DNA of 64,000 nucleotides, taken from Haliotis rubra. Its lineage: Eukaryota. The translations under genes were made by a program, and so were the position numbers. The notes below the pieces were generated by a model. That model was not told where the DNA came from. It did no database searches and saw only the letters and a program-made list of their open reading frames with translations. Positions 1 through 64,000 of the stretch are shown piece after piece (positions within the stretch are counted from its first letter, which is position 1; the number at the start of each line of letters is the position of its first letter). The DNA lies in contig NW_025767294.1 in assembly GCF_003918875.1 (NCBI RefSeq), positions 434,001 to 498,000 of the forward strand, written 5' to 3'.

Positions 1-1125
1 AAAGGTTATCATATACCTCCAAGTTTCCTTAAAGGTTATCATATACCTCCAAGTTTCCTTAAAGGTTATCATATACCTCCAAGTTTCCTTAAAGGTTATC
101 ATATACCCCCAAGTTTCCTTAAAGGTTATCATATACCCAAGTTTCCTTAAAGGTTATCATATACCTCCAAGTTTCCTTAAAGGTTATCATATACCTCCAA
201 GTTTCCTTAAAGGTTATCATATACCCCAAGTAAAGGTTATCATATACCCCCAAGGTTAAGTTTCCTTAAAGGTTATCATATACCTCCAAGTTTCCTTAAA
301 GGTTATCATATACCTCCAAGTTTCCTTAAAGGTTATCATATACCTCCAAGTTTCCTTAAAGGTTATCATATACCTCCAAGTTTCCTTAAAGGTTATCATA
401 TACCTCCAAGTTTCCTTAAAGGTTATCATATACCTCCAAGTTTCCTTAAAGGTTATCATATACCTCCAAGTTTCCTTAAAGGTTATCATATACCTCCAAG
501 TTTCCTTAAAGGTTATCATATACCCAAGTTTCCTTAAAGGTTATCATATACCTCCAAGTTTCCTTAAAGGTTATCATATACCTCCAAGTTTCCTTAAAGG
601 TTATCATATACCTCCAAGTTTCCTTAAAGGTTATCATATACCTCCAAGTTTCCTTAAAGGTTATCATATACCTCAAGTTTCCTTAAAGGTTATCATATAC
701 CAAGTTTCCAAGGTTATCATATACCTTTCCTTAAAGGTTATCATATACCTCCAAGTTTATCATATACCTCCAAGTTTCCTTAAAGGTTATCATATACCTC
801 CAAGTTTCCTTAAAGGTTATCATATACCTCCAAGTTTCCTTAAAGGTTATCATATACCTCCAAGTTTCCTATACCTCCAAGTTTCCTTAAAGGTTATCAT
901 ATACCTCCAAGTTTCCTTAAAGGTTATCATATACCTCCAAGTTTCCTTAAAGGTTATCATATACCCCAAGTTTCCTTAAAGGTTATCATATACCCCCAAG
1001 TTTCCTTAAAGGTTATCATATACCTCCAAGTTTCCTTAAAGGTTATCATATACCTCCAAGTTTCCTTAAAGGTTATCATATACCTCCAAGTTTCCTTAAA
1101 GGTTTTCATATACCTCCAAGTTTCC
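1..1125. repeat. 30-bp tandem satellite (AAAGGTTATCATATACCTCCAAGTTTCCTT)n, runs off the window start
   Basis: About 37 near-identical units with small indels; accounts for the repetitive ORF 256-519. Confidence 0.98.
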
Positions 1126-1262
1126 GCAGGCTGTTGGCATACCTATTTCGGAAACTACCATATGAGATCATTATCATCTTATCATATACCTCCGAGTTTC
1201 CGCAGGCTGTTGGCATACCTATTTCGGAAACTACCATATGAGATCATTATCATCTTATCATA
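1107..1262. repeat. ~75-bp direct duplication that starts with the satellite core
   Basis: TCATATACCTCCRAGTTTCCGCAGGCTGTTGG...CATCTTA occurs twice in tandem. Confidence 0.9.
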
Positions 1263-1734
1263 GGATACAGACAATACTGATACTGACGGACATATTTAAC
1301 GCGATGAATAACCCTATTGATGTGAATACCACTATTTGTTTTCAAGTATACACATCATTCACACAAGGATACAACCTATATGTACTACGTCGCTAATTGT
1401 TATATGTTAAAACAGTAACAGAATAAAGCCATAGGTTGATATTATTGACGTTCCAAATTGTTATATTGTAAAATGGCATGCCATTACTTATATCGTTCGA
1501 CAGCTTGATATTTATTGGCAACCTTGAATGTACTTTTATAATATGTTCTTGAAGTCTTGCTGTTCGGAGAATTATTGCATGTATTACGGAGGAAGATGTA
1601 GATTCTAATCTACAGTCCGAGAAAACTACGAACACTTCAAATATATTTCCTTGTGCGGGCCGGTGATTCATAGCAAATTGTGTTTTAACCATATGTCAAT
1701 CTGTTCTGTATTGGTGTGTGATGTTGGTTGTTTT

Positions 1735-1955
1735 GTTGTTTAACGCCGCACTCAGCAATATTCGCGCTTTATGACGGCGGTATGTCAGTAGTCGAGTGTG
1801 GAACAGACACTCCAGTGACCAGCAGTATGAACATCGATCTATGCAGCTGGGATGCGATGACATGTGTCAACCAAGTCAGCGAGCCTGACCACCCGATCCT
1901 CTTGCGACAAGCATGGGTTACTGAAGATCAATTCAAACCCGGATCTTAACGGGTC
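1735..1955 (-). mobile_element. Family B short retroposon (non-tRNA structured head), internally deleted
   Basis: Reverse complement matches the family B copies at 30318 and 42668. Confidence 0.85.
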
Positions 1956-2277
1956 ACGACACATTATAAACACGGGCTGTAGATAGCCAGCATCGGAAGG
2001 TAAATCACCACACAAGAGACTAAGGGACAGTGAGTTTACTACCTGCATGGATTGTACCTGCTTTTACACTCACTTTTCAAATTTATAGAAACAATTTCCG
2101 CATTTCGGAAATGTATGCTGTTATGAAAAATTGTCAAATTTGTACTTCTTAGTACAGACAATATCATGTAAAAATATGTAGAATGTTAATAACTCGAGTC
2201 TTAAATGTTACACCAACGTTTTTAATGTTTTCATACTGTTCAATGCTAACAAGCAAAGATCACTAATGAGAGTGAGT

Positions 2278-2658
2278 NNNNNNNNNNNNNNNNNNNNNNN
2301 NNNNNNNNNNNNNNNNNNNNNNNNNNNNNNNNNNNNNNNNNNNNNNNNNNNNNNNNNNNNNNNNNNNNNNNNNNNNNNNNNNNNNNNNNNNNNNNNNNNN
2401 NNNNNNNNNNNNNNNNNNNNNNNNNNNNCGNNNNNNNNNNNNNNNNNNNNNNNNNNNNNNNNNNNNNNNNNNNNNNNNNNNNNNNNNNNNNNNNNNNNNN
2501 NNNNNNNNNNNNNNNNNNNNNNNNNNNNNNNNNNNNNNNNNNNNNNNNNNNNNNNNNNNNNNNNNNNNNNNNNNNNNNNNNNNNNNNNNNNNNNNNNNNN
2601 NNNNNNNNNNNNNNNNNNNNNNNNNNNNNNNNNNNNNNNNNNNNNNNNNNNNNNNNNN
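2278..2658. other. Assembly gap (N run)
   Basis: N bases with an isolated CG at 2429-2430. Confidence 0.99.
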
Positions 2659-2931
2659 GTGTATACCAATAAACAATACTCTTCATGTAAGTTATTTGAA
2701 TAAAATTGATTAAGTATATACGTGCCATATGTTCTCGTATTAATGCATATGATTGGTGCCTGAATAAGGCTTTAAATTACCGTCACACGTGTGCATTACA
2801 AACAAACACTTTTCTCTATTAGCGTCACCTCAGTACAGCATATGAATAGATTATATATCCCTGTGGGGATTTAGGGCTGGAATGGATCCCAGGACCCTAC
2901 GTTGGTCGTAAACAGGGATCCACCTAATAGG

Positions 2932-3070
2932 AGTGAGTGAGTGAGTTTGGTTTTACGCGGCTTTCAGCAATATTCCGGCAATATCACAGCGGGGTACACC
3001 AGAAATGGGCTTCACACATTGTACCCGTGTGGGGAATCGAACCCGAGTCTTTGTCGTGACAAGCGAACGC
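2932..3070 (-). mobile_element. Family A tRNA-derived SINE, 5' truncated
   Basis: B-box GGTTCGATTCCC, body CACA..GGGTACAATGTGTGAAGCCCATTTCTGG and (CACT)n tail on the minus strand. Confidence 0.9.
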
Positions 3071-3597
3071 TTTACCCTAATCCGGTGGATAGGCTCAACG
3101 GATGCAATTACAGGGTATCAATGTACCCCGATGGCGTGGATATTTTGCATAATATCTATCACTGTGTTTTCCAAACAAGCAACGTTGCACCTGTTTGCTC
3201 GTTCGTTGCTTAACGCCGCTCTATTCCAGTTCTTTGATGGAGTATGGACCAGACACTCCGGTGATTACCATGATGGGCACATTATCTGTTGTGTTTGCTC
3301 ACTGACCTAACTGATCACATTTAAGTAATCATAAAAAAATTATTTACAGTACAGACAAGACTGTTAAAAAGTAAATACAAGTACAAGTCTATATTTACAA
3401 ATGTTTCCAAAGATGGCTCTGCTCATGCAAAGGTTCATGAGATTCTTAAGTCGCTGGAATTGGTCTCGAAGATTTTGCTCGGCCAGGTAAGCATACATTG
3501 CCATGGCATTGTCCATTATTAATGCTACTACTACCGGCCAATGTGTCATCGTCTCTTGCTGGCTACCGGTAAGTCAGGTAACTCTTACCCTAGGTGT

Positions 3598-3785
3598 GTG
3601 GCGGTGGTCTGCAAAACAATCTAGTCTTGACCACACAATCAGCAGTGATCAACAGCATTAGCATCGATCTACGCAATTGGGATACGGTGACGTGTCAACC
3701 AAGTCAGCAAGCCTGACCAACCGATCGGTTAGTCGCCTCGTACAAGCATGGCTTGCTGAAGATCAATTCTAACTAGGATCTTCAG
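3598..3785 (-). mobile_element. Family B retroposon
   Basis: Matches the family B body and head on the minus strand. Confidence 0.8.
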
Positions 3786-4804
3786 CTGTATCAATTCACT
3801 ATGTCTGATTTGTATAACGGTATATCATGTTCAATGTCACATGTTGCAGGGTAAGAGGACCACGTCACCGAACCTGATCATACGACCCATGAAGACGGAA
3901 CTGGATTTCGACAATATACAATGTGACATGTTCAACCGCTTCATATATCCCATCAAGGTCATATAATGTATAAATGCAAATAAGCAAAACTGTCTATAAT
4001 GGTATTCTAATGTAATTTATGACGAATGAACATGCAATGTGTTCTCGTATAAATGCATATAATTGGCATATCAGTAACGTTTTGTAATTACCGCTACTTA
4101 CACGTGTGCATTATAATGTTTGTTTGTTATTTTTGTTGAGTAACGCCGCACTTGGCAATATTCCAGCTTTGTGATTTGGATGAGATATCTTGGAGAAATA
4201 TAAAAGCAAATCCGTTAGGACTGTGGGACTGACGCGATTTCATTGACATTTTGATTTCTCAACCACACCAATTTTTTTCAGGCAAGATAGAGACAGTAGC
4301 TTCAACAACCTTGGCAGTGGAACGGTGTTTGGACGTTAACGCCAAAATGGTCTTTAAATGTTATCCTCTGAAACTGACGAAGCGAGTTCATGTTATACAT
4401 GACTGTTATACGTACCTGTAATTTTATGTGAATAAATGTATATGAAATCCCACAAAGATAATAACGTATTTTCTAGCGTCACAAGTGATTATTATGTTTT
4501 CATAGCAAAGGTCGTTCAGGGCATCTAGGTTGACATTGAGCTGTAGTAGCTGAATCGTAGCTTGCAAAAAAAAAGTATTTACTTCTTCTGTCATCAATTG
4601 CACACATTCGGCAAATGTTCATTGGTTTATAATATCAACTGTTTTATAAATTCAACTGTTGGTGTTGAGTTGATTCTGTCGGAATAAGGACATTCAACAA
4701 CGTCAGGTCGTGGTGGTATTCAGTCACTCAAAGGAAGGCCAATTCCACCCAATTCATATCAATCGCTCCTTGCAACAAGGATATACAAGGGATGACACTG
4801 AGTC

Positions 4805-5320
4805 CCAGGAACCTATTTACATTTACAGATATGTGTGCAGTTGGTCTTCAGTAACCCATGCTTATTGTAAGGGGCGACTAGTGAGTGAGAGTGAGTGAGT
4901 GAGTGACAGGAACCTATTTACATTTACAGATTTGTGTGCAGTTGGTCTTCAGCAACCCATGCTTATTGTAAGAGGCGACTAGTGAGTGAGTGAGTGAGTG
5001 AGTGACAGGAACCTATTTACATTTACAGATTTGTGTGCAGTTGGTCTTCAGTAACCACTGCTTATTGTAAGAGGCGACTAGTGAGTGAGTGAGTGAGTCA
5101 CAGGAACCTATTTACATTTACAGATTTGTGTGCAATTGGAGTGAGTGAGTCACAGGAACCTATTTACATTTACAGATTTGTGTGCAGTTGGTCTTCAGCA
5201 ACCCATGCTTATTGTAAGAGGCGACTAGTGAGTGAGTGAGTCAGTCACAGGAACCTATTTACATTTACAGATATGTGTGCAGCTGGCCTTCAGCAACCCA
5301 TGCTTATTGTAAGAGGCGTC
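4805..5320. repeat. ~95-bp minisatellite (~6 units) built from a family B head fragment plus (GAGT)n
   Basis: Repeated CAGGAACCTATTTACATTTACAG...GTAAGAGGCGACTA. Confidence 0.9.
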
Positions 5321-5500
5321 TAACGGGATCGAGTGGTCATTCCCGATGACTTGGTTGACACGTGTCATCGTATCCCATTTGCGTAGATCGATGCTCATAC
5401 AGTTGATCACTGCATTGTCTGGTCCGGACTCGATTATTTTCAGACCACCATCATGCAGCTGAATATTGCTGAGTACGGCGTAAACCTAAACTCACTCACA
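5285..5500 (+). mobile_element. Family B retroposon
   Basis: Family B body plus tail GCTG..AATATTGCTGAGTACGGCGTAAA..(CACT). Confidence 0.85.
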
Positions 5501-5900
5501 CTCATTTTGTGTGTTCTCTTGTCATGCAATAACCCTGTTGGCTACAAGACTGACTGACTGAGTACGGCGTAAACCTAAACTCACTCACACTCATTTTGTG
5601 TGTTCTCTTGTCATGCAATAACCCTGTTGGCTACAAGACTGACTGACTGAGTGCGGCGTAAACCTAAACTCACTCACACTCATTTTGTGTGTTCTCTTGT
5701 CATGCAATAACCCTGTTGGCTACAAGACTGACTGACTGAGTGTGGCGTAAACCTAAACTCACTCACACTCATTTTGTGTGTTCTCTTGTCATGCAATAAC
5801 CCTGTTGGCTACAAGACTGACTGACTGAGTGCGGCGTAAACCTAAACTCACTCACACTCATTTCGTGTGTTCTCTTGTCATGCAATAACCCTGCTGGCTA
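5467..5900. repeat. 89-bp minisatellite x5 (retroposon tail plus flank)
   Basis: Units begin at 5469, 5558, 5647, 5736 and 5825. Confidence 0.95.
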
Positions 5901-6319
5901 CGAGAGGTTAATTGTTCAGTTATTTATGATCCTAGTGTAATTTATAGCAGCTCGAAATACAGACTTTTATAATATAAAAGTGTGTGGCTCTGACGTAAGT
6001 ATTTTGATGAATCAATATAGGTTCTACGTGCAGCAATGTGTTGCTCACGTTGCAGCTTGGAGAGAATAGTAGTTCGGTGAACATGTCGACGTGTTCGGTG
6101 AAGATACCTTGTCGTAAGTGGTGGGCGAGGTTTTGGAAGCTTGGCAAAGGGATGGAGCCGATTTCTGGTGTCCCCACCAATATTGCTGGAATAATGCTAA
6201 AAGCGGCGTAAAACTGAACTCACTCACTCACTTTCCAAATGGTACGGTTTTTAGTGTGGATGACCACTGATTGTAACGTAACTAGTTGTAATGACGTCAT
6301 TTCTATAGCGGCTAGTATC

Positions 6320-6598
6320 CAGCTGACTAGTTGCTGACTGGCCGCTGTAGTCAGAATCTGATTATTGTTAACCCAGATAACCCATCTGACTAGTTGCTCA
6401 CTGGCCGCTGTAATCAGAATCTGATTATTGTTACCCCAGATAACCCATCTGACTAGTTGCTCACTGGCCGCTGTAGTCAGAATCTGATTATTGTTACCCC
6501 GGATAACCCATCTGACTAGTTGCCCCGGATAACCCATCTGACTAGTTGCTGACTGGCCGCCGTAATCAGAATCTGATTATTGTTAACCCGGATAACCC
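6320..6598. repeat. ~63-bp minisatellite x~4
   Basis: CTGACTAGTTGCT...GATAACCCAT repeated. Confidence 0.9.
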
Positions 6599-7085
6599 AA
6601 GCTGCCTTTTAGGCTCTAGAAGGTTATAGTCACATGACGTTTTCCAACCGGGTACCCATTTTCTGCTGGGTGAACAGAGGCAATTTCGAACAAACTCACT
6701 TGCCTAAGGTGAGACCACATGTATCACATGTGCTTCGTTGTGGGGCAGGACTGAAGTCTTAGAAACTCTCAGGAGTCCAGCTGGATCCAAGGACTCTCCG
6801 AGCTCGACATTGCTTAACTTCAACTGATTCGTGACCTGAACTCTACGCACGGGACCACACACCGCCACGATTGTATGTGTAGCTAACTGAAATCAGTAGA
6901 TGGCTATTAAAGCAGAGCTGGAGAAAGTTGTGAAACTGGAAAGCAGTGAATCTGGAACGTTGTTGCCTCGTGTGCGAATTGTCGCCCAGTGCAAAGCAGT
7001 GATGAATAACGTAAACCACATACATGTATACTGCAGGATCGATATTGTTAGGACTGAAAATTATACAAGTTATATTTGATGACTC

Positions 7086-7310
7086 AGTGAGTGAGTGGGT
7101 TAAAATTTAACGTCACCTCGGCAACATTTCAGCCATATAGTGTCAAGAAAGATTTTACATACACAATAAATACAAATTGTTAATGACCTGTCATTGAAGG
7201 ACTGTTAAATAACTGGAGTATCACAGATGGTGTTTAAAACTAGCATGTAAATCTAAAATCATGTCTGTTGAAAGACAATTTGCGAACGTACACCGAATAA
7301 GGGGTTATAA
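7086..7310 (-). mobile_element. Family D retroposon 3' fragment
   Basis: Tail ..ATATGGCTGAAATRTTGCCGA.GTGACGTTAAA..(CACT)n on the minus strand; related copies at 11686, 14430, 21769 and 43135. Confidence 0.7.
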
Positions 7311-7469
7311 AAAGACTGATATCAATTACAGCGTTCCACAGTGGCAGGTTGATTTGAAAGTCTGAGAGTGATCCTGACGTTTAAAGCTTTTATTCCCTGT
7401 AAGTTGCAGACAAAAACACATACCGGCATTAACGTTCAAGTATCTGGATTTGGTTGGGCCAGAGGTTTG

Positions 7470-7678
7470 TAGATGCCCGGGCACCATACTCAGCGGCCAT
7501 TGCCTGGAACAGACTACCACAAGACCTCCGTGACTCCGGAGAGCTGTCTACTTTCTGCTCACATTTCAAAACCTACCTCTTCAGAATCACTTTCGCCAAA
7601 TGATATTTTATTGTAATGCGCTTTGAGCATTCACAATGCATGCATATATGCACCATGTAGATGACTATGATTATTATC
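7470..7678 (+). mobile_element. L2/CR1-group LINE 3'-end relic
   Basis: Translates as WNRLPQDLR...FKTYLF, typical of the ORF2 C-terminus, followed by GCGCTTTGAGC and an (ATT)-type tail. Confidence 0.6.
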
Positions 7679-8001
7679 AGGATATATCTTTATCAGATTT
7701 CAAGGAATATCAAGAACAAGATACTGAGGGGTTCTAAGTTTCTCCACACACGTACACACCACCAGCTGCTGCAGTTGTAGAATTACTACAAATCAAAGAG
7801 TATACCATTGTTCTTAAGCATTGGTAAGATATGGAATCACCTGGAGTCACAGGTGTTCATAGATGGATACAAGGCATTTCCCAACTTAAAAGATCTGATG
7901 ACTTATTGCGAACTCACCGCAAGCTGGTAAACATGGGATAAGAAATAATGTGTGTGAATTCTCCAGTATGGAAAAACTGTCCAAATTAACAACTGCGTTT
8001 T

Positions 8002-8120
8002 TGAGTGAGTGAGTGAGTTTAGTTTTACGCCACCTCTAGCAATATTCGCGCAATATCACGGCGGGCGAACCAGAATAGGCTTCACACATTGTACCCATGT
8101 GAAGAATTGAGCCCGGGTCT
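8002..8120 (-). mobile_element. Family A SINE fragment
   Basis: Family A body and tail. Confidence 0.8.
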
Positions 8121-8980
8121 TGGACACTATAGCCATAGCTGCAGTGTTCAGAAAGCAAGTGAACGATTGCCATTCAAGCCGGCAATGTATGCCTGAATGC
8201 ATGCATGATGCACGTGCATCTCGATTTCAATGTTCTTTCTGTGCGAACTCTTCCCTTTCCACAAACAAAAACATTTCTAACCTCATTGTCAAACGATACT
8301 TTATTGGGCTAAACAGGCTATATGACCACGATTCAAGTCTCCCTCAAACTTGACTTCCGGTGTATATTTTTTATAAAAATAGATCCAAATACTCCATTGA
8401 TACTTAATGTCATTTCCAATATATATTTCAGAGCAACAGGCTGGTTTATTCCCTATGCACCATAACATGCTTGCCTGCTCACGCAAAATGACATCTTGAA
8501 TGTTCACATTCACCAATACATTCAACATTCAACATTCCAGGGTCACATTTGTTTGTTTGTTGTTTAAAGTCATGCTTTTCCATCGTGGTCACCAAGAGAA
8601 GTTTTATGTACGTGTTGAAAACCTATCATTGCAAAAATACAGGGATGCTTAATTAAGTTCTTTGTGTATACTTGAAACATTGCTGGAATATTTGTGTTTC
8701 AGGAATTATTATGCAAATGATAAAACCTAATAGCATGAAGTCAAAATAGTGGGGAACATATGAGGTATTATGTTTGTCAACTGACCTGTATTGAAGTCTC
8801 ATCTCACTGGCAAGTGGAAGTGGCGATGTTCAGGCCGCTGAACCCTTTCAGGGGAATTTTTATGAGCAACCTTGGTTCGGGGTAACCTCCATAGGTTGTG
8901 TTCTATAAAAAGTTAACCTTGGAACAATTACAAATCTTACCAAAACCGATCGAATTGGCTAATGTATAAATGTAACATTA

Positions 8981-9425
8981 TGTCAACCACCGATAATGCT
9001 GGTTGTGATATATGTTCACTTAAACCCAATAGACCCAGGAATGGAATAAGTATATGATAGGCCTAATCTGTCAACCACCGATAATGCTGGTTGTGATATA
9101 TGTTCACATAAAGCCAATAGACCCAGGAATGGAATAAGTATATGATAGGCCTAATCTGTCAACCACCGATAATGCTGGTTGTGATATATGTTCACATAAA
9201 GCCAATAGACCCAGGAATGGAATAAGTATATGATAGGCCTAATCTGTCAACCACCGATAATGCTGGTTGTGATATATGTTCACTTAACCCAATAGACCCA
9301 GGAATGGAATAAGTATATGATAGGCCTAATCTGTCAACCACCGATAATGCTGGTTGTGATATATGTTCACATAAAGCCAATAGACCCAGGAATGGAATAA
9401 GTATATGATAGGCCTAATCTGTCAA
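8981..9425. repeat. 88-bp minisatellite x5
   Basis: TGTCAACCACCG at 8981, 9069, 9157, 9245 and 9333. Confidence 0.97.
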
Positions 9426-9826
9426 GTGAGCAATGAACACTGATATACTCCTATCACAGCCGGTCCTGTGCATGTGTCACATATGATGACGTGCTGAATG
9501 TGATGCGGGAATAAGGTTTCTAAGCATGATACTTTTGCAATGAGATCCAGTAGCGAGGCGCATAAAATATGCTATCAGTGTGTAAAAGATGAGCGGGCAC
9601 AGAATGCTATTGACGTGTACATACAATTCACAGTGGTGATCCTATTCATTTGTGTGACTGTTGACCGCGGTTTATAAACAGTGCTGTCTGCACCAGACAA
9701 TGCATTGACCGACATCGAATTACGCAATTTGGACAGTGTCACAAGCATCAACCACGTTAGCGACCCGAACTACCCATGCTTATATTCTCTACATGCAAAT
9801 GCTAACATTCCTCAAACGTACACGTA

Positions 9827-10012
9827 CCAGAACATTGGAAACTCAGGGTAGGAAGTTGTCAACCAATGGATGCCAGAACATTGGAAACTCCGGGTAGGAA
9901 TTTGTCCACCAATGGATGCCAGAACATTGGAAACTCCGGGTAGGACGTTGTCCACCAATGGATGCCAGAACATTGGAATCTCCGGGTAGGAAGTTGTCAA
10001 CCAATGGATGCC
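9827..10012. repeat. 46-bp minisatellite x4
   Basis: CCAGAACATTGG at 9827, 9873, 9919 and 9965. Confidence 0.95.
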
Positions 10013-10267
10013 TGTCGTTAGGGGCTTCAGAAGATGGCGCCGCATGACTGATATGCCTGTTTTAAAGCTTAGTATATCGATGCAAGGCACTATAATTAAG
10101 GACATGTACAAATTATATTATATTTACAGATCACAGTCTTAAGTAGGGCTAATTACTGCGGCCCGTACATATTTGTGTATGCACAAAGTAAATGGCCAAA
10201 TGGTTTGCGGTGATTTTGCAATTAGTAATAACACGGCCAAGCGTAAGTGCGATACTTATGTGTCAGT

Positions 10268-10628
10268 GACCGCCTCCGTGGTGTAGTGGCTAGAGCGTCC
10301 GCCCGGAGAGCGGAAGGTCGCGGGTTCGATCCCTGACCGCGTCATACCAAAAGACGTTAAAATATGGTACTTGTTGGTCCCTACCTGGCGCTCGGCATTA
10401 ATGGGTACAACAAGGACTGGTCGGCTCGGAGTCAGTATAATGTGTCTGAGTGGGGTATTCATGCTTCACCGCGGCATGGTATCTCAGTGGGCTAGCACTA
10501 TAAAACCAGCTTAAGTCTGGGCTAGTACAAGCAGCCGCACATACACATACACACGCATGCACGTCGTCATATGAGCGAAATACTCTCAAGCACGACGTTA
10601 AACCCAATTTCACCTCCCCTCCCCTCAC
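10268..10628 (+). mobile_element. Full-length tRNA-headed SINE with a Meta-like central domain (family C)
   Basis: A box TGGTGTAGTGG and B box GGTTCGATCCC; central GTCATACCAAAAGACGTTAAAATATGGTACTTG resembles the MetaSINE domain; 12-bp TSD TTATGTGTCAGT/TTGTGTGTCAGT with one mismatch. Confidence 0.88.
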
Positions 10629-11294
10629 TTGTGTGTCAGTCATAATGCAGGATTACGATGAGCTTACAGGATGCTGCATTTGATCATGTATATTACATGT
10701 GTACGTAATAAGACAAGATCCCCGCATTTTACCCACCGATCACAAATACATGCAAAGGCAGGTGAACTGATCATCTGAAAGCTGTACATCAGACATTATA
10801 TTTGTCAGTGTCTTCAGTTTGTCTACCATAAGAATTTTGAAAGGTTTAGAAATGTATATATTGTAACATAATCAGCAGCATCCCTCTGGCCATACAGACG
10901 TGTTAACAGTGGTTGCCTAATCTGGGTTTTTTTGTCCATGGATCTATTTTATGGCGTACAAAAAGTTACCTCGAAAACATATAGTTCGGATTGAAACGCG
11001 AACTGACAATTTGATACAGCCAAATCAAGAGCCCTATCGTATTCGTAATAAAAAATAATAATATTTGTAACACAAGTGTCATGCGAACCTTACACCAACC
11101 ATACAAATAATATTAGATATGTCACAATAACTTCAATGTCACCACTGTGCTATATTATTTCCTTCCTAGCTCATTTCCTATTGATCATGAATTAAGTCTA
11201 TTTCCATTTATAAATGTGTCATCTACAGTATAAAATGATGACAGTTTAGCCTACAGACATTCAGAAGCTGTGGGCTTAGGAAGAAGAGAGGACG

Positions 11295-14200
11295 ATGATG
11301 AGAACTCCGATGTGTAGGGGATGGGTTGAAGCATGTGCACGATGGATGAACCTTGGAAATCAGATCCGACATCACTCTGTGTCATACGAAGTGAGTCATT
11401 CAAATAAGCCTCGCTTCTGTATCCCTTTTTTGGTTTTTCAACACACTGCGCCATGAGCTTGAATAACTGCTGTTCAGTGAAATGTTATCAGTACTGAGCG
11501 TGTTCCTGTCTTCAGCTGTTGTTCTTGAGCTGGCTCATATCCATCCATTGTAAGTAGATTGATTACTGAGAGGGTACGTAAGTCCCGAAAACATTCAAAG
11601 TAAATGTAAACTTCCACTTTTTAATCGTAGAATGAATATGTGTTCTTTTAATGTTTGGCTAGATTCATTTAAAGTGCTGATCCATGACAGTTGAAGGGAT
11701 GATGTAAATCCAGCGAGGGTTCATACAGGAAGCAAATGTACCCATGGTCCCTAGTGTGGTGATCCACCTTCAATCTATAACCTGTTTGCATATTGTATTA
11801 TTATCTGTAGTTAATGTTTTAGAATTGATTACTAGTTTTAAATTCATATCTGTGATTAACTAATTGTTTTACTGTCCTTCGTTGACAGCTTTTCTTATAA
11901 TTTACCTTTAATTATTATGAATCTGTAACTTGATATACTCACAATATGGCTGAAATACTGCCGAAGTGTCTTAAGATTTATCTCACTCACTAACACTCAC
12001 GGAGTTGTTGGCGATCTATAGCCCAATTTTATGTTGTGATGTTTTGAAATGATTTAACATTTAACACTGAATTCAAACTAGTTTTAATCGAATTCTGATA
12101 TTCTAATCGTATTACCGTCCTTCGCTAGCAGGATTTTAAATAAGTATACATATGTTTATTCTTAGTACATAACTTTCTGTCGTCACAATATGGCTGAAAT
12201 ATTGCCGATGTTGCGTTAAATATTAACTCACTCACTAACACTCACGGATTACAAAACGTAAGTTAAAAGTCACTTTCTGTATAAAGTTGCAGTTACGCTC
12301 GTGTAGTGCACCACCCCGATGCGAAAGAGGTTGGAGTATTTCACAATGCAAATATATCGTTTCAATGAGGTACATATTTGGCTACATTTGTCAATTTTTT
12401 TAAAAATAGGGACAATAGTGCACCAGCAACAATTTACGGCTGAAGAAAACATAATTACAGTTGTGCAACTAACAGTATGTGAGATATAATTAATGTTTTC
12501 ATTTTTGTTGTCATTCTTACAAGTACGGGTTGCTGAGGAACAATTCTAAATCGGATCTATTTACGGGTTTGGACAGGTTATATGTGCATCTGTGAAGATC
12601 AGGGTTGGAACTGATCTTCAGCAACACATGTTTGTCGAAAGAGGTGACTAACGAGATCGGGTGGTCAGGCTCGCTGACTTGTTTGACACATATCATCGTA
12701 TCGCAATTACGTAGATTGATGCTCATGCTGTTGATCACCGGATTGTCTTGTCCAGACTCGATTATTTACAGACCACCGCCAGTTAGCTGTAATATTGCTG
12801 AGAGCGGCGTAAAAGAACAACCAACCAACGAATCGTATGTGGATTGACTGAAATACTTGGATTGTAAATGAAGGTGACACTGTAACAACCAACCAATGAC
12901 TTGTATGTGAATTGACTGAAATACTGGATTGTAAATGAAGGTGACACTGTAACAACCAACCAACGACTTGTATGTGGATTGACTGAAATACTGGATTGTA
13001 AATGAAGGTGACACTGTAACAACCAACCAATGACTTGTGTGTGGATTGACTGAAATACTGGATTGTAAATGAAGGTGACACTGTAACAACCAACCAATGA
13101 CTTGTATGTGGATTGACTGAAATACTGGATTGTAAATGAAGGTGACACTGTAACAACCAACCAATGACTTGTATGTGGATTGACTGAAATACTGGATTGT
13201 AAATGAAGGTGACACTGTAACAACCAACCAATGACTTGTATGTGGATTGACTGAAATACTGGATTGTAAATGAAGGTGACACTGTAACAACCAACCCACG
13301 ACTTGTATGTGGATTGACTGAAATACTGGATTGTAAATGAAGGTGACACTGTAACAACCAACCAACGACTTGTATGTGGATTGACTGAAATACTGGATTG
13401 TAAATGAAGGTGACACTGTAACAAGCAAAACAACAGACCAGGCGCTGTAGTACTTTGTGAGTTGATAAGTGTACTGAATACGTACCAATACCTGAAACGT
13501 TTAACAGTGTGATTGTATATTTATTGCTACATTGCAGGGTTGTACTTGAAAGAGCAAATTACCAACAGATGTGTTCTGTATAAATGCATTCATTAACAGG
13601 GAATCATTACTTATCACCATGCTATACATCAGATTGCAGAGAACAAACATATAGAAACAATTATAGTATGGAATCACAAATCGCCAACATATGGTGACTA
13701 CTATTACTCTGTGAGTGAGTACATAGTATACTCTTTCGGTTTAGCTTACAAGGTATCGTGCGCCTTCGTTTTGTTACTGACGGGGTGGGGTAGCCTCGTG
13801 GTTAAAACGTTCACTCATCACGTCGAAGACCCAGGGTCGATTCCCCACATGGGCACAATGTGTGAAGCCCATTTCTGGGGTCCCCGCTGTGATATTGCTG
13901 GAATATTGCTAAAGGCGGCGTAAAACCAAACTCACTCACTCGTTTTGTGACTTACTTTTGTCCCGATGCTCATAAATACAGTTATTAGATTTGGACTTTG
14001 TTTTTGGCAGATATAATGATCCATACTGGTCGTAAACAGTGACTGGCCAAACATTTAAGATGTTGCCCTTTTGAATGGCGGATATCGAAGACGAATATCA
14101 TTTGCTATTTATTTCTGATGCATATGTCGATTTCAGAAGGGAGTATATTCCACAGAAATATTTGTGTCACCTACTAGGGACACACTAATCAGATCTCTAT

Positions 14201-17200
14201 CATCTTATCTTCGGAAGACGATTCGGTTCATATACAATTATGTTTTTAACACATTCGTTGACATTAAGGAAGAATCTGACTTCTTCTGGTAACTAATTTC
14301 ACAATGTGATGATGGTTTCCACTATTTGCACTGTCCATACTTTGCCTGTCATTATGATACTATGTATTCGGACCGGAGGCCTTGTGTACAATAAACTATC
14401 TTCATCTAGTAAAAGCTAAATTTGTTCAAGAGTGAGTGACTTAAAATGTATAGTCACATCTACAGTAGTTCAGCCATATCGTTACAAAAACAAGTTACTT
14501 ATGTATGATAAATATAGTTTCAGTATAAAAACCTGTCGACGAAAAACAGTTATAACAATTCTCACATAAACTGAATTCAGAACTGGCGTCTATCTCTGGC
14601 ACAGCAATGCAATATGACAAACTGGCTGCATATCGCCAGCAACTGAAGGTAGGCCACCCTACTAGGGACCATGCGGACTTTTTCAGTATTTGTGCTATCG
14701 GCATGGACCCTACATAATCCCTTCAGTGGTTGACGATTGTAGTCTAATTTAGCCGTCATTTAAAAACCCAAATATATTACGATTCAAATTCTGCAAAACT
14801 TCAATATACTTTAAATGTTTGGGACTTACGTACTCATAAGATGTAATCACGGTGGTTTTATAATCAGTGAATGGTATCAGAAGTGGTGTCAAAGACTTGC
14901 AGAAGAATCGGCCATTGAATTACCAGAAATTCCAACATAGCTGGGTAATCACCACAGGACGATGTCGTGTTGGCCAGGAGCATGATCATTGTATAATTCA
15001 ATTACTTCGATTACACGTGGATGTCTACGTTGCGTTTTGGATGGATTCGTTAACAACTTGTTGTTAATATGGCGGTTGCTTGTGGGCACTGAAATCAATT
15101 AAAGATATAAAGAGAAATTGGTGCTAATGATCAAATCAATCTCTACTAATGCATCGGAATGTATGAGACGTGTTCTGAATGTCTAAACAATTATACTTTA
15201 TTGGTTGGGTGACATTTCAGGAAACCATGAAAACGTGGCATGGTCTGCATACACCAGGCTTCAACTACCTCGCAAACATCCGTCACATGAAGAAGTATAT
15301 GAAGCGGATGGGAAATAGTGTAAGTTTATTTTTTAAACTGGTGTTATTCAGATGCTGCTGGACCGGTTTCTATGTGTCTCCTTATACAAAAGATACGTAA
15401 CGAGGTTCAACTGATATTTTGAATCTCACAAACGTTTACTGGAATGGGGCATCAACGGTAACGGTATCCGCCCTCAAAACCCTCAATTAATGAAAACTGC
15501 ATCATATCTGACATGAATACTATTAGGACGGTGGTGATGGTCCGGTCTTACTTCCAACAGATTTCCGACCTTTCCAAACTGAACGTTCTTCACATCACTG
15601 GCACAAAAGGCAAAGGCTCAACAAGCGCTTTTTGTGAAAATATTCTTCGTCGCCATGGCTACAAAACTGGCGTATACAGGTAGGGTAACTTAGAACATGA
15701 CAAATATGTGTTTCACAAGAAATGTTGAATGGCTATTATAATTTTCACCGCTGCATCGTCCGTGGTTGGCCATTACATATGACGAAATGGGTAGCTCATC
15801 TTTGCTTTGTGACCAATATATTTGATTGACAGCCTCGTTAACCGAAGAACTGATCTAGCCCCGTCGTCAAAACGTTAACCTACTCCCATCCTTGCTTTGA
15901 TTTGAAAATTCAATAGACCCAATTTGATCATTTCATTAATAATTATAACAGCCTCCCTTTCTGCTAAGTTACAAAGGCATATCAAATTTATTTTGAAGCT
16001 TCTTGATACTGACTTACTTTAAACATCAACTTACAAGTTAATGTATCTGTACTGTGACCTTTTCACCTGAAAGGGGTTTCACACATTCTGCCCATGTGGG
16101 TAATCGAACCCAGATCTTCAGCGTGACGAACACGACTCGGCTATTCCAACGCACCCCAAATACCGAAGAGGTTTCCTTACGGAGTGCTACGTATTTACCT
16201 AAAACACTTTTGCAAGTACTTCCGGCACGGAACCTATGCAGCCCACGCACTCTTGTCGAAAGAGGCTACTCCTTCAATTGCAACCCAGCAATTCAGGCAT
16301 GAATCTACTTAAATAGTGTCAAGACAGGTCTTTATTCAAATAAACTTGAACGATACCTCTATATTAGGATGGATTATCGCACCAAGCGAACGGGAAGAGT
16401 GGAATTTGTTCTACTCATGGTTGCATCACAAACATGGAGTTTTGTCGACATAAACATAGCAGTAGACAACAACGGATCGACGTCCACATTTGACAAACGT
16501 AATTCGGACAATAGTGTCGCTATCGGCTCCCGTCACAATATGAACAGCGTCTAAAGTGGTTGGGACATTATAAGTTGTTCACTGGTTACATGGGTTGATG
16601 TACCTTCTAAGTTTGTTTATGTCCCCTGAGCCTGTGAGGTAAGAAAGGTGTAGCTGTCATGGAACACCAGTTTTATCTTCTGTCATCCATAGTTCACCTC
16701 ACCTGATCAGCATCAATGAGAGGTTCCTGTGTGACGGCAAGCCTATCGAGACGAACCTGTTCAAGGACCACTTCTGGGACATCTACAACAAACTCTTCAG
16801 ATTAAGGGTACTGATACACACAAACCGAGAACGTTTGTTATCAGCAACACGATTTGTTTACACGTGGGCAACAACATGTCAGCAAATGTGTCGTACTCGC
16901 TGATCTGGGTTTATATTAGGCACAAGAGTCAGGAATTGGCCGAATCAAAGGAAGCTAATTTGGCAAAGTTTAACTTAAGTTTCGGGATTATGATCCGACA
17001 TCGTTAAATAATAGTCAACGCAGTAGGACAAAGCAGATGACTTTCCCTAAATGTCGAAACATATCATATCCTCCTACCTATGGTATCTAAATTTTAAAAC
17101 CTCATATTACTTGTTCATATGATATTTGATAAAACATTTTATCAATTTGCCAAATTTGGACAACTGATTCGCTCTTGGATGTATGTGATGGATGCCACCA

Positions 17201-20200
17201 TCGGGGAAAGTGGCGCAAATATATGCTTATTATGAATAGGGACACATACATTCTTATGATTATGGAATTGATGATTTTATTTTGAACTACAGTCATGGTT
17301 TACAGGTCTCTTTATATACGCCTGTTGATTAGTACTTTTCAAGGAATGATACCATATCCATTGTAGACACATCACGTTGGTCTGGAAATAATCAAACACA
17401 TACATCCGGAGAAAAACTTACTAAATATCATGAACATCAATTCATTCTTTACAGGAATCAGAAGACGATATGCCACATGCATTTGCCTTTCTGACTCTGC
17501 TGGCTTTCGACCTCTTCCTTGCGCAAGGAGTTGATGCTCTGATTCTTGAAGTCGGAATAGGAGGTCAATACGACTGCACCAACATTGTTGAAAGACCAGC
17601 TGTATGCGGAATTACTTCGCTGCATGTGGACCATGTCCAATACCTGGGTAACACTTTAGAATCCGTGGCCTGGCACAAGGGAGGTGTGTTTAAAGTAAGT
17701 TTCTGAATGGAATAGATTAATAGGATCCGCGGGAACTGAAAGAGCATATATTTGAATAATCAATGACCATTGTGAAATATACTTGAATGAATATCACAAA
17801 TCTGAATGACTTTGGTTTCACAACATCATTGCAACCAGTCAATTTTCATTTTTGTCGAGAGGCGGTGGGGCAGCCTAGTGGCTAGAGCGTTCGCTTGTCA
17901 CGCTGAATGCCCTTGTTCTGTTCCAACGTGAGGCCAATTTCTGGTCATGATATATTGCTTAAAGGGCGTAAAACCAAATTATTTACTCACTCAGTTTTTT
18001 CGACTCACAACCATCGATTACAGTGTCAGGATTTTCAAAAAATTGTATCTTGAGCATAGTTAAAATAAATAAACTTTGTTCAAACCATTAAAGTGGTTGG
18101 TGTAAATGATTGTCAAGGCTATGGTTCAGTATATTTCAGCCAGGAGCACCAGCAGTGACAGTTCCTCAAGACCCATGTGTGATGAAAGTCCTAGAAGACA
18201 GAGCTGAAGAAATAGGGGTACTGCATGCTAAGTGTTACATATCCCGAGTGCATGGAGAGTGAAAAGTATGGCTTTCTCTATTTGCGAGGGATGGTGGGGT
18301 AGTCTAGTGGTGAAAGTGTTCGCTCGTCCCGCCAAAGACCCTGGTTCGATTCCCCACATGGCTACCATGTGTGAAGCCCATTTCTGGTGTCCCCGCCGTA
18401 ATATTGCCTTTGGATGTATGTGCTAAAAGCATGGCATCACACTTGCTTATCAACATCTCTGTAAATTCGGACAAGACCAACGGTTAACGTTGTAACGAAA
18501 TAATCGACAAGACACACGTTTAACGTTGTAAAGGAAATAATCGTTAAACTCCACATCACCCCAGATAAGCCTTGTGTTCAGTGCGTTACGGAATATAATC
18601 ATTGCCAGCTCAGACCTTTGTCATACATGTCTTATTTTCTGATTTAGAAACATTTCCATTCAGTGTTTACTGAACTGTATCAATAAGCACCAATAACCAT
18701 CACGTCCCCATTTCCTCACCTGAACTTGAAATTAAGGAGACAAGTGAGACCGCTTCAACTGTTTCAAATGTTATTTAGATCTACGCATAAAGATTGAGAG
18801 GGACAAAAAAAACCAACAACGTTGTATGACAAAAGAGACGATTTCAACTTCCCAAGGGTGTACTTTCCTTTCATGTCAAGCAATATTCCAACAGCTACAG
18901 CCTTTGGTCAAACACAATATTGATGAATTCAGAATTGTAATTCGAGATTTCGCATGGATGTAGATGGGGTTTTGTCACTTCTATATGCATTATATCACCT
19001 GTTTTGTTTCATTAACTAGACTACATTATATGAAGCCCCGCCGCTGGCTACATACGACGGTGGACCTGAGCCAATCAGGTTAGGGATCCCTGGTCACGTG
19101 CAGCAGGTCAATGCCTCCCTAGCACTACAGATGTGTAACATATGGCTGGAGTCTCAAAGAAACGGTAATAGGATGCACAAGAATGTACTGGAACGTTCTC
19201 AGTAGAGCTGCTATAAAGAAATCGACCATGTAATACTCGGATGTTGTTATGATTAGGAATTGTGTTACCACTTAAAGACAAACATAATTTAATTTCATGA
19301 AGAGATGATAAATATTGATTTGGAGCCAAACAATGTTATTGAAAATCTGTTCCACTTTCTCAATTACTTCCTAAAACAATATTTAAGTAAGGTAATATGT
19401 TTGCATATGAAGAAATAACTGGTGTATAAAAATGTTAACTCGCTGCTATATGTGTTGTATACACAGACTATCTTTTCACAATGATACAAAACAACCGCAA
19501 TGGCATAATTTTGCATTATTGTGAAACACTATTTAGATGTTGGTAGATATTGTCATAAGCTAAATCAATTTATTAATTGTAGCATATTTGTTTTAATATT
19601 CATGGATGTGGGATTAATATTGGTATATGATTCACTTGACAGGGTTTCGCATGACAACAGTGGATGAAACATCGACTTTCAAAAACGAAAGCACAAAGGC
19701 ACAGGGGTTCACCTTGACTGACGCCATGAAAAATGATAAGAATATTTATTGATTTTGTTTTGGTTCATTCATGAATGTTATCAACTGGGTATACTTACAT
19801 GCACAGAAGATACTTACAAACAAGAAAACTATTACTTCCATATTGTATGCATTGACATACATGAGAGCTTAAAGCATTCAATCGTCAAAGCGAAGACCAG
19901 GTTTCGATTTTCCATATGAGTACAATGTGTGAAACCAATATGTAGTGTCCCTGTCGTAATATTGCTGGAATGTAGCTACGAAACATACATGAATACAAAA
20001 TCATCTTGCGGTAGATTCCTGTGAATAATAGACAGTGTAAATAATGTTAACAACATTGACATCACAGACCGCTCATGTAATCACTACTTAGATCAACTGT
20101 GTACAACAATTCGACAACTGTGATAACTTTCAACGCAATAATGCAAACCTATCCTATTATCAGCCAATACAGAAACATTTCTCTGCCAGTAGTATGATTA

Positions 20201-23200
20201 TTTTCGATTTGTGAAAATATATTCTCAAACGGTTATCTATTCACATATTTACACAGGTACTGTTTATGGGAGGCATTCATTCATTTTAGTTTTACATCAA
20301 ATCGTTTTAATGAATTGGCCATTTGTTTTCTTTTCTAAGTTTGGCCCAAACAAATCTCCCCGGAAGGGCCCATGTTATCTCCCGTCCCGGAGTGACCTAC
20401 TACCTGGACACGGCTCACACTGACCTCAGCATCGAGGTATTGATGTAGCCTATGTCATTTATTTATTCATTAAATCAGAGAGAATTCGGAATAAGATTTG
20501 TGGTTAACTGAAGAGTGGATGTAATGCAACAAAACCTTCGAAACTTATTATCGTGCCCCAGACGAGTTAGCTCGTAGATCATAACGTCCATTAGGGGGTG
20601 GGGTGTTTGTGTATGCACCATTGAAACTCTCGTTAGAACGGGTGAAAATGAAGTGTGCACCCCCCTTTTCTCCCCCTCCTAACTAGATCTACACGGGTTG
20701 TACCAATTACTTACATTATTTCCATTCCATAATGACAGCATTTGGCCGAGTGGTTCAACCAAAAGGCTGACGAAGAACTGTCAACACTGAAGTAAGTTAC
20801 CTGTACTGCACCTGTTTGTTGTGTTTGGCGTCTTTTCGCAGAAAGTGACACAGTCTGACGATTACCAACTCATTAAAGATCCTCATCATCGATAATCGCC
20901 CGTTTATGTATACCACAGGCTTCACTATCCCCTTGTGTACTTTGCAGGCTTCATTTGTTAACGTTTCTATCAAAGCCCTTGTGTTGTTATTGTGTCTGGC
21001 TTCCTAATCCCTATTGTACTGTACAAACATCTGCTCTACTTGTATATATGCTCATCCACCCTTATGTTGTTCATCACGTGCTTAATAACTGTTAAATGCT
21101 ACACCGAAACGTCGCTCTCACAGCGATAAAGAATATATTGTTATCCTTCCTTACTGCCCCAACTTCCAAATGCCTCTCAAAAAAGTTAGTCTGTCGAGTA
21201 TTTTCACTTTGTGTAATTCCATAATCATGCGGATGTAAATAACCCTATGGCACATAGATAATTAATGGAATATAAAAACAAAGTTATTAGTCATCCTCCG
21301 CTCAAATTGGTTTTTGTGGGAGAGCTCCTCCTGTCTGTCTACCTCTTTTAAAAAAAGTAACTCACAACTCATTCAATACTTTTCATGTACACACATCAGG
21401 TCAGCATTTTTCCTTCTTTGCTTTTTTGTGTTCCGCTAATATATTTTTAATATTTATCGTATAATGTATTATCAGATGCGTAACATATTTCTATTTGTGA
21501 TTTTTAAAAAGTATCTGAAAAGGCAGTGGATATCTGTCTTATTTCTATTTTATTTTTTATCACATTATTCCTTTTTAATCTAGGATGATTTAATTTTCCT
21601 TATTATTTATTGTTGAAAGTGTATTTGTGTTCATGGTAGATCGAACTATGAAGTAACAATTTACAGAATGCAAAACCCGTTAATGATTCCAGAGGACGTG
21701 TTGCTCGAGTCCTGATTTTCTATGGATCTGAAAAAAGGGATATATGCAAACATATATCGATATTACAGGTGAGTGAGTGAGTTAGGACTCACATCGGCAG
21801 TATCCTAACAGTATCGTGACTAGAACAAGTTATACATTCCTGACACACCCACTCAGAGTAGTATAAACACCTGTGGACAACAGACAGTCCAAACAACTTG
21901 AATGTGACTGATATAAACTAGCATGTAATTTTGAAACTATAGACAGTATGATAAATGCCCGGCTATAGATCGCGAACAACCGAAGGTAGTTGTTGGTCCC
22001 TGCCTGGCGCTCGGCATTAATGGGTACAACAAGGACTGGTCGGCTCGGAGTCAGTATAATGTGTCTGAGTGGGGTATTCATGCTTCACCGCGGCATAATA
22101 TCTCAGTGGGCTAGCACTTTTCAACCTGCTTACGTCTGGGCTAGTACAAGCAGCCGCACATACACATACACCCGCATGCACGTCGTCATATGAGCGAAAT
22201 ATTCTCAAGCACGACGTTAAACCCAATTTCACCTCACCTCACCTGAAGGTAGATCACCATACGGAAGACAAATAGGTACCTTTGCTTCCTGTATGTAACG
22301 TAGCTGGATTTACAACATCACTTCAGCTGTTGGCGATTGTGCTATTTTCAAAACAATTTTATCCAATCTTTTGTGATAATTCAATTTCATTTCAAAGGCA
22401 ATAAATAAATGACAAAGATGTCTATATACAGCCATCGGCAGACAGGAAATAGTCAGTCTTTACGGCCTATGCCAATCCCAATTTCTTAGCAGTGTTACAA
22501 CTATCCTCCATACTCACTGATGTATTTTCTTGTTTTTCCAGCAGAGACTCAAACTGGATGCTGTTATCTTTACAGCCTACGCCAGCCCCACTGAAGACTG
22601 TTCTATAGGTATCATTCATCTTGAAAACACAATTTCGCAAAGACTTTGTATATTTACATCGCACACAAATTCCGCCTGCCTGTTTGTGGCGGCTGATTTC
22701 GATGGCTTCCAAAAGTTTTCTTTTTGTGATATCCTGATTCCCCATCCCTATCCCTCAGAACCATCCTCCATAAAGTCGTATGCTTCATTATTGACTCGGC
22801 CACTTCTAGCACCTCACCAAGCCCTAAATCAATTACGTCTATGTCGGATCCAGATCACCAGATCCGGCTTAGAATTGGTATTCAGCAGCCTATGCTTGTC
22901 GTAAGAGGCGACAAACGGAATCGGGTGGTCACATGTCATCGTATCCCAATTTGGAATATCGATGCTCATGCTGTTGATAACTGGATTGTCTGGTCCAGAC
23001 TAGATTATTTACAGACCACCGTCATATAGCTGGAATATTTCTGAGTGCGGAGTAAAACTAAACTCACTCACTCGAGATCACCAAATATTTTTAAACATGT
23101 TGACAAAATATCTTTCATCTGAGGTAAACATACGCCAGTAAAAATATACATCTCAACAGTACATTCATGTGTAAATAAGAGAACTGGCATAAATATTGTA

Positions 23201-24334
23201 TATGTTGCCGTTTTAATGTAAGTTTAATCAATTTCATGTTATTCCTAAAAGTAAGCTTTGAAGTGATCAAAAATAATTTGAGAATAAGTTTCGCGTCACT
23301 GACAATAGTCGACAATGATTCCCCTCTAGTGTTACAAATAAAGCCACAAATAGATGTCCATTCAGGGCCTGCAGATTTCATTCAGGGCCTGTAGATTTCA
23401 TTCAGGGCCTGTAGATTTCATTCAGGGCCTGTAGATTTTAAAGCCTGCAGGCCATGATGGCCACCTCCCAAATTTTAGTATTGCAAAACACTGAGTGAAA
23501 CTTGAGTCGGCAAATAGTCGACAATGATTGCCCTCTAGTGTTACAAGTAAAGCCACAAATAGATGTCCACTTTCAAACATCATTTTATTCAACTAATTGT
23601 GATGATCCTGATTTTCTTCAACAACACCGGAGTGACTTATTGGGCCACTAACAACGTTGTCTAGTGGGGCTAGCTTACTCAGTCGATGCATGTCAGCGAA
23701 TATTAATTTCGTAGCACGAAGACCTCGTGCTGTCAACCATTGGAGCGTATGCCCCATTCATGATTATTTACAGATTGGCGTCATATTGCTTAACTAATGC
23801 CGAGTATAGAGTTGAAATCAACAGATCAGTCATTGTCTTAAAATGGATAAAGTAGGAGTTCATATTAACTTGGTGCCATTGTATTGTGTCATTTCAGATT
23901 ACATCTATGATAACATCTCCAAAGAGGAACAGTTCCAGAGCGTTCTTACCCTCAAGAAATTCTGGGAAGACAATACTTCCACAACAGACAACATGACAAC
24001 CGAAGGTAAACATGCTGGCCATTCATGTGCGTCGTTTACAGCGAGAAGTTTCCCAGAGGCTCTCATAGCCGCGACAGGTGGGCGTGACCTCAACATACGT
24101 GGCATAGAGGATTATATCTCTCAGCAACAATCTGGCAAACATCGTATGACGTCTTCGGGCGATCATTACAGAGATGAGAGTGTTACGTGGGCATCAACAA
24201 AAGATGGAGTGTGTCTTGATTATCCAAAATTACCAGAACAGGTTAATGACGCCGATCACGTTCAGATTCTGTTTGCTGGAGGTTTCAAGATAATTGGTCA
24301 TGGTCTGTGGTATCTTCAAGGGGAACTATTCTGA
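11295..24334 (+). CDS. FPGS: Folylpolyglutamate synthase-like protein, paralog 1 (13 coding exons, ~571 aa, probable mitochondrial presequence)
   Basis: Exons 11295-11390, 15221-15319, 15561-15679, 16693-16807, 17455-17694, 18140-18217, 19020-19164, 19643-19735, 20339-20436, 20739-20791, 21693-21768, 22542-22608 and 23898-24334 join in phase with no stop. Motifs: [11 protein letters not shown] (P-loop), [33 protein letters not shown]. All introns are GT-AG except intron 8 (AT-AA, see findings). Confidence 0.92.
11686..12240 (+). mobile_element. Two tandem family D retroposon 3' fragments
   Basis: Each ends in CACAATATGGCTGAAATA.TGCCGA...(CACT)n AACACTCACGGA. Confidence 0.7.
12590..12825 (+). 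mobile_element. Family B retroposon heading a composite unit
   Basis: Complete head, body and tail. Confidence 0.88.
12818..13425. repeat. 67-bp minisatellite x~9
   Basis: ACAACCAACCAATGACTTGTATGTGGATTGACTGAAATACTGGATTGTAAATGAAGGTGACACTGTA; same unit at 36357. Confidence 0.97.
13781..13942 (+). mobile_element. Family A tRNA-derived SINE
   Basis: A and B boxes, body and (CACT)n tail. Confidence 0.9.
14430..14830 (-). mobile_element. Family D retroposon fragment
   Basis: Similar to 11686-12000 in the opposite orientation. Confidence 0.55.
18690..18910 (+). mobile_element. Penelope-like retroelement RT relic in FPGS1 intron 6
   Basis: Degenerate [20 protein letters not shown] and [24 protein letters not shown], characteristic of a Penelope-like RT C-terminal region. 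Confidence 0.7.
21769..22340 (-). mobile_element. Family D retroposon fragment interrupted by a family C SINE
   Basis: Tail at 21769-21825; body resumes after 22244. Confidence 0.7.
21990..22243 (+). mobile_element. 5'-truncated family C (Meta-like) SINE
   Basis: Near-identical to 10371-10628; TSD GAAGGTAG on both sides. Confidence 0.9.
22860..23072 (+). mobile_element. Family B retroposon
   Basis: Head, body and (CACT)n tail. Confidence 0.85.
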
Positions 24335-25459
24335 ACGAAAAAGAACATTGTGTGAGCTTCGCCTGCCACTGTTAATAATTAACTTGTGACATTGTTCTAG
24401 AATACCAAATACGAATAAAAGTATAAAGCTTGGTCTAGTTGCAATATTGTTGAGAAACTACCGATGTGAAGTTAAACTTTAACTTACACACTTGCTCACT
24501 CAAAACCATTCAGCATTTTGTAAGACCATGGTGTAAAGTTTCATGTTTTACACTATATCCTGACCTATCTCTATGGTCACCACTTTTAGAAAGGTCACAA
24601 CACCACACATTACCTCAGGCCTGCTGTATGAGCTGATTTAATTCAGTGGGAATCCGTGGGTCAAGTTTGGTCACTAGAAAGAGACGATGACTTCTTCGAT
24701 CTGCATTGTAGCATTTGCGGAGATGAAGAATGATGACAATTTTGATGGATATACTTCTTTATTCTGTGTAGGCAACATTTCAACATAGATCCTAATGTCG
24801 TTGTCAAGCAAGTGGTCACCATATCCATATAATTTGTCCTCATTCTTGATGTCAGACGATGTGACTTGGATGTCTGCATATCAAACTACACCAAACAATG
24901 TGGAATCTAATCATAAAGACACAGATAAAACTTACCCACAATCGATAATTACAGTGACCGTGATTTGGAAATACGCATTTTCACTTTTGTTTCGTTTTCC
25001 ACAACAATCACATTAACAAGTTAGCAGAAAACTACAAACCATGAACACAGCTGCCTGCCTATAGAGTATTCTTTGTCCATGGCATAACCCGGAGCTAAGG
25101 TTTGGGTTTGGATTGTAGTGACTGCAGGTAGAAGCAAGATCCAAAGATTGAAACTTGCGCGCTGTATGGTCGACCGAGAATGCTCCCTCGAAGAATGTGT
25201 ACAGGTCATGCTATACAAGCCGAAAAAATTGTGCTTTATATTAATTCTCTTTTAAACGTAAAATTATAACAAGTTTTCATGTAAACTTTAATAGGTGGAT
25301 TTTGAGATCGTACGAAAATGGTAAACAACATGTTTAATGTTCATGGCGTTGACGTCTAAATGCGGGGCAGGCATCAAGCAACTATGTCACCGAGAACAGC
25401 AAGTATATGCAAATCCCAGACAGAGCCGAGTTACAAAAAAACTGGCTTCTTTTATTCTA

Positions 25460-25860
25460 CCTAACTGAAGCATACAAAAAAGCCGCAAGTTGTAGACGCC
25501 TGGCTACCTCTTACTGTGTTCTACCTAACTGTGGTATGCAAATAGTCCTAATGTGTCGGCAACCTCTTGCTGAGATCCACCTTACTGAGGCATCCAAATA
25601 GCCCTGGGCTGGTGGCTACCTAACTGAAGCATGCAAACAGCCCTAATATTTCGGCAACCTCTTGCTGGGCTCCACCTAACTGAGGCATGCAAAAAGCCCT
25701 CATGTTTTGGCAACCTCTTCCTGGGCTCCACGTAAGTGAAGCATGCAAACAGCCCTCATGTTTTGGCAACCTCCTGCTGGGCTCCACCTAACTCAAGCAT
25801 GCAAACAGCCCTAATATTTCGGCAACCTCTTGCTGGGCTCCACCTAACTGAGGCATGCAA
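25460..25860. repeat. ~56-bp degenerate minisatellite x~7
   Basis: CCTAACTGARGCATGCAAA..GCCCT..TT.GGCAACCTCTTGCTGGGCTCCA repeated. Confidence 0.9.
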
Positions 25861-26761
25861 ATTGCACTCATGCGGTTATCTGTAAGTAACCGTGTCTGGA
25901 CCAGACAATCCAGTGATAGACATCATGAGCATCGATCTGCCAATATGAATGGTTCCCTGACATTCACGCAGGTGCTTATTTAGCGTTCGAGCAGCAATTT
26001 TAACTTCATTCATTCATACACGGGTCTCAGAGAATATCAGTGTTTTGACAGTCTTCACTTCAAGAAACCAAATCCATAACGGTCTCATGTACTGTAGTAT
26101 ATTCTCTTACAATGCTCATGAAATATGACGGGACATGTGTTGGAACAAAGTTTGGCAGCCACCACATTTTGTTAATGAAGGTTTCGAGCAAAACAATGAG
26201 TAACCTTAATACTTAAACGAATCAAAGTGTGTCAATTGTTTATTACAAATACTGCATCATATCCGGGGATACGATTCGGTCTACATGCATCATCAGCAGT
26301 GACAAGTGCAAACCATCACGACTTCACAATTCTGTAGGCAAGAAGGAACGGTGTGATAGCATAATGGTTGATATTCCGGGTCCGATTCCTTATAACAATG
26401 ATTCCCCACATGGGTACAATGTGTGAAACCGTGATGTTACTGGACTTATGCTAAAAACGGCGAAAAAACACGATCACCCACACACTGTAAGCAAGACATT
26501 TGTCAATCTAAATAAGTCACATTATTGTAAAGTTTTAGGCATGAGATGTAACAAAGATGGCAAGAAATTGGAACTGTATGTGTCAAAACCAAGTAAATAT
26601 GTCAACTTGAATACGTTTATACATCGTAAAACCATACAGAATATAGTCACGGTATTGCAAAGGGTTTTATACAATGTTCCTTGTTTACGCTCACAATTAA
26701 GGTAGATATTCGGTATTCCAGAACAATGGCACATGTTTCAATCTCTTATTACCCTTTTCAT

Positions 26762-29700
26762 TCAGAATAGATCCCCTTGAAGATACCACAGACCATGACC
26801 AATTATCTTGAAACCTCCAGCAAGCAGAATCTGAACGTGATCGGCGTTCTTGACATGTTCTGGTAATTTTGGATAATCAAGACATACTCCATCTTTTGTT
26901 GATGCCCACGTAACACTTCCATCTCTGTAATGATCGCCCGAAGACGTCATACGATGTTTGCCAGATTGTTGCTGAGAGATATAATCCTCTATGCCACGTA
27001 TGTTGAGGTCACGCCCACCTGTCGCGGCTATGAGAGCCTCTGGGAAACTTCTCGCTGTAAACGACGCACATGAATGGCCAGCATGTTTACCTTCGGTTGT
27101 CATGTTGTCTGTTGTGGAAGTGTTGGAGTCTTCCCAGAATTTCTTGAGAGAGAGAACGCTCTGGAACTGTTCTTCCTTGGAGATATTATCATAGATGTAA
27201 TCTGAAAAGACATAATTCAATTACGCCAGATCAATACACACTTACGCGTTTCCTTTTCCAGTTGAAGAAAGCGATCAATCGACTGACTGATTTTAAATGC
27301 CGCACTCCAATATCGACAACGATATTGCAGTGGTTTTGCGGAGGCCTGTAGATAATTAATCCCGTATGCATAGATCTGCAGAATTAAGAAACCCCGACAT
27401 GTACCAACCTAGATAGAGAGAATAACTGCCCAGTGCTACCCATGCAGATACTGGCCTTTGGCAAGAATGGGTTGCTGAAGACTTCTACCTGGATCTACAT
27501 GGGCCGTTGCTTAAAGTGATATCAGATGGTTGACATTCAATTGAGAGATTAGTGAAACACAGAAACCAATCAGTATCAAACATTTATCGAAACAGATTCC
27601 ACAGGCATATAGCTGAAATATTGCTGAGTGCGATATTCAACAGATTCCACAGGCATATAGCTGGAATATTGCTGAGTGCGATGTTAAACAGATTCCACAG
27701 GCATATAGCTGGAATATTGCTGAGTGCGATATTCAACAGATTCCACAGGCATATAGCTGGAATATTGCTGAGTGCGATGTTAAACAGATTCCACTGGCAT
27801 ATAGCTGGAATATTGCTGAGTGCGATATTCAACAGATTCCACAGGCATATAGCTGGAATAGTGCTGAGTGGGATGTTAAACAGATTCCACAGGCATATAG
27901 CTGGAATATTGCTGAGTGCGATGTTAAACAGATTCCACTGGCATATAGCTGGAATATTGCTGAGTGCGATGTTAAACAGATTCCACAGGCATATAGCTGG
28001 AATATTGCTGAGTGCGATGTTAAACAGATTCCACAGGCATATAGCTGGAATATTGCTGAGTGCGATGTTAAACAGATTCCACAGGCATATAGCTGGAATA
28101 GTGCTGAGTGGGATGTTCAACAAACAAATAAACTGTCGCCATCTCCTTTCTTTATCACATCATTACTACCAATATCAGAAGGATTAAAGGAATCAATGTT
28201 GTTCCGTTGTTTGTATCAATACCTGTTCTCGTGAACCAATTATCTACTTTGCTTGTTTATGGGGTATGGAATACCTAGTTTGATGTCACATGCTTATGTC
28301 ATGAATGAATGTTGTTGTTGTTTTGTAAAGATGCCAATACCTGGTAATTCCAATAAACTTGTTACAGTTATTCTGAGCTAAGGATTTCGTAAAATGACTG
28401 GTCAAATTAGTAATCTGTTCATGAACTATTTAGTTACGGGAGGTGGGGTAGTCTAGTGGTTAAAGCGTTGGCTCGTCACGCCGCAGACCCGGGTTCGAAT
28501 CCCTACATGTGTACAATTAGTGAAGCCCATTTCTGCTGTCCCCCGCCGTGATATTGCTAGAATATTGCTAAAAGCGGCGTAAAACCAAACTCAGTCAGTC
28601 AGTCAGTTTAGTTCATGCATACTTATAGTGATTTTACTAACTGACTGAAAGTTTTTGTCACGAAAGTTTCGCGAAACATCATGCTCTGAGTTTTATATGC
28701 CGCTATTGATAAACTCAACAACTGCAAATTGTCTGCGAATGTTACCTTACCTATAGAGCAGTCTTCAGTGGGGCTGGCGAACGGCGTAAAGATAACAGCA
28801 TCCAGTGAGAGTCTATCCTAAAAGAACATCAGTGGGTATGTTAGTTTTGTATTTACTGTGAACATTCTGTCATGTAAATTACGAAGTGTTAGTTTATCAT
28901 GGCACAGATCAAACATGTTGAAACCCAAGAGTACTGTCATGGTCAAGGATCCTAATCACTGTGATTTGGGGATTCAATTCCAGTCGAACAGTCCTTAAGG
29001 ACACATCAGGCGTTCTTTCTTCATATTAACTGATTTTGATTCAATGATTTTATATTTTATCACTGTGGGAACATTGTGTGATATAGGTTCCATGCTATCT
29101 GTCACCCGTTGCCATAATTGGATTGTGGTTGATAGCATATAATCGGTTCCAAATGCATGGATTAATGATCACTAGAATGTCTGGTCTGAGTAAGTGATGA
29201 AAGAACGCCATGTCCAGAATCTCATGTTCATACCATTGGCAGCACCTGTGGGGAGTCGGGCTTTGATATAGGTCACCTGCAACCTGTGACCTGTGATCGA
29301 AACTGAGGACATGCATGCGTGGATGATTTTCACGGGATTGTTTGGACCAGATTCGATGCCTTAGAGATCAATGCCATGTATATTATAGGTAACACGATCT
29401 ACATAATGTGCTGTACATGTTATGTAATAACAACACACTTTGGTTATTCGTTTGATTGATGTTCCTTCATCAGAAATTCTTTGACAAATCCTCTACCTGG
29501 TACCCGAAGACTCAACGACACATTCTTGTTGATACTTTTACAATTTCATCATTCGACATGGCCATCCTTTGCGACGTTTGGGTGTAGACACTAACATCTG
29601 GGTTAAAGCTGGACTTCAGTAACTGACATCTTGTGTAGGGAGGAGAGGGGAGGGTGATGGCACGGCGAACTAGTCGACCAACTTAGTAGTAAGTCCAGGC

Positions 29701-32700
29701 TTTTGGACGTTCTTCCATAACATGTCACAAGGTATCTGTAGTGTTGACATCTTGTGTAGGGAGGAGAGGGGAGGGTGATGGCACGGCGAACTAGTCGACC
29801 AACTTAGTAGTAAGTCCAGGCTTTTGGACGTTCTTCCATAACATGTCACAAGGCTATCTTTAGTGCTGACATATTGTGAAATATGTTCACCGGTGGTCAT
29901 GAGATTGCTCTAATTGGTCCTGATTGGAGTGCTGGGTAAAGGTTTGTCACAGCCAAAGCAGGGGTAACATATTCACCCTGCACAATCACTGACCCGTAAC
30001 TGCTAACGCCCCAGTTGGGTAAGTGGGAATGTGCCGGTGTAAATCACTGGATTTTCCAGTCAGACTCGATTATTTACAGACGGAAGTCACATAACTTCTG
30101 TGAGAAGTTGGGGCAGTAAGGAAGGATAACAATATATGGATGAACAACTTCTTTTTTGCTGTGAGAGCGACGTTTCGGTGTAGGTTCTAACACTGTTATC
30201 AAGCAAGTGATGTCATATCGCTGAAACATTGCTGAAACATTGCTGAAACATTGCTGAAACATTGCTGAGTGAGGTGATAATCAACAAACAACAAACATGA
30301 GGTCACGTGGCCAGGTACCCGTGAAGATCTGGTTTAGAATATTGATCTTCAGTAACCCATGCTTGTCGTAATAGGCGACTAACGGGATCGGGTGGTCAGC
30401 CTCGCTGACCTGGTTGACACATGTCATCGGTTCCCAATTGCGCATATCGATGCTCATGCCGTTGATCACTGGATTGTGTGGTCCAGACTCGATTATTTAC
30501 AGACCGTCGCCATATAGCTGGAATATTGCTGAGTGTGGTGCAAAACTAAACTCAACTCACTCACGTCGCCAGGACGACGATTATTCCAGTTGAGCGAATA
30601 AAAACACAGACAGTTGCTTCAAGAGACCTGTAAGGCAGGTTTGTAGGTAGCATGTTGACGCTTTCTTCGTCGTTGTGTTGACAAACAATGTCGAAATATT
30701 AAAAGTTGTACAAAATGAATACACTCGCGTCATTGTTATGTATAATAAGGTAAACCAGGTGGGACGTTGCTGGGTGCGGCGTTGAACAACAAACCAACCA
30801 ACCAACAAACAAACAAACAAACAAACAAACAAACAAATCTTTCAGAAACTGGTCAGTGGCCATATTGAAGATGCACATGTAACACCTCAAACACAGACGC
30901 AACGATAATGCTGAGTTGATGTCTGTCCAATAAAGTATTGCCCTCAGGAGTTACAGCTGTTTACATAATTATGCAATATGTGTAGTTGAATCTGTGGCAC
31001 ACAATTGCATACTTGATGTAGATGGCTCCTGGCTCACTGTGACACTGCTACAAGGAGATTGTGTAACGAGGACGTTCTACACATATCGAAGTCAGGTCAG
31101 GATGAACACACACGGTATGTCATCCAAATATATGTTGACAATTTCTAAGTGATAATGGACCATTCAAAGTCACCCATTTGGTCCCTAAGGGTGGGGTTGC
31201 AGAATGGTTAAAGCATTCGTTGATACAGTAAAGTCAGTGACGACACACTGATTACTAAACTTGTTTCAGCTCAGCTTGCGTTACCGGTAGATTCTGGTCC
31301 TGTTGTAGCTGTCCACCCATCTCACCCCTCTTAGCCTATCGGAGATAATGTCAGCGCTTATGTCAGAACGGCCATGTTGTGCTGCCTCGAAAGGTGAAAA
31401 CGTCCATGGATGTTTTTCTCCAACGTGACATTATATCCCTTATTTTCTCCAAAGCAGAATATAATCTTGAACGTGATCGTCGTTGTAACGTACACCATTC
31501 AAAACACCATTAAGATTAATGAGTTTTGTTCACCCATAACTTACGATTCTACACCATGCCATCCAAATGTCATCCCGACGTGAAATAACCGTCCAGAACC
31601 GCCCAGTCTTAAATGCCAGCGTTCATATCCGCCAGTATGCATGCTTACCTTCAATATCGACAAATGTTTGCATTGATCCCTTCCGTCAGCTCCGTAGAAC
31701 ATCATGACTCGAGCAACACGTCCTCTGTAATGTGAAAGGGGGCGGTGGGTAAGCCTAGTGGTTAAAGCGTTCGCTCGTCACACCGAAGAGCCGGGTTCGA
31801 TTGACCAAATGGGTACAATCTGTGAAGCCAATCTCTGGTGTCCCAGGCTGTGATATTGCTTGAATATTGCTAAAAGCGCCGTAAAACAATGCTCACTCAC
31901 TCACACAGTCACTATAATTGGAAACGGGTTGGTATTCTCTGATATGTGACTGAAGTATTTAAGCATATTTCGACTCGCATAATGACATGAATACACGGGC
32001 AATGTAGTTTTCAAAAACAAATAATCTTACTTCCACTTTGTTTCGGTAAACCGGATTTAAACACCAGTTGGAACCAGACATATACATCTTCTGCCCTTTG
32101 AGATGTATTCACTGAATCACAAATACAAAATGTACCATGGCTTTCATTACACCAGTTATATATATACACTCATTATAAACAGAGGTGAACAACTATTCTT
32201 TAATAGCGACAAAACACACTACAGTCAAGCACCGTTGTGTCGAACTCTGATAACTCGATATCTCGGCTGTCTCGATATAACATCTCGGTCCCGGCAAAAT
32301 CCTTCACAATTTATCATTATTCAAGATCTTTTAACTTGACACGGATGGCTCGATATTTCGGATATCTCGATATAATTTCATGGTCCCAACAAGCAAAATT
32401 ACCCTTTTAAGTCGATATTTGCAAAGAAACGCGATATTCAGCTCCCTTTCATGGGCAAGTATCCCTCTGAACTGAGGTTGTTTCCATACGTTTACACACG
32501 GGGCGGCATGAATCAACGGGGTGCGGTAGTGTAAACTAATTAGTGCTAATTGAGTTGAAGGTGTCACTTGTTTGTTATTCAGTTAGGATTAATTAAGAAG
32601 GATTTAATTAGGAAGTCCTCACTGTTACGACTAAGCAGTTCTGATAACGGATAATAGTTTCGAATCAAAACATATTGAGCAGCGTTTTGTTTTCTTTCAT

Positions 32701-35700
32701 AGTGACATGTGATGATATGCCCTGGTTGGATATCTCGAAGTTCGGATAACTCGATATTTTTTCCCTAGTCCCATGAATATCGAAACACTGGTGCCCGACT
32801 GTATTTGAATATATATTTGATGTCTGTGTACAAATTTCATAAAATGAATGTTCAATGGTTTGTGAATCTGGCTAAAAGATACGTGGCTAGCTGACGGAGA
32901 CTGTTTCTTTGTCTAACTTCGTTTCAACGTGGGATGAACTTCTACCACACTGTACACTCATATTCGGTGGCATTGTCGTACACGTGACTTACTTCAGATT
33001 TGACCGTTCTTCATCAGCTTTTTGGTTGAACCACTCCGCAAGGTGCTGCCATAAATGAATAGAAAGACTGAGTGAGTTCAGTTATACGCCGCACTCAGCA
33101 ATATTCCAGCTACGTGGCATCGGTCTGTAAATAATCGATTCTGGACAAGACAATCCAGTGATCAACAACATGAACATCGATCTACGCCATTGGGATACGT
33201 TGACATGTGTCAACCAAGTCAGCGAGCCTGACCACCCGATCCCGTTACTCGTCTCTTAAGACAAGCATGGGTTACTGAAGATCACTTCTAACCCGGATCC
33301 TCACGGGTAGAATAGAAATAACGTAGGTAATAGGTGCAGTTGACAGAAATTGTCAAGCAGGTGAGACAATGTCGTTTCAATCTCGATTGTGTGTTCTCGT
33401 ACATGTATAGGTTTAAGGCTAATCATGTCCTACCAACACACTTTCGCAAAGGACCCGTGAAGATCCGGGTTAGACAATTAGCAATTCAGCAATTAGTGCT
33501 TGTCACAAGAGGCGACTAACAGGATGGCGTCGTCAGGCTTGCTGACTTGGTTGCTGCATGTCCCCCAACTGTGCAGCCCGATGCTCATGCTGTCAATCAC
33601 TGGAGTGTATGGACTAGATTTGATTACTTCCAGAGCGCCGTCAGATAACTGGAGAATTGCTGAGTGTCGCGTTAGTCACTAAACAAACACACCTTCGCAA
33701 AGTTATTATTCTTTCCAAATCTCAAAACTCTGAAGATTTATTTGGTAGCAATTATACTGAAATCACCAACAACCTTCAACCATAACCAGATTGCAGCGAA
33801 GTGCCCTACTTGCCATGTCAGTTAATAGACAATGAATATGTACTATACATTAGGAACAGAATAATTATCTTAATATTTATTCATGAGGACGCAAATCGTG
33901 ATGCAAAGTCAGGAAATGCTCGGATGTAAATGAGGATTGCTGGGCTACAGTTTCAGGCCAAGGAATGTGTCATCCTATTTGAATATGATTGCCTGGGTTC
34001 GCTTTCTCGACGTCGACAAGAACACATCACAGTGACATTGATTCAGTGTCGCAGACCAACTGAAGGCAGCACTTATTCATGTGTTCAAACGCCGAAGACC
34101 CTGGTTCGATTTCCTACATGGGTACAATGTGTGAAACCCACTTCTGATATCCAGCTAAAACCAGAGGTTTTCACTGATTCTCATAAGACGTGGGGTAGCC
34201 TTATGGTAAAACCTTTCGACGGTTTTATTCCGTACATGGGTACAATGTATGAATCCCATTTCGTGTGCCCCCCGCCGTGATATAGCTAAAATAGCACTTA
34301 ACGGGCCGTAAAACACTACTCACTCACTTACACCCGTTAGCTGTTGCTTAACGCCGCACACAGTTGAATGCACCAATCAGTCTACGGTTCATGAGTACTC
34401 AACAAGACCAATGATTTACATTATGGGCAACGACTGTATGGATACGAAAATAAGAAATCAACCACGAAACCGAGCCTAACAGCGTGGTGGGCGAACTGTT
34501 TAAGGCGCCAGGCTAGTGATCCAGCGAGCTTGAGGTGTCGGGATCGAGCCCACTTGTGGCTGGGTGTAAAAATCTTGGAGTCAGCTTTGTGTGCACACTC
34601 TTTCAGTGTTGTCACAAACCCTAGCGTACAGTACACAACCCTGTGCACTTAAAAGAAGCCACGAATCCGTTGGTATATGATCAGATGGTGGACACATGAA
34701 TACGTGCAAACACCTAGTTGCGGGTACAGCAACGTGCAGTAAACTTGGACAAAGTACTGTGACTATGTGTCCCAGTCCATCCAGCTGCGAATGGGTACCT
34801 AACATGGCCTTGATTGTTAGCGCTATGAGCATACCTAGTGTGGAGTTTGGCGCTATATAAAATGGACACATTATTATTATTATTACCTCATAAGGATGGG
34901 AAAGCCACAATAACTCGGTGCACCTAGTGGTTGCAAGAGTTGTATGATCCCCAGGGAGTTGGTTTAAAAATATTTTATTGTCCAAAAGACAACGGGATTA
35001 GGCACAAGTGCACCACTTGATAATACGATGTGCCGTTGAGATTGGCATCCAATGGTCGAGGGAAAAATACCAGCGCCTTGAGCATCTACTAGTTGAGTGG
35101 ATATGTGCGCTATATAAATATCCTATAATCCTATAATAATAAACACCTGATCCCAAACATCTCTCAGAACCACCTTCTCAGTCTCGAACCAAACCTTAGT
35201 TTGTGGCAATAACATTGGTTTTCTGTCCAGTTAACCACAATGAATATTCAATATTCTCTCTAATTTCATGATCGAATAAATGACAGAAGCTGCATCAATA
35301 CCTGGATGCTGAGGTCAGTGTGGGCCGTGTCCAGGTAGTAGGTCACCCCGGGACGGGAGATCACATGGGCTCTTCCGGGGAGATTTGTTTGGGCCAAACT
35401 TAGAAAAGAAACCAACGGTACAATGCAAATAAACAAGTTGACTTTACACTAACTTGCCTGAACGTACCGAACGCTATAGGTATAATGCGTATAACTACTT
35501 ATATTTATGTATAATTTATGTACTCTAATATTGCAGTTGCATTAATGGTGTTTGGTTGGCTGATCAAGCAATATTTCCTTGTGTTTACGTTTTCACAAAC
35601 TGAAGTAGATATTGTGCAATGTCCACTGGCGGACGAAGTGTTTCTTGTGAGGTCAATGGGCGCTTCATTCTGTGACTGAAGTCGAATTGTTGTCGTACGG

Positions 35701-38700
35701 TGTTAATGTTTCGATAAGCAGTCTGTGAAATTAAATTTGTTGATATTGTTATAACAAAAACCATTTCTATATCTTATTTTAGCGTTAGTCTATTAAGAAC
35801 AAAATCTTGAAGCCAATGCTTAAACCATTATAGTTTTGTTTAGTCTGTAAGTATGATGTAAGCTTGTGGATGTCCAATTGATATCATTCTTGGATGACAA
35901 AATATTTATACTTATCATTCATCATGCTGTCAGTCAGTTTGAATCCTTGGGCCTTCTGTGACCATTCGCGTCCTTTCTTCATGGCCGAGGAGATGGCCTC
36001 ATCACCAGATGGCTGTTCCACCCCTGTTATATGAAGTATATACCAATATTGAAGCATACAATAACACTTATTGTTGGGCTATGAGATTATGAAAATATTA
36101 TATCTATACATGTCTAAAACGTGTTGCAGACCGGCGAAGATCCGGGTTAGAACTGATCTTCAGTAACCCATGCTTGTCGTAAAAGGCGACTAACGGATCG
36201 GGTGGTCAGGCACGCTGACTTGGTTGACACATGCTGTCGTATCCTAATTGCGCAGATCGATGCTCATGCTGTTGACCATTTGATTGTCTGGCCCCAACTC
36301 GATTATTTACAGACCGCCGCCATATAGCTGGAATATTGCAGAACGGGGCGTTAAACAACAACCAACCAATGACTTGTATGTGGATTGACTGAAATACTGG
36401 ATTGTAAATGAAGGTGACACTGTAACAATCAACCAATGACTTGTGTGTGGATTGACTGAAATACTGGATTGTAAATGAAGGTGACACTGTAACAAGCAAC
36501 CAACGACTTGTATGTGGATTGACTGAAATACTGGATTGTAAATGAAGGTGACACTGTAACAACCAACCAATGACTTGTATGTGGATTGACTGAAATACTG
36601 GATTGTAAATGAAGGTGACACTGTAACAACCAACCAATGACTTGTATGTGGATTGACTGAAATACTGGATTGTAAATGAAGGTGACACTGTAACAACCAA
36701 CCAATGACTTGTATGTGGATTGACTGAAATACTGGATTGTAAATGAAGGTGACACTGTAACAACCAACCAATGACTTGTATGTGGATTGACTGAAATACT
36801 GGATTGTAAATGAAGGTGACACTGTAACAACCAACCAATGACTTGTGTGTGGATTGACTGAAATACTGGATTGTAAATGAAGGTGTCACTGTAACAAGCA
36901 ACCAACGACTTGTATGTGGATTGACTGAAATACTGGATTGTAAATGAAGGTGACACTGTAACAACCAACCAATGACTTGTATGTGGATTGACTGAAATAC
37001 TGGATTGTAAATGAAGGTGACACTGTAACAACCAACCAATGACTTGTATGTGGATTGACTGAAATACTGGATTGTAAATGACGCTGACATTGTGGCAATC
37101 TAAACAACAGACCAGGCGCTGTAGTATTTTCTGAGTTGATAAGTGTACTCAATACGTACCAATACCTGAAACGTTTTACAGTGTGATAGTATATTTATTG
37201 CTACATGGCAGTGTTGTAATTGAAACAGCAAATTACCAACAGATGTGTTCTGTATAAATGCATTCATTAACAGGGAATCATTACACACGCACTAAACCGT
37301 GTTGCACATTGATTTACCCATTCTGAACTGGTGTTCATGTAATAACAAGAATATATGACAACACGGATGTAAACGTGAGATATGCATTCATTAACAGGGA
37401 ATCATTACACACGCACTAAACCGTGTTGCACATTGATTTAACCATTCTGAACTGGAGTTCGTGTAATAACAAGAATATCTGACAACACGTATGTAAACAT
37501 GAGATATCATGACCTTCTCTTGTGGAGTAGTTATAGTTATAACTCAGCATATTATTGAACTGTACGCCATTTACATTGACAGACAAAATCCACCTGCTTT
37601 TACCACAACAGAGTCTTTAATTAACCATTCGTTTTCTGACTGACTGACTGAGTTTGGCTTTACGCCGCTTTTAGCAATATTCCAGCAACATCACGGCGGG
37701 GGACACCAGAAATGGGCTTCACACATTGTACCCATGTGGGGATTCGAACCAGGGTCTTCGGCGTGACGAGCCAACGCCTTAACCACTAAACTACCCCACC
37801 GCCCACCATTCGTTATCACTGACACAACTTATTGAACTATGTTACACCGTATTACCTTGTCCCAGAGCTTCCAGCCATATGTTACACATCTGTAGTGCTA
37901 GGGAGGCATTGACCTGCTGCACGTGACCAGGAATCCCTAACCTGATTGGGTCAGGTCCACCGTCGTATGTAGCCAGTGGCGGGGCTACATATAGCTTAGT
38001 CTACAAAACAGTTGATATAATGCAAATGCATTTCAGGAAAGACTGACAGTGTTTGTAAACCCGAGAGAGAAAGGTGACGAGTTGTTTAGTGGGTTAGTGA
38101 GTAAGTATTGTTTACGCCGCTTTTAGCAATATTCCAGCAATATCACGGCTGGGGACACCAGAAATGGGTTTAGCACATTGCACCCATGTGGGGAATCGAA
38201 CTAGCGTCTCAGCGTGACGAGCGAACGTTTTAACCACTAGGCTACCTAACCGCCCTGACAAGTTCTTGAAGGGGCAGCGACTTTATACATTAACGTAATG
38301 ATAAAAAAAAATCTGAAGATAAGCACGTTTCGTGTTCACTATATGTGTTCCGTTCAGCTGAATGGAAATACGAAGGTGAGATAAGATGAGATTATAAACG
38401 TATAAACGTTTAAGAGTATTGCTCTTATAGAGCAGCTGTGTGATTGGCTGTTTGATCCAGTCTGAGTGAGTGAGTTTAGTTTTACGCCGCTTTCAGCAAT
38501 ATTCCAGCAACATTACGGCTGGGATACCAGAGAGGGCTTCACATATTGCACCCATGTGGGGAATCGAACCACAAGACTATCCCCAAATCACTCGCCAATA
38601 TGCAAAACACATGCATTACCCCTATTTCTTCAGCTCTGTTTTCTAGAACTTTCATCACACGTGGGTGTTGAGGAGCTGTCACTGCTGGAGTTCCTGGCTG

Positions 38701-41700
38701 AAATATAGAATCTCGACGTTGACGCTGACAGTCATGCCTGGTTTATGGTTACAACAGACCTTATTGATTTATCTTTGATGAATCCATGTCTTTGCAAGTG
38801 TTTCGCCTGGTAATGGCTTGTGTGTTAGTCGATTGAAAAGATGCGGTGGGATTTTCTTTGCTTTTCGTGTAAGTATTCCAGATATATGACGGCAGTTATA
38901 ACTGGAATATTGCTGAGTGTAGCGTTAAACAGCAAGCAAATACTCACGTGGAATCTTTTTTGCGAACATAAGCATTTTCAGTTCCGGCGATTTAATTGTA
39001 TTCCATTTAGCAACTTACTTTAAACACACCTCCCTTCTACCAGGCCACGGGTTATAAAGTGTTATATGCTGAAATATACTCACTCATAGCCTTGACAATC
39101 ATCTACACCAACCAGTTTAATGGTTTGAAGAAACTTTAGTTATTTTTACCTAACTCAAGAGACAATGTTTTTGAAAATCATGATACTGGAATCGATAGTT
39201 GTGAGTCGAAAAAAATAAATGAGTACATAAGTTTGGTTTTATGCCGCTTTGCAACATTTAATCACCAGATATTGGCCGCACGTGTCAATAGAACCAGGAC
39301 CTTTGGCGTGACGAGCAAACGCTCTAACCACTAGGCTTCCAACTGCTTCTCGAAGACAATTAAGATTGGCTGGTTACAATGATGTGTCTCATCACCCGCA
39401 AATACAGTGTTTTTACGGACATTCGTCAATTAAAAAGTCATTCACATTTGTGATATTCATTCAAGTATGTTTCACAATTGTTCATTGAATATTCAAATAT
39501 ACGCTCTGTCAGTTCCCAAGGATTTAATCTATTACATTCAGAAACGTACTTTAAACACACCTCCCTTGTGCCAGGCCACGGATTCTAAAGTGTTACCCAG
39601 GTATTGGACATGGTCCACATGCAGCGAGGTAATTCCACATACAGCTGGTCTTTCAACAATGTTGGTGCAGTCGTATTGACCTCCTATTCCAACTTCAAGA
39701 ATCAGAGCATCAACTCCTTGCGCAAGGAAGAGGTCGAACGCTAGTAGAGTCAGAAAGGCAAATGCATGTGGCATATCGTCTTCTGAGTCCTGTAAAGAAT
39801 ACATTGATTTTTATGCTATTAAGTATATATTTCCCGGGATGCATGTGTTGAACGTTGAGCTTGATTACTTCCAGACCAAAGGCAAATGCATGTGGCATAT
39901 CGTCTTCTGAGTCCTGTGAAGAGGGGAGATAGTATTCTTTCTTTTCCTGATAACAAGTAAATATGTGTTTAGCTTGATTATTTCCAGACCATCTTGACGT
40001 GTCTACAACGAATGTGGAAACATTCATTTTTATGATATCTTTCTGAGTAATATATTTAAGAAATAGTTCACGGAATATATATGTTGAACTTTGACATTAA
40101 AAAATTCTAGGCCATCGTGATATGTCCCGTATTTTGTGGATTCCTTCTTTGAACAATTACTCAAATATTCAAACATTCTCCTCGAATTGTGAATCTCTGT
40201 ATCTGTTCAAACGACAGGCCATTCGTCACCACTCGCCTCTTTCCCTAACCTCCAAGAAGACTCGTCCCCCTCTCGATGCTTGTTATGTGCGAAAATACGA
40301 CAAACCAATCAGAACGCGCGTAAATGACTGCGGTGCTTTGGTAAAAATAATCCCGAGTACTTAAATCGTTTATGGCATTATGTCATTGTTTAAAAAATCA
40401 TGAACAATATATATCGTCATATTGAAAGCAAAAGAACTTAGCTAACATGATTGTGCTGCCTGTTATGAAGTTTTCGATAAGAATCATGCGATTGACGGTG
40501 AGAGATTCAAATACATGCACGTGCGTTTGTTGACATTACGGCTCTCATGTTTCCACTGAGGGTATTTCTGACGATGTTGCGGGCTTGCTATGGAGATTGT
40601 ACGTGCGCTTCCAACAATTTTAGGAAATATAATTATAAATCGCTACGCGTTTCAAAACAATAATATTAGACATATATCTGCATGTAACTAATCAACTTTA
40701 ATCTTTAACATTGGACATATATTTCACATCTTTGGGAATATTTTAGTCTGACTCTTTTTTTGTAGTCATTCATATATTTTTCACCGAATTCATTCAAAAT
40801 TCCACTTTGGGTATAACAGCAAGGTTACACGAATGTTCAGTTTGAGACATATTTTCAAGTCATTTTTGAGTTTCTGCTTTGGGATTTAATGTAGCTTTAA
40901 TAAATGTTATTTACATATTTAATAAAACAAATCCCATTTGTGATTATCGAACCCTATTTAGAAATATGATTGGAAATATAAGGTGAACATCTGGTAATAA
41001 TTACGTCAGAATAAGTCTGTAACAAATATGTTTTTCTCCTTCTTTTAGTTGTATCAAAACGGTTTAATTCTTCAAAACCATAAACACCAACACAATGTAT
41101 GATTACTTCGGTGATATTAAGTACCATTGGAATCAAACAAGAATAGAGTTATCGTTCCTGTTTGAAGAAGTTCTGATGTTCATGCGCCAATATGAAATCC
41201 TTCCAGAGGGGCACGAGTCGCTATTCGGCTTGTCCCGGAATAACACGAGTTGGTCACGAATGGCCCGACTGAAGTTTTACTATTCACGGGCTAGCGGGCC
41301 AGTGGTTATTTCGCACACTGTTGTAGTACAGTCGTGTGTATTTGTTTTCCACAATTAAAGTTAACGATATTAGATCATCAAACACTCGAGGCAAAGGGTT
41401 AATTTTCTGTCCAAATTCCCTCTATTTGATTCTGTAACATAAATCTGACATCAGACTGGAATGCATAAAGAAACAGATCAGGACTGCTATACACACATTC
41501 GTGTTTCCTTAACAATATGCAGTGAACTGAGACTGTGTATATCAATACCCTTAATTTGAAGAGTTTGTTGTAAATGTCCCAGAAATGGTCCTTGAAGAGA
41601 CTCGTCCCAACAGGCTTGCCGTCACACAGGAACCTCTCAGTGATGCTCACCAGATGAGGGGAACTATGCAGGACAAAAGACACATATTAAACAATGAGAA

Positions 41701-44700
41701 AACATACAGACAGACAGACATACAGATTTATTCAATAAAGAGGCCTTGGGCCCATGATACATGCTTTCTTGGTGATATCTATAATAATTTGGGTGAGAAT
41801 ATAGCTGCAGAGCAGGCACAGGTATGCAAATTTGTAACAAATATCGTATGGACAACAAAATGCATTTATAAATTGTTGGTTTTAACTGATGAGCCTTACT
41901 GTGTACCAGAAATAACTGAAGGGCTAAATGCTTTGGGTTAATAGTATTGAGTCAAAGTTTCTATACTTTGTAAAAACACATACGTATACTACGCATGGAT
42001 AGAGACAATACCGTGTACCAGTTATAACTGCAAGACTAAGTTCTTATGAATTAATAGGGTTGGCTCTCAGTTTACATACTTCATATGATGCATAGTGATG
42101 CAATCATGAATAGACTAAAATTTTAGCTTGTAAATTATAAAGGCCATTACAGGTTTTCTTGTTGACCACCGTGATAACATGTGTAGCATGTGTGCTAATG
42201 TCTGTGCCACAATTGTCCGTGTCGTGCTTGATCTCAAACAATGACGAATCAGGTCAGAATCGATCTTCAGCAACCCATGCCTGTCATAAGAGGCGACTAA
42301 CAGCATCGAGTGGTCAGGCTCGTCGACCTCGTTTACAAATGTTAACGTATCCCATTTGCGTTGATGGATGCTTATGTTGTTGATCACTGGATTGCCTGGT
42401 CCAGACTAAATTATTCCCACACCGCTGTCATATAACTGGAATATTGCTGTGTGCACGTTAAATAGCAAATAACAAACATGCCTGACCTCACCTGTATACG
42501 CCAGTCTTGTAACCATGGTGACGAAGAATGTTTTCACAAAAAGCGCTTGTTGAACCTTTTCCTTTTGTGCCAGTGATGTGGAGGACGTTGAGTTTCGAAA
42601 GGTCGGACACCTGCAGGAAGCAAGACCAGACCTCTTAACATCAACCACTTCCATTCGTATCAGAATACTCGTGAAGATCCGGGTTAGAAATGATCTTCAG
42701 TAACCCATGCTTGTCGTAAGAGGCGACTAACGGGATCGGATTGTTAGGCTTGCTGACTTGGTTGACACATGGCATCGTATCCCAATTTCGTAGATCAATG
42801 TTCATGCTGTTGATCCTTGGATTGTCTGGTCCAGACTCGATTATTTACAGACTGCCGCCATATAGCTGGAATATTTCTGAGTGCGGCGTATAACTAAACT
42901 CACTCACTCAGTCGTATCAGAAATATTCAGTTGCCATCAGTATACACGGTTACCAATTTCCGTCCCAATCCAGTCAACATGTTCTACTTGCAGCAGACTA
43001 CTGGTTTTGTGATTCAAATGATTCGCTGGGCAACTTATGTCTGTGTGCAGCGGCCACATGTTGCACTGCCATTTGCAAATCTTTAGGATGTCCGTGAAGA
43101 TACGGGTCAGAATTGGTCTTCAGCAACCCATGCTTGTTTTTATATTGTATTGTTCAAATGTTTTAGATTTAATTACTAGTTTTGAATTGATATTTGTGAT
43201 AATCTAGTTGTTTTATTGTTCTTCGTTGACAGGTTTTTATAATTGACCTTAAATAATTATTAATCTATAACCTGATTTAGTCACGATATGGCTGAATTAT
43301 TGTCTATGTGACTGTAAATTTTACTTCACTCACTCACTCATCGTATCCCAATAGCATAGATTACGCTGCTCATCAATGGATTGTCTGGTGAAGACTTATA
43401 TATTTACAGACCGCCGCCATATAGCTAGAATATTGCTGCGTGTAGCGTTACACAACAAACCGACCAACAGAAGTTAATTGTTTATACAAAGTCGAACCAG
43501 AGGAAATCGTCACACAGGTGACACGTTTTCAACAAAATACCCATCCCAATGCCCTTTGCCATTCCTTGATAGGCGTGGTCAGGTTTCGCGACGTCTTAAT
43601 GAACGTCAGCCTGACACCTCGTGACAGGTTTGGCAGTGAAACGATTATGATGTAGGTTGGAATCGCCATGACTGACAAACACCCACATCGTATTGTGCAA
43701 GGAAGTGTCACTGGGTAGTACTTCCGGGTCAACATACTGACACCCTTTGTTGTTCCGTTTGCAAAACGTGTGGGTGGATGTTTGGTTTCTGATTTCCAAA
43801 TTCGTTTATGTTTATGGCACATATCTAACTAGTAACTAATATCTCTGACAAGTTTGGAAATTTCATCAGTTGTATAATATATCCTACCTCTTATTGAAAT
43901 AAACATGCATGGTCGAGGGCGTAAATGGCAGTGCAATAATAGCTAATTGAAACAGACTGAATGATACATATTTTGTGATTCATTCGATAAAATAAACTCC
44001 TTACATTCTGTCCCATCCGCTTCATATACTTCTTCATGTGACGGATGTTTGCGAGGTAGTTCAAGCCTGGAGTATGCAGACCATGCCAAGTTTTCATGGT
44101 TTCCTGAAATAATAGCCAAGAAACCGAGTATGATCTTTATCAGACATATAGGTTTCATATGCATTTCGACAGCTTATCAACTATAGTGCCAAGTGTGATT
44201 ACAAACCATTTAACATGGTTAAATCGTCGAGGGGCTCATTCATCGATTTCGGTGGGCGGTAGGCTAGCCTAGTGGTTAAAGCGTTCGCTCGCCACGCCAA
44301 AGGCCGGGATTCGATTCCTCAATTTGTAAAAGCCAATATATGATGTCCCCCGCCGTCATATCGCCGGAATATTGCTAAAATTGGCATAAAACCCAACTCA
44401 CTCACTCATTATCTTACAGGACCTTCACTTTTTCCTGTAAGGACCTTGCACGTTTAACCATGACGCTGGGGTAAAACATAACAGATAATTCTGATCAAAA
44501 AGCGTTAAAAACCAAACTCTCCAATACCGACTGGACCTGTCAGTTCCCGTTTTCGGCACGTAAGTCGCTATAAAGACTAATAACTATCCTGCTCTTTCAA
44601 TGGTTCCTTCCGTAGCCTGGGTCCACTTAACACTTGTTTTATTCAGTTGTTGTTTAAAGCCGCACTCAGCAATATTTCATTTGAATACATGACACGTTTT

Positions 44701-45334
44701 ATTGATAACAATTGCTTTTTTATACTTTACAGCAGAATTAGCTCTGAAACGTGTTTTTTAATGTTGAGACAACGTAGTGTGAATTTAGAGGATAGACAAC
44801 AAAAAGCGACACATAATAGCAATATAATGAGAATATGAAACAACTCATCACCTGATAAAGGGGCAAGAATTAGCTCTGAAACGTTGTGTTTTTTAATGTT
44901 GAGACAACGTAGTGTGAATTTAGAGGATAGACAACAAAAAGCGACACATAATAGCAATATAATGAGAATATGAAACAACTCATCACCTGATAAAGGGGCA
45001 AGAATTAGCTCTGAAACGTTGTGTGGAGAATGAAACAGAAGTTGTTGTCCATAAAACGTGTCATGTATTAATGTTCGTCCAACTTCTAAATGCCTTTCAA
45101 AATCTTCACTATTTCGTTATCCCTTGCTTTTGGATGTTGAGACAACCTAGTGTGAATTTAAAGGATAGACAACAAAAGCGACACATAATAGCAACATAAT
45201 GAAAATCTGAAACTCACATCGTATGATACAGAATGATGTCGGATCTGTCGTCCTAGTTTATGCTCACGTGCATGTGTTTTAACCCAAGGACCACGTAACA
45301 ATGTTCTCATCATTTTCGCTCTTCGTTGTAGCAT
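26762..45334 (-). CDS. FPGS: Folylpolyglutamate synthase-like protein, paralog 2 (13 coding exons, ~584 aa, mitochondrial presequence)
   Basis: Exons (minus) 45334-45218, 44103-44005, 42610-42492, 41663-41549, 39789-39550, 38697-38620, 38000-37856, 36023-35916, 35399-35302, 33045-32993, 31724-31649, 28817-28751 and 27201-26762. Phases match paralog 1 exon for exon, lengths match except exons 1, 8 and 13, and the same motifs are present. Intron 8 is AT-AA. Confidence 0.92.
27589..28122. repeat. 48-bp minisatellite x11 containing the family B tail
   Basis: AACAGATTCCACAGGCATATAGCTGGAATATTGCTGAGTGCGATRTTM; accounts for the 16-aa repeat ORFs. Confidence 0.97.
28438..28606 (+). mobile_element. 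Family A SINE, (CAGT)n-tail subfamily
   Basis: Full-length with A and B boxes. Confidence 0.9.
29624..29870. repeat. ~122-bp tandem duplication
   Basis: Two near-identical copies. Confidence 0.9.
30318..30563 (+). mobile_element. Full-length family B retroposon
   Basis: ACCCGTGAAGATC head through to the (CACT) tail. Confidence 0.92.
31738..31905 (+). mobile_element. Family A SINE
   Basis: Full-length; sits next to the acceptor of FPGS2 exon 11. Confidence 0.9.
32222..32801. mobile_element. Tc1/mariner(pogo)-type MITE
   Basis: TA|CAGTCAAGCACC ... GGTGCCCGACTG|TA imperfect TIRs with a TA TSD and subterminal CTCGATAT repeats. Confidence 0.85.
33068..33308 (-). mobile_element. Full-length family B retroposon
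   Basis: Flanked by AATAGAAA duplications. Confidence 0.92.
33452..33685 (+). mobile_element. Diverged family B retroposon
   Basis: Starts GACCCGTGAAGATCCGGGTTAG. Confidence 0.8.
34475..34885 (+). mobile_element. tRNA-headed SINE with a Deu/Nin-like body and an L2-type tail
   Basis: B-box-like GGGATCGAGCCC; GTCAGCTTTGTGTGCACACTCT; CCAGCTGCGAATGGGTACCT; tail GCGCTATATAAA..(ATT)n. Confidence 0.6.
36130..36365 (+). mobile_element. Family B retroposon heading the second composite unit
   Basis: Full-length. Confidence 0.9.
36357..37080. repeat. 67-bp minisatellite x~11
   Basis: Same unit as 12818-13425. Confidence 0.97.
37637..37805 (-). mobile_element. Family A SINE, (CAGT)n subfamily
   Basis: Full-length; ACCATTCGTT present on both flanks. 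Confidence 0.92.
38095..38255 (-). mobile_element. Family A SINE
   Basis: Full-length. Confidence 0.88.
42250..42475 (+). mobile_element. Family B retroposon
   Basis: Body and tail. Confidence 0.8.
42668..42910 (+). mobile_element. Full-length family B retroposon
   Basis: TCGTATCAGAA TSD on both flanks. Confidence 0.93.
43090..43468 (+). mobile_element. Family B retroposon interrupted by a family D tail (43135-43340)
   Basis: B head, then D segment, then B body and tail. Confidence 0.75.
43560..43730 (+). mobile_element. Degenerate Tc1-like transposase fragment
   Basis: [19 protein letters not shown] resembles the Tc1 motif DRFGGGSVMVWGGI...KT. Confidence 0.45.
44253..44408 (+). mobile_element. 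Family A SINE
   Basis: A and B boxes plus tail. Confidence 0.85.
44686..45100 (+). mobile_element. Penelope-like terminal-repeat relic, amplified in tandem (~135-bp units)
   Basis: CTGATAAAG..GAAACGTT hammerhead-like core; a short inverted copy lies at 44686-44720; related fragments at 21070 and 30100. Confidence 0.5.
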
Positions 45335-46102
45335 CCCCGCTTATGAGTCTTTTAGGGATAAACAGTCACCGTTTTATAATGTTCGTGGCATGTTTGCAAA
45401 TGGAAATTGAGATTTAGATTTAATTGGTAATCATTAGGCACGAAATGATGTGACCCACTGACAATATTTTAGTTATTTACATATTTGATTACTAAGTATC
45501 AAATTTTAATTACCATAGAGTCACGATCATTATGGTTGGTAATCATTAAATGTTTTCACAGTCATGTGTGAAGGTGTGTTTCTTGATCAAATTACTAATT
45601 AAATTCAGCTGATTTGTCCATGTCTCAGCGAAAACAAAACACAATCCAGAATTTGTTTTTTTCCAGAAGAGGGCAATATGTAGGAACTAGGACACGCGAA
45701 CCCGACCCCCTATGTAATTTGATCATATCAGAGTCACAGGCCGAGTTGCGGTTCGATTGGTTCGTTTGTTGTTGTTTTACGCCGCACTCAGCAATATTCC
45801 ATCTGTATGGCGGCGGTGCGAAACTAATCGTGTCTGGACCAGACAATCCAGTGATCAACAACATCAGCATCGATATACACAATGGGGATACGATGACATG
45901 TGGCACCCAAATCAGCGAGCTTGACTACTCCAATCTAACTGTTTTATGTGTAGTTGAATGTAAGTTTTTTAGGATTTGGGGAGTCTGGGCTTTAAGCCTT
46001 CTTATATGTCGAAAGTTCCCTTTGTGAGCATTTTGCATTCATGGCACATAAAACTGGCGTGCCACGGACTCCAGTCATGGACCACGAGCGCCTTACACTT
46101 TA

Positions 46103-46275
46103 CATACATTTCGCCATCTACCTTACACAATAGATACATTTCGCCACCTACCTTACACAGTAGATACATTTCACCATCTACCTTACACAATACATACATT
46201 TCGCCATCTACCTTACACAATACATACATTTCGCCATCTACCTTACACCACACATACATTTCGCCATCTACCTTA
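46103..46275. repeat. 30-bp minisatellite x6
   Basis: TACATTTCGCCATCTACCTTACACAATACA. Confidence 0.95.
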
Positions 46276-46547
46276 GACATGATGTCGTTGATCTCTTGTT
46301 ATCCTAGCCATAGCTGCTGGGTTAAAAAAACAAGTGAACTGAGCAATTCCAATGGATTGTTTGGACTTTTCGGCATTCCTTTGCTCTTACTCCTTTGACC
46401 ACATGTCGGACATCAATTACACCCAAAGCTTCTTTTTTTTAACATCATACAACATCACTGACAAACAAACCCTATGAGGACGTAACTAATGTTATCAGGA
46501 TGTATATTTTGCTAACCGTTATTTATGCTGTAATATATCTTTGAAAC

Positions 46548-46711
46548 AGTGAGTTGAGTGAGTTTAGTTTTACGTCGCTTTTATCAAAATTCCAGCAATA
46601 TAACGGCGGGGGACACCAGAAAAGGGCTTCACACATTCTATCCATGCGGGCAATCGAACCCGGGTCTTCGGTGTGACGAACTCTTTAACCATTAGGCTAC
46701 CCCGTCGCCCC
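46548..46711 (-). mobile_element. Family A SINE
   Basis: TTTGAAACAG duplicated on the flanks. Confidence 0.9.
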
Positions 46712-46979
46712 TGTTTGAAACAGCCTTTGAACTAATCGCGGCCAATTCCGTCCATTATGTTTCTACCTCAATAAACCGACCATTTCATCGATATTGCTTA
46801 GCTAATGGACAATAGTCGGTGAATTTATACTTTGACATACACGCCGTATGCCTATCATCGTAGGGATAGGAACTTTAGAATGAAATGACATTGTTGGACA
46901 TCAAGATTTCAATCAAAGGCGCTTACGTGACCTAAATTGCCTCAGTCGGATGGGTGTGTAACTGCAACAAATACGTCCA

Positions 46980-47140
46980 TGAGTGAGTGACTGAGTTGGG
47001 TTTTATGCCGCTTTTAACAATATTACAGCAATATCACGGTGGGGGACACCTGAAATGGGCTTCACACATTGTACCAATGTGAGGAATGGAACCACGGGCC
47101 TTCGTCGTGACGAGCCAACGCTTTAACCACTAGGCTACCC
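46980..47140 (-). mobile_element. Family A SINE
   Basis: Body and tail. Confidence 0.85.
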
Positions 47141-47330
47141 ATGCAGCTTATTTCAATATTGATTCCTGCCAAAGTAGTCCCAGTATTTTTAAATCAGTGT
47201 TGACGAACGGTTTGACTAGTTTCAGTTCAACCCGTTCTGACCAACTGAGGCATGTATAAATCGGTGATCTAAGAAATGGTATACTGATTCATTTAACCAT
47301 GATTCTTAACGTTTTCCTCCTTTCAGAGCC

Positions 47331-47545
47331 GATCTGTGAAGACCAAAGGTTAGAATTTGTCTTCAGCAAACCATGCTCGTCGTAAAGGGCGACTGACGGG
47401 ATGAAGTTGTATCCCAATTGTGTAGATCGATGCTCATGCCATCGATCACTGAATTGTCTGTTCTATACTAGATTATTTACAGACCGCCGCCATATAACTG
47501 TAATATTGCTGAGTGCGGCGTAAAACAACACTCAGTCATTCAATC
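47331..47545 (+). mobile_element. Family B retroposon, internally deleted
   Basis: TSD CCTTTCAGAGCC on both sides. Confidence 0.88.
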
Positions 47546-48309
47546 AAAATAACCTTTCAGAGCCAAAAGAAAATCGGAGATAATGAGTGCGAAGTGGCAA
47601 CTTGGTGAAAGGGGAACAACCTGTTTGTCTTCGACAGGGGGCGTTAGGTGTCACGACACTGCTTCGATCTTTCCGCGGAGTTACCTGGTTGGAATATACA
47701 CCTTTGTTCTCAAGAATGGCTTTTCGATGCTCTGTACATTTCGTTTTTCATCTGGCAAGCATTGGTTTCTGAAGACTGGCATCTTCACTGGACGAAATAC
47801 CGGTGTATATTTCAGCCATGCAATAAAAATATAATATCTAATTTTATTCTAATTTAATTCTCTAAACCAACTTATATTGAAAGAACATAATTCATGATTA
47901 TCTTCGCAAACGATCATTCTCTTCACATTGAATGCGACACATGAAAGGAACTGTACAGCCTCGCAGGTAATACATGTGAACATTGGCGAGTCTCATATAC
48001 AAACAAAATTGTCATATTACGATTTACTAAAGACAGGGGTCCGTACCACTAAGCGATCGTAGCGACTTGTCGACGTTTATATGGAAAGATCAAGTTAGAG
48101 GTACAATTGCTTGATGTAAGGAGCCTGCTGGATAAATAAAGGACATGAATGAGTGTTTGCTGCTTACGTCACAGACAGTTATATCATTGTATCTCTGAGA
48201 ATGTGTGGAGCATGGTGAGCGCATGCATGTTTTCCATGTACAACCATCGCTTCCGTGACGTCACACTTGGTAACCACAAAATCATCATAATGTTGCTCAG
48301 AAGCATCAT

Positions 48310-48543
48310 GAGTGAGTGAGTTTAGTTTTACGCCGCACTCAGCTATATGGCGGCGGTCTGTACATAATCGAGTCTGGACCAGACGATCCAGTGATCAGCA
48401 TCATGAGCATCGATCTACGCAACTGGGATACGATAACTTGTGTTAAACAAGTCAGCGAGCCTGACCACCCGATCCTGTTACTTACCTCTTACGACAAGCA
48501 TGGGTTCCTGAAGACCACAATTCTAACCTGGATCTTCACGGGT
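48310..48543 (-). mobile_element. Family B retroposon
   Basis: Head through to tail. Confidence 0.88.
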
Positions 48544-48594
48544 AAGAAAAACAGGAAGTTTTTTCATATGGCTAATCAACAAACATAGATGTTG

Positions 48595-51500
48595 TCAGTG
48601 TTTGAACATCCACTGAAAGACATCCTTTGGGTAAAGGTCGTATCCAAATGTTACCAACTCCCTTTCATAAATTTGCTCTATTGCCATAAGTGTATCTCTT
48701 CTTATTGTCCCAAATGCATGTATTTTCCATTTACGTTTGGTTTTCGCCATCTGACTAAATGTTCGTTTTGCTTCGTCGATACTCATTTGTTACATCTCTT
48801 GTGAATATCAGTTTTGGTAGAGGTAGTTTGGACTTTAACCTCTCTACGGATGAACTGGTCAGGTATCCATTCATCTGAAAAGCGTCTAAAGTCTTTTTCA
48901 CACAGTGGACAAAGCATGACTTAAAGTCTCGTTCAAAGAGTAAATAATTATAATCTATAAGCATGTGCATCTCCTCAAGCACATGGTCTGCATGCTCCAG
49001 AACTTGAACAAAGTCACTTAGACCAAGGAGCTGAAGTATATATTTACTGTCTGGATCAAACGTTTCCAATTTACCAACAAAATCAGGTTTAAACCGGCAT
49101 GGACTGCAGTGATGCATAACGGTTCCAAAATGGTCATCCATTTCACCATGAGTTTCGTTGTCCCAATGCACAATCAGATCCAAGAAATCCTGAAATGACA
49201 CATTGCTGTAATCCTTGTGACAAAAATCGTATGGATTCTTCATATGGTGTCCTTTTCTTCTAAGAATCATGGCTCCGAAGGTCTTCAGGAAATATTTATC
49301 AAGGACAACAAATTTGTCTAGAAACAGAGACCAGAGTCTTGTATATGGTTCTCTAGCGAACATGAACCGCGTTGTCTTGAAGATCAAGTTTCTGTCGTCA
49401 TTTAGATTATATAACTTGAGTTTTCTTTGGCTGAAGTGAACATCGTATTTGCTTACGGTGAATGGGTTGAAGCGGGTGATGTTGTATCCTGGGTTGTAAT
49501 ACCTGAGGAAATGGAACACCCGCAGCCAAAATGTTGAAGCGATCTTGTGGCTCTGGCAGAAGGACACCATTGATCTTGGGTCTATCACGACACTTGTTGC
49601 CGTTCCAGAAGGGTCGGACTGACAGTGCTTGGCGATTAGCTCATGTCTGGTTCTCTGTTGCTCTTTCATGGCTGGAGGAAGTGGATACGTTGATTCCTGG
49701 GGAAGATGTGGATTATCAGAGAAATGGTATGAAGTCAAAACGTACAGACATCAGATTCACACGTCCGAGCTAAAATAGATCGGTAAAGTAAACCTTCAAT
49801 AATGAGTACCCATTCGGAACAAGGTTAAGGGTTTTGCTTGTGATGAGTGAGTGAGTGAGTGAGTATGTTTTTACGCCACTTTTAGCAATATTCCAGCAAT
49901 ATCACGGCGGAGGCCACCAGAAATAGGGCTTCACATATTGTACCCATGTGGGGAATCGAACCCGGGTCTTCAGCCACTAGGCTACCCCACCGCCCCAGGT
50001 TAGTGACGGGTCATATGAAAAGATTATATATCCCTGTGGGGATTTAGGGTTGGAATGGATCCCCAGGACCCTACGTTGGTCGTAAAATATGATCCAACGT
50101 ATACGGTGGAGTGAGTTGGGTTTTACGCCGCTTTTAGCAATATTCCGACAATATCGCGGCAGGGGGCACCGGAAATGGGCTTCACATATTGTACCCATGT
50201 GGGGAATCGAACCCGGGTCTTCAGCGTGGCGAATGAACGCTTTAACCACTAGGCTACCCCACCGCCCTAGGTTAGTGATGAGGCTGATTATCAGCGTCAT
50301 CAGCTAGAATCAAGTAAATATAATAATACATATGCTAATTCGATTATTTATCAGGTCTTGGCATGTAGTTAGATATATAGTATTGCCACGTGCTACATGA
50401 AACATTCTTCGCTCACCCAATCATTCACTGACTGACTGGAATGCTTCCTTGAAGTGCATAGTTTAAGCAAGCATGTTCTCAATCTAAAACTGTATTTTCC
50501 TTCTCACTCACTCCTAGATTAATCTTTCGCAACACTTTCTCTTCACAATGACGTCAGGGGTTCCGTATTTTCCAATTGACCCATTGATTCAAAGTACACA
50601 TAATCAACAGGATGGAAACGGGTAGTTCATTTTTTCTGAATATTTGTGAAGTACTGCGTTGGCGTATACATTACCCACAAAAAATGAAAGCAATCATTTG
50701 ACCACAAGCATTTCAGTGGGCATGGAATGTGATCCTTCATAACGAAAGGGATATTCACCGTTTAGGAAAGGATTTGTACATGTCATATTTCCTCAGATCT
50801 CTACATCGTTGGACTATGGAGAATTCATTTCAACGTCATTTTTTCTGAACAGGGAATAAGTCACAATGAGATTACTTAATGTTAACAAATTTAGCCTCCG
50901 TCCACACCTGTCCCACTTTTATAGGGTACTCGAACCACCCATGCCTATGATCAATGAATAATAACATATTATTTTATTATATCATATTTTACATTTTTTC
51001 GGCTTCAGCAAGTATAATAAAACGTCATGATTCCCTTCCCTCACAACTTCATTACTGATGTGAATAACATTTCAAGCAGTTGGACTACAGTGACGTCAAT
51101 TACAAATATCATAAATGTGACCAACCTGTTAGCTTACGTCGAATGATATTGGAAACATGGGAAAATGGACACAAAATATTTTCCCCTTGGAGTAGGTATG
51201 CAGGAATGCTACAATATATTCCTTAAAAATGTTTTCTCGGGTGAAAGAATGTACACACGTGATAAATGGAATGAACAAAAAAAGATAGTAAAATCTTTTA
51301 CTTGGCTGAAAACAGTTGCGGAATACTGCAGTCTGAATGTTGAAATCACTATTGTGATATCCGTATCGAATGCATTACTGCAGAATAAATTATTCTTGGT
51401 GGTATTTTACATTTTTCGGTACGCCTTCATCTACCCGCTAGATAACATCAAATGGGAATTTTATATCACATGAGACGCTTCATATGCAAAGCAAAATAAA

Positions 51501-51881
51501 GTATAAATAAACTTTGTTTTATTTTATGTTACCTTGTTGGTGAAATCCATACTTCTTGGACTTGGGTCAGGATCTGAAACAGGTATGACATACGACCTTG
51601 GTTGACGATAATATTAAGGAAATACGATGTTCAACACTGGATTGTCTGGTCTAGATTTGGCTATTTACAGACTGTTGCCATACAGCTGGAATATTGAGTC
51701 GAACCTATTTTCAGTGGATCCTGGAACAACTAAGATACGCAATCCTTGACAGAAAATTACTGATGTTTCCGTTACAGAGCAACTGACATTGACAGCGTTA
51801 CTTACTGTATATATACAGAAGTAAACAAGGAATCGCCGAAACCATCGCTGCAATGGATAGGATCAGCTTCGAGGTCCTCAT
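48595..51881 (-). CDS. Carbohydrate sulfotransferase (CHST8-14/HNK-1ST, Sulfotransfer_2 family) with one apparent +1 frameshift near the 3' end
   Basis: Exons 51881-51806 (MRTSKLILSIAAMVSAIPCLLLYIY, type II anchor), 51573-51533 and 49696-48595. 5'-PSB FCQSHKIASTFW; 3'-PB FAREPYTRLWS..DKF; HCSPC..DFVGKLETF. The terminal YERELVTFGY lies in a second frame (48786-48595). Confidence 0.85.
49843..50268 (-). mobile_element. Two family A SINEs (49843-49996, 50107-50268) flanking a divergent family-B-like head
   Basis: Family A body and tail twice. Confidence 0.85.
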
Positions 51882-53242
51882 CTTTCAAGAAGTCTGCAAG
51901 AGAATGAGTGACTGAGGGTTATTTTTCCGTGCGCCCACTTCTTTCGTAAAAATATTGTTAGTCTTGCATTAAGAACCGAAAATATACACAGTCTCTAACA
52001 AACGTCCCAGCCCTCCCTCCAGTGTTGTAACAGTGGTCCGTTAGAGATGGTATTATATAAGAAGGGTCCACTGGGTTACCCGTTGGTTATTGTTAAGGTG
52101 GTGACTCAGAGGAGCTGGGTTTGATTCCACATGGGGGTGCACTATGTGAAGCCAGTCGTGGCAGTGCTCTCACTGACTCACTGAATCTGTCTATCGCTCT
52201 TGCTGACTCACAACTCACTGTCTCACTCACTCACTCACCCACTCACTCACTGAATCTGTCTCTTGCTCTCACTGACTTACTGTCTCACTCAACCGACCAT
52301 TGACTCTCATGACTGACTCACCCACCTCACTCACTCATTCATTCATTCATTCACATACCTACTTACTTACTCCTCCCACATATACCAGCAAAATGACCTG
52401 TAGAACAGGTGGAGGCAAGAAAGTTAGTAAAGTTTCTATGTGAATGTGCATCCGAAAGTGTGAATTAAGACTTCACAGGTAACAATACTGTCTGCATAAC
52501 CAGGGTTCCATTCTGCCAAACATGTGGTTATCATATCAAGAATGATAAAATCAACCACACATGCACAAACCTGTCCGCATTGTAAAACGACAATGTACTG
52601 CAGAGGCAACAATCACAATTCAATCATGTATCCAACAGACTAGTGAAAAAAACGAAAGGTCGGCGTCCCGAGACGACACCGCTTCAACACAGACCCACTG
52701 TGGGGTAAGTGAATACATATATGTCACATACAGGTCAACCGTGACTCTACAGCCCTCCTTGAACGCTGCACGGCACTTTTAAGTGTGTAAACAAAGAGGC
52801 CTTCCTAAGCAGGAACACCTGTACAACGAACAGTTTATACAAGGAGATATGTAACTGGCTTTGATATGCTTGCACATCGCAACTAAACATAAACCTACTC
52901 ACCTTAAGGTGACTTTCACATCGACATGATTATCACGGTCAGGGTCAGACTTTTCACAGGTGGTCATGTCTACCTTGCCAAGGTCCAGCCCTCCGTGTGA
53001 CCTCCCTCCTACCTCCCTGTGCAGTGGGCGACCGCTATATGGGTCGTCCCTCTTAACGCTGTTGTTAGAATGTGTCTACTTGTCGAGACAACGACAAGCA
53101 GAATGGGTCTCTTGACCTGTATGTGAGGTAGCTGGGGCGTTAACGTGACGAATGTCATCCCAGCTAGACATGGGGCTTATCAGCTACTGTACCAACGAAG
53201 AGTTTGTTCAACGGTTGATAGGCTTAGCCACGTCTCGACACC

Positions 53243-53910
53243 CAGTAAACTACGGTTATGACGAACACGGTTATAACGAACTGACTCATATCATGTGCTT
53301 GGGTCATTGTCACTGTCTGTCTGTTTTAGTCGAAATGTGTGTAGGAGGTACTGTTATAACGAACTACAATTGGTGGCATTTTAGTTCGTTATAACCGTAG
53401 TTTCTTAATGTCATTCTCGGTTAGATATACCCGTAAGAAGGACTGGCCAGGTGGTCAGACTCGGGCTACCATAATGCGTAAAACGATGTACTGTTGTAAC
53501 GAACCAAAATTAGTGGGCGTTTTGTATTCGTCATAACCGCAGTTCAGGTACGGCATGTGGTATTCAGGGGTAGATATACCCGTAAGAAATATGGGTCATG
53601 TGGTCAGACTCGGGCTACCGAAATGCGCGTAAGGAAGTACTGTTATAACGAACCAAACTTAGAGGGCCTGTTGTATTCGTTACAGCCGTACTTCACTGTA
53701 CGGCATGCGGTATTCCGGTGTAGATCTACCTGTAAGAAATATTGGTCATGTGGTCAGACTCGGGCTACTAAAATGCGTATAACGAAGAACTGTTGCAACA
53801 ACACCTTTCGAATTCGTTATAACCGTAGCTCACTATACACCCTGTGGCGTTCGCGGTCAGAATTCTACCGTAACATGGACAGGGCAGGCGGTCAGACTCG
53901 GGTTACCTAA
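53243..53910. mobile_element. pogo-type MITE relic followed by ~140-bp degenerate tandem repeats
   Basis: CAGTAAACTACGGTTATGACGAA ... TTCGTTATAACCGTAG inverted ends; repeated GGTCAGACTCGGGCTAC. Confidence 0.55.
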
Positions 53911-54238
53911 AATGTTGAAATACAAAACAATTTCAGAAAATTCATTAACATCGATAGAATTTGAAATGTTGATGTTAGGTTTATAATTCCTGCATATGTA
54001 TTTATTATAAATATTGAAATTACATTGATTTAATCTAAACATGTTTTTTCACTCTCTCTTTTTCTTTTGAAATTGAAAATGCATGGTCTGCTAGAGACAT
54101 CCGCTGGTCATTAGTAAACAGCTGTCACCATGTTGCATGGTCAATTGCAAGCAAAAACGCCAGCGCATTGAATGGAATGCACTTTGGTAACTTCAGACAC
54201 CACAGAATATGGTCCGATCCCAGCAAATTAGCACCATT

Positions 54239-54400
54239 GGAGTGAGTGAGTTTAGATTTACGCCGCTTTTAGCAATATTCCAGCAATATCACGGCGGGGG
54301 ACACCAGAAATGGGCTTCACACAGTGTACCCATGTGGGGAATCGAACCTGGGATTTCGGATCGGTGAGTGACCGCTTTAACCACTAGGCTAACCCATCGT
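54239..54400 (-). mobile_element. Family A SINE
   Basis: Full-length. Confidence 0.9.
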
Positions 54401-55195
54401 CTCTCCCACCACAGGAGGACATAGTATGCTCGCTGAGATCTAACATGATAGGATTACAATGTGCGTTGGCAGTGGAGCAATATACACACGTTCCATGACG
54501 TGAGATAATTTTTTAACGCCGATTGAAAAGTGTCATTTCACTTCACGACAGGTTACTTTATCAGCAAAACGAGAAGTTATGAAGGCCGCGGACGAACCCA
54601 CAACCATATGCTTCTGTTAAGCTCAAGGGACACAACTCTGCAGAGGAAATTGCTTCTACTGAGAAGACTGGGCCAACGCGGGCCGATCATGAAGAACATT
54701 AGGAAGGTGTGTATGCCAATTTGGTTACATTTTACTTCTGTTCTTAAAAACCGTTTAATTTCATGATTTGATTTTACATGTTTTACAATAACTACATGTT
54801 TAATTGATTGGAAGATTAATGCGAACTAACTGTTTCCATGTTGTTTTTTTACCACATTCATGCATATCCAGGTTCCGAGGTAGGTGGCGATATCCCCTGC
54901 GACTACTAGTACTTAGACTGGTCAAATTGATTGATTGATATCTCAGCTATATGGCGGCGGTCTGTAAATAATAGAGCCTGCATAAAGACAATCCAGTGAT
55001 CAACAGCATGAGCAATTGGGATACGATGACATGTGTCAGCCAGGTCAGCGAGCCTGACCACCCGATCCCGTTAGTCGCCTTTACGACAAGCACGGGTTGC
55101 TACGTCCTCAGAAGCAACCGTGCAGAAAGTGATACAGTGCTTCAAAGTTTTTTGGTGAAATATATAATTCATGTGCGACGTTTTGGATGAACACC

Positions 55196-55369
55196 GGGGC
55201 GGTGGGGTAGCCTAGTGGTTAAAGCGTTGGCTCGTCACGCCGAAGGCCCGGGTTCGATTCCCCACATGGGCACAATGTGTTAAGCCCATTTCTGGTGTCC
55301 CCCGCCGTGATATTGCTGGAATATTGCTAAAAGCGGCGTAAAACTAAACTCAGTCAGTCAGTCAGTCAG
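55196..55369 (+). mobile_element. Young family A SINE, (CAGT)n subfamily
   Basis: Perfect 13-bp TSD TTGGATGAACACC; intact A box (TAGCCTAGTGG) and B box (GGTTCGATTCC). Confidence 0.97.
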
Positions 55370-55463
55370 TTGGATGAACACCAGTGAGAGGGAACAAAGG
55401 GTTATTCCCAACACTAGTTGGGAGAAGTGTGCTGAAAGTATGCAATAAAGTTTCGATGAAAGA

Positions 55464-55637
55464 GTGAGTGAGTGAGTGAGTGAGTATGTTTTTACGCCGC
55501 TTATAGCAATATTCTAGGAATATCACGGCGGGGGACACCGGAATTGGGCTTCACACATTGTACCCACGTGGGGAATCGAACCGTGGAATTCAGCTTGACG
55601 AGCGGACGGTTTAACCACTATGCTACCCCACCGCCCC
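55464..55637 (-). mobile_element. Family A SINE
   Basis: TSD TTTCGATGAAAG. Confidence 0.93.
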
Positions 55638-56422
55638 TTTCGATGAAAGAAGTACCTGGAGGAATTACTAAAACGTGCTTAAACCTAAAAGTGAAGCAGT
55701 AGCGTAGTCTCTGTATAAAACAAATGGATGATCGTGAGTGAGAGAACAACCAGGACGGTTGAATGTAGAAGGAAACGTGGAGTAATGCAGGTCGCATACG
55801 ACACCTGATTTACAGGTTCCTGCTGACCCCAAGGGACGTAACTCATGAACTTCATTAATGTCTTTTTCAAATGCCGTTTAATTTGAAGAGTTGATTGTAT
55901 AGTTGTGAAGTTCTAACACGTCGTTTAAAGTGCCCATTAAACACACAAAAAGTTGCATTTACCTCAGAGTACAAATTACCATACCACGTTTTAGTTTATA
56001 TATGACTATCAAATTTTAGGATGCTCCGTACTTTGTGTTTGTAGTATAGTTTAGTCGTACGCAGCAAATTTGATGGCAATGCGCGTAAGAAAGAACATGA
56101 CTTAAGCCGGTCACGTGTAATACTGAACACCTTTCAGCAAGGAACCCGATGGAAGTTATTCCAATCAGGGTTGAATAAAGGCGACAGAAAAATCGCAAAA
56201 CATATTTCTACAAAGTCCTATGAAGTTTAGGATGCGAACGTAAAATATATCTTATGGCGTATATGTTTTGTTTGTTGTTTTACCTGTCCAGCTCTGTAAA
56301 GGCGTTCTATAACAAACATTGAGCCTTGGCCCAGACAATCCAGTGATCGGGATCATCAGATCAGCTTGCACATTTTGGATATGATGACATGCTTCAACAA
56401 AATTAGCGACTCGGACCACAAA

Positions 56423-56872
56423 CAGAGTTCGAAATAATCGCCGGCCCGGAGGCCCAGTGCCGGTTGTTATTGTATCGGGCCGGCAGTTTCGAATATTTGT
56501 ATGTCCTTGTGGCCTTCAGTAAATTATCTGTCTTTTTTTCAACCGGAATCTTTCTCTTATTGTTTTTTTCTTTAATAACGTCCGGGAATCATCCGTGATC
56601 CATCATGTTACGATTACTTACAGTTTCATTTCCTGGTAGTTTAGCGCTTTGCGCATAGGGATGTCAACACCAGTCTTTAACAAATAAATACGTCTCGCTG
56701 CGCCACAGGCTTTGCTAATTGATTTTGTAGAAACAATGTGAAACTGTGTACAGTCTGTTTTTTTGTTTTTATTGGTTTGACTTTAACAAAATGGGCCTGC
56801 AGATTTCATTCAGGGCCTGTAGATTTTAGGGCCCTGATGGACATCTGGCAAATTAAAGTATTGCAAACACTG
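56423..56872. mobile_element. MITE with an 8-bp TSD (hAT/P-like), inserted in a family B copy
   Basis: TIRs CAGAGTTCGAAATA / TATTGCAAACACTG; TSD ACCACAAA/ACCACACA; its right end also occurs at 23360-23493. Confidence 0.7.
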
Positions 56873-57189
56873 ACCACACATCTTACAACAAGAATGTGTT
56901 GATGCAGACTGCTGCCATAGAGCTGGAATGCTGCTGAGTGCAGCGTAAACCTGAACTCACTCGCTCATTGGCTCCGGTTTATCTTGCTGATCCTCTGCAG
57001 GCCTATACTGTCACGACGATAACGAGATTAGAAATGTCTTCAAACATCTAAATCCTGTAAACAAACATTTGGAGATTAGCCATAAACATCTTGTCCAGGT
57101 CGGTGTAACAATGTCCCACCAACAGAAAGCACTTTGAAATCTTCGCTGGGAACCGATTGGTTCAGCAAAATCTGCAAGGACTATACTGG

Positions 57190-57353
57190 ACTGACTGACT
57201 GAGTTTAGTTTTACGCCGCTTTTAGTAATATTCCAGCAATATCACGGCGGGGACACCAGAAATGGGCTTAACACATTGTGCCCATGTAGAATCGAACCCG
57301 TGTCTTCGGCGTGACGAGCCAAAGCTTTAACCACTGGGGTACCCCACCGCCCC
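57190..57353 (-). mobile_element. Family A SINE, (CAGT)n subfamily
   Basis: TSD AAGGACTATAC. Confidence 0.92.
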
Positions 57354-58106
57354 TGTAAGGACTATACAGTCTCCATGAATCAAAGAGCGTTTTAGCTTCA
57401 ACAAATTGCTGCATACAAGCGCTATACAAGTGTATATTTGATTGATGTGAAAAACATTGTTTCAATTTGAAAATGCAAAACTATATACTGAATAATACTG
57501 ACTGTGACGATATGCAACTTTCAGCTACTAATGTACCGTTTAGATTACATGACACACCTAGTGGAAAAAATTATACATCTCGCAAAAGTACTGGAAAATA
57601 TAAGTAGGTACTATGAAACAGAGAAGTTATTTATTCGTTGTCTGTTACAGGTTAAAAAAACACCAAATGTTTTCCCATGGACTTCAATAGCAACTAAATA
57701 TTGTCTTGACAATAACCAGTTCGTCAATAGTCTTGAAGTGTATGTGTATGCACAGTATGGCCTTTCAGCCACAATAAAAGAGTACCGAAAGTTGCACATA
57801 CCAACCCCAGTGCCGCACCAAAAGTCACCTACTTGAAAATATCTCTGCAAACATTCAGCAGATGTTATTGTGCGAATAGTACACTAAATATTGAAAAATA
57901 TGGTCAGTTTCAATTACTTGGTGTACATCTTACACAACAAGCTTACACTAAATCATCCAATTACAAATGTCATCCCGCTACAAAAAGGTGTTTGTTAATC
58001 TACGGAATCGAACTCGGTGTAGTATCATATCTACACCAGTGGTAACTACAGCTGCCCGGATTCTGTAAAGAATCTTTCTCAAGACTTAGACCTTTCCAAG
58101 TTCTTC

Positions 58107-61100
58107 TCATTTAGTCTTTTCCAGTAACCAATCGAAGAACATTTCAGCCGCCCTCGTCGTCAGTTCTATGCCATCGTTCACCTACAAAGACAAAAAATGT
58201 ACCTTTACCATGAACTCACCTTTCCGAACCAAAAGGAATATATATTGATGTACAAAAGAAAGTACACACATCTATGGTGTTATTGCAATCACAATCAAAA
58301 CACTGTTCTAAATATTACGTTGTTATAGCAAAACCCCCATTTTACCAAAGCATCAGGTGTGCACTTTCTCTTGTACGTCAGTTTACATCTAGATACCAAT
58401 TGTAATTGTGTTCACCTACAGGGATGTTTGTAGCTTTTGTTATAACTTTACATTTTTCTGTGGGAACGTTTTAATGAGAACCCATGTTGGTGCCTCAGCA
58501 GTTTGATATTGGTCACGCATTAAAACTGAAGTGGAAATCGTTTTGGAACATAATCATTTACTAACATTTTACTCATTTACATCTTGGTGGCTACGTTTCA
58601 TATTTGCAAGTGTTTTATTTACAGGTTGTATGGTTATGTCGCCTTGTGAACATATACTGTTTCTGCTGTGATAAAAAAGATATACTTCAAAAACATGTAC
58701 CATATTCCATATGTTTGGCTGAAATAAATGGGTGAAATATATATGAGCTTGACACGTGATATTTACACACATATGTCATTGTTAAGAGAGGGTGAATGCA
58801 TTGTCGTTGGACCCCATCACCGTCGGTGTGCCTTTTACAGAATCATACTGAACAGAACACATGTCACATCTACTTTGGAAACGAATGAAACGATTCCCAC
58901 CTGGTCACTTATTTTCAATGTCATAGCAGCACCACGACACGAAGTGTTCACAGTTGCTGGCAAGCATGTTATATCCCTTCTGCCAAGCTGGCTCTTGGCT
59001 CTCTCCACGATCTCCGATTTGCTGAAGGTTCTGCAAAGTGGATAACATGTATTAGCAGGACAAACCTTAGTCTAATTTCCTCTATACCAAACAGAGCAAA
59101 AAAACTTTAGTCTGTGACAAACAGAACAAACCTTAGACTATAACAAACAGAACAAACTTTCGTGTATACCAAACAGAACAAAATTTCCTCTATACCAAAC
59201 AGAGCAAAAAACTTTAGTCTGTGACAAACAGAACAAACCTTAGACTAAAACAAACAGAAAAAACTTTAGTCCATACCAAACAGAACAAATTTAGCCTATA
59301 ACAAACAGAACAAACATTAGTCTAAAACAAACAAAACAAACTTTACTCTATACCAAACAGAACAAACTTTACTCTATACCAAACAGAACAGTCTGTGGCA
59401 AACACAACACACTTTAGACTATAACAAACAGAACAAACTTTAGTCTAAAACAAACAAAAACAAACTTTAGTCTATACCAAACAGAACAAACTTTAGCCTG
59501 TGACAAAAAGAACAAACTTTAGTCTATACCAAACAGAACAAACTTTAGTCTGTGACAAACAGAACAAACTTTAGTCTATAGCAAACAGTCTTTTAGTCTA
59601 AAACAAACAGAACAAACTTCAGTCTATAACAAACAGTCTATTAGTCTAAAACAAACAGAACAAACTTTAGTCTATAACAAACACTCTATTTGTCTAAATC
59701 AAAGAGACCAAACTTCAGTGTGTAACAAACAGAGCAAACTTTAGTCTAAAACAAACAGAGCAAACTTTAGTCTGTGACAAACAGAACAAACTTTAGTCTG
59801 CGACAAACAGAACAAACTTTAGTCTGTAACAAACAGAACAAACGTTAGTCTCTACCAAACAGAACACACTTTAGTTTATACCAAACAGAACAAACTTTAG
59901 TTTATACCAAACAGAGCAAACTTTAGTATATAACAACAGAACAAACATTAGTCTGAAACAAACAGAACAAACATTAGTCTGAAACAAACAGAACAAACTT
60001 TAGCCTGTAACAAACAGAATATACTTTAGTCTTAGCAAACAGAATAAACTTTAGTCTATAGCAAACAGAACAAACTTTAGTCTATAGCAAACAGAACAAA
60101 CTTTAGTTCTTACAAGAGTTAACATGTCCAGGGTAACTCTTGTGTATAATATAGTTTCATGTTAAAGAATCTATTGACGTCCATGATTTTTCACTCCGTA
60201 GATGGTTTAAAGAGAACAAAACCTACAACCAGAAGCCAGCTCTCAAATCTTCAACATCCCTTTCCCAAACCAAAAAGAGTAGAACTGTGTATTATTGCTC
60301 ATACTACTAAGGTTATCAACAAAGCGTAAATATATTCAAATTTGAAAGATGCCTCAATAAAGCAGGCAGTCCTAAGCAGATTCTCAGCACCACCCCTTGA
60401 CAGAAACGGTATCTTATGTTCTCAACTCTGACTACAGTGAGAGGATTACATATGGGGTCTAGTTTCTTCCACAAGTACTTCATTCTTTCATTTGTTTCTT
60501 ACTTTAGTCTGTATCTCCGGCCTTTTGAGTTGTTTTTGTTCATCTTGCATTTCTTAGCAACATCCTGGATTTTGTCTCTACGTACAACGGCTTTTTCAGT
60601 CTTTCTAAAGCTCTCACCATCGAGACTGGCCAGGTGAATCACGTAACCATCACCTGTGGACATAATGTTCCAACTTATTACATGTTTGTCTCATTCAACA
60701 CTGGACGGAATTCTTATAGTGTTACCTACTGATTACACTGTATGGCAGATGAGGGGAACTGATTTCGATCAATATATGTTAATGGGCGATTGCAATGTAT
60801 AATAGATGGAAATGAATGGATATTGATCAGTGTATATTACTTAGGGATTATAGTTTCAAGCAGATGGGAAGCATTAATTCTGATCATCAGATGTTAATGG
60901 ACGATTGCAATGTATAGCAGATGGGAACGAATGGATTCTGATCAGTGAATATTAATGAGATATTACAATGTATAGCAGATGGGATGCATTAGTTCTGATC
61001 AATAGATGTTAATGGACGATTGCAATGTATAGCAGATGGGAACGAATGGATTCTGATCAGTGAATATTAATGAGATATTACAGTGTATAGCAGATGGGAT

Positions 61101-61683
61101 GCATTAATTCTGATCAATAGATGTTAATGGACGGTTGCAATTTGTAGCAGTTGGGTACGAATGGATTCTGATCAGTGAATATTAATGAAATTACAGTTAA
61201 TAGCAGATGGGATGCATTAATTCTGATCAATCGATGTTAATGGACGATTGCAATGTATAGCAGATGGGAACGAATGGATTCTGATCAGTGAATATTAATG
61301 AGATATTACAGTGTATAGCAGATGGGATGCATTAGTTCTGATCAATAGATGTTACTTGGCGATGTGTAGTAGATGGGAAAGAATTGCTTTTTGTTTTTCA
61401 GTGTTACTGGGTGATTACCTAAATTACGTTGGAATATTGTACAGTACTAACCAAAGGTGGACCGAGACCATTCATTGTAGTTCATATAAAGGGGACAATA
61501 AAGGAAATACGAATCTCTCATTTATTTTATTTCAAATTGTCAAAGAGAACCAGTGAATATTTGCCTACCAATGTACACGCCCCAGTGAGAATACAACACT
61601 CTCCCAAATTCCACCTGGTCACCGGGCTCCAAGCTGGACAACACGGCGTCGTTGTGCTCTTGGGTCGTTGCCATCGTTGCCAT
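58107..61683 (-). CDS. PLAAT/HRASLS (LRAT-family, NlpC/P60) phospholipase A/acyltransferase-like protein, ~156 aa, catalytic motif out of frame
   Basis: Exons 61683-61569 (PGDQVEFGRVLYSHWGVYIG), 60653-60503 (DGYVIHLA...), 59030-58901 (..IVERAKSQLG..SDQ) and 58181-58107 (V...stop). GT-AG introns with consistent phases. YNMLASNCEHF is present in exon 3 but in another frame. Confidence 0.88.
59060..60110. repeat. ~28-bp degenerate A-rich minisatellite
   Basis: AAACAGAACAAACTTTAGTCTAT.. repeated more than 30 times in a PLAAT intron. Confidence 0.95.
60745..61380. repeat. ~57-bp minisatellite with alternating (dimeric, ~115-bp) higher-order structure
   Basis: GCAGATGGGA followed alternately by ACGAATGGATT and TGCATTAATT. 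Confidence 0.9.
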
Positions 61684-62274
61684 GGTAGTGATCGGTGATC
61701 AAGTATCCCGTGGAGATGTCACGCTGTAAACCAAAAGGTAAAATGAACTATTTTGATGCATTGTTTAAAATTAGTGACATTAAATGTCATTGGCATAGCG
61801 TGTTTATGAGTATCGGTCGACTATATTTAATCCTAAAGACATTTCCCGGCGGCCAAAGAAACCATTTTGTGATAACATATTTAACAGATACATAGTCAGC
61901 TACTGATGTTACAATCGTTACAACCGTTTGGTCATACGATTTTCGACAAACATATACAGTAAGTGGCCGGGAAGAAATAGTTCGTTACAAACGTAGTTTA
62001 CGGTATTCGCAATCTCCAAACCATCGAGTGAGATCTATCTGGTTGATTAAAAAAAAATCAAGTTACTGAGGACGAATCTCATCAGATGCACAGGGTCAAA
62101 CAAGCACCATAGTGATTACATAAAATGATTTGCGCTTAAAAGAAATGTTCTAGGGTTTGAATCTAACTTTAAGTCTTGGTCTAGAGGTTGTAGTGTATAA
62201 AATCGTGCGTCAGTGTCATTCATATTGTATAACGAATAGACGCGTTAGTGGCGTATACTTGTGTATACTAACAG

Positions 62275-62455
62275 GGGCGGTGTGGTAGCCTAGTGGTTAA
62301 AGCGTTGGCTCGTCACGCCGAAGACCCGGGTTCGAATCCCCACATAGGCACAATGTGTGAAGCCCATTCTGGTGTCCCCCGCCGTGATGTTGCTGGAATG
62401 TTGCTAAAAGCGGCGTAAAACCAAACTCAGTCAGTCAGTCAGTCAGTCAGTCAGT
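62275..62455 (+). mobile_element. Young family A SINE, (CAGT)n subfamily
   Basis: TSD GTATACTAACAG. Confidence 0.95.
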
Positions 62456-62745
62456 ATACTAACAGGTTAATGTGTTGAGTAACTACATGTTCTACATGTC
62501 GTGTTGTCAGACATTTCAACAACGATCACAGATATCGTGTCCTAGTCCGTCCATGGTGTATTTACAGAACCAAGTCAAATCCGGAATTACCGAGTGTATT
62601 GAAAACAAAAATACATTGCTTGTAATGTAATTCCCGATATACCTTGTACATGTTTCGACAACTTCCAGCTGGGGCACACTGTTCAAATTACACGAAGAAG
62701 TGAATCGCAAATTTACTTGTACAGAATATTAAGCTTACGAATACT

Positions 62746-62900
62746 GAATCACAAACTTACAAACATGGAACCACAAACTTGCAAACATGGAATCACAAAC
62801 TTACAAACATGGAATCACAAACTTGCAAACATGGAATCACAAACTTGCAAACATGGAATCACAAACTTACAAACATGGAATCACAAGATTACAAATACTG
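62746..62900. repeat. 22-bp minisatellite
   Basis: ACAAACTTRCAAACATGGAATC. Confidence 0.9.
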
Positions 62901-62977
62901 AAGCACAAAGCACACAAACAGACACAGACACACACACGAAATCAGTAACAGGAACTTTTACAGAACGTTATTTTTGG

Positions 62978-63298
62978 AAACGGTACCCCCGCCGTGATAT
63001 TGCTGGAACATTGCTAAAAGCGGCGTAGAACTAAACTCACTCACTCCCTCACTCACTCAAGAAACGGTCCCCGCCGTGATATTGCTGGAACATTGCTAAA
63101 AGCGGCGTAGAACTAAACTCACTCACTCCTCACTCACTCAAGAAACGGTCCCCGCCGTGATATTGCTGGAACATTGCTAAAAGCGTAGTAAAACTAAACT
63201 CACTCACTCACTCACTCAAGAAACGGTCCCCGCCGTGATATTGCTGGAATATTGCTAAAAGCGTCGTAAAACTGAGCTCTCTAACTCACTCACTCAAG
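62978..63298 (+). repeat. ~80-bp tandem array x4 of the family A SINE 3' tail
   Basis: GAAACGGTCCCCGCCGTGATATTGCTGGAACATTGCTAAAAGCG..(CACT)n repeated. Confidence 0.93.
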
Positions 63299-64000
63299 AT
63301 ACACCTAAACGATAAACACGTTCAAGTTGTGGTATGATGTTCGAATTACACGAAAAAGTGAGTCACAAACTTACTAATAGTGATTTACAAATTTACAAAC
63401 ATTAAATCACAAACTTACATGCACAATAAGTAGTCACTGGCCTACACTACTGAATCACAAACTTACCGATACTGAATCACCAGCGAACAAGAGTGAAACG
63501 CAAACTTTCACACAATTATTCACAAACTTACAGAAACTATATGACAAATTTAAAAATGAATTGTTTGTTCCTAAAATACGCTATACACTTTATATACAAT
63601 AACATGTTATTAATCTGTGTCAGATCGCATGTGACAGAGGAGCTATACAAACATACAAACTCTTACATTCCTTGCCTTGAGCTGTGCGGTGTACTCCCCT
63701 CCCGACTGCCTTTCGTGGCTCCTGCACAACGTCTTGTGTCATCTTGACCTGGGTTTTCCCAGGCATGTATTCCCGAGAAATCCTCACTGCGCGCGACGGA
63801 AATATCCCTTTTCAGTGTGGTCGGCGCTATTTCACTTCTCGATTAGAGACTGAACTATATTTATCGCGTCGTACCCTACTCATATCGCGCGTATTTTTCT
63901 GTGTAACTTTTGTGTGCGCAGCGCCATATACTTAGGGGATAACGGTACTGTTTGACGAATTGGGGACGGACACCGGTGGTTATGTAGCCGCAAATTTACT

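Follow-up and report, generated by a model that had tools for sequence, protein, structure and literature searches.

U2-type AT-AC introns (class II; human SCN4A and SCN5A, TAF2 of human and fly) carry A at position +1 of an otherwise consensus major-type site with a strong /ATAAGT consensus, and they have a pyrimidine tract and no U12 signals. They are conserved in orthologues, have been expanded by gene-family duplication and end in a base other than G along with the A at +1 (PMC1557818; PMC5029451). Their origin from a U12 AT-AC intron has been proposed, and U2-type splicing is described as leaving less freedom in the contact between the first and the last base (PMC2831892). In suppressor mutants (Parker and Siliciano 1993; Chanfreau et al. 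1994; Scadden and Smith 1995, cited in PMC1557818 and PMC11585973) ligation to AG fails once the G at +1 is mutated to A, and it is restored, in yeast as well as in human, if the last intron base is changed too; the documented rescue is A with C. In the literature found, natural AT-AA introns (for example in human RASGRP4 and MSH3) were described as U12-type only, and these are conserved across species. An A where the spliceosome needs G is also found at edited splice sites of human transcripts, which are GT-AA in ADARB1, NRK and HOOK3 and AT-AG in C14orf37 (PMC4176328); here one end is edited, the events are alternative and double-stranded RNA is expected. Finally, conserved GA-AG introns with a non-canonical 5' dinucleotide and a canonical AG are known in FGFR1-3 and ITPR1 (PMC4176328). 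A literature search on abalone FPGS (folylpolyglutamate synthase) found nothing useful.

The intron considered here lies in the window, i.e. the whole stretch of 64,000 nucleotides of Haliotis rubra DNA that was analysed. Four NCBI protein models of FPGS-like genes (P0002 and P0151 of H. cracherodii, P0153 of H. rufescens and P0154 of H. asinina) were mapped exactly onto their loci. In each of them the junction in question has a single solution, AT-AA in phase 1, and all the other mapped junctions have a GT-AG solution. The features of the window are as follows.

11295..24334, plus strand: FPGS-like paralog 1, 13 coding exons, no stops in the aligned exons (tblastn of P0002 and P0154; codon extraction).
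19643..19735, plus strand: exon 8 of paralog 1, 93 nt, preceded by a canonical AG at 19641-19642, with G19735 as codon position 1 (sequence, tblastn; the homologous H. asinina exon is mapped exactly).
19707..19708, plus strand: weak GT (GG/GTTCAC) of paralog 1 only, which with the AG at 20338-20339 makes an in-frame canonical junction (…KAQ-G-LAQ…); the other seven copies read GGATTC.
19736..20338, plus strand: putative AT-AA intron, 603 nt, phase 1, with 5' ATAAGAATA and a 3' pyrimidine tract and CTAA (sequence; genomic As confirmed in DNA contigs).
19750..19752, plus strand: TGA stop on intron retention (…KNDKNIY-stop; sequence, and H. rufescens read-through models P0155 and P0156).
19890..19990, no strand assigned: very high-copy interspersed repeat within the intron, no part of the splice signals (contig depth 10^3 to 10^5 in all four runs; many in-window matches).
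20338..20339, plus strand: AG overlapping the intron 3' end by one base; frame -1 with the AT donor, in frame with a donor at 19737 (TA) or 19740 (GA).
20339..20436, plus strand: exon 9 of paralog 1, 98 nt, encoding (G) and 32 residues, followed by a canonical GT at 20437 (tblastn; dN/dS 0-0.18 in deep comparisons).
26765..45313, minus strand: FPGS-like paralog 2, tail to tail with paralog 1 (tblastn, codon extraction).
35916..36023, minus strand: exon 8 of paralog 2, 108 nt, ending in AATG and divergent from its paralog 1 counterpart (sequence, tblastn).
35400..35915, minus strand: homologous putative AT-AA intron of paralog 2, 516 nt, ATAAGT...TTCTAA, ATAAGTATA ... TTCTTTTCTAA (sequence, intron comparison).
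35302..35399, minus strand: exon 9 of paralog 2 (sequence, tblastn).

Re-reading of the sequence gave the same letters as the original prediction for the AT and AA ends at 19736 and 20338 and for the boundaries of exons 8 and 9. The last codons of exon 8 are ATG AAA AAT G, with 19735 as the final base; the intron runs from A19736 (ATAAGA), with the letters ATAAGAATATT, to A20338 (TTCTAA), up to which it reads TTTGTTTTCTTTTCTAA, and exon 9 opens at 20339 with GTTTGGCC / GTTTGGCCCAAAC. Retention of the intron adds D K N I Y and then TGA, so the stop predicted six codons on is there, and the alternative sites that had been named (the AG at 20338-20339, the GA at 19740 and the weak GG/GTTCAC at 19707) are all present as letters. 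The claim that paralog 2 carries the identical two substitutions also held, its intron 35915..35400 having ATAAGT...TTCTAA. Logan DNA contigs cover 19736 in runs X1, X4, X5 and X7 (three organism labels) and 20338 in X1, X5 and X7. Neighbouring differences are listed in these contigs and none falls at 19735-19741 or 20337-20340, in a listing that omits 55 less well supported differences. An error of sequencing or assembly at the terminal As is ruled out by the independent DNA contigs and the seven other assembled copies.

The comparison comprises eight copies of a Haliotis-only FPGS-like clade from four abalone genomes (two in the H. rubra window, one in H. asinina, two in H. cracherodii and three in H. 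rufescens), and AT-AA ends are found in all eight. The pattern AATG/ATAAG-N-ATA ... Y-tract YAA/G is invariant, so that the splice-site blocks stand unchanged inside diverged introns of 223 to 2932 nt. Since both As are shared by 8 of 8 homologous introns while the bodies of distant copies are 51-65% alike, the terminal As are beyond chance. In Hruf3 the split codon is G/GA, a change that is synonymous solely under the AT-AA reading. Inspection of the orthologous intron in related molluscs had been proposed as a check. At the identical codon and phase, GT-AG introns stand in H. rufescens canonical FPGS (L005 19135-19930, AATG/GTTAGT...TATCAG/GTTTG) and in a Gigantopelta aegis homologue (L006 12658-13409), and AT-AA is therefore the derived state. 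In the tree the stem of the FPGS-like clade has 1.32 changes per site, and it was on this long branch of the abalone-specific family that both terminal Gs of an ordinary GU-AG intron changed to A. In contrast to the U12 AT-AC origin proposed for AT-AC introns, the abalone intron can thus be traced to a GT-AG intron interrupting this very codon.

The 5' site reads ATAAGA in six copies, ATAAGT in paralog 2 and ATAAGC in Hruf3, matches TAAGT at 4-5 of the 5 positions from +2 to +6 and fits the /ATAAGT consensus of class II. Of 11 possible pairs with U1, the AT-AA register allows the most (7-8); a shift to +1 leaves 4 and a shift to +4 leaves 6-7, broken into runs of 2-3. The GT paralog reaches 7. 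At positions -25 to -4 pyrimidines make up 64-77%, and TACTGAC is found about 24 nt upstream in three copies, i.e. a pyrimidine tract is combined with a degenerate U2-type branch site without U12 signals. The abalone intron resembles the U2-type AT-AC introns in these respects and also in its conservation in orthologues, its spread by duplication within a gene family and its last base other than G accompanying the A at +1. It differs in that the last base is A instead of C (the 3' dinucleotide is AA, as CTAA or TCAA, in 8 of 8 copies); with its AA end and U2-like remainder it would work like this class, strictly without being a member of it. An in-frame stop-free GT-AG or GC-AG pair is found neither in H. 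asinina nor in Hcra1, Hruf1 and Hruf2, and no canonical pair is common to all copies. A hidden canonical junction is ruled out, because four copies have none.

The exons downstream of the intron are under purifying selection, with dN/dS of 0.17-0.46, bootstrap upper limits of 0.49-0.72 and 0 of 300 resamples reaching 1; for exon 9 alone the value is 0-0.18 in deep pairs. Codon-by-codon extraction of six copies showed exons 9-13 to be free of stops, and a pseudogene is ruled out by these stop-free, selected exons. Among 121 homologues, 108 have at the split-codon position the glycine preceding the PGR motif, whose collinearity had been predicted, and none has Asp there.

It is probable that this is a major-spliceosome (U2-dependent) AU-AA intron, with A as its first and last base, that has been kept by selection. 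Two readings were offered originally, and this one is borne out by comparison: eight copies, a GT-AG ancestor, purifying selection, four copies with no canonical alternative, the U1 register, the AT-AC consensus and four NCBI models all point to it. The other, an editing switch, fared badly, as no duplex was found. From the comparison we infer the exact RNA junction, the type of spliceosome and the contact of A with A. The intron would split the codon of a conserved Gly ahead of the L-x4-[WL]PGR motif of folylpolyglutamate synthase. Recognition by U1 would be kept through G-1 and U+2 A+3 A+4 G+5, as at the /ATAAGT-type sites of U2-type AT-AC introns, and A at +1 would allow the first splicing step. 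Exon ligation would then require a non-Watson-Crick contact of the first with the last intron base, in which A+1 with A-1 may stand in for G+1 with G-1, just as AT-AC introns use A with C there. Chanfreau et al. 1994 reportedly saw A+1 rescued by A-1 in the major spliceosome. Owing to the contact of A+1 with A-1, the frame-shifting AG one base downstream is presumably unused, and in the predicted mRNA AAAAATG would be joined to GTTTGGCC, restoring GGT (Gly). Splicing is probably inefficient, as retained-intron models exist in H. rufescens. In short, the intron resembles a natural, fixed double substitution of the suppressor-mutant kind, although it would join A with A and not A with C.

Of the rival explanations, another non-canonical junction at the true AG (20338-20339) is unlikely, notwithstanding that this AG is canonical with a good pyrimidine tract ahead of it. 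The donor would be TA, one base further on, giving codon GAT and Asp for Gly; or the +4 site, which is GA in paralog 1 and four other copies, GT in paralog 2 and GC in Hruf3, giving Asp-Asn or Asp-Lys; or, in paralog 1 only, the GG/GT at 19707. The mRNA would accordingly read AAAAATGA-TTTGG, AATGATAA-TTTGG or, in paralog 1, CACAGG-TTTGG in place of AAAAATG-GTTTGG. All these junctions are in frame, those at TA and +4 use bases invariant in all copies, and the +4 donor of paralog 2 is even fully canonical GT-AG. The conserved GA-AG introns of the FGFR genes and ITPR1 offer a precedent for the +4 donor, yet the abalone site is otherwise a poor match to U1 and loses the conserved Gly. Its second base varies (A, T, C) like an unconstrained +6 intron position, the TA start lacks both G+1 and U+2 and pairs with U1 still less well, and the GT at 19707 is missing in the other seven copies. 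Gly, not the Asp seen in none of the homologues, is encoded by the four NCBI models, which could themselves rest on protein-homology alignments tolerant of non-consensus splices and not on RNA reads. If such alignments produced the AT-AA junction as a modelling artefact, the intron might be mostly or always retained, giving a truncated protein of about 330-360 residues with the downstream exons expressed separately or decaying. This is quite unlikely. It agrees with the H. rufescens models P0155 (isoform X2) and P0156, which read through the intron to the stop, with the third H. rufescens copy, where the exons after the intron are annotated as a separate gene, and with the RNA evidence sought: among sequencing runs matching the intron region and the last exon none was listed as RNA (X1, X4, X5 and X7 are DNA contigs), and queries with whole P0002, the junction region and a 111-residue piece found no transcript-derived protein across the junction in a protein collection searched in length windows that left out fragments of 195-312 residues. 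Its matches for the clade were NCBI genome-annotation proteins, with none from Logan transcript assemblies. Runs X7-X9 had been taken as possible RNA from a word share of 0.10, equal to the exon share; X7 gave intron-covering DNA contigs. Against retention stand the stop-free, selected exons 9-13 in six copies, an exon 9 without its own start codon, across which the match to the folC profile runs on, and the invariant splice-site blocks.

Editing would yield the same mRNA as AT-AA splicing, hence comparative evidence does not separate the two. Both As would be converted to inosine, IU...AI being read as GU...AG, in a two-site ADAR-gated switch conserved across abalones, with full-length enzyme made only where ADAR acts. 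Despite the edited AT-AG and GT-AA sites of human transcripts, such a switch is very improbable. Unlike those alternative events edited at one end, the abalone intron is a constitutive coding intron with A at both ends, and no both-ends-edited case was found in the literature. Folding of six copies with 100-nt flanks put neither A in a helix longer than 8 bp and left the -1 A unpaired in most of them. Perfect complements within 3 kb extend to 7-10 nt at most, a chance-level length, and are not conserved. Eight copies whose intron bodies are unrelated would all have to be edited efficiently at both sites. G is the least favoured 5' neighbour for ADAR, and since a G precedes the +1 A this preference counts against editing too. 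A U12-type (minor-spliceosome) intron is the least probable explanation of all, although AT-AA is the commonest non-canonical minor type and molluscs are relatively rich in minor introns. The abalone intron has the terminal dinucleotides and the cross-species conservation of U12-type AT-AA introns, but neither a /ATATCCTT 5' site nor a TCCTTAAC branch site was found in it, as originally claimed. It matches the U12 5' consensus ATATCCTTT at 4-5 of 9 positions and has no TTCCTTRAC-like branch site at a usable distance, the best partial matches (6-7 of 9) falling within the pyrimidine tract, 11-13 nt before the end, with the branch A not in place; in addition, the homologous introns of the canonical paralog and Gigantopelta are plain U2-type GT-AG.

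A confirmed junction would make this a natural major-spliceosome AU-AA intron maintained by selection, with a known GU-AG ancestor and eight independent descendants. In the first-last contact by which the 3' splice site is positioned, A with A would then be an adequate substitute for G with G, and with A at +1 an overlapping AG would be passed over; the prior basis for this was engineered mutants and the A with C of AT-AC introns. It would also illustrate how a compensated double substitution becomes fixed in a fresh gene duplicate, and the eight copies make a ready natural variant set for minigene and structural work. Gene finders limited to GT-AG, GC-AG and AT-AC truncate or split such genes, by which one H. 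rufescens copy is already affected.

As regards the host gene, the FPGS-like proteins contain the P-loop GTKGKGST, and the folC profile TIGR01499 matches P0002 and P0154 at 295 and 284 bits (cut-off 162.65) over residues 53-455, across the junction, which places them with FolC/FPGS in the Mur ligase superfamily. Within the family motifs WPGR has become LPGR and DGAHT has become DTAHT, and the last ~115 residues lie beyond the profile; on account of these changes, the enzymatic function has possibly been altered.

Two complete FPGS-like genes lie in the window, and in both of them exon 8 is separated from exon 9 by an intron that begins with AT and ends with AA:

11295-24334, + strand, FPGS-like paralog 1, complete, 13 exons
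45313-26765, - strand, FPGS-like paralog 2, complete, 13 exons, tail to tail with paralog 1

In paralog 1, exon 8 ends ATG AAA AAT G at 19735, the intron opens with ATAAGAATATT from 19736 and closes with TTTGTTTTCTTTTCTAA at 20338, and exon 9 starts with GTTTGGCCCAAAC from 20339. These boundaries are those of the original prediction. Read-through gives D K N I Y followed by TGA at 19750-19752, in line with the predicted stop six codons on. There is no ambiguity about the junction: G precedes the intron and A is its last base, A is its first base and G opens exon 9, so any shift of the ends to a canonical pair would alter the mRNA. Paralog 2 had been said to share these ends, and its intron (35915..35400) does. 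The two genomic As also passed a check against contigs of four public DNA runs with three organism labels, placed on 19550-20550. Position 19736 is spanned by contigs of all four runs and 20338 by three of four, and no difference is listed at the splice positions, in a table that leaves out 55 differences with lower support. Many nearby differences are listed for the two organisms that are more distant, e.g. at 19731, 19747, 20313 and 20376. Assembly error at the terminal As is untenable given seven other assembled copies.

The observation holds, and it now covers eight copies from four genomes: two in the window, one in H. asinina, two in H. cracherodii and three in H. rufescens. Four NCBI proteins were mapped exactly to genomic loci and all donor/acceptor pairs reproducing the protein were enumerated. 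The exon 8/9 junction has a single solution in each of them, AT-AA in phase 1, and every remaining mappable junction has a GT-AG solution. Introns of further H. rufescens copies are located as follows:

L007 45997-46219, AT-AA intron of a further H. rufescens copy
L008 20892-23823, AT-AA intron of a further H. rufescens copy, 2932 nt

Exon AATG, intron ATAAG-N-ATA, the pyrimidine tract, YAA and exon G are invariant in 8/8 copies, with intron lengths from 223 to 2932 nt and intron bodies of distant copies just 51-65% alike in forced alignments. The split codon in L008 is G|GA against G|GT elsewhere, a change that is synonymous solely under the AT-AA junction.

Outside the FPGS-like clade the homologous intron is GT-AG in two genes. 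Canonical H. rufescens FPGS (P0158) has it at the same codon and phase (AATG|GTTAGT ... TATCAG|GTTTG, H. rufescens locus L005 19135-19930), and a Gigantopelta aegis homologue reads AAAG|GTAAGT ... TTACAG|GACTGG (L006 12658-13409). Maximum-likelihood analysis groups the eight AT-AA genes, with full support, in a clade that contains Haliotis sequences only and has a stem of 1.32 changes per site; canonical abalone FPGS clusters with other molluscs. The canonical introns and the position of the clade together indicate that AT-AA was derived from GT-AG when two Gs became A along the stem branch of a fast-evolving duplicate. This state then survived further duplications as well as the separation of the asinina-like and rufescens/cracherodii lineages (dS about 0.4-0.6).

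Predominant retention of the intron, or a modelling artefact, is suggested mainly by the annotation. The NCBI models P0155 (isoform X2, second H. rufescens copy) and P0156 (third copy) read through and stop within the intron; in the third copy (L008 6001-26941, JALGQA010000008.1) the annotation ends at the read-through stop and assigns the post-intron exons to another gene. This split is probably due to the non-canonical 2932-nt intron, and the read-through models fit either splicing of low efficiency or an annotation that lacked support for the intron. No transcript-derived protein of the FPGS-like clade was found in the protein collection, where fragments of 195-312 residues fall outside the length windows searched, and no RNA run is among the sequencing runs listed for the AT-AA locus, the four placed runs being DNA. 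Retention is nevertheless improbable: the exons, including those after the intron, carry no stop codon in the six copies extracted codon by codon, and deep pairs of copies give dN/dS of 0.17-0.46 for exons 9-11 plus 13 (upper bootstrap limits 0.49-0.72, 0/300 resamples reaching 1) and of 0-0.18 for exon 9 alone. Low dN/dS and stop-free exons show that the frame downstream of the intron is translated. As to the junction used, in-frame, stop-free GT-AG or GC-AG pairs were sought with donors from -75 to +60 nt and acceptors from -60 to +40 nt. Within that range none exists in H. asinina, in one H. cracherodii copy (Hcra1) or in two H. rufescens copies (Hruf1, Hruf2), and none is common to different copies, for which reason the family as a whole requires a non-canonical junction. 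Paralog 1 alone carries the weak GG|GT at 19707; joined to the AG at 20338-20339 it would encode KAQ-G-LAQ. A GT four bases inside the intron occurs in paralog 2 alone. Three in-frame candidates use conserved bases, namely AT-AA (Gly), TA-AG shifted by +1 (Asp), and a +4 donor, GA, GT or GC, with AG (Asp-Asn or Asp-Lys). Either of the last two, at the overlapping AG, would keep the frame, with predicted mRNA AATGA-TTTGG or AATGATAA-TTTGG, but is unlikely. Homologues have Gly at the split codon in 108/121 cases, Ala in 9/121 and Asp in 0/121, and the ancestral intron interrupts the identical Gly codon at the identical point. When registers of the U1 5' end were scanned, the AT register gave 7-8 of 11 pairs with runs of 4-7, equal to the GT paralog, against poorer values for +1 (4/11) and +4 (6-7/11, runs of 2-3). 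Since, in addition, the would-be +2 base of the +4 donor varies (A, T, C) across the eight copies and four NCBI models encode Gly here, the AT-AA junction is favoured, on indirect grounds; its splicing would yield the mRNA junction AAAAATG-GTTTGGCC.

It had been proposed that this is either a selected major-spliceosome A...A intron or an intron switched on by A-to-I editing. Editing of AT-AG and GT-AA sites is known in human, always at one end only (PMC4176328), and here both terminal As would have to be edited. The stretch from exon 8 to exon 9, plus flanks, was folded for six copies: helices at the two As do not exceed 8 bp, most copies leave the -1 A unpaired, and perfect complements within 3 kb reach 7-10 nt at most and differ from one copy to the next. 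ADARs disfavour an A preceded by G, and the +1 A is preceded by G. With such short helices and no conserved complement the editing switch is unsupported and very improbable. A U12-type intron is also very improbable. AT-AA is the commonest non-canonical type among minor-spliceosome introns, and in the literature searched natural AT-AA introns appear only there (PMC1557818, PMC10639083). The U12 signature is absent, as had been stated: just 4-5/9 positions of the 5' site agree with the U12 consensus, no usable TCCTTAAC-like branch site was found in the AT-AA introns, and a pyrimidine tract of 64-77% is present. The major-spliceosome half of the proposal stands, by conservation and derivation, as the best explanation: this is probably a U2-type AU-AA intron that arose from GU-AG and is kept by selection. 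The intron would work like U2-type AT-AC introns, but its 3' end is AA and it therefore falls outside the AC definition. In yeast, a +1 A reportedly activated 3' splice sites with A or C as the last base (Chanfreau et al. 1994). Exon ligation needs a non-Watson-Crick pair of the first and last intron bases, and a +1 G-to-A change has been rescued via a changed last intron base (PMC11585973, PMC1557818). A comparative study makes the case that fewer base combinations are tolerated in U2 than in U12 splicing (PMC2831892).

Only in H. asinina is the 5' splice site TGATAAGAA (L002 9371-9379) perfectly complementary over 9 nt to TTCTTATCA (9969-9977), part of the pyrimidine tract immediately before the intron 3' end. 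At most about 5 complementary bases are found between the intron ends in other copies. This pairing could draw the two intron ends close to each other; as an ADAR substrate it is too short, and it is absent in other copies.

Concerning the host genes, a profile-free search starting from the 78-residue exon at 17470-17703 gave P0002 (XP_071096435.1, 570 residues, 89% identity), 'folylpolyglutamate synthase, mitochondrial-like' of Haliotis cracherodii, whose 90% cluster also includes P0151 (second H. cracherodii copy) and P0153 (H. rufescens). An FPGS-like protein, P0154, was found in H. asinina. The window is identical to none of these and is closest to H. asinina (85% protein identity, dS 0.28). 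Both P0002 and P0154 score above the cut-off of the curated folC/FPGS profile, with matches that span the exon 8/9 junction. The clade (P0002, P0154, both window paralogs) has LPGR and DTAHT where the family has WPGR and DGAHT, and its conserved C-terminal ~115 residues (about 456-570) fall outside the profile. These changed motifs, the extra C-terminal region and the very long stem branch suggest that the enzyme may have a new activity.

The window paralogs form an inverted duplication. Identity reaches 95% between the two last exons (23878-24341 vs 27221-26755) while exon 8 is strongly diverged (93 nt vs 108 nt), a pattern that may reflect 3'-end gene conversion. A partial copy of the exon 5 start of paralog 2 (39878-39919, - strand; 13-14 residues, 86-92% identity to P0002 and P0154) lies directly upstream of the real exon at 39804-39550. 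A 67-bp satellite with 97% matches occupies 12816-13428 (9 copies, intron 1 of paralog 1) and 36357-37093 (11 copies, intron 7 of paralog 2); long ORFs listed over these arrays are repeat artefacts. There is a 48-bp array between the two genes (27590-28122), and 2278-2658 holds two N runs of 151 and 228 bases with two bases between. Within the AT-AA intron of paralog 1 a ~100-nt repeat (19890-19990) has contig depths of 10^3 to 10^5 in each of the four DNA runs; its relatives are numerous across the window, e.g. at 13784-13941 and 18293-18430, and it is a very abundant SINE-like element of these abalone genomes.

Follow-up and report, generated by a model that had tools for sequence, protein, structure and literature searches.

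A conserved AT-AA intron with signals resembling those of the major spliceosome in abalone FPGS-like genes

An intron's first nucleotide pairs with its last, and A-C is able to replace G-G in this contact (PMC11585973, PMC1557818). The U2 spliceosome is less tolerant than the U12 spliceosome of unusual pairs of first and last nucleotides (PMC2831892), and in the literature searched AT-AA ends are known only for U12-type introns (PMC1557818, PMC10639083). Here we describe an AT-AA intron, shared by two FPGS-like genes of the blacklip abalone Haliotis rubra, whose flanking signals are, as judged from the DNA, of the major-spliceosome (U2) type and not of the U12 type.

The window, i.e. the whole stretch of 64,000 nucleotides analysed, contains two convergent FPGS-like genes, both intact and with 13 exons each:

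26762..45313, minus strand: FPGS-like paralog 2; 13 exons; 577-codon frame, intact with intron 8 removed as AT-AA
11295..24334, plus strand: FPGS-like paralog 1; 13 exons; 571-codon frame, intact; convergent with paralog 2

Orthologous full-length proteins score 295 and 284 bits against the FolC profile TIGR01499, above its curated cut-off of 162.65, which argues for membership of the FPGS/FolC family (Mur ligase superfamily). The match is a single stretch that spans the intron-8 junction. The exons of the window match the Mur ligase middle domain weakly. The genes with the AT-AA intron form a Haliotis-specific, fast-evolving, FPGS-like family.

In paralog 1, as in paralog 2, the remaining 11 introns have GT-AG ends. 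Intron 8 has AT at its start and AA at its end in both genes (slashes mark splice sites):

35400..35915, minus strand: intron 8 of paralog 2; 516 nt; AT start, AA end; phase 1 within a Gly codon (G/GT)
19736..20338, plus strand: intron 8 of paralog 1; 603 nt; AATG/ATAAGA...TTCTAA/GTTTGG
35916..36023, minus strand: exon 8 of paralog 2; 108 nt
19643..19735, plus strand: exon 8 of paralog 1; 93 nt
35302..35399, minus strand: exon 9 of paralog 2; 98 nt; encodes (G) and 32 residues; pN/pS 0.14 across copies

On the minus strand, the paralog 2 junctions read AGC ATG ATG AAT G/ATAAGTATAAAT...GGTTTCTTTTCTAA/GT TTG GCC. An earlier note on this DNA had proposed that paralog 2 carries an AT-AA intron shared with paralog 1, and we recovered it at the exact coordinates in both genes. 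The lengths given there for exon 8 (108 versus 93 nt) and for intron 8 (516 versus 603 nt) were confirmed. The poor alignment of the intron interiors was also borne out, with 61% identity between the two paralogs over 432 alignable positions and large indels. A scan of positions 10000-46000 with Rfam found no RNA family inside or near intron 8. Lengths of 516, 603 and 261 nt are all multiples of three, which we regard as a coincidence: other copies measure 604, 223, 427 and 367 nt.

Besides paralogs 1 and 2, eight more AT-AA copies were found in H. cracherodii, H. rufescens and H. asinina. The A residues at +1 and -1 are kept in all ten copies, that is, in four independently assembled Haliotis species, whereas variation is absent from only 26% of the interior intron columns alignable across all seven shorter copies. 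This difference excludes chance or sequencing error and upholds the argument of the earlier note against sequencing error and neutral decay. Conservation of the intron ends is above average in comparison with other introns, without being an outlier. An intron is present at the same position and phase in canonical abalone FPGS, in Gigantopelta FPGS and in Crassostrea (oyster) FPGS, and in all of these it is GT-AG. In the tree, the AT-AA clade is the sister of canonical abalone FPGS and sits on a long stem branch. The shared position and phase of the GT-AG counterparts thus indicate that the AT-AA intron derives from a GT-AG intron through two G-to-A changes. The C copies carry GGA in place of GGT, a change that is synonymous only in the AT-AA register.

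The splice signals of intron 8 were compared with those of 88 GT-AG introns from these genes, which average 5.14 matches at the 8 positions of the 5′ site outside +1. In paralog 2, these signals are:

35910..35918, minus strand: 5′ splice site, ATG/ATAAGT; 6/8 matches outside +1 to the U2 consensus CAG/GTAAGT, including -1G, +2T and +5G
35400..35420, minus strand: 3′ end of intron 8; 76% C/T over -20..-4, then TCTAA/G

Across the AT-AA copies the 5′ site is ATG/ATAAGW, with A at +1 and agreement with the U2 consensus at 5-6 of the 8 other positions, including -1G, +2T, +3A, +4A and +5G. The C/T fraction over -20..-4 is 0.76 in paralog 2 and 0.88 in paralog 1, and the polypyrimidine tract of intron 8 is among the strongest within each gene, ranking first in paralog 1. 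All ten copies have T or C at -3, as do 86 of the 88 GT-AG acceptors. A candidate branch A of the paralog 2 intron lies at -20 (35419). The anomaly lies in the terminal dinucleotides: instead of the nearly universal GT...AG, or the GC-AG or AT-AC, of U2-type introns, all ten copies have AT...AA. These ends could in principle denote a U12-type intron: among the non-canonical termini of minor introns AT-AA ranks first (PMC10639083, PMC1557818), and minor introns are comparatively abundant in molluscs (PMC10639083). However, ATAAGW matches the U12 5′ box /RTATCCTT (ATATCCTT) at only 4/8 positions and lacks TCC. A U12-type intron is expected to have its branch box TCCTTAAC at a distance of roughly 10-20 nt from the 3′ end and to lack a pyrimidine tract; the best branch-box match (5-6/8) ends only 2-4 nt from that end. 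Taken with the strong pyrimidine tract and the ordinary GT-AG ancestor bearing GTTAGT or GTGATT, these features make removal by the minor spliceosome extremely improbable.

We therefore favour, with a probability of about 0.68, a U2-type intron in which both terminal nucleotides have changed from G to A (GT-AG to AT-AA); both the spliceosome and the RNA junction are what we infer from the genomic comparison. U1 and U6 would keep recognising the 5′ site, since ATG/ATAAGW fits the consensus everywhere but at +1, and the strong pyrimidine tract would recruit U2AF even though no AG ends the intron. During exon ligation, the nucleotides at the two intron ends would form a non-Watson-Crick A-A contact in place of G-G, by analogy with the A-C contact of U2-type AT-AC introns. 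The resulting message would join ...AAT G to GT TTG....

This joint restores the conserved Asn-Gly-Leu. Of 193 FPGS homologues, 179 have the junction Gly and none has Asp at this position. Five RefSeq proteins were mapped exactly onto their genomes, and only the AT-AA junction reproduces each of them, all their other introns being GT-AG; these models may have been based on protein alignment rather than on RNA. In contrast, three other RefSeq models, from H. rubra and H. rufescens, stop at intron 8 or split the gene there. The H. rubra model for the window gene is among them: it reads into intron 8. Such truncated read-through models, together with the possible inefficiency of AT-AA splicing, would fit an intron that is not productively removed, with transcripts ending inside it and encoding a protein of about 360 residues that lacks the C-terminal domain. 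However, exons 9-13 are open and in frame in 8/8 complete models, with dN/dS of 0.2-0.4 both upstream and downstream of intron 8 (0.61 downstream in one recent pair, Hcra_A-Hcra_B) and the pN/pS of 0.14 in exon 9. The downstream exons are thus under purifying selection. An open frame under selection in exons 9-13 requires in-frame translation from the upstream exons, and the list of open reading frames of paralog 1 shows no start codon inside intron 8 able to feed exon 9. Non-removal as the sole fate is therefore very unlikely, and intron retention may occur alongside splicing.

The earlier note had cautioned that paralog 2 also offers an in-frame GT-AG alternative (AA/GTATAA...AAG/T), replacing Gly with Asp-Asn, and that paralog 1 lacks this GT. 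Both points held: the alternative is present and specific to paralog 2, and paralog 1 has GA at the corresponding position.

35910..35911, minus strand: alternative donor TAA/GTATAA, with GT at intron +5/+6 of paralog 2; weak; in 1/10 AT-AA copies

Paired with the AG from 35400/35399, this GT delimits an in-frame intron without stops, AA/GTATAA...CTAAG/T, which would yield the joint ...AATGATAA-TTTGG. A nearby GT is often activated when a 5′ splice site has A at +1. The productive junction of paralog 2 might accordingly be the shifted one, giving Asp-Asn-Leu and leaving AT-AA unused or minor in this gene. Nevertheless, the shifted donor has only 3/8 matches outside +1, which puts it in the bottom class of the 88 introns, and its AAG acceptor is seen in only 2 of these. 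Moreover, the other copies have GA or GC in the shifted register, and +2 would have to vary between A, C and T among functional copies. The shifted junction would also exchange the Gly of 179/193 homologues for an Asp found in none and add one residue, and it is not used by the H. rubra RefSeq model, which continues into the intron instead. We consider this reading unlikely.

An alternative acceptor was also weighed. In most copies, the same AT donor could be joined to an AC located 18 nt upstream of AA, forming a U2-type AT-AC intron and adding six residues to the protein. The AC is in frame and free of stops in 7/10 copies, and A-C is a documented compensating pair. Yet the AC is absent from 3/10 AT-AA copies, paralog 1 and the H. 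asinina copy having CC. Where present, it is part of a branch motif resembling CTGAC, located upstream of the pyrimidine tract, and its use would make the tract coding. The product would carry Asp and a hydrophobic six-residue insert, against Gly without insert in 179/193 homologues. Finally, the RefSeq models took AA although AT-AC is an accepted pair. The chances of AT-AC splicing here are very slim indeed.

Editing by ADAR could restore G-like bases at both ends. If both terminal adenosines were converted to inosine, the spliceosome would see IU...AI as GU...AG, and U2-like AT-AG and GT-AA sites that undergo editing have been described in human (PMC4176328). The predicted minimum-energy folds of seven copies, however, show no long duplex around either intron end: in these predictions the final A is largely unpaired, and the initial A lies in short helices of 4-9 bp whose partners differ among copies. 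No conserved interior block complementary to the intron ends is visible, and two efficient edits would be required in every copy. We thus regard editing as highly improbable. It is just as doubtful, and finds no support in the folds, that intron 8 splicing is gated by editing, with ADAR activity setting the balance between full-length enzyme and the truncated protein of about 360 residues.

Public data were searched for transcripts that span the AT-AA junction. Seven sequencing runs matched 10 kb of paralog 2, none of them recorded as RNA. In the four that were aligned, introns and exons are equally covered and the exon 8-exon 9 joint is absent; these runs are therefore DNA. A word search with a 68-residue junction peptide gave no match, and the spliced junction had no exact match among the metagenome contigs scanned. 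Residues 240-420 of the H. cracherodii protein retrieved only the truncated H. rubra model, and no transcript-derived fragment.

The AT-AA intron has broken automatic annotation, as the three RefSeq models in two species, including that of the window gene, illustrate. If RNA confirms the AT-AA junction, intron 8 would be a case from nature, stable in evolution, of a U2-type intron with A-A instead of the G-G pair of first and last nucleotides, a combination otherwise documented, in the literature searched, only for the minor spliceosome. It would provide a ready-made test of the strictness of the exon-ligation step of the major spliceosome, as well as an example of how a double change can be fixed, here after a gene duplication that led into a long, fast-evolving branch.

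Among known systems, U2-type AT-AC ("type II") introns, such as those of SCN4A/SCN5A and TAF2 (PMC1557818), resemble the abalone intron in having A at +1 of a good, ATAAGT-like U2-type 5′ site with +5G, and also in the pyrimidine tract, the conservation between orthologues and paralogues and the great rarity. The abalone intron differs from them in its last nucleotide, A and not C, and thus in a presumed A-A contact as opposed to the documented A-C. U12-type AT-AA introns, e.g. in RASGRP4 (PMC1557818), have identical terminal dinucleotides. Unlike them, the abalone intron is devoid of the U12 5′ and branch boxes (ATATCCTT and TCCTTAAC) and has a strong pyrimidine tract and a U2-type GT-AG ancestry. 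As in the A-to-I edited AT-AG or GT-AA sites of genes such as ADARB1 (PMC4176328), a genomic A stands where a G-like base is needed. In abalone, however, both ends are affected, no duplex is predicted, and intron 8 is constitutive and coding, not an alternative site. Should the six copies with GA use the shifted register, their counterpart would be the GA-AG introns of FGFR genes (cited in PMC4176328); unlike in these introns, the shifted abalone donor TAA/GAATAT matches the consensus poorly, and that position is A, C or T depending on the copy.

Comparison of the two halves of the window with each other reveals thirteen conserved exon blocks in inverted order, which form two FPGS-like genes in convergent orientation. 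The exon borders of both genes were carried over from orthologous gene models. Each gene has eleven GT-AG introns and an AT-AA intron 8 (slashes mark splice junctions).

11295-24334, plus strand: paralog 1, 571 codons, intact reading frame
19735/19736 and 20338/20339, plus strand: intron 8 junctions of paralog 1, ...GCC ATG AAA AAT G/ATAAGAATATTT...TTTTCTTTTCTAA/GT TTG GCC...
45313-26762, minus strand: paralog 2, 577 codons, intact reading frame
36023-35302, minus strand: exon 8, intron 8 and exon 9 of paralog 2, ...AGC ATG ATG AAT G/ATAAGTATAAAT...GGTTTCTTTTCTAA/GT TTG GCC...

The earlier note had described an AT-AA intron 8 in paralog 2 on the minus strand, and its counterpart in paralog 1 with both terminal As kept. 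The sequence read at 36023-35302 agrees with the former, and the two As of paralog 1 are seen at 19736 and 20338. The lengths reported for exon 8 (93 nt in paralog 1 versus 108 nt in paralog 2) and intron 8 (603 nt versus 516 nt) were reproduced. The poor alignment of the intron interiors corresponds to 61% identity at aligned positions, with large indels. The in-frame GT-AG alternative, described for paralog 2 only, has its GT donor in that copy alone among ten. The observation is therefore correct in every element, and its interpretation, that the persistence of both As argues against sequencing error or neutral decay, is supported at the DNA level.

An exon 5 profile search followed by a word search matched RefSeq folylpolyglutamate synthase, mitochondrial-like proteins from four abalone species. 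The family scores well above the cut-off of the FolC profile TIGR01499, with one unbroken match that spans the intron 8 junction. The canonical abalone FPGS is only about 42% identical to it. A maximum-likelihood tree groups the AT-AA genes in one clade, sister to canonical abalone FPGS (support 98/95); the stem of this clade is very long, at 1.67 changes per site. They are a fast-evolved duplicate family of the abalone lineage with at least three loci, two of which form a convergent pair both in the window and in H. cracherodii. At the H. cracherodii locus L001, the gene is followed by another copy of its last exons (30082-30144 and 31953-32378), 100% identical and annotated as a 167-aa uncharacterised protein. 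This extra copy is due either to the assembly or to a very recent duplication.

Five full-length RefSeq proteins (three from H. cracherodii, one from H. rufescens and one from H. asinina) were mapped exactly to their own genomes. In all five, no intron 8 junction but AT-AA gives back the protein, and the remaining introns are all GT-AG. When another two H. rufescens copies and both copies in the window are counted as well, A stands at both ends of intron 8 in ten copies. Intron length ranges from 223 to 2932 nt, and only 26% of gap-free interior columns are invariant among the seven alignable copies. The homologous intron of canonical abalone FPGS, Gigantopelta and Crassostrea virginica has the same position and phase, inside the same Gly codon, and is GT-AG (AATG/GTTAGT...TATCAG/GTTTG in canonical abalone FPGS). 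The AT-AA ends are therefore derived: the first and the last base of the intron each changed from G to A on the long stem branch, earlier than the split of the copies and of the species.

The AT-AA junction yields Asn-Gly-Leu. Of 193 aligned FPGS homologues, 179 have this Gly and the remainder have Ala or Ser. The alternative register of paralog 2 would place the donor four bases downstream and take as acceptor the AG made up of the final A of the intron and the G that opens exon 9. Some use of it in that copy is possible. However, the two C copies have GC as the shifted donor dinucleotide and the remaining seven have GA, so that the second intron position would be A, C or T among copies, unlike real 5' sites. 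The donor is weak, with a poor consensus match, and the acceptor would be AAG, found in 2 of 88 introns. Neither Asp nor an extra residue occurs at the junction Gly in any of the 193 homologues. Moreover, the C copies carry GGA in place of GGT at this Gly, a change that is synonymous only in the AT-AA register and replaces Asn by Lys in the shifted one. Another option joins the same AT donor to an AC that lies 18 nt upstream of the AA end and is in frame in 7 of the 10 copies. This AC is missing from paralog 1 and H. asinina, lies within a CTGAC-like motif resembling a branch site, and its use would make the pyrimidine tract coding.

Since AT-AA is the commonest non-canonical ending among minor introns (PMC10639083, PMC1557818), the spliceosome class of the AT-AA intron matters. 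Its 5' site, ATG/ATAAG followed by A, C or T, matches the major-spliceosome consensus at 5-6 of the 8 positions other than +1, including -1G and +5G, which is at or above the mean of 5.14 for 88 GT-AG introns of the same eight genes. The pyrimidine tract is among the strongest of each gene (C/T fraction 0.76 in paralog 2; 0.88, the strongest, in paralog 1), and the -3 base is a pyrimidine (T or C), which also holds for 86 of 88 normal acceptors. Against the minor-spliceosome 5' box ATATCCTT, only 4 of 8 positions agree, and intron 8 holds no U12 branch box at a usable distance. Judged by these signals, intron 8 is not of the minor-spliceosome type.

Each of the eight complete gene models keeps exons 9-13 open in frame. 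Values of pairwise dN/dS lie around 0.2-0.4 on either side of intron 8 (0.61 downstream in one recent pair), with dS up to 0.74, and exon 9 alone has a pN/pS of 0.14. In paralog 1 the open frame into exon 9 begins a few codons inside intron 8, without an ATG. The downstream exons must therefore be read in the frame that exon 8 sets, and this is strong, indirect evidence for in-frame removal of intron 8. A run search returned seven sequencing runs, none recorded as RNA. The four that were mapped cover introns and exons equally, with no exon 8-exon 9 joint, and no difference from the window at the intron 8 ends is among those listed. Two protein searches found no transcript-derived fragment across the junction, and an exact scan of metagenome contigs for the spliced junction had no hit. 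Among runs X5-X7, mapped to window 32900-38800, the best-matching DNA runs differ from the window by about 5-7% in unique intron sequence; they may come from another abalone species or a divergent haplotype.

The AT-AA junction is already present in five RefSeq models. Three others are truncated or split exactly at intron 8 (window 35302-36023, and loci L003 and L004): XP_046544917.1 (H. rubra, 250 aa), which matches the paralog 2 exons without a difference and then runs into intron 8 to a stop; XP_048241436.1 (H. rufescens); and XP_048245708.1 (H. rufescens), with its downstream half annotated as a protein of its own, XP_046362310.2. One of the retrieved H. rufescens proteins is spliced AT-AA and two are truncated, a hint that transcript evidence, not protein similarity, decided these models. 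The literature search found no paper on intron 8 or on this gene family in abalone.

The window also contains 67-nt tandem arrays in intron 1 of paralog 1 (12816-13428) and intron 7 of paralog 2 (36357-37093), 96-98% identical between the two places, and an array of 48-nt period at about 27590-28122, between the 3' ends of the genes. Two abundant families of short interspersed repeats (e.g. 2931-3077, 12592-12814, 37638-37784 and 42671-42893) have dozens of mostly intronic copies with 70-90% identity. Broken partial copies of exon 5, one with stop codons, lie in paralog 2 introns (39013-39063 and 39867-39932, minus strand). An assembly gap (runs of N) occupies 2278-2658.

A-to-I editing can render human AT-AG and GT-AA sites canonical (PMC4176328), and editing of the terminal As could in principle do the same here. 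Folds were predicted for seven copies, each extended by 60 nt of exon on either side. The last intron A is for the most part unpaired, the first is paired within short helices of 4-9 bp with partners that change from copy to copy, and no conserved interior block complementary to the intron ends is visible. These predicted folds make editing unlikely.

Overall, the most likely reading, to which we give a probability of about two in three, is that intron 8 is a U2-type AT-AA intron. U1 and U6 would bind an otherwise good 5' site, and the strong pyrimidine tract would make up for the missing terminal AG during early recognition. An A-A contact would then substitute for G-G at exon ligation. The +1 A would mismatch the AG one base downstream, which may be the reason why AA is used. 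No paper on a U2-type AT-AA intron was found in the literature searched. Such a conserved intron is unusual because U2-type splicing is reported to be stricter about the first/last pair than the U12 type (PMC2831892). Within the catalytic spliceosome, the two terminal nucleotides of an intron are joined by a non-Watson-Crick G-G pair and its penultimate A is paired to the branch A; other pairs that preserve the first/last contact are tolerated (PMC11585973, PMC1557818). AT-AC introns use an A-C pair in this way, whereas intron 8 would use an A-A contact.
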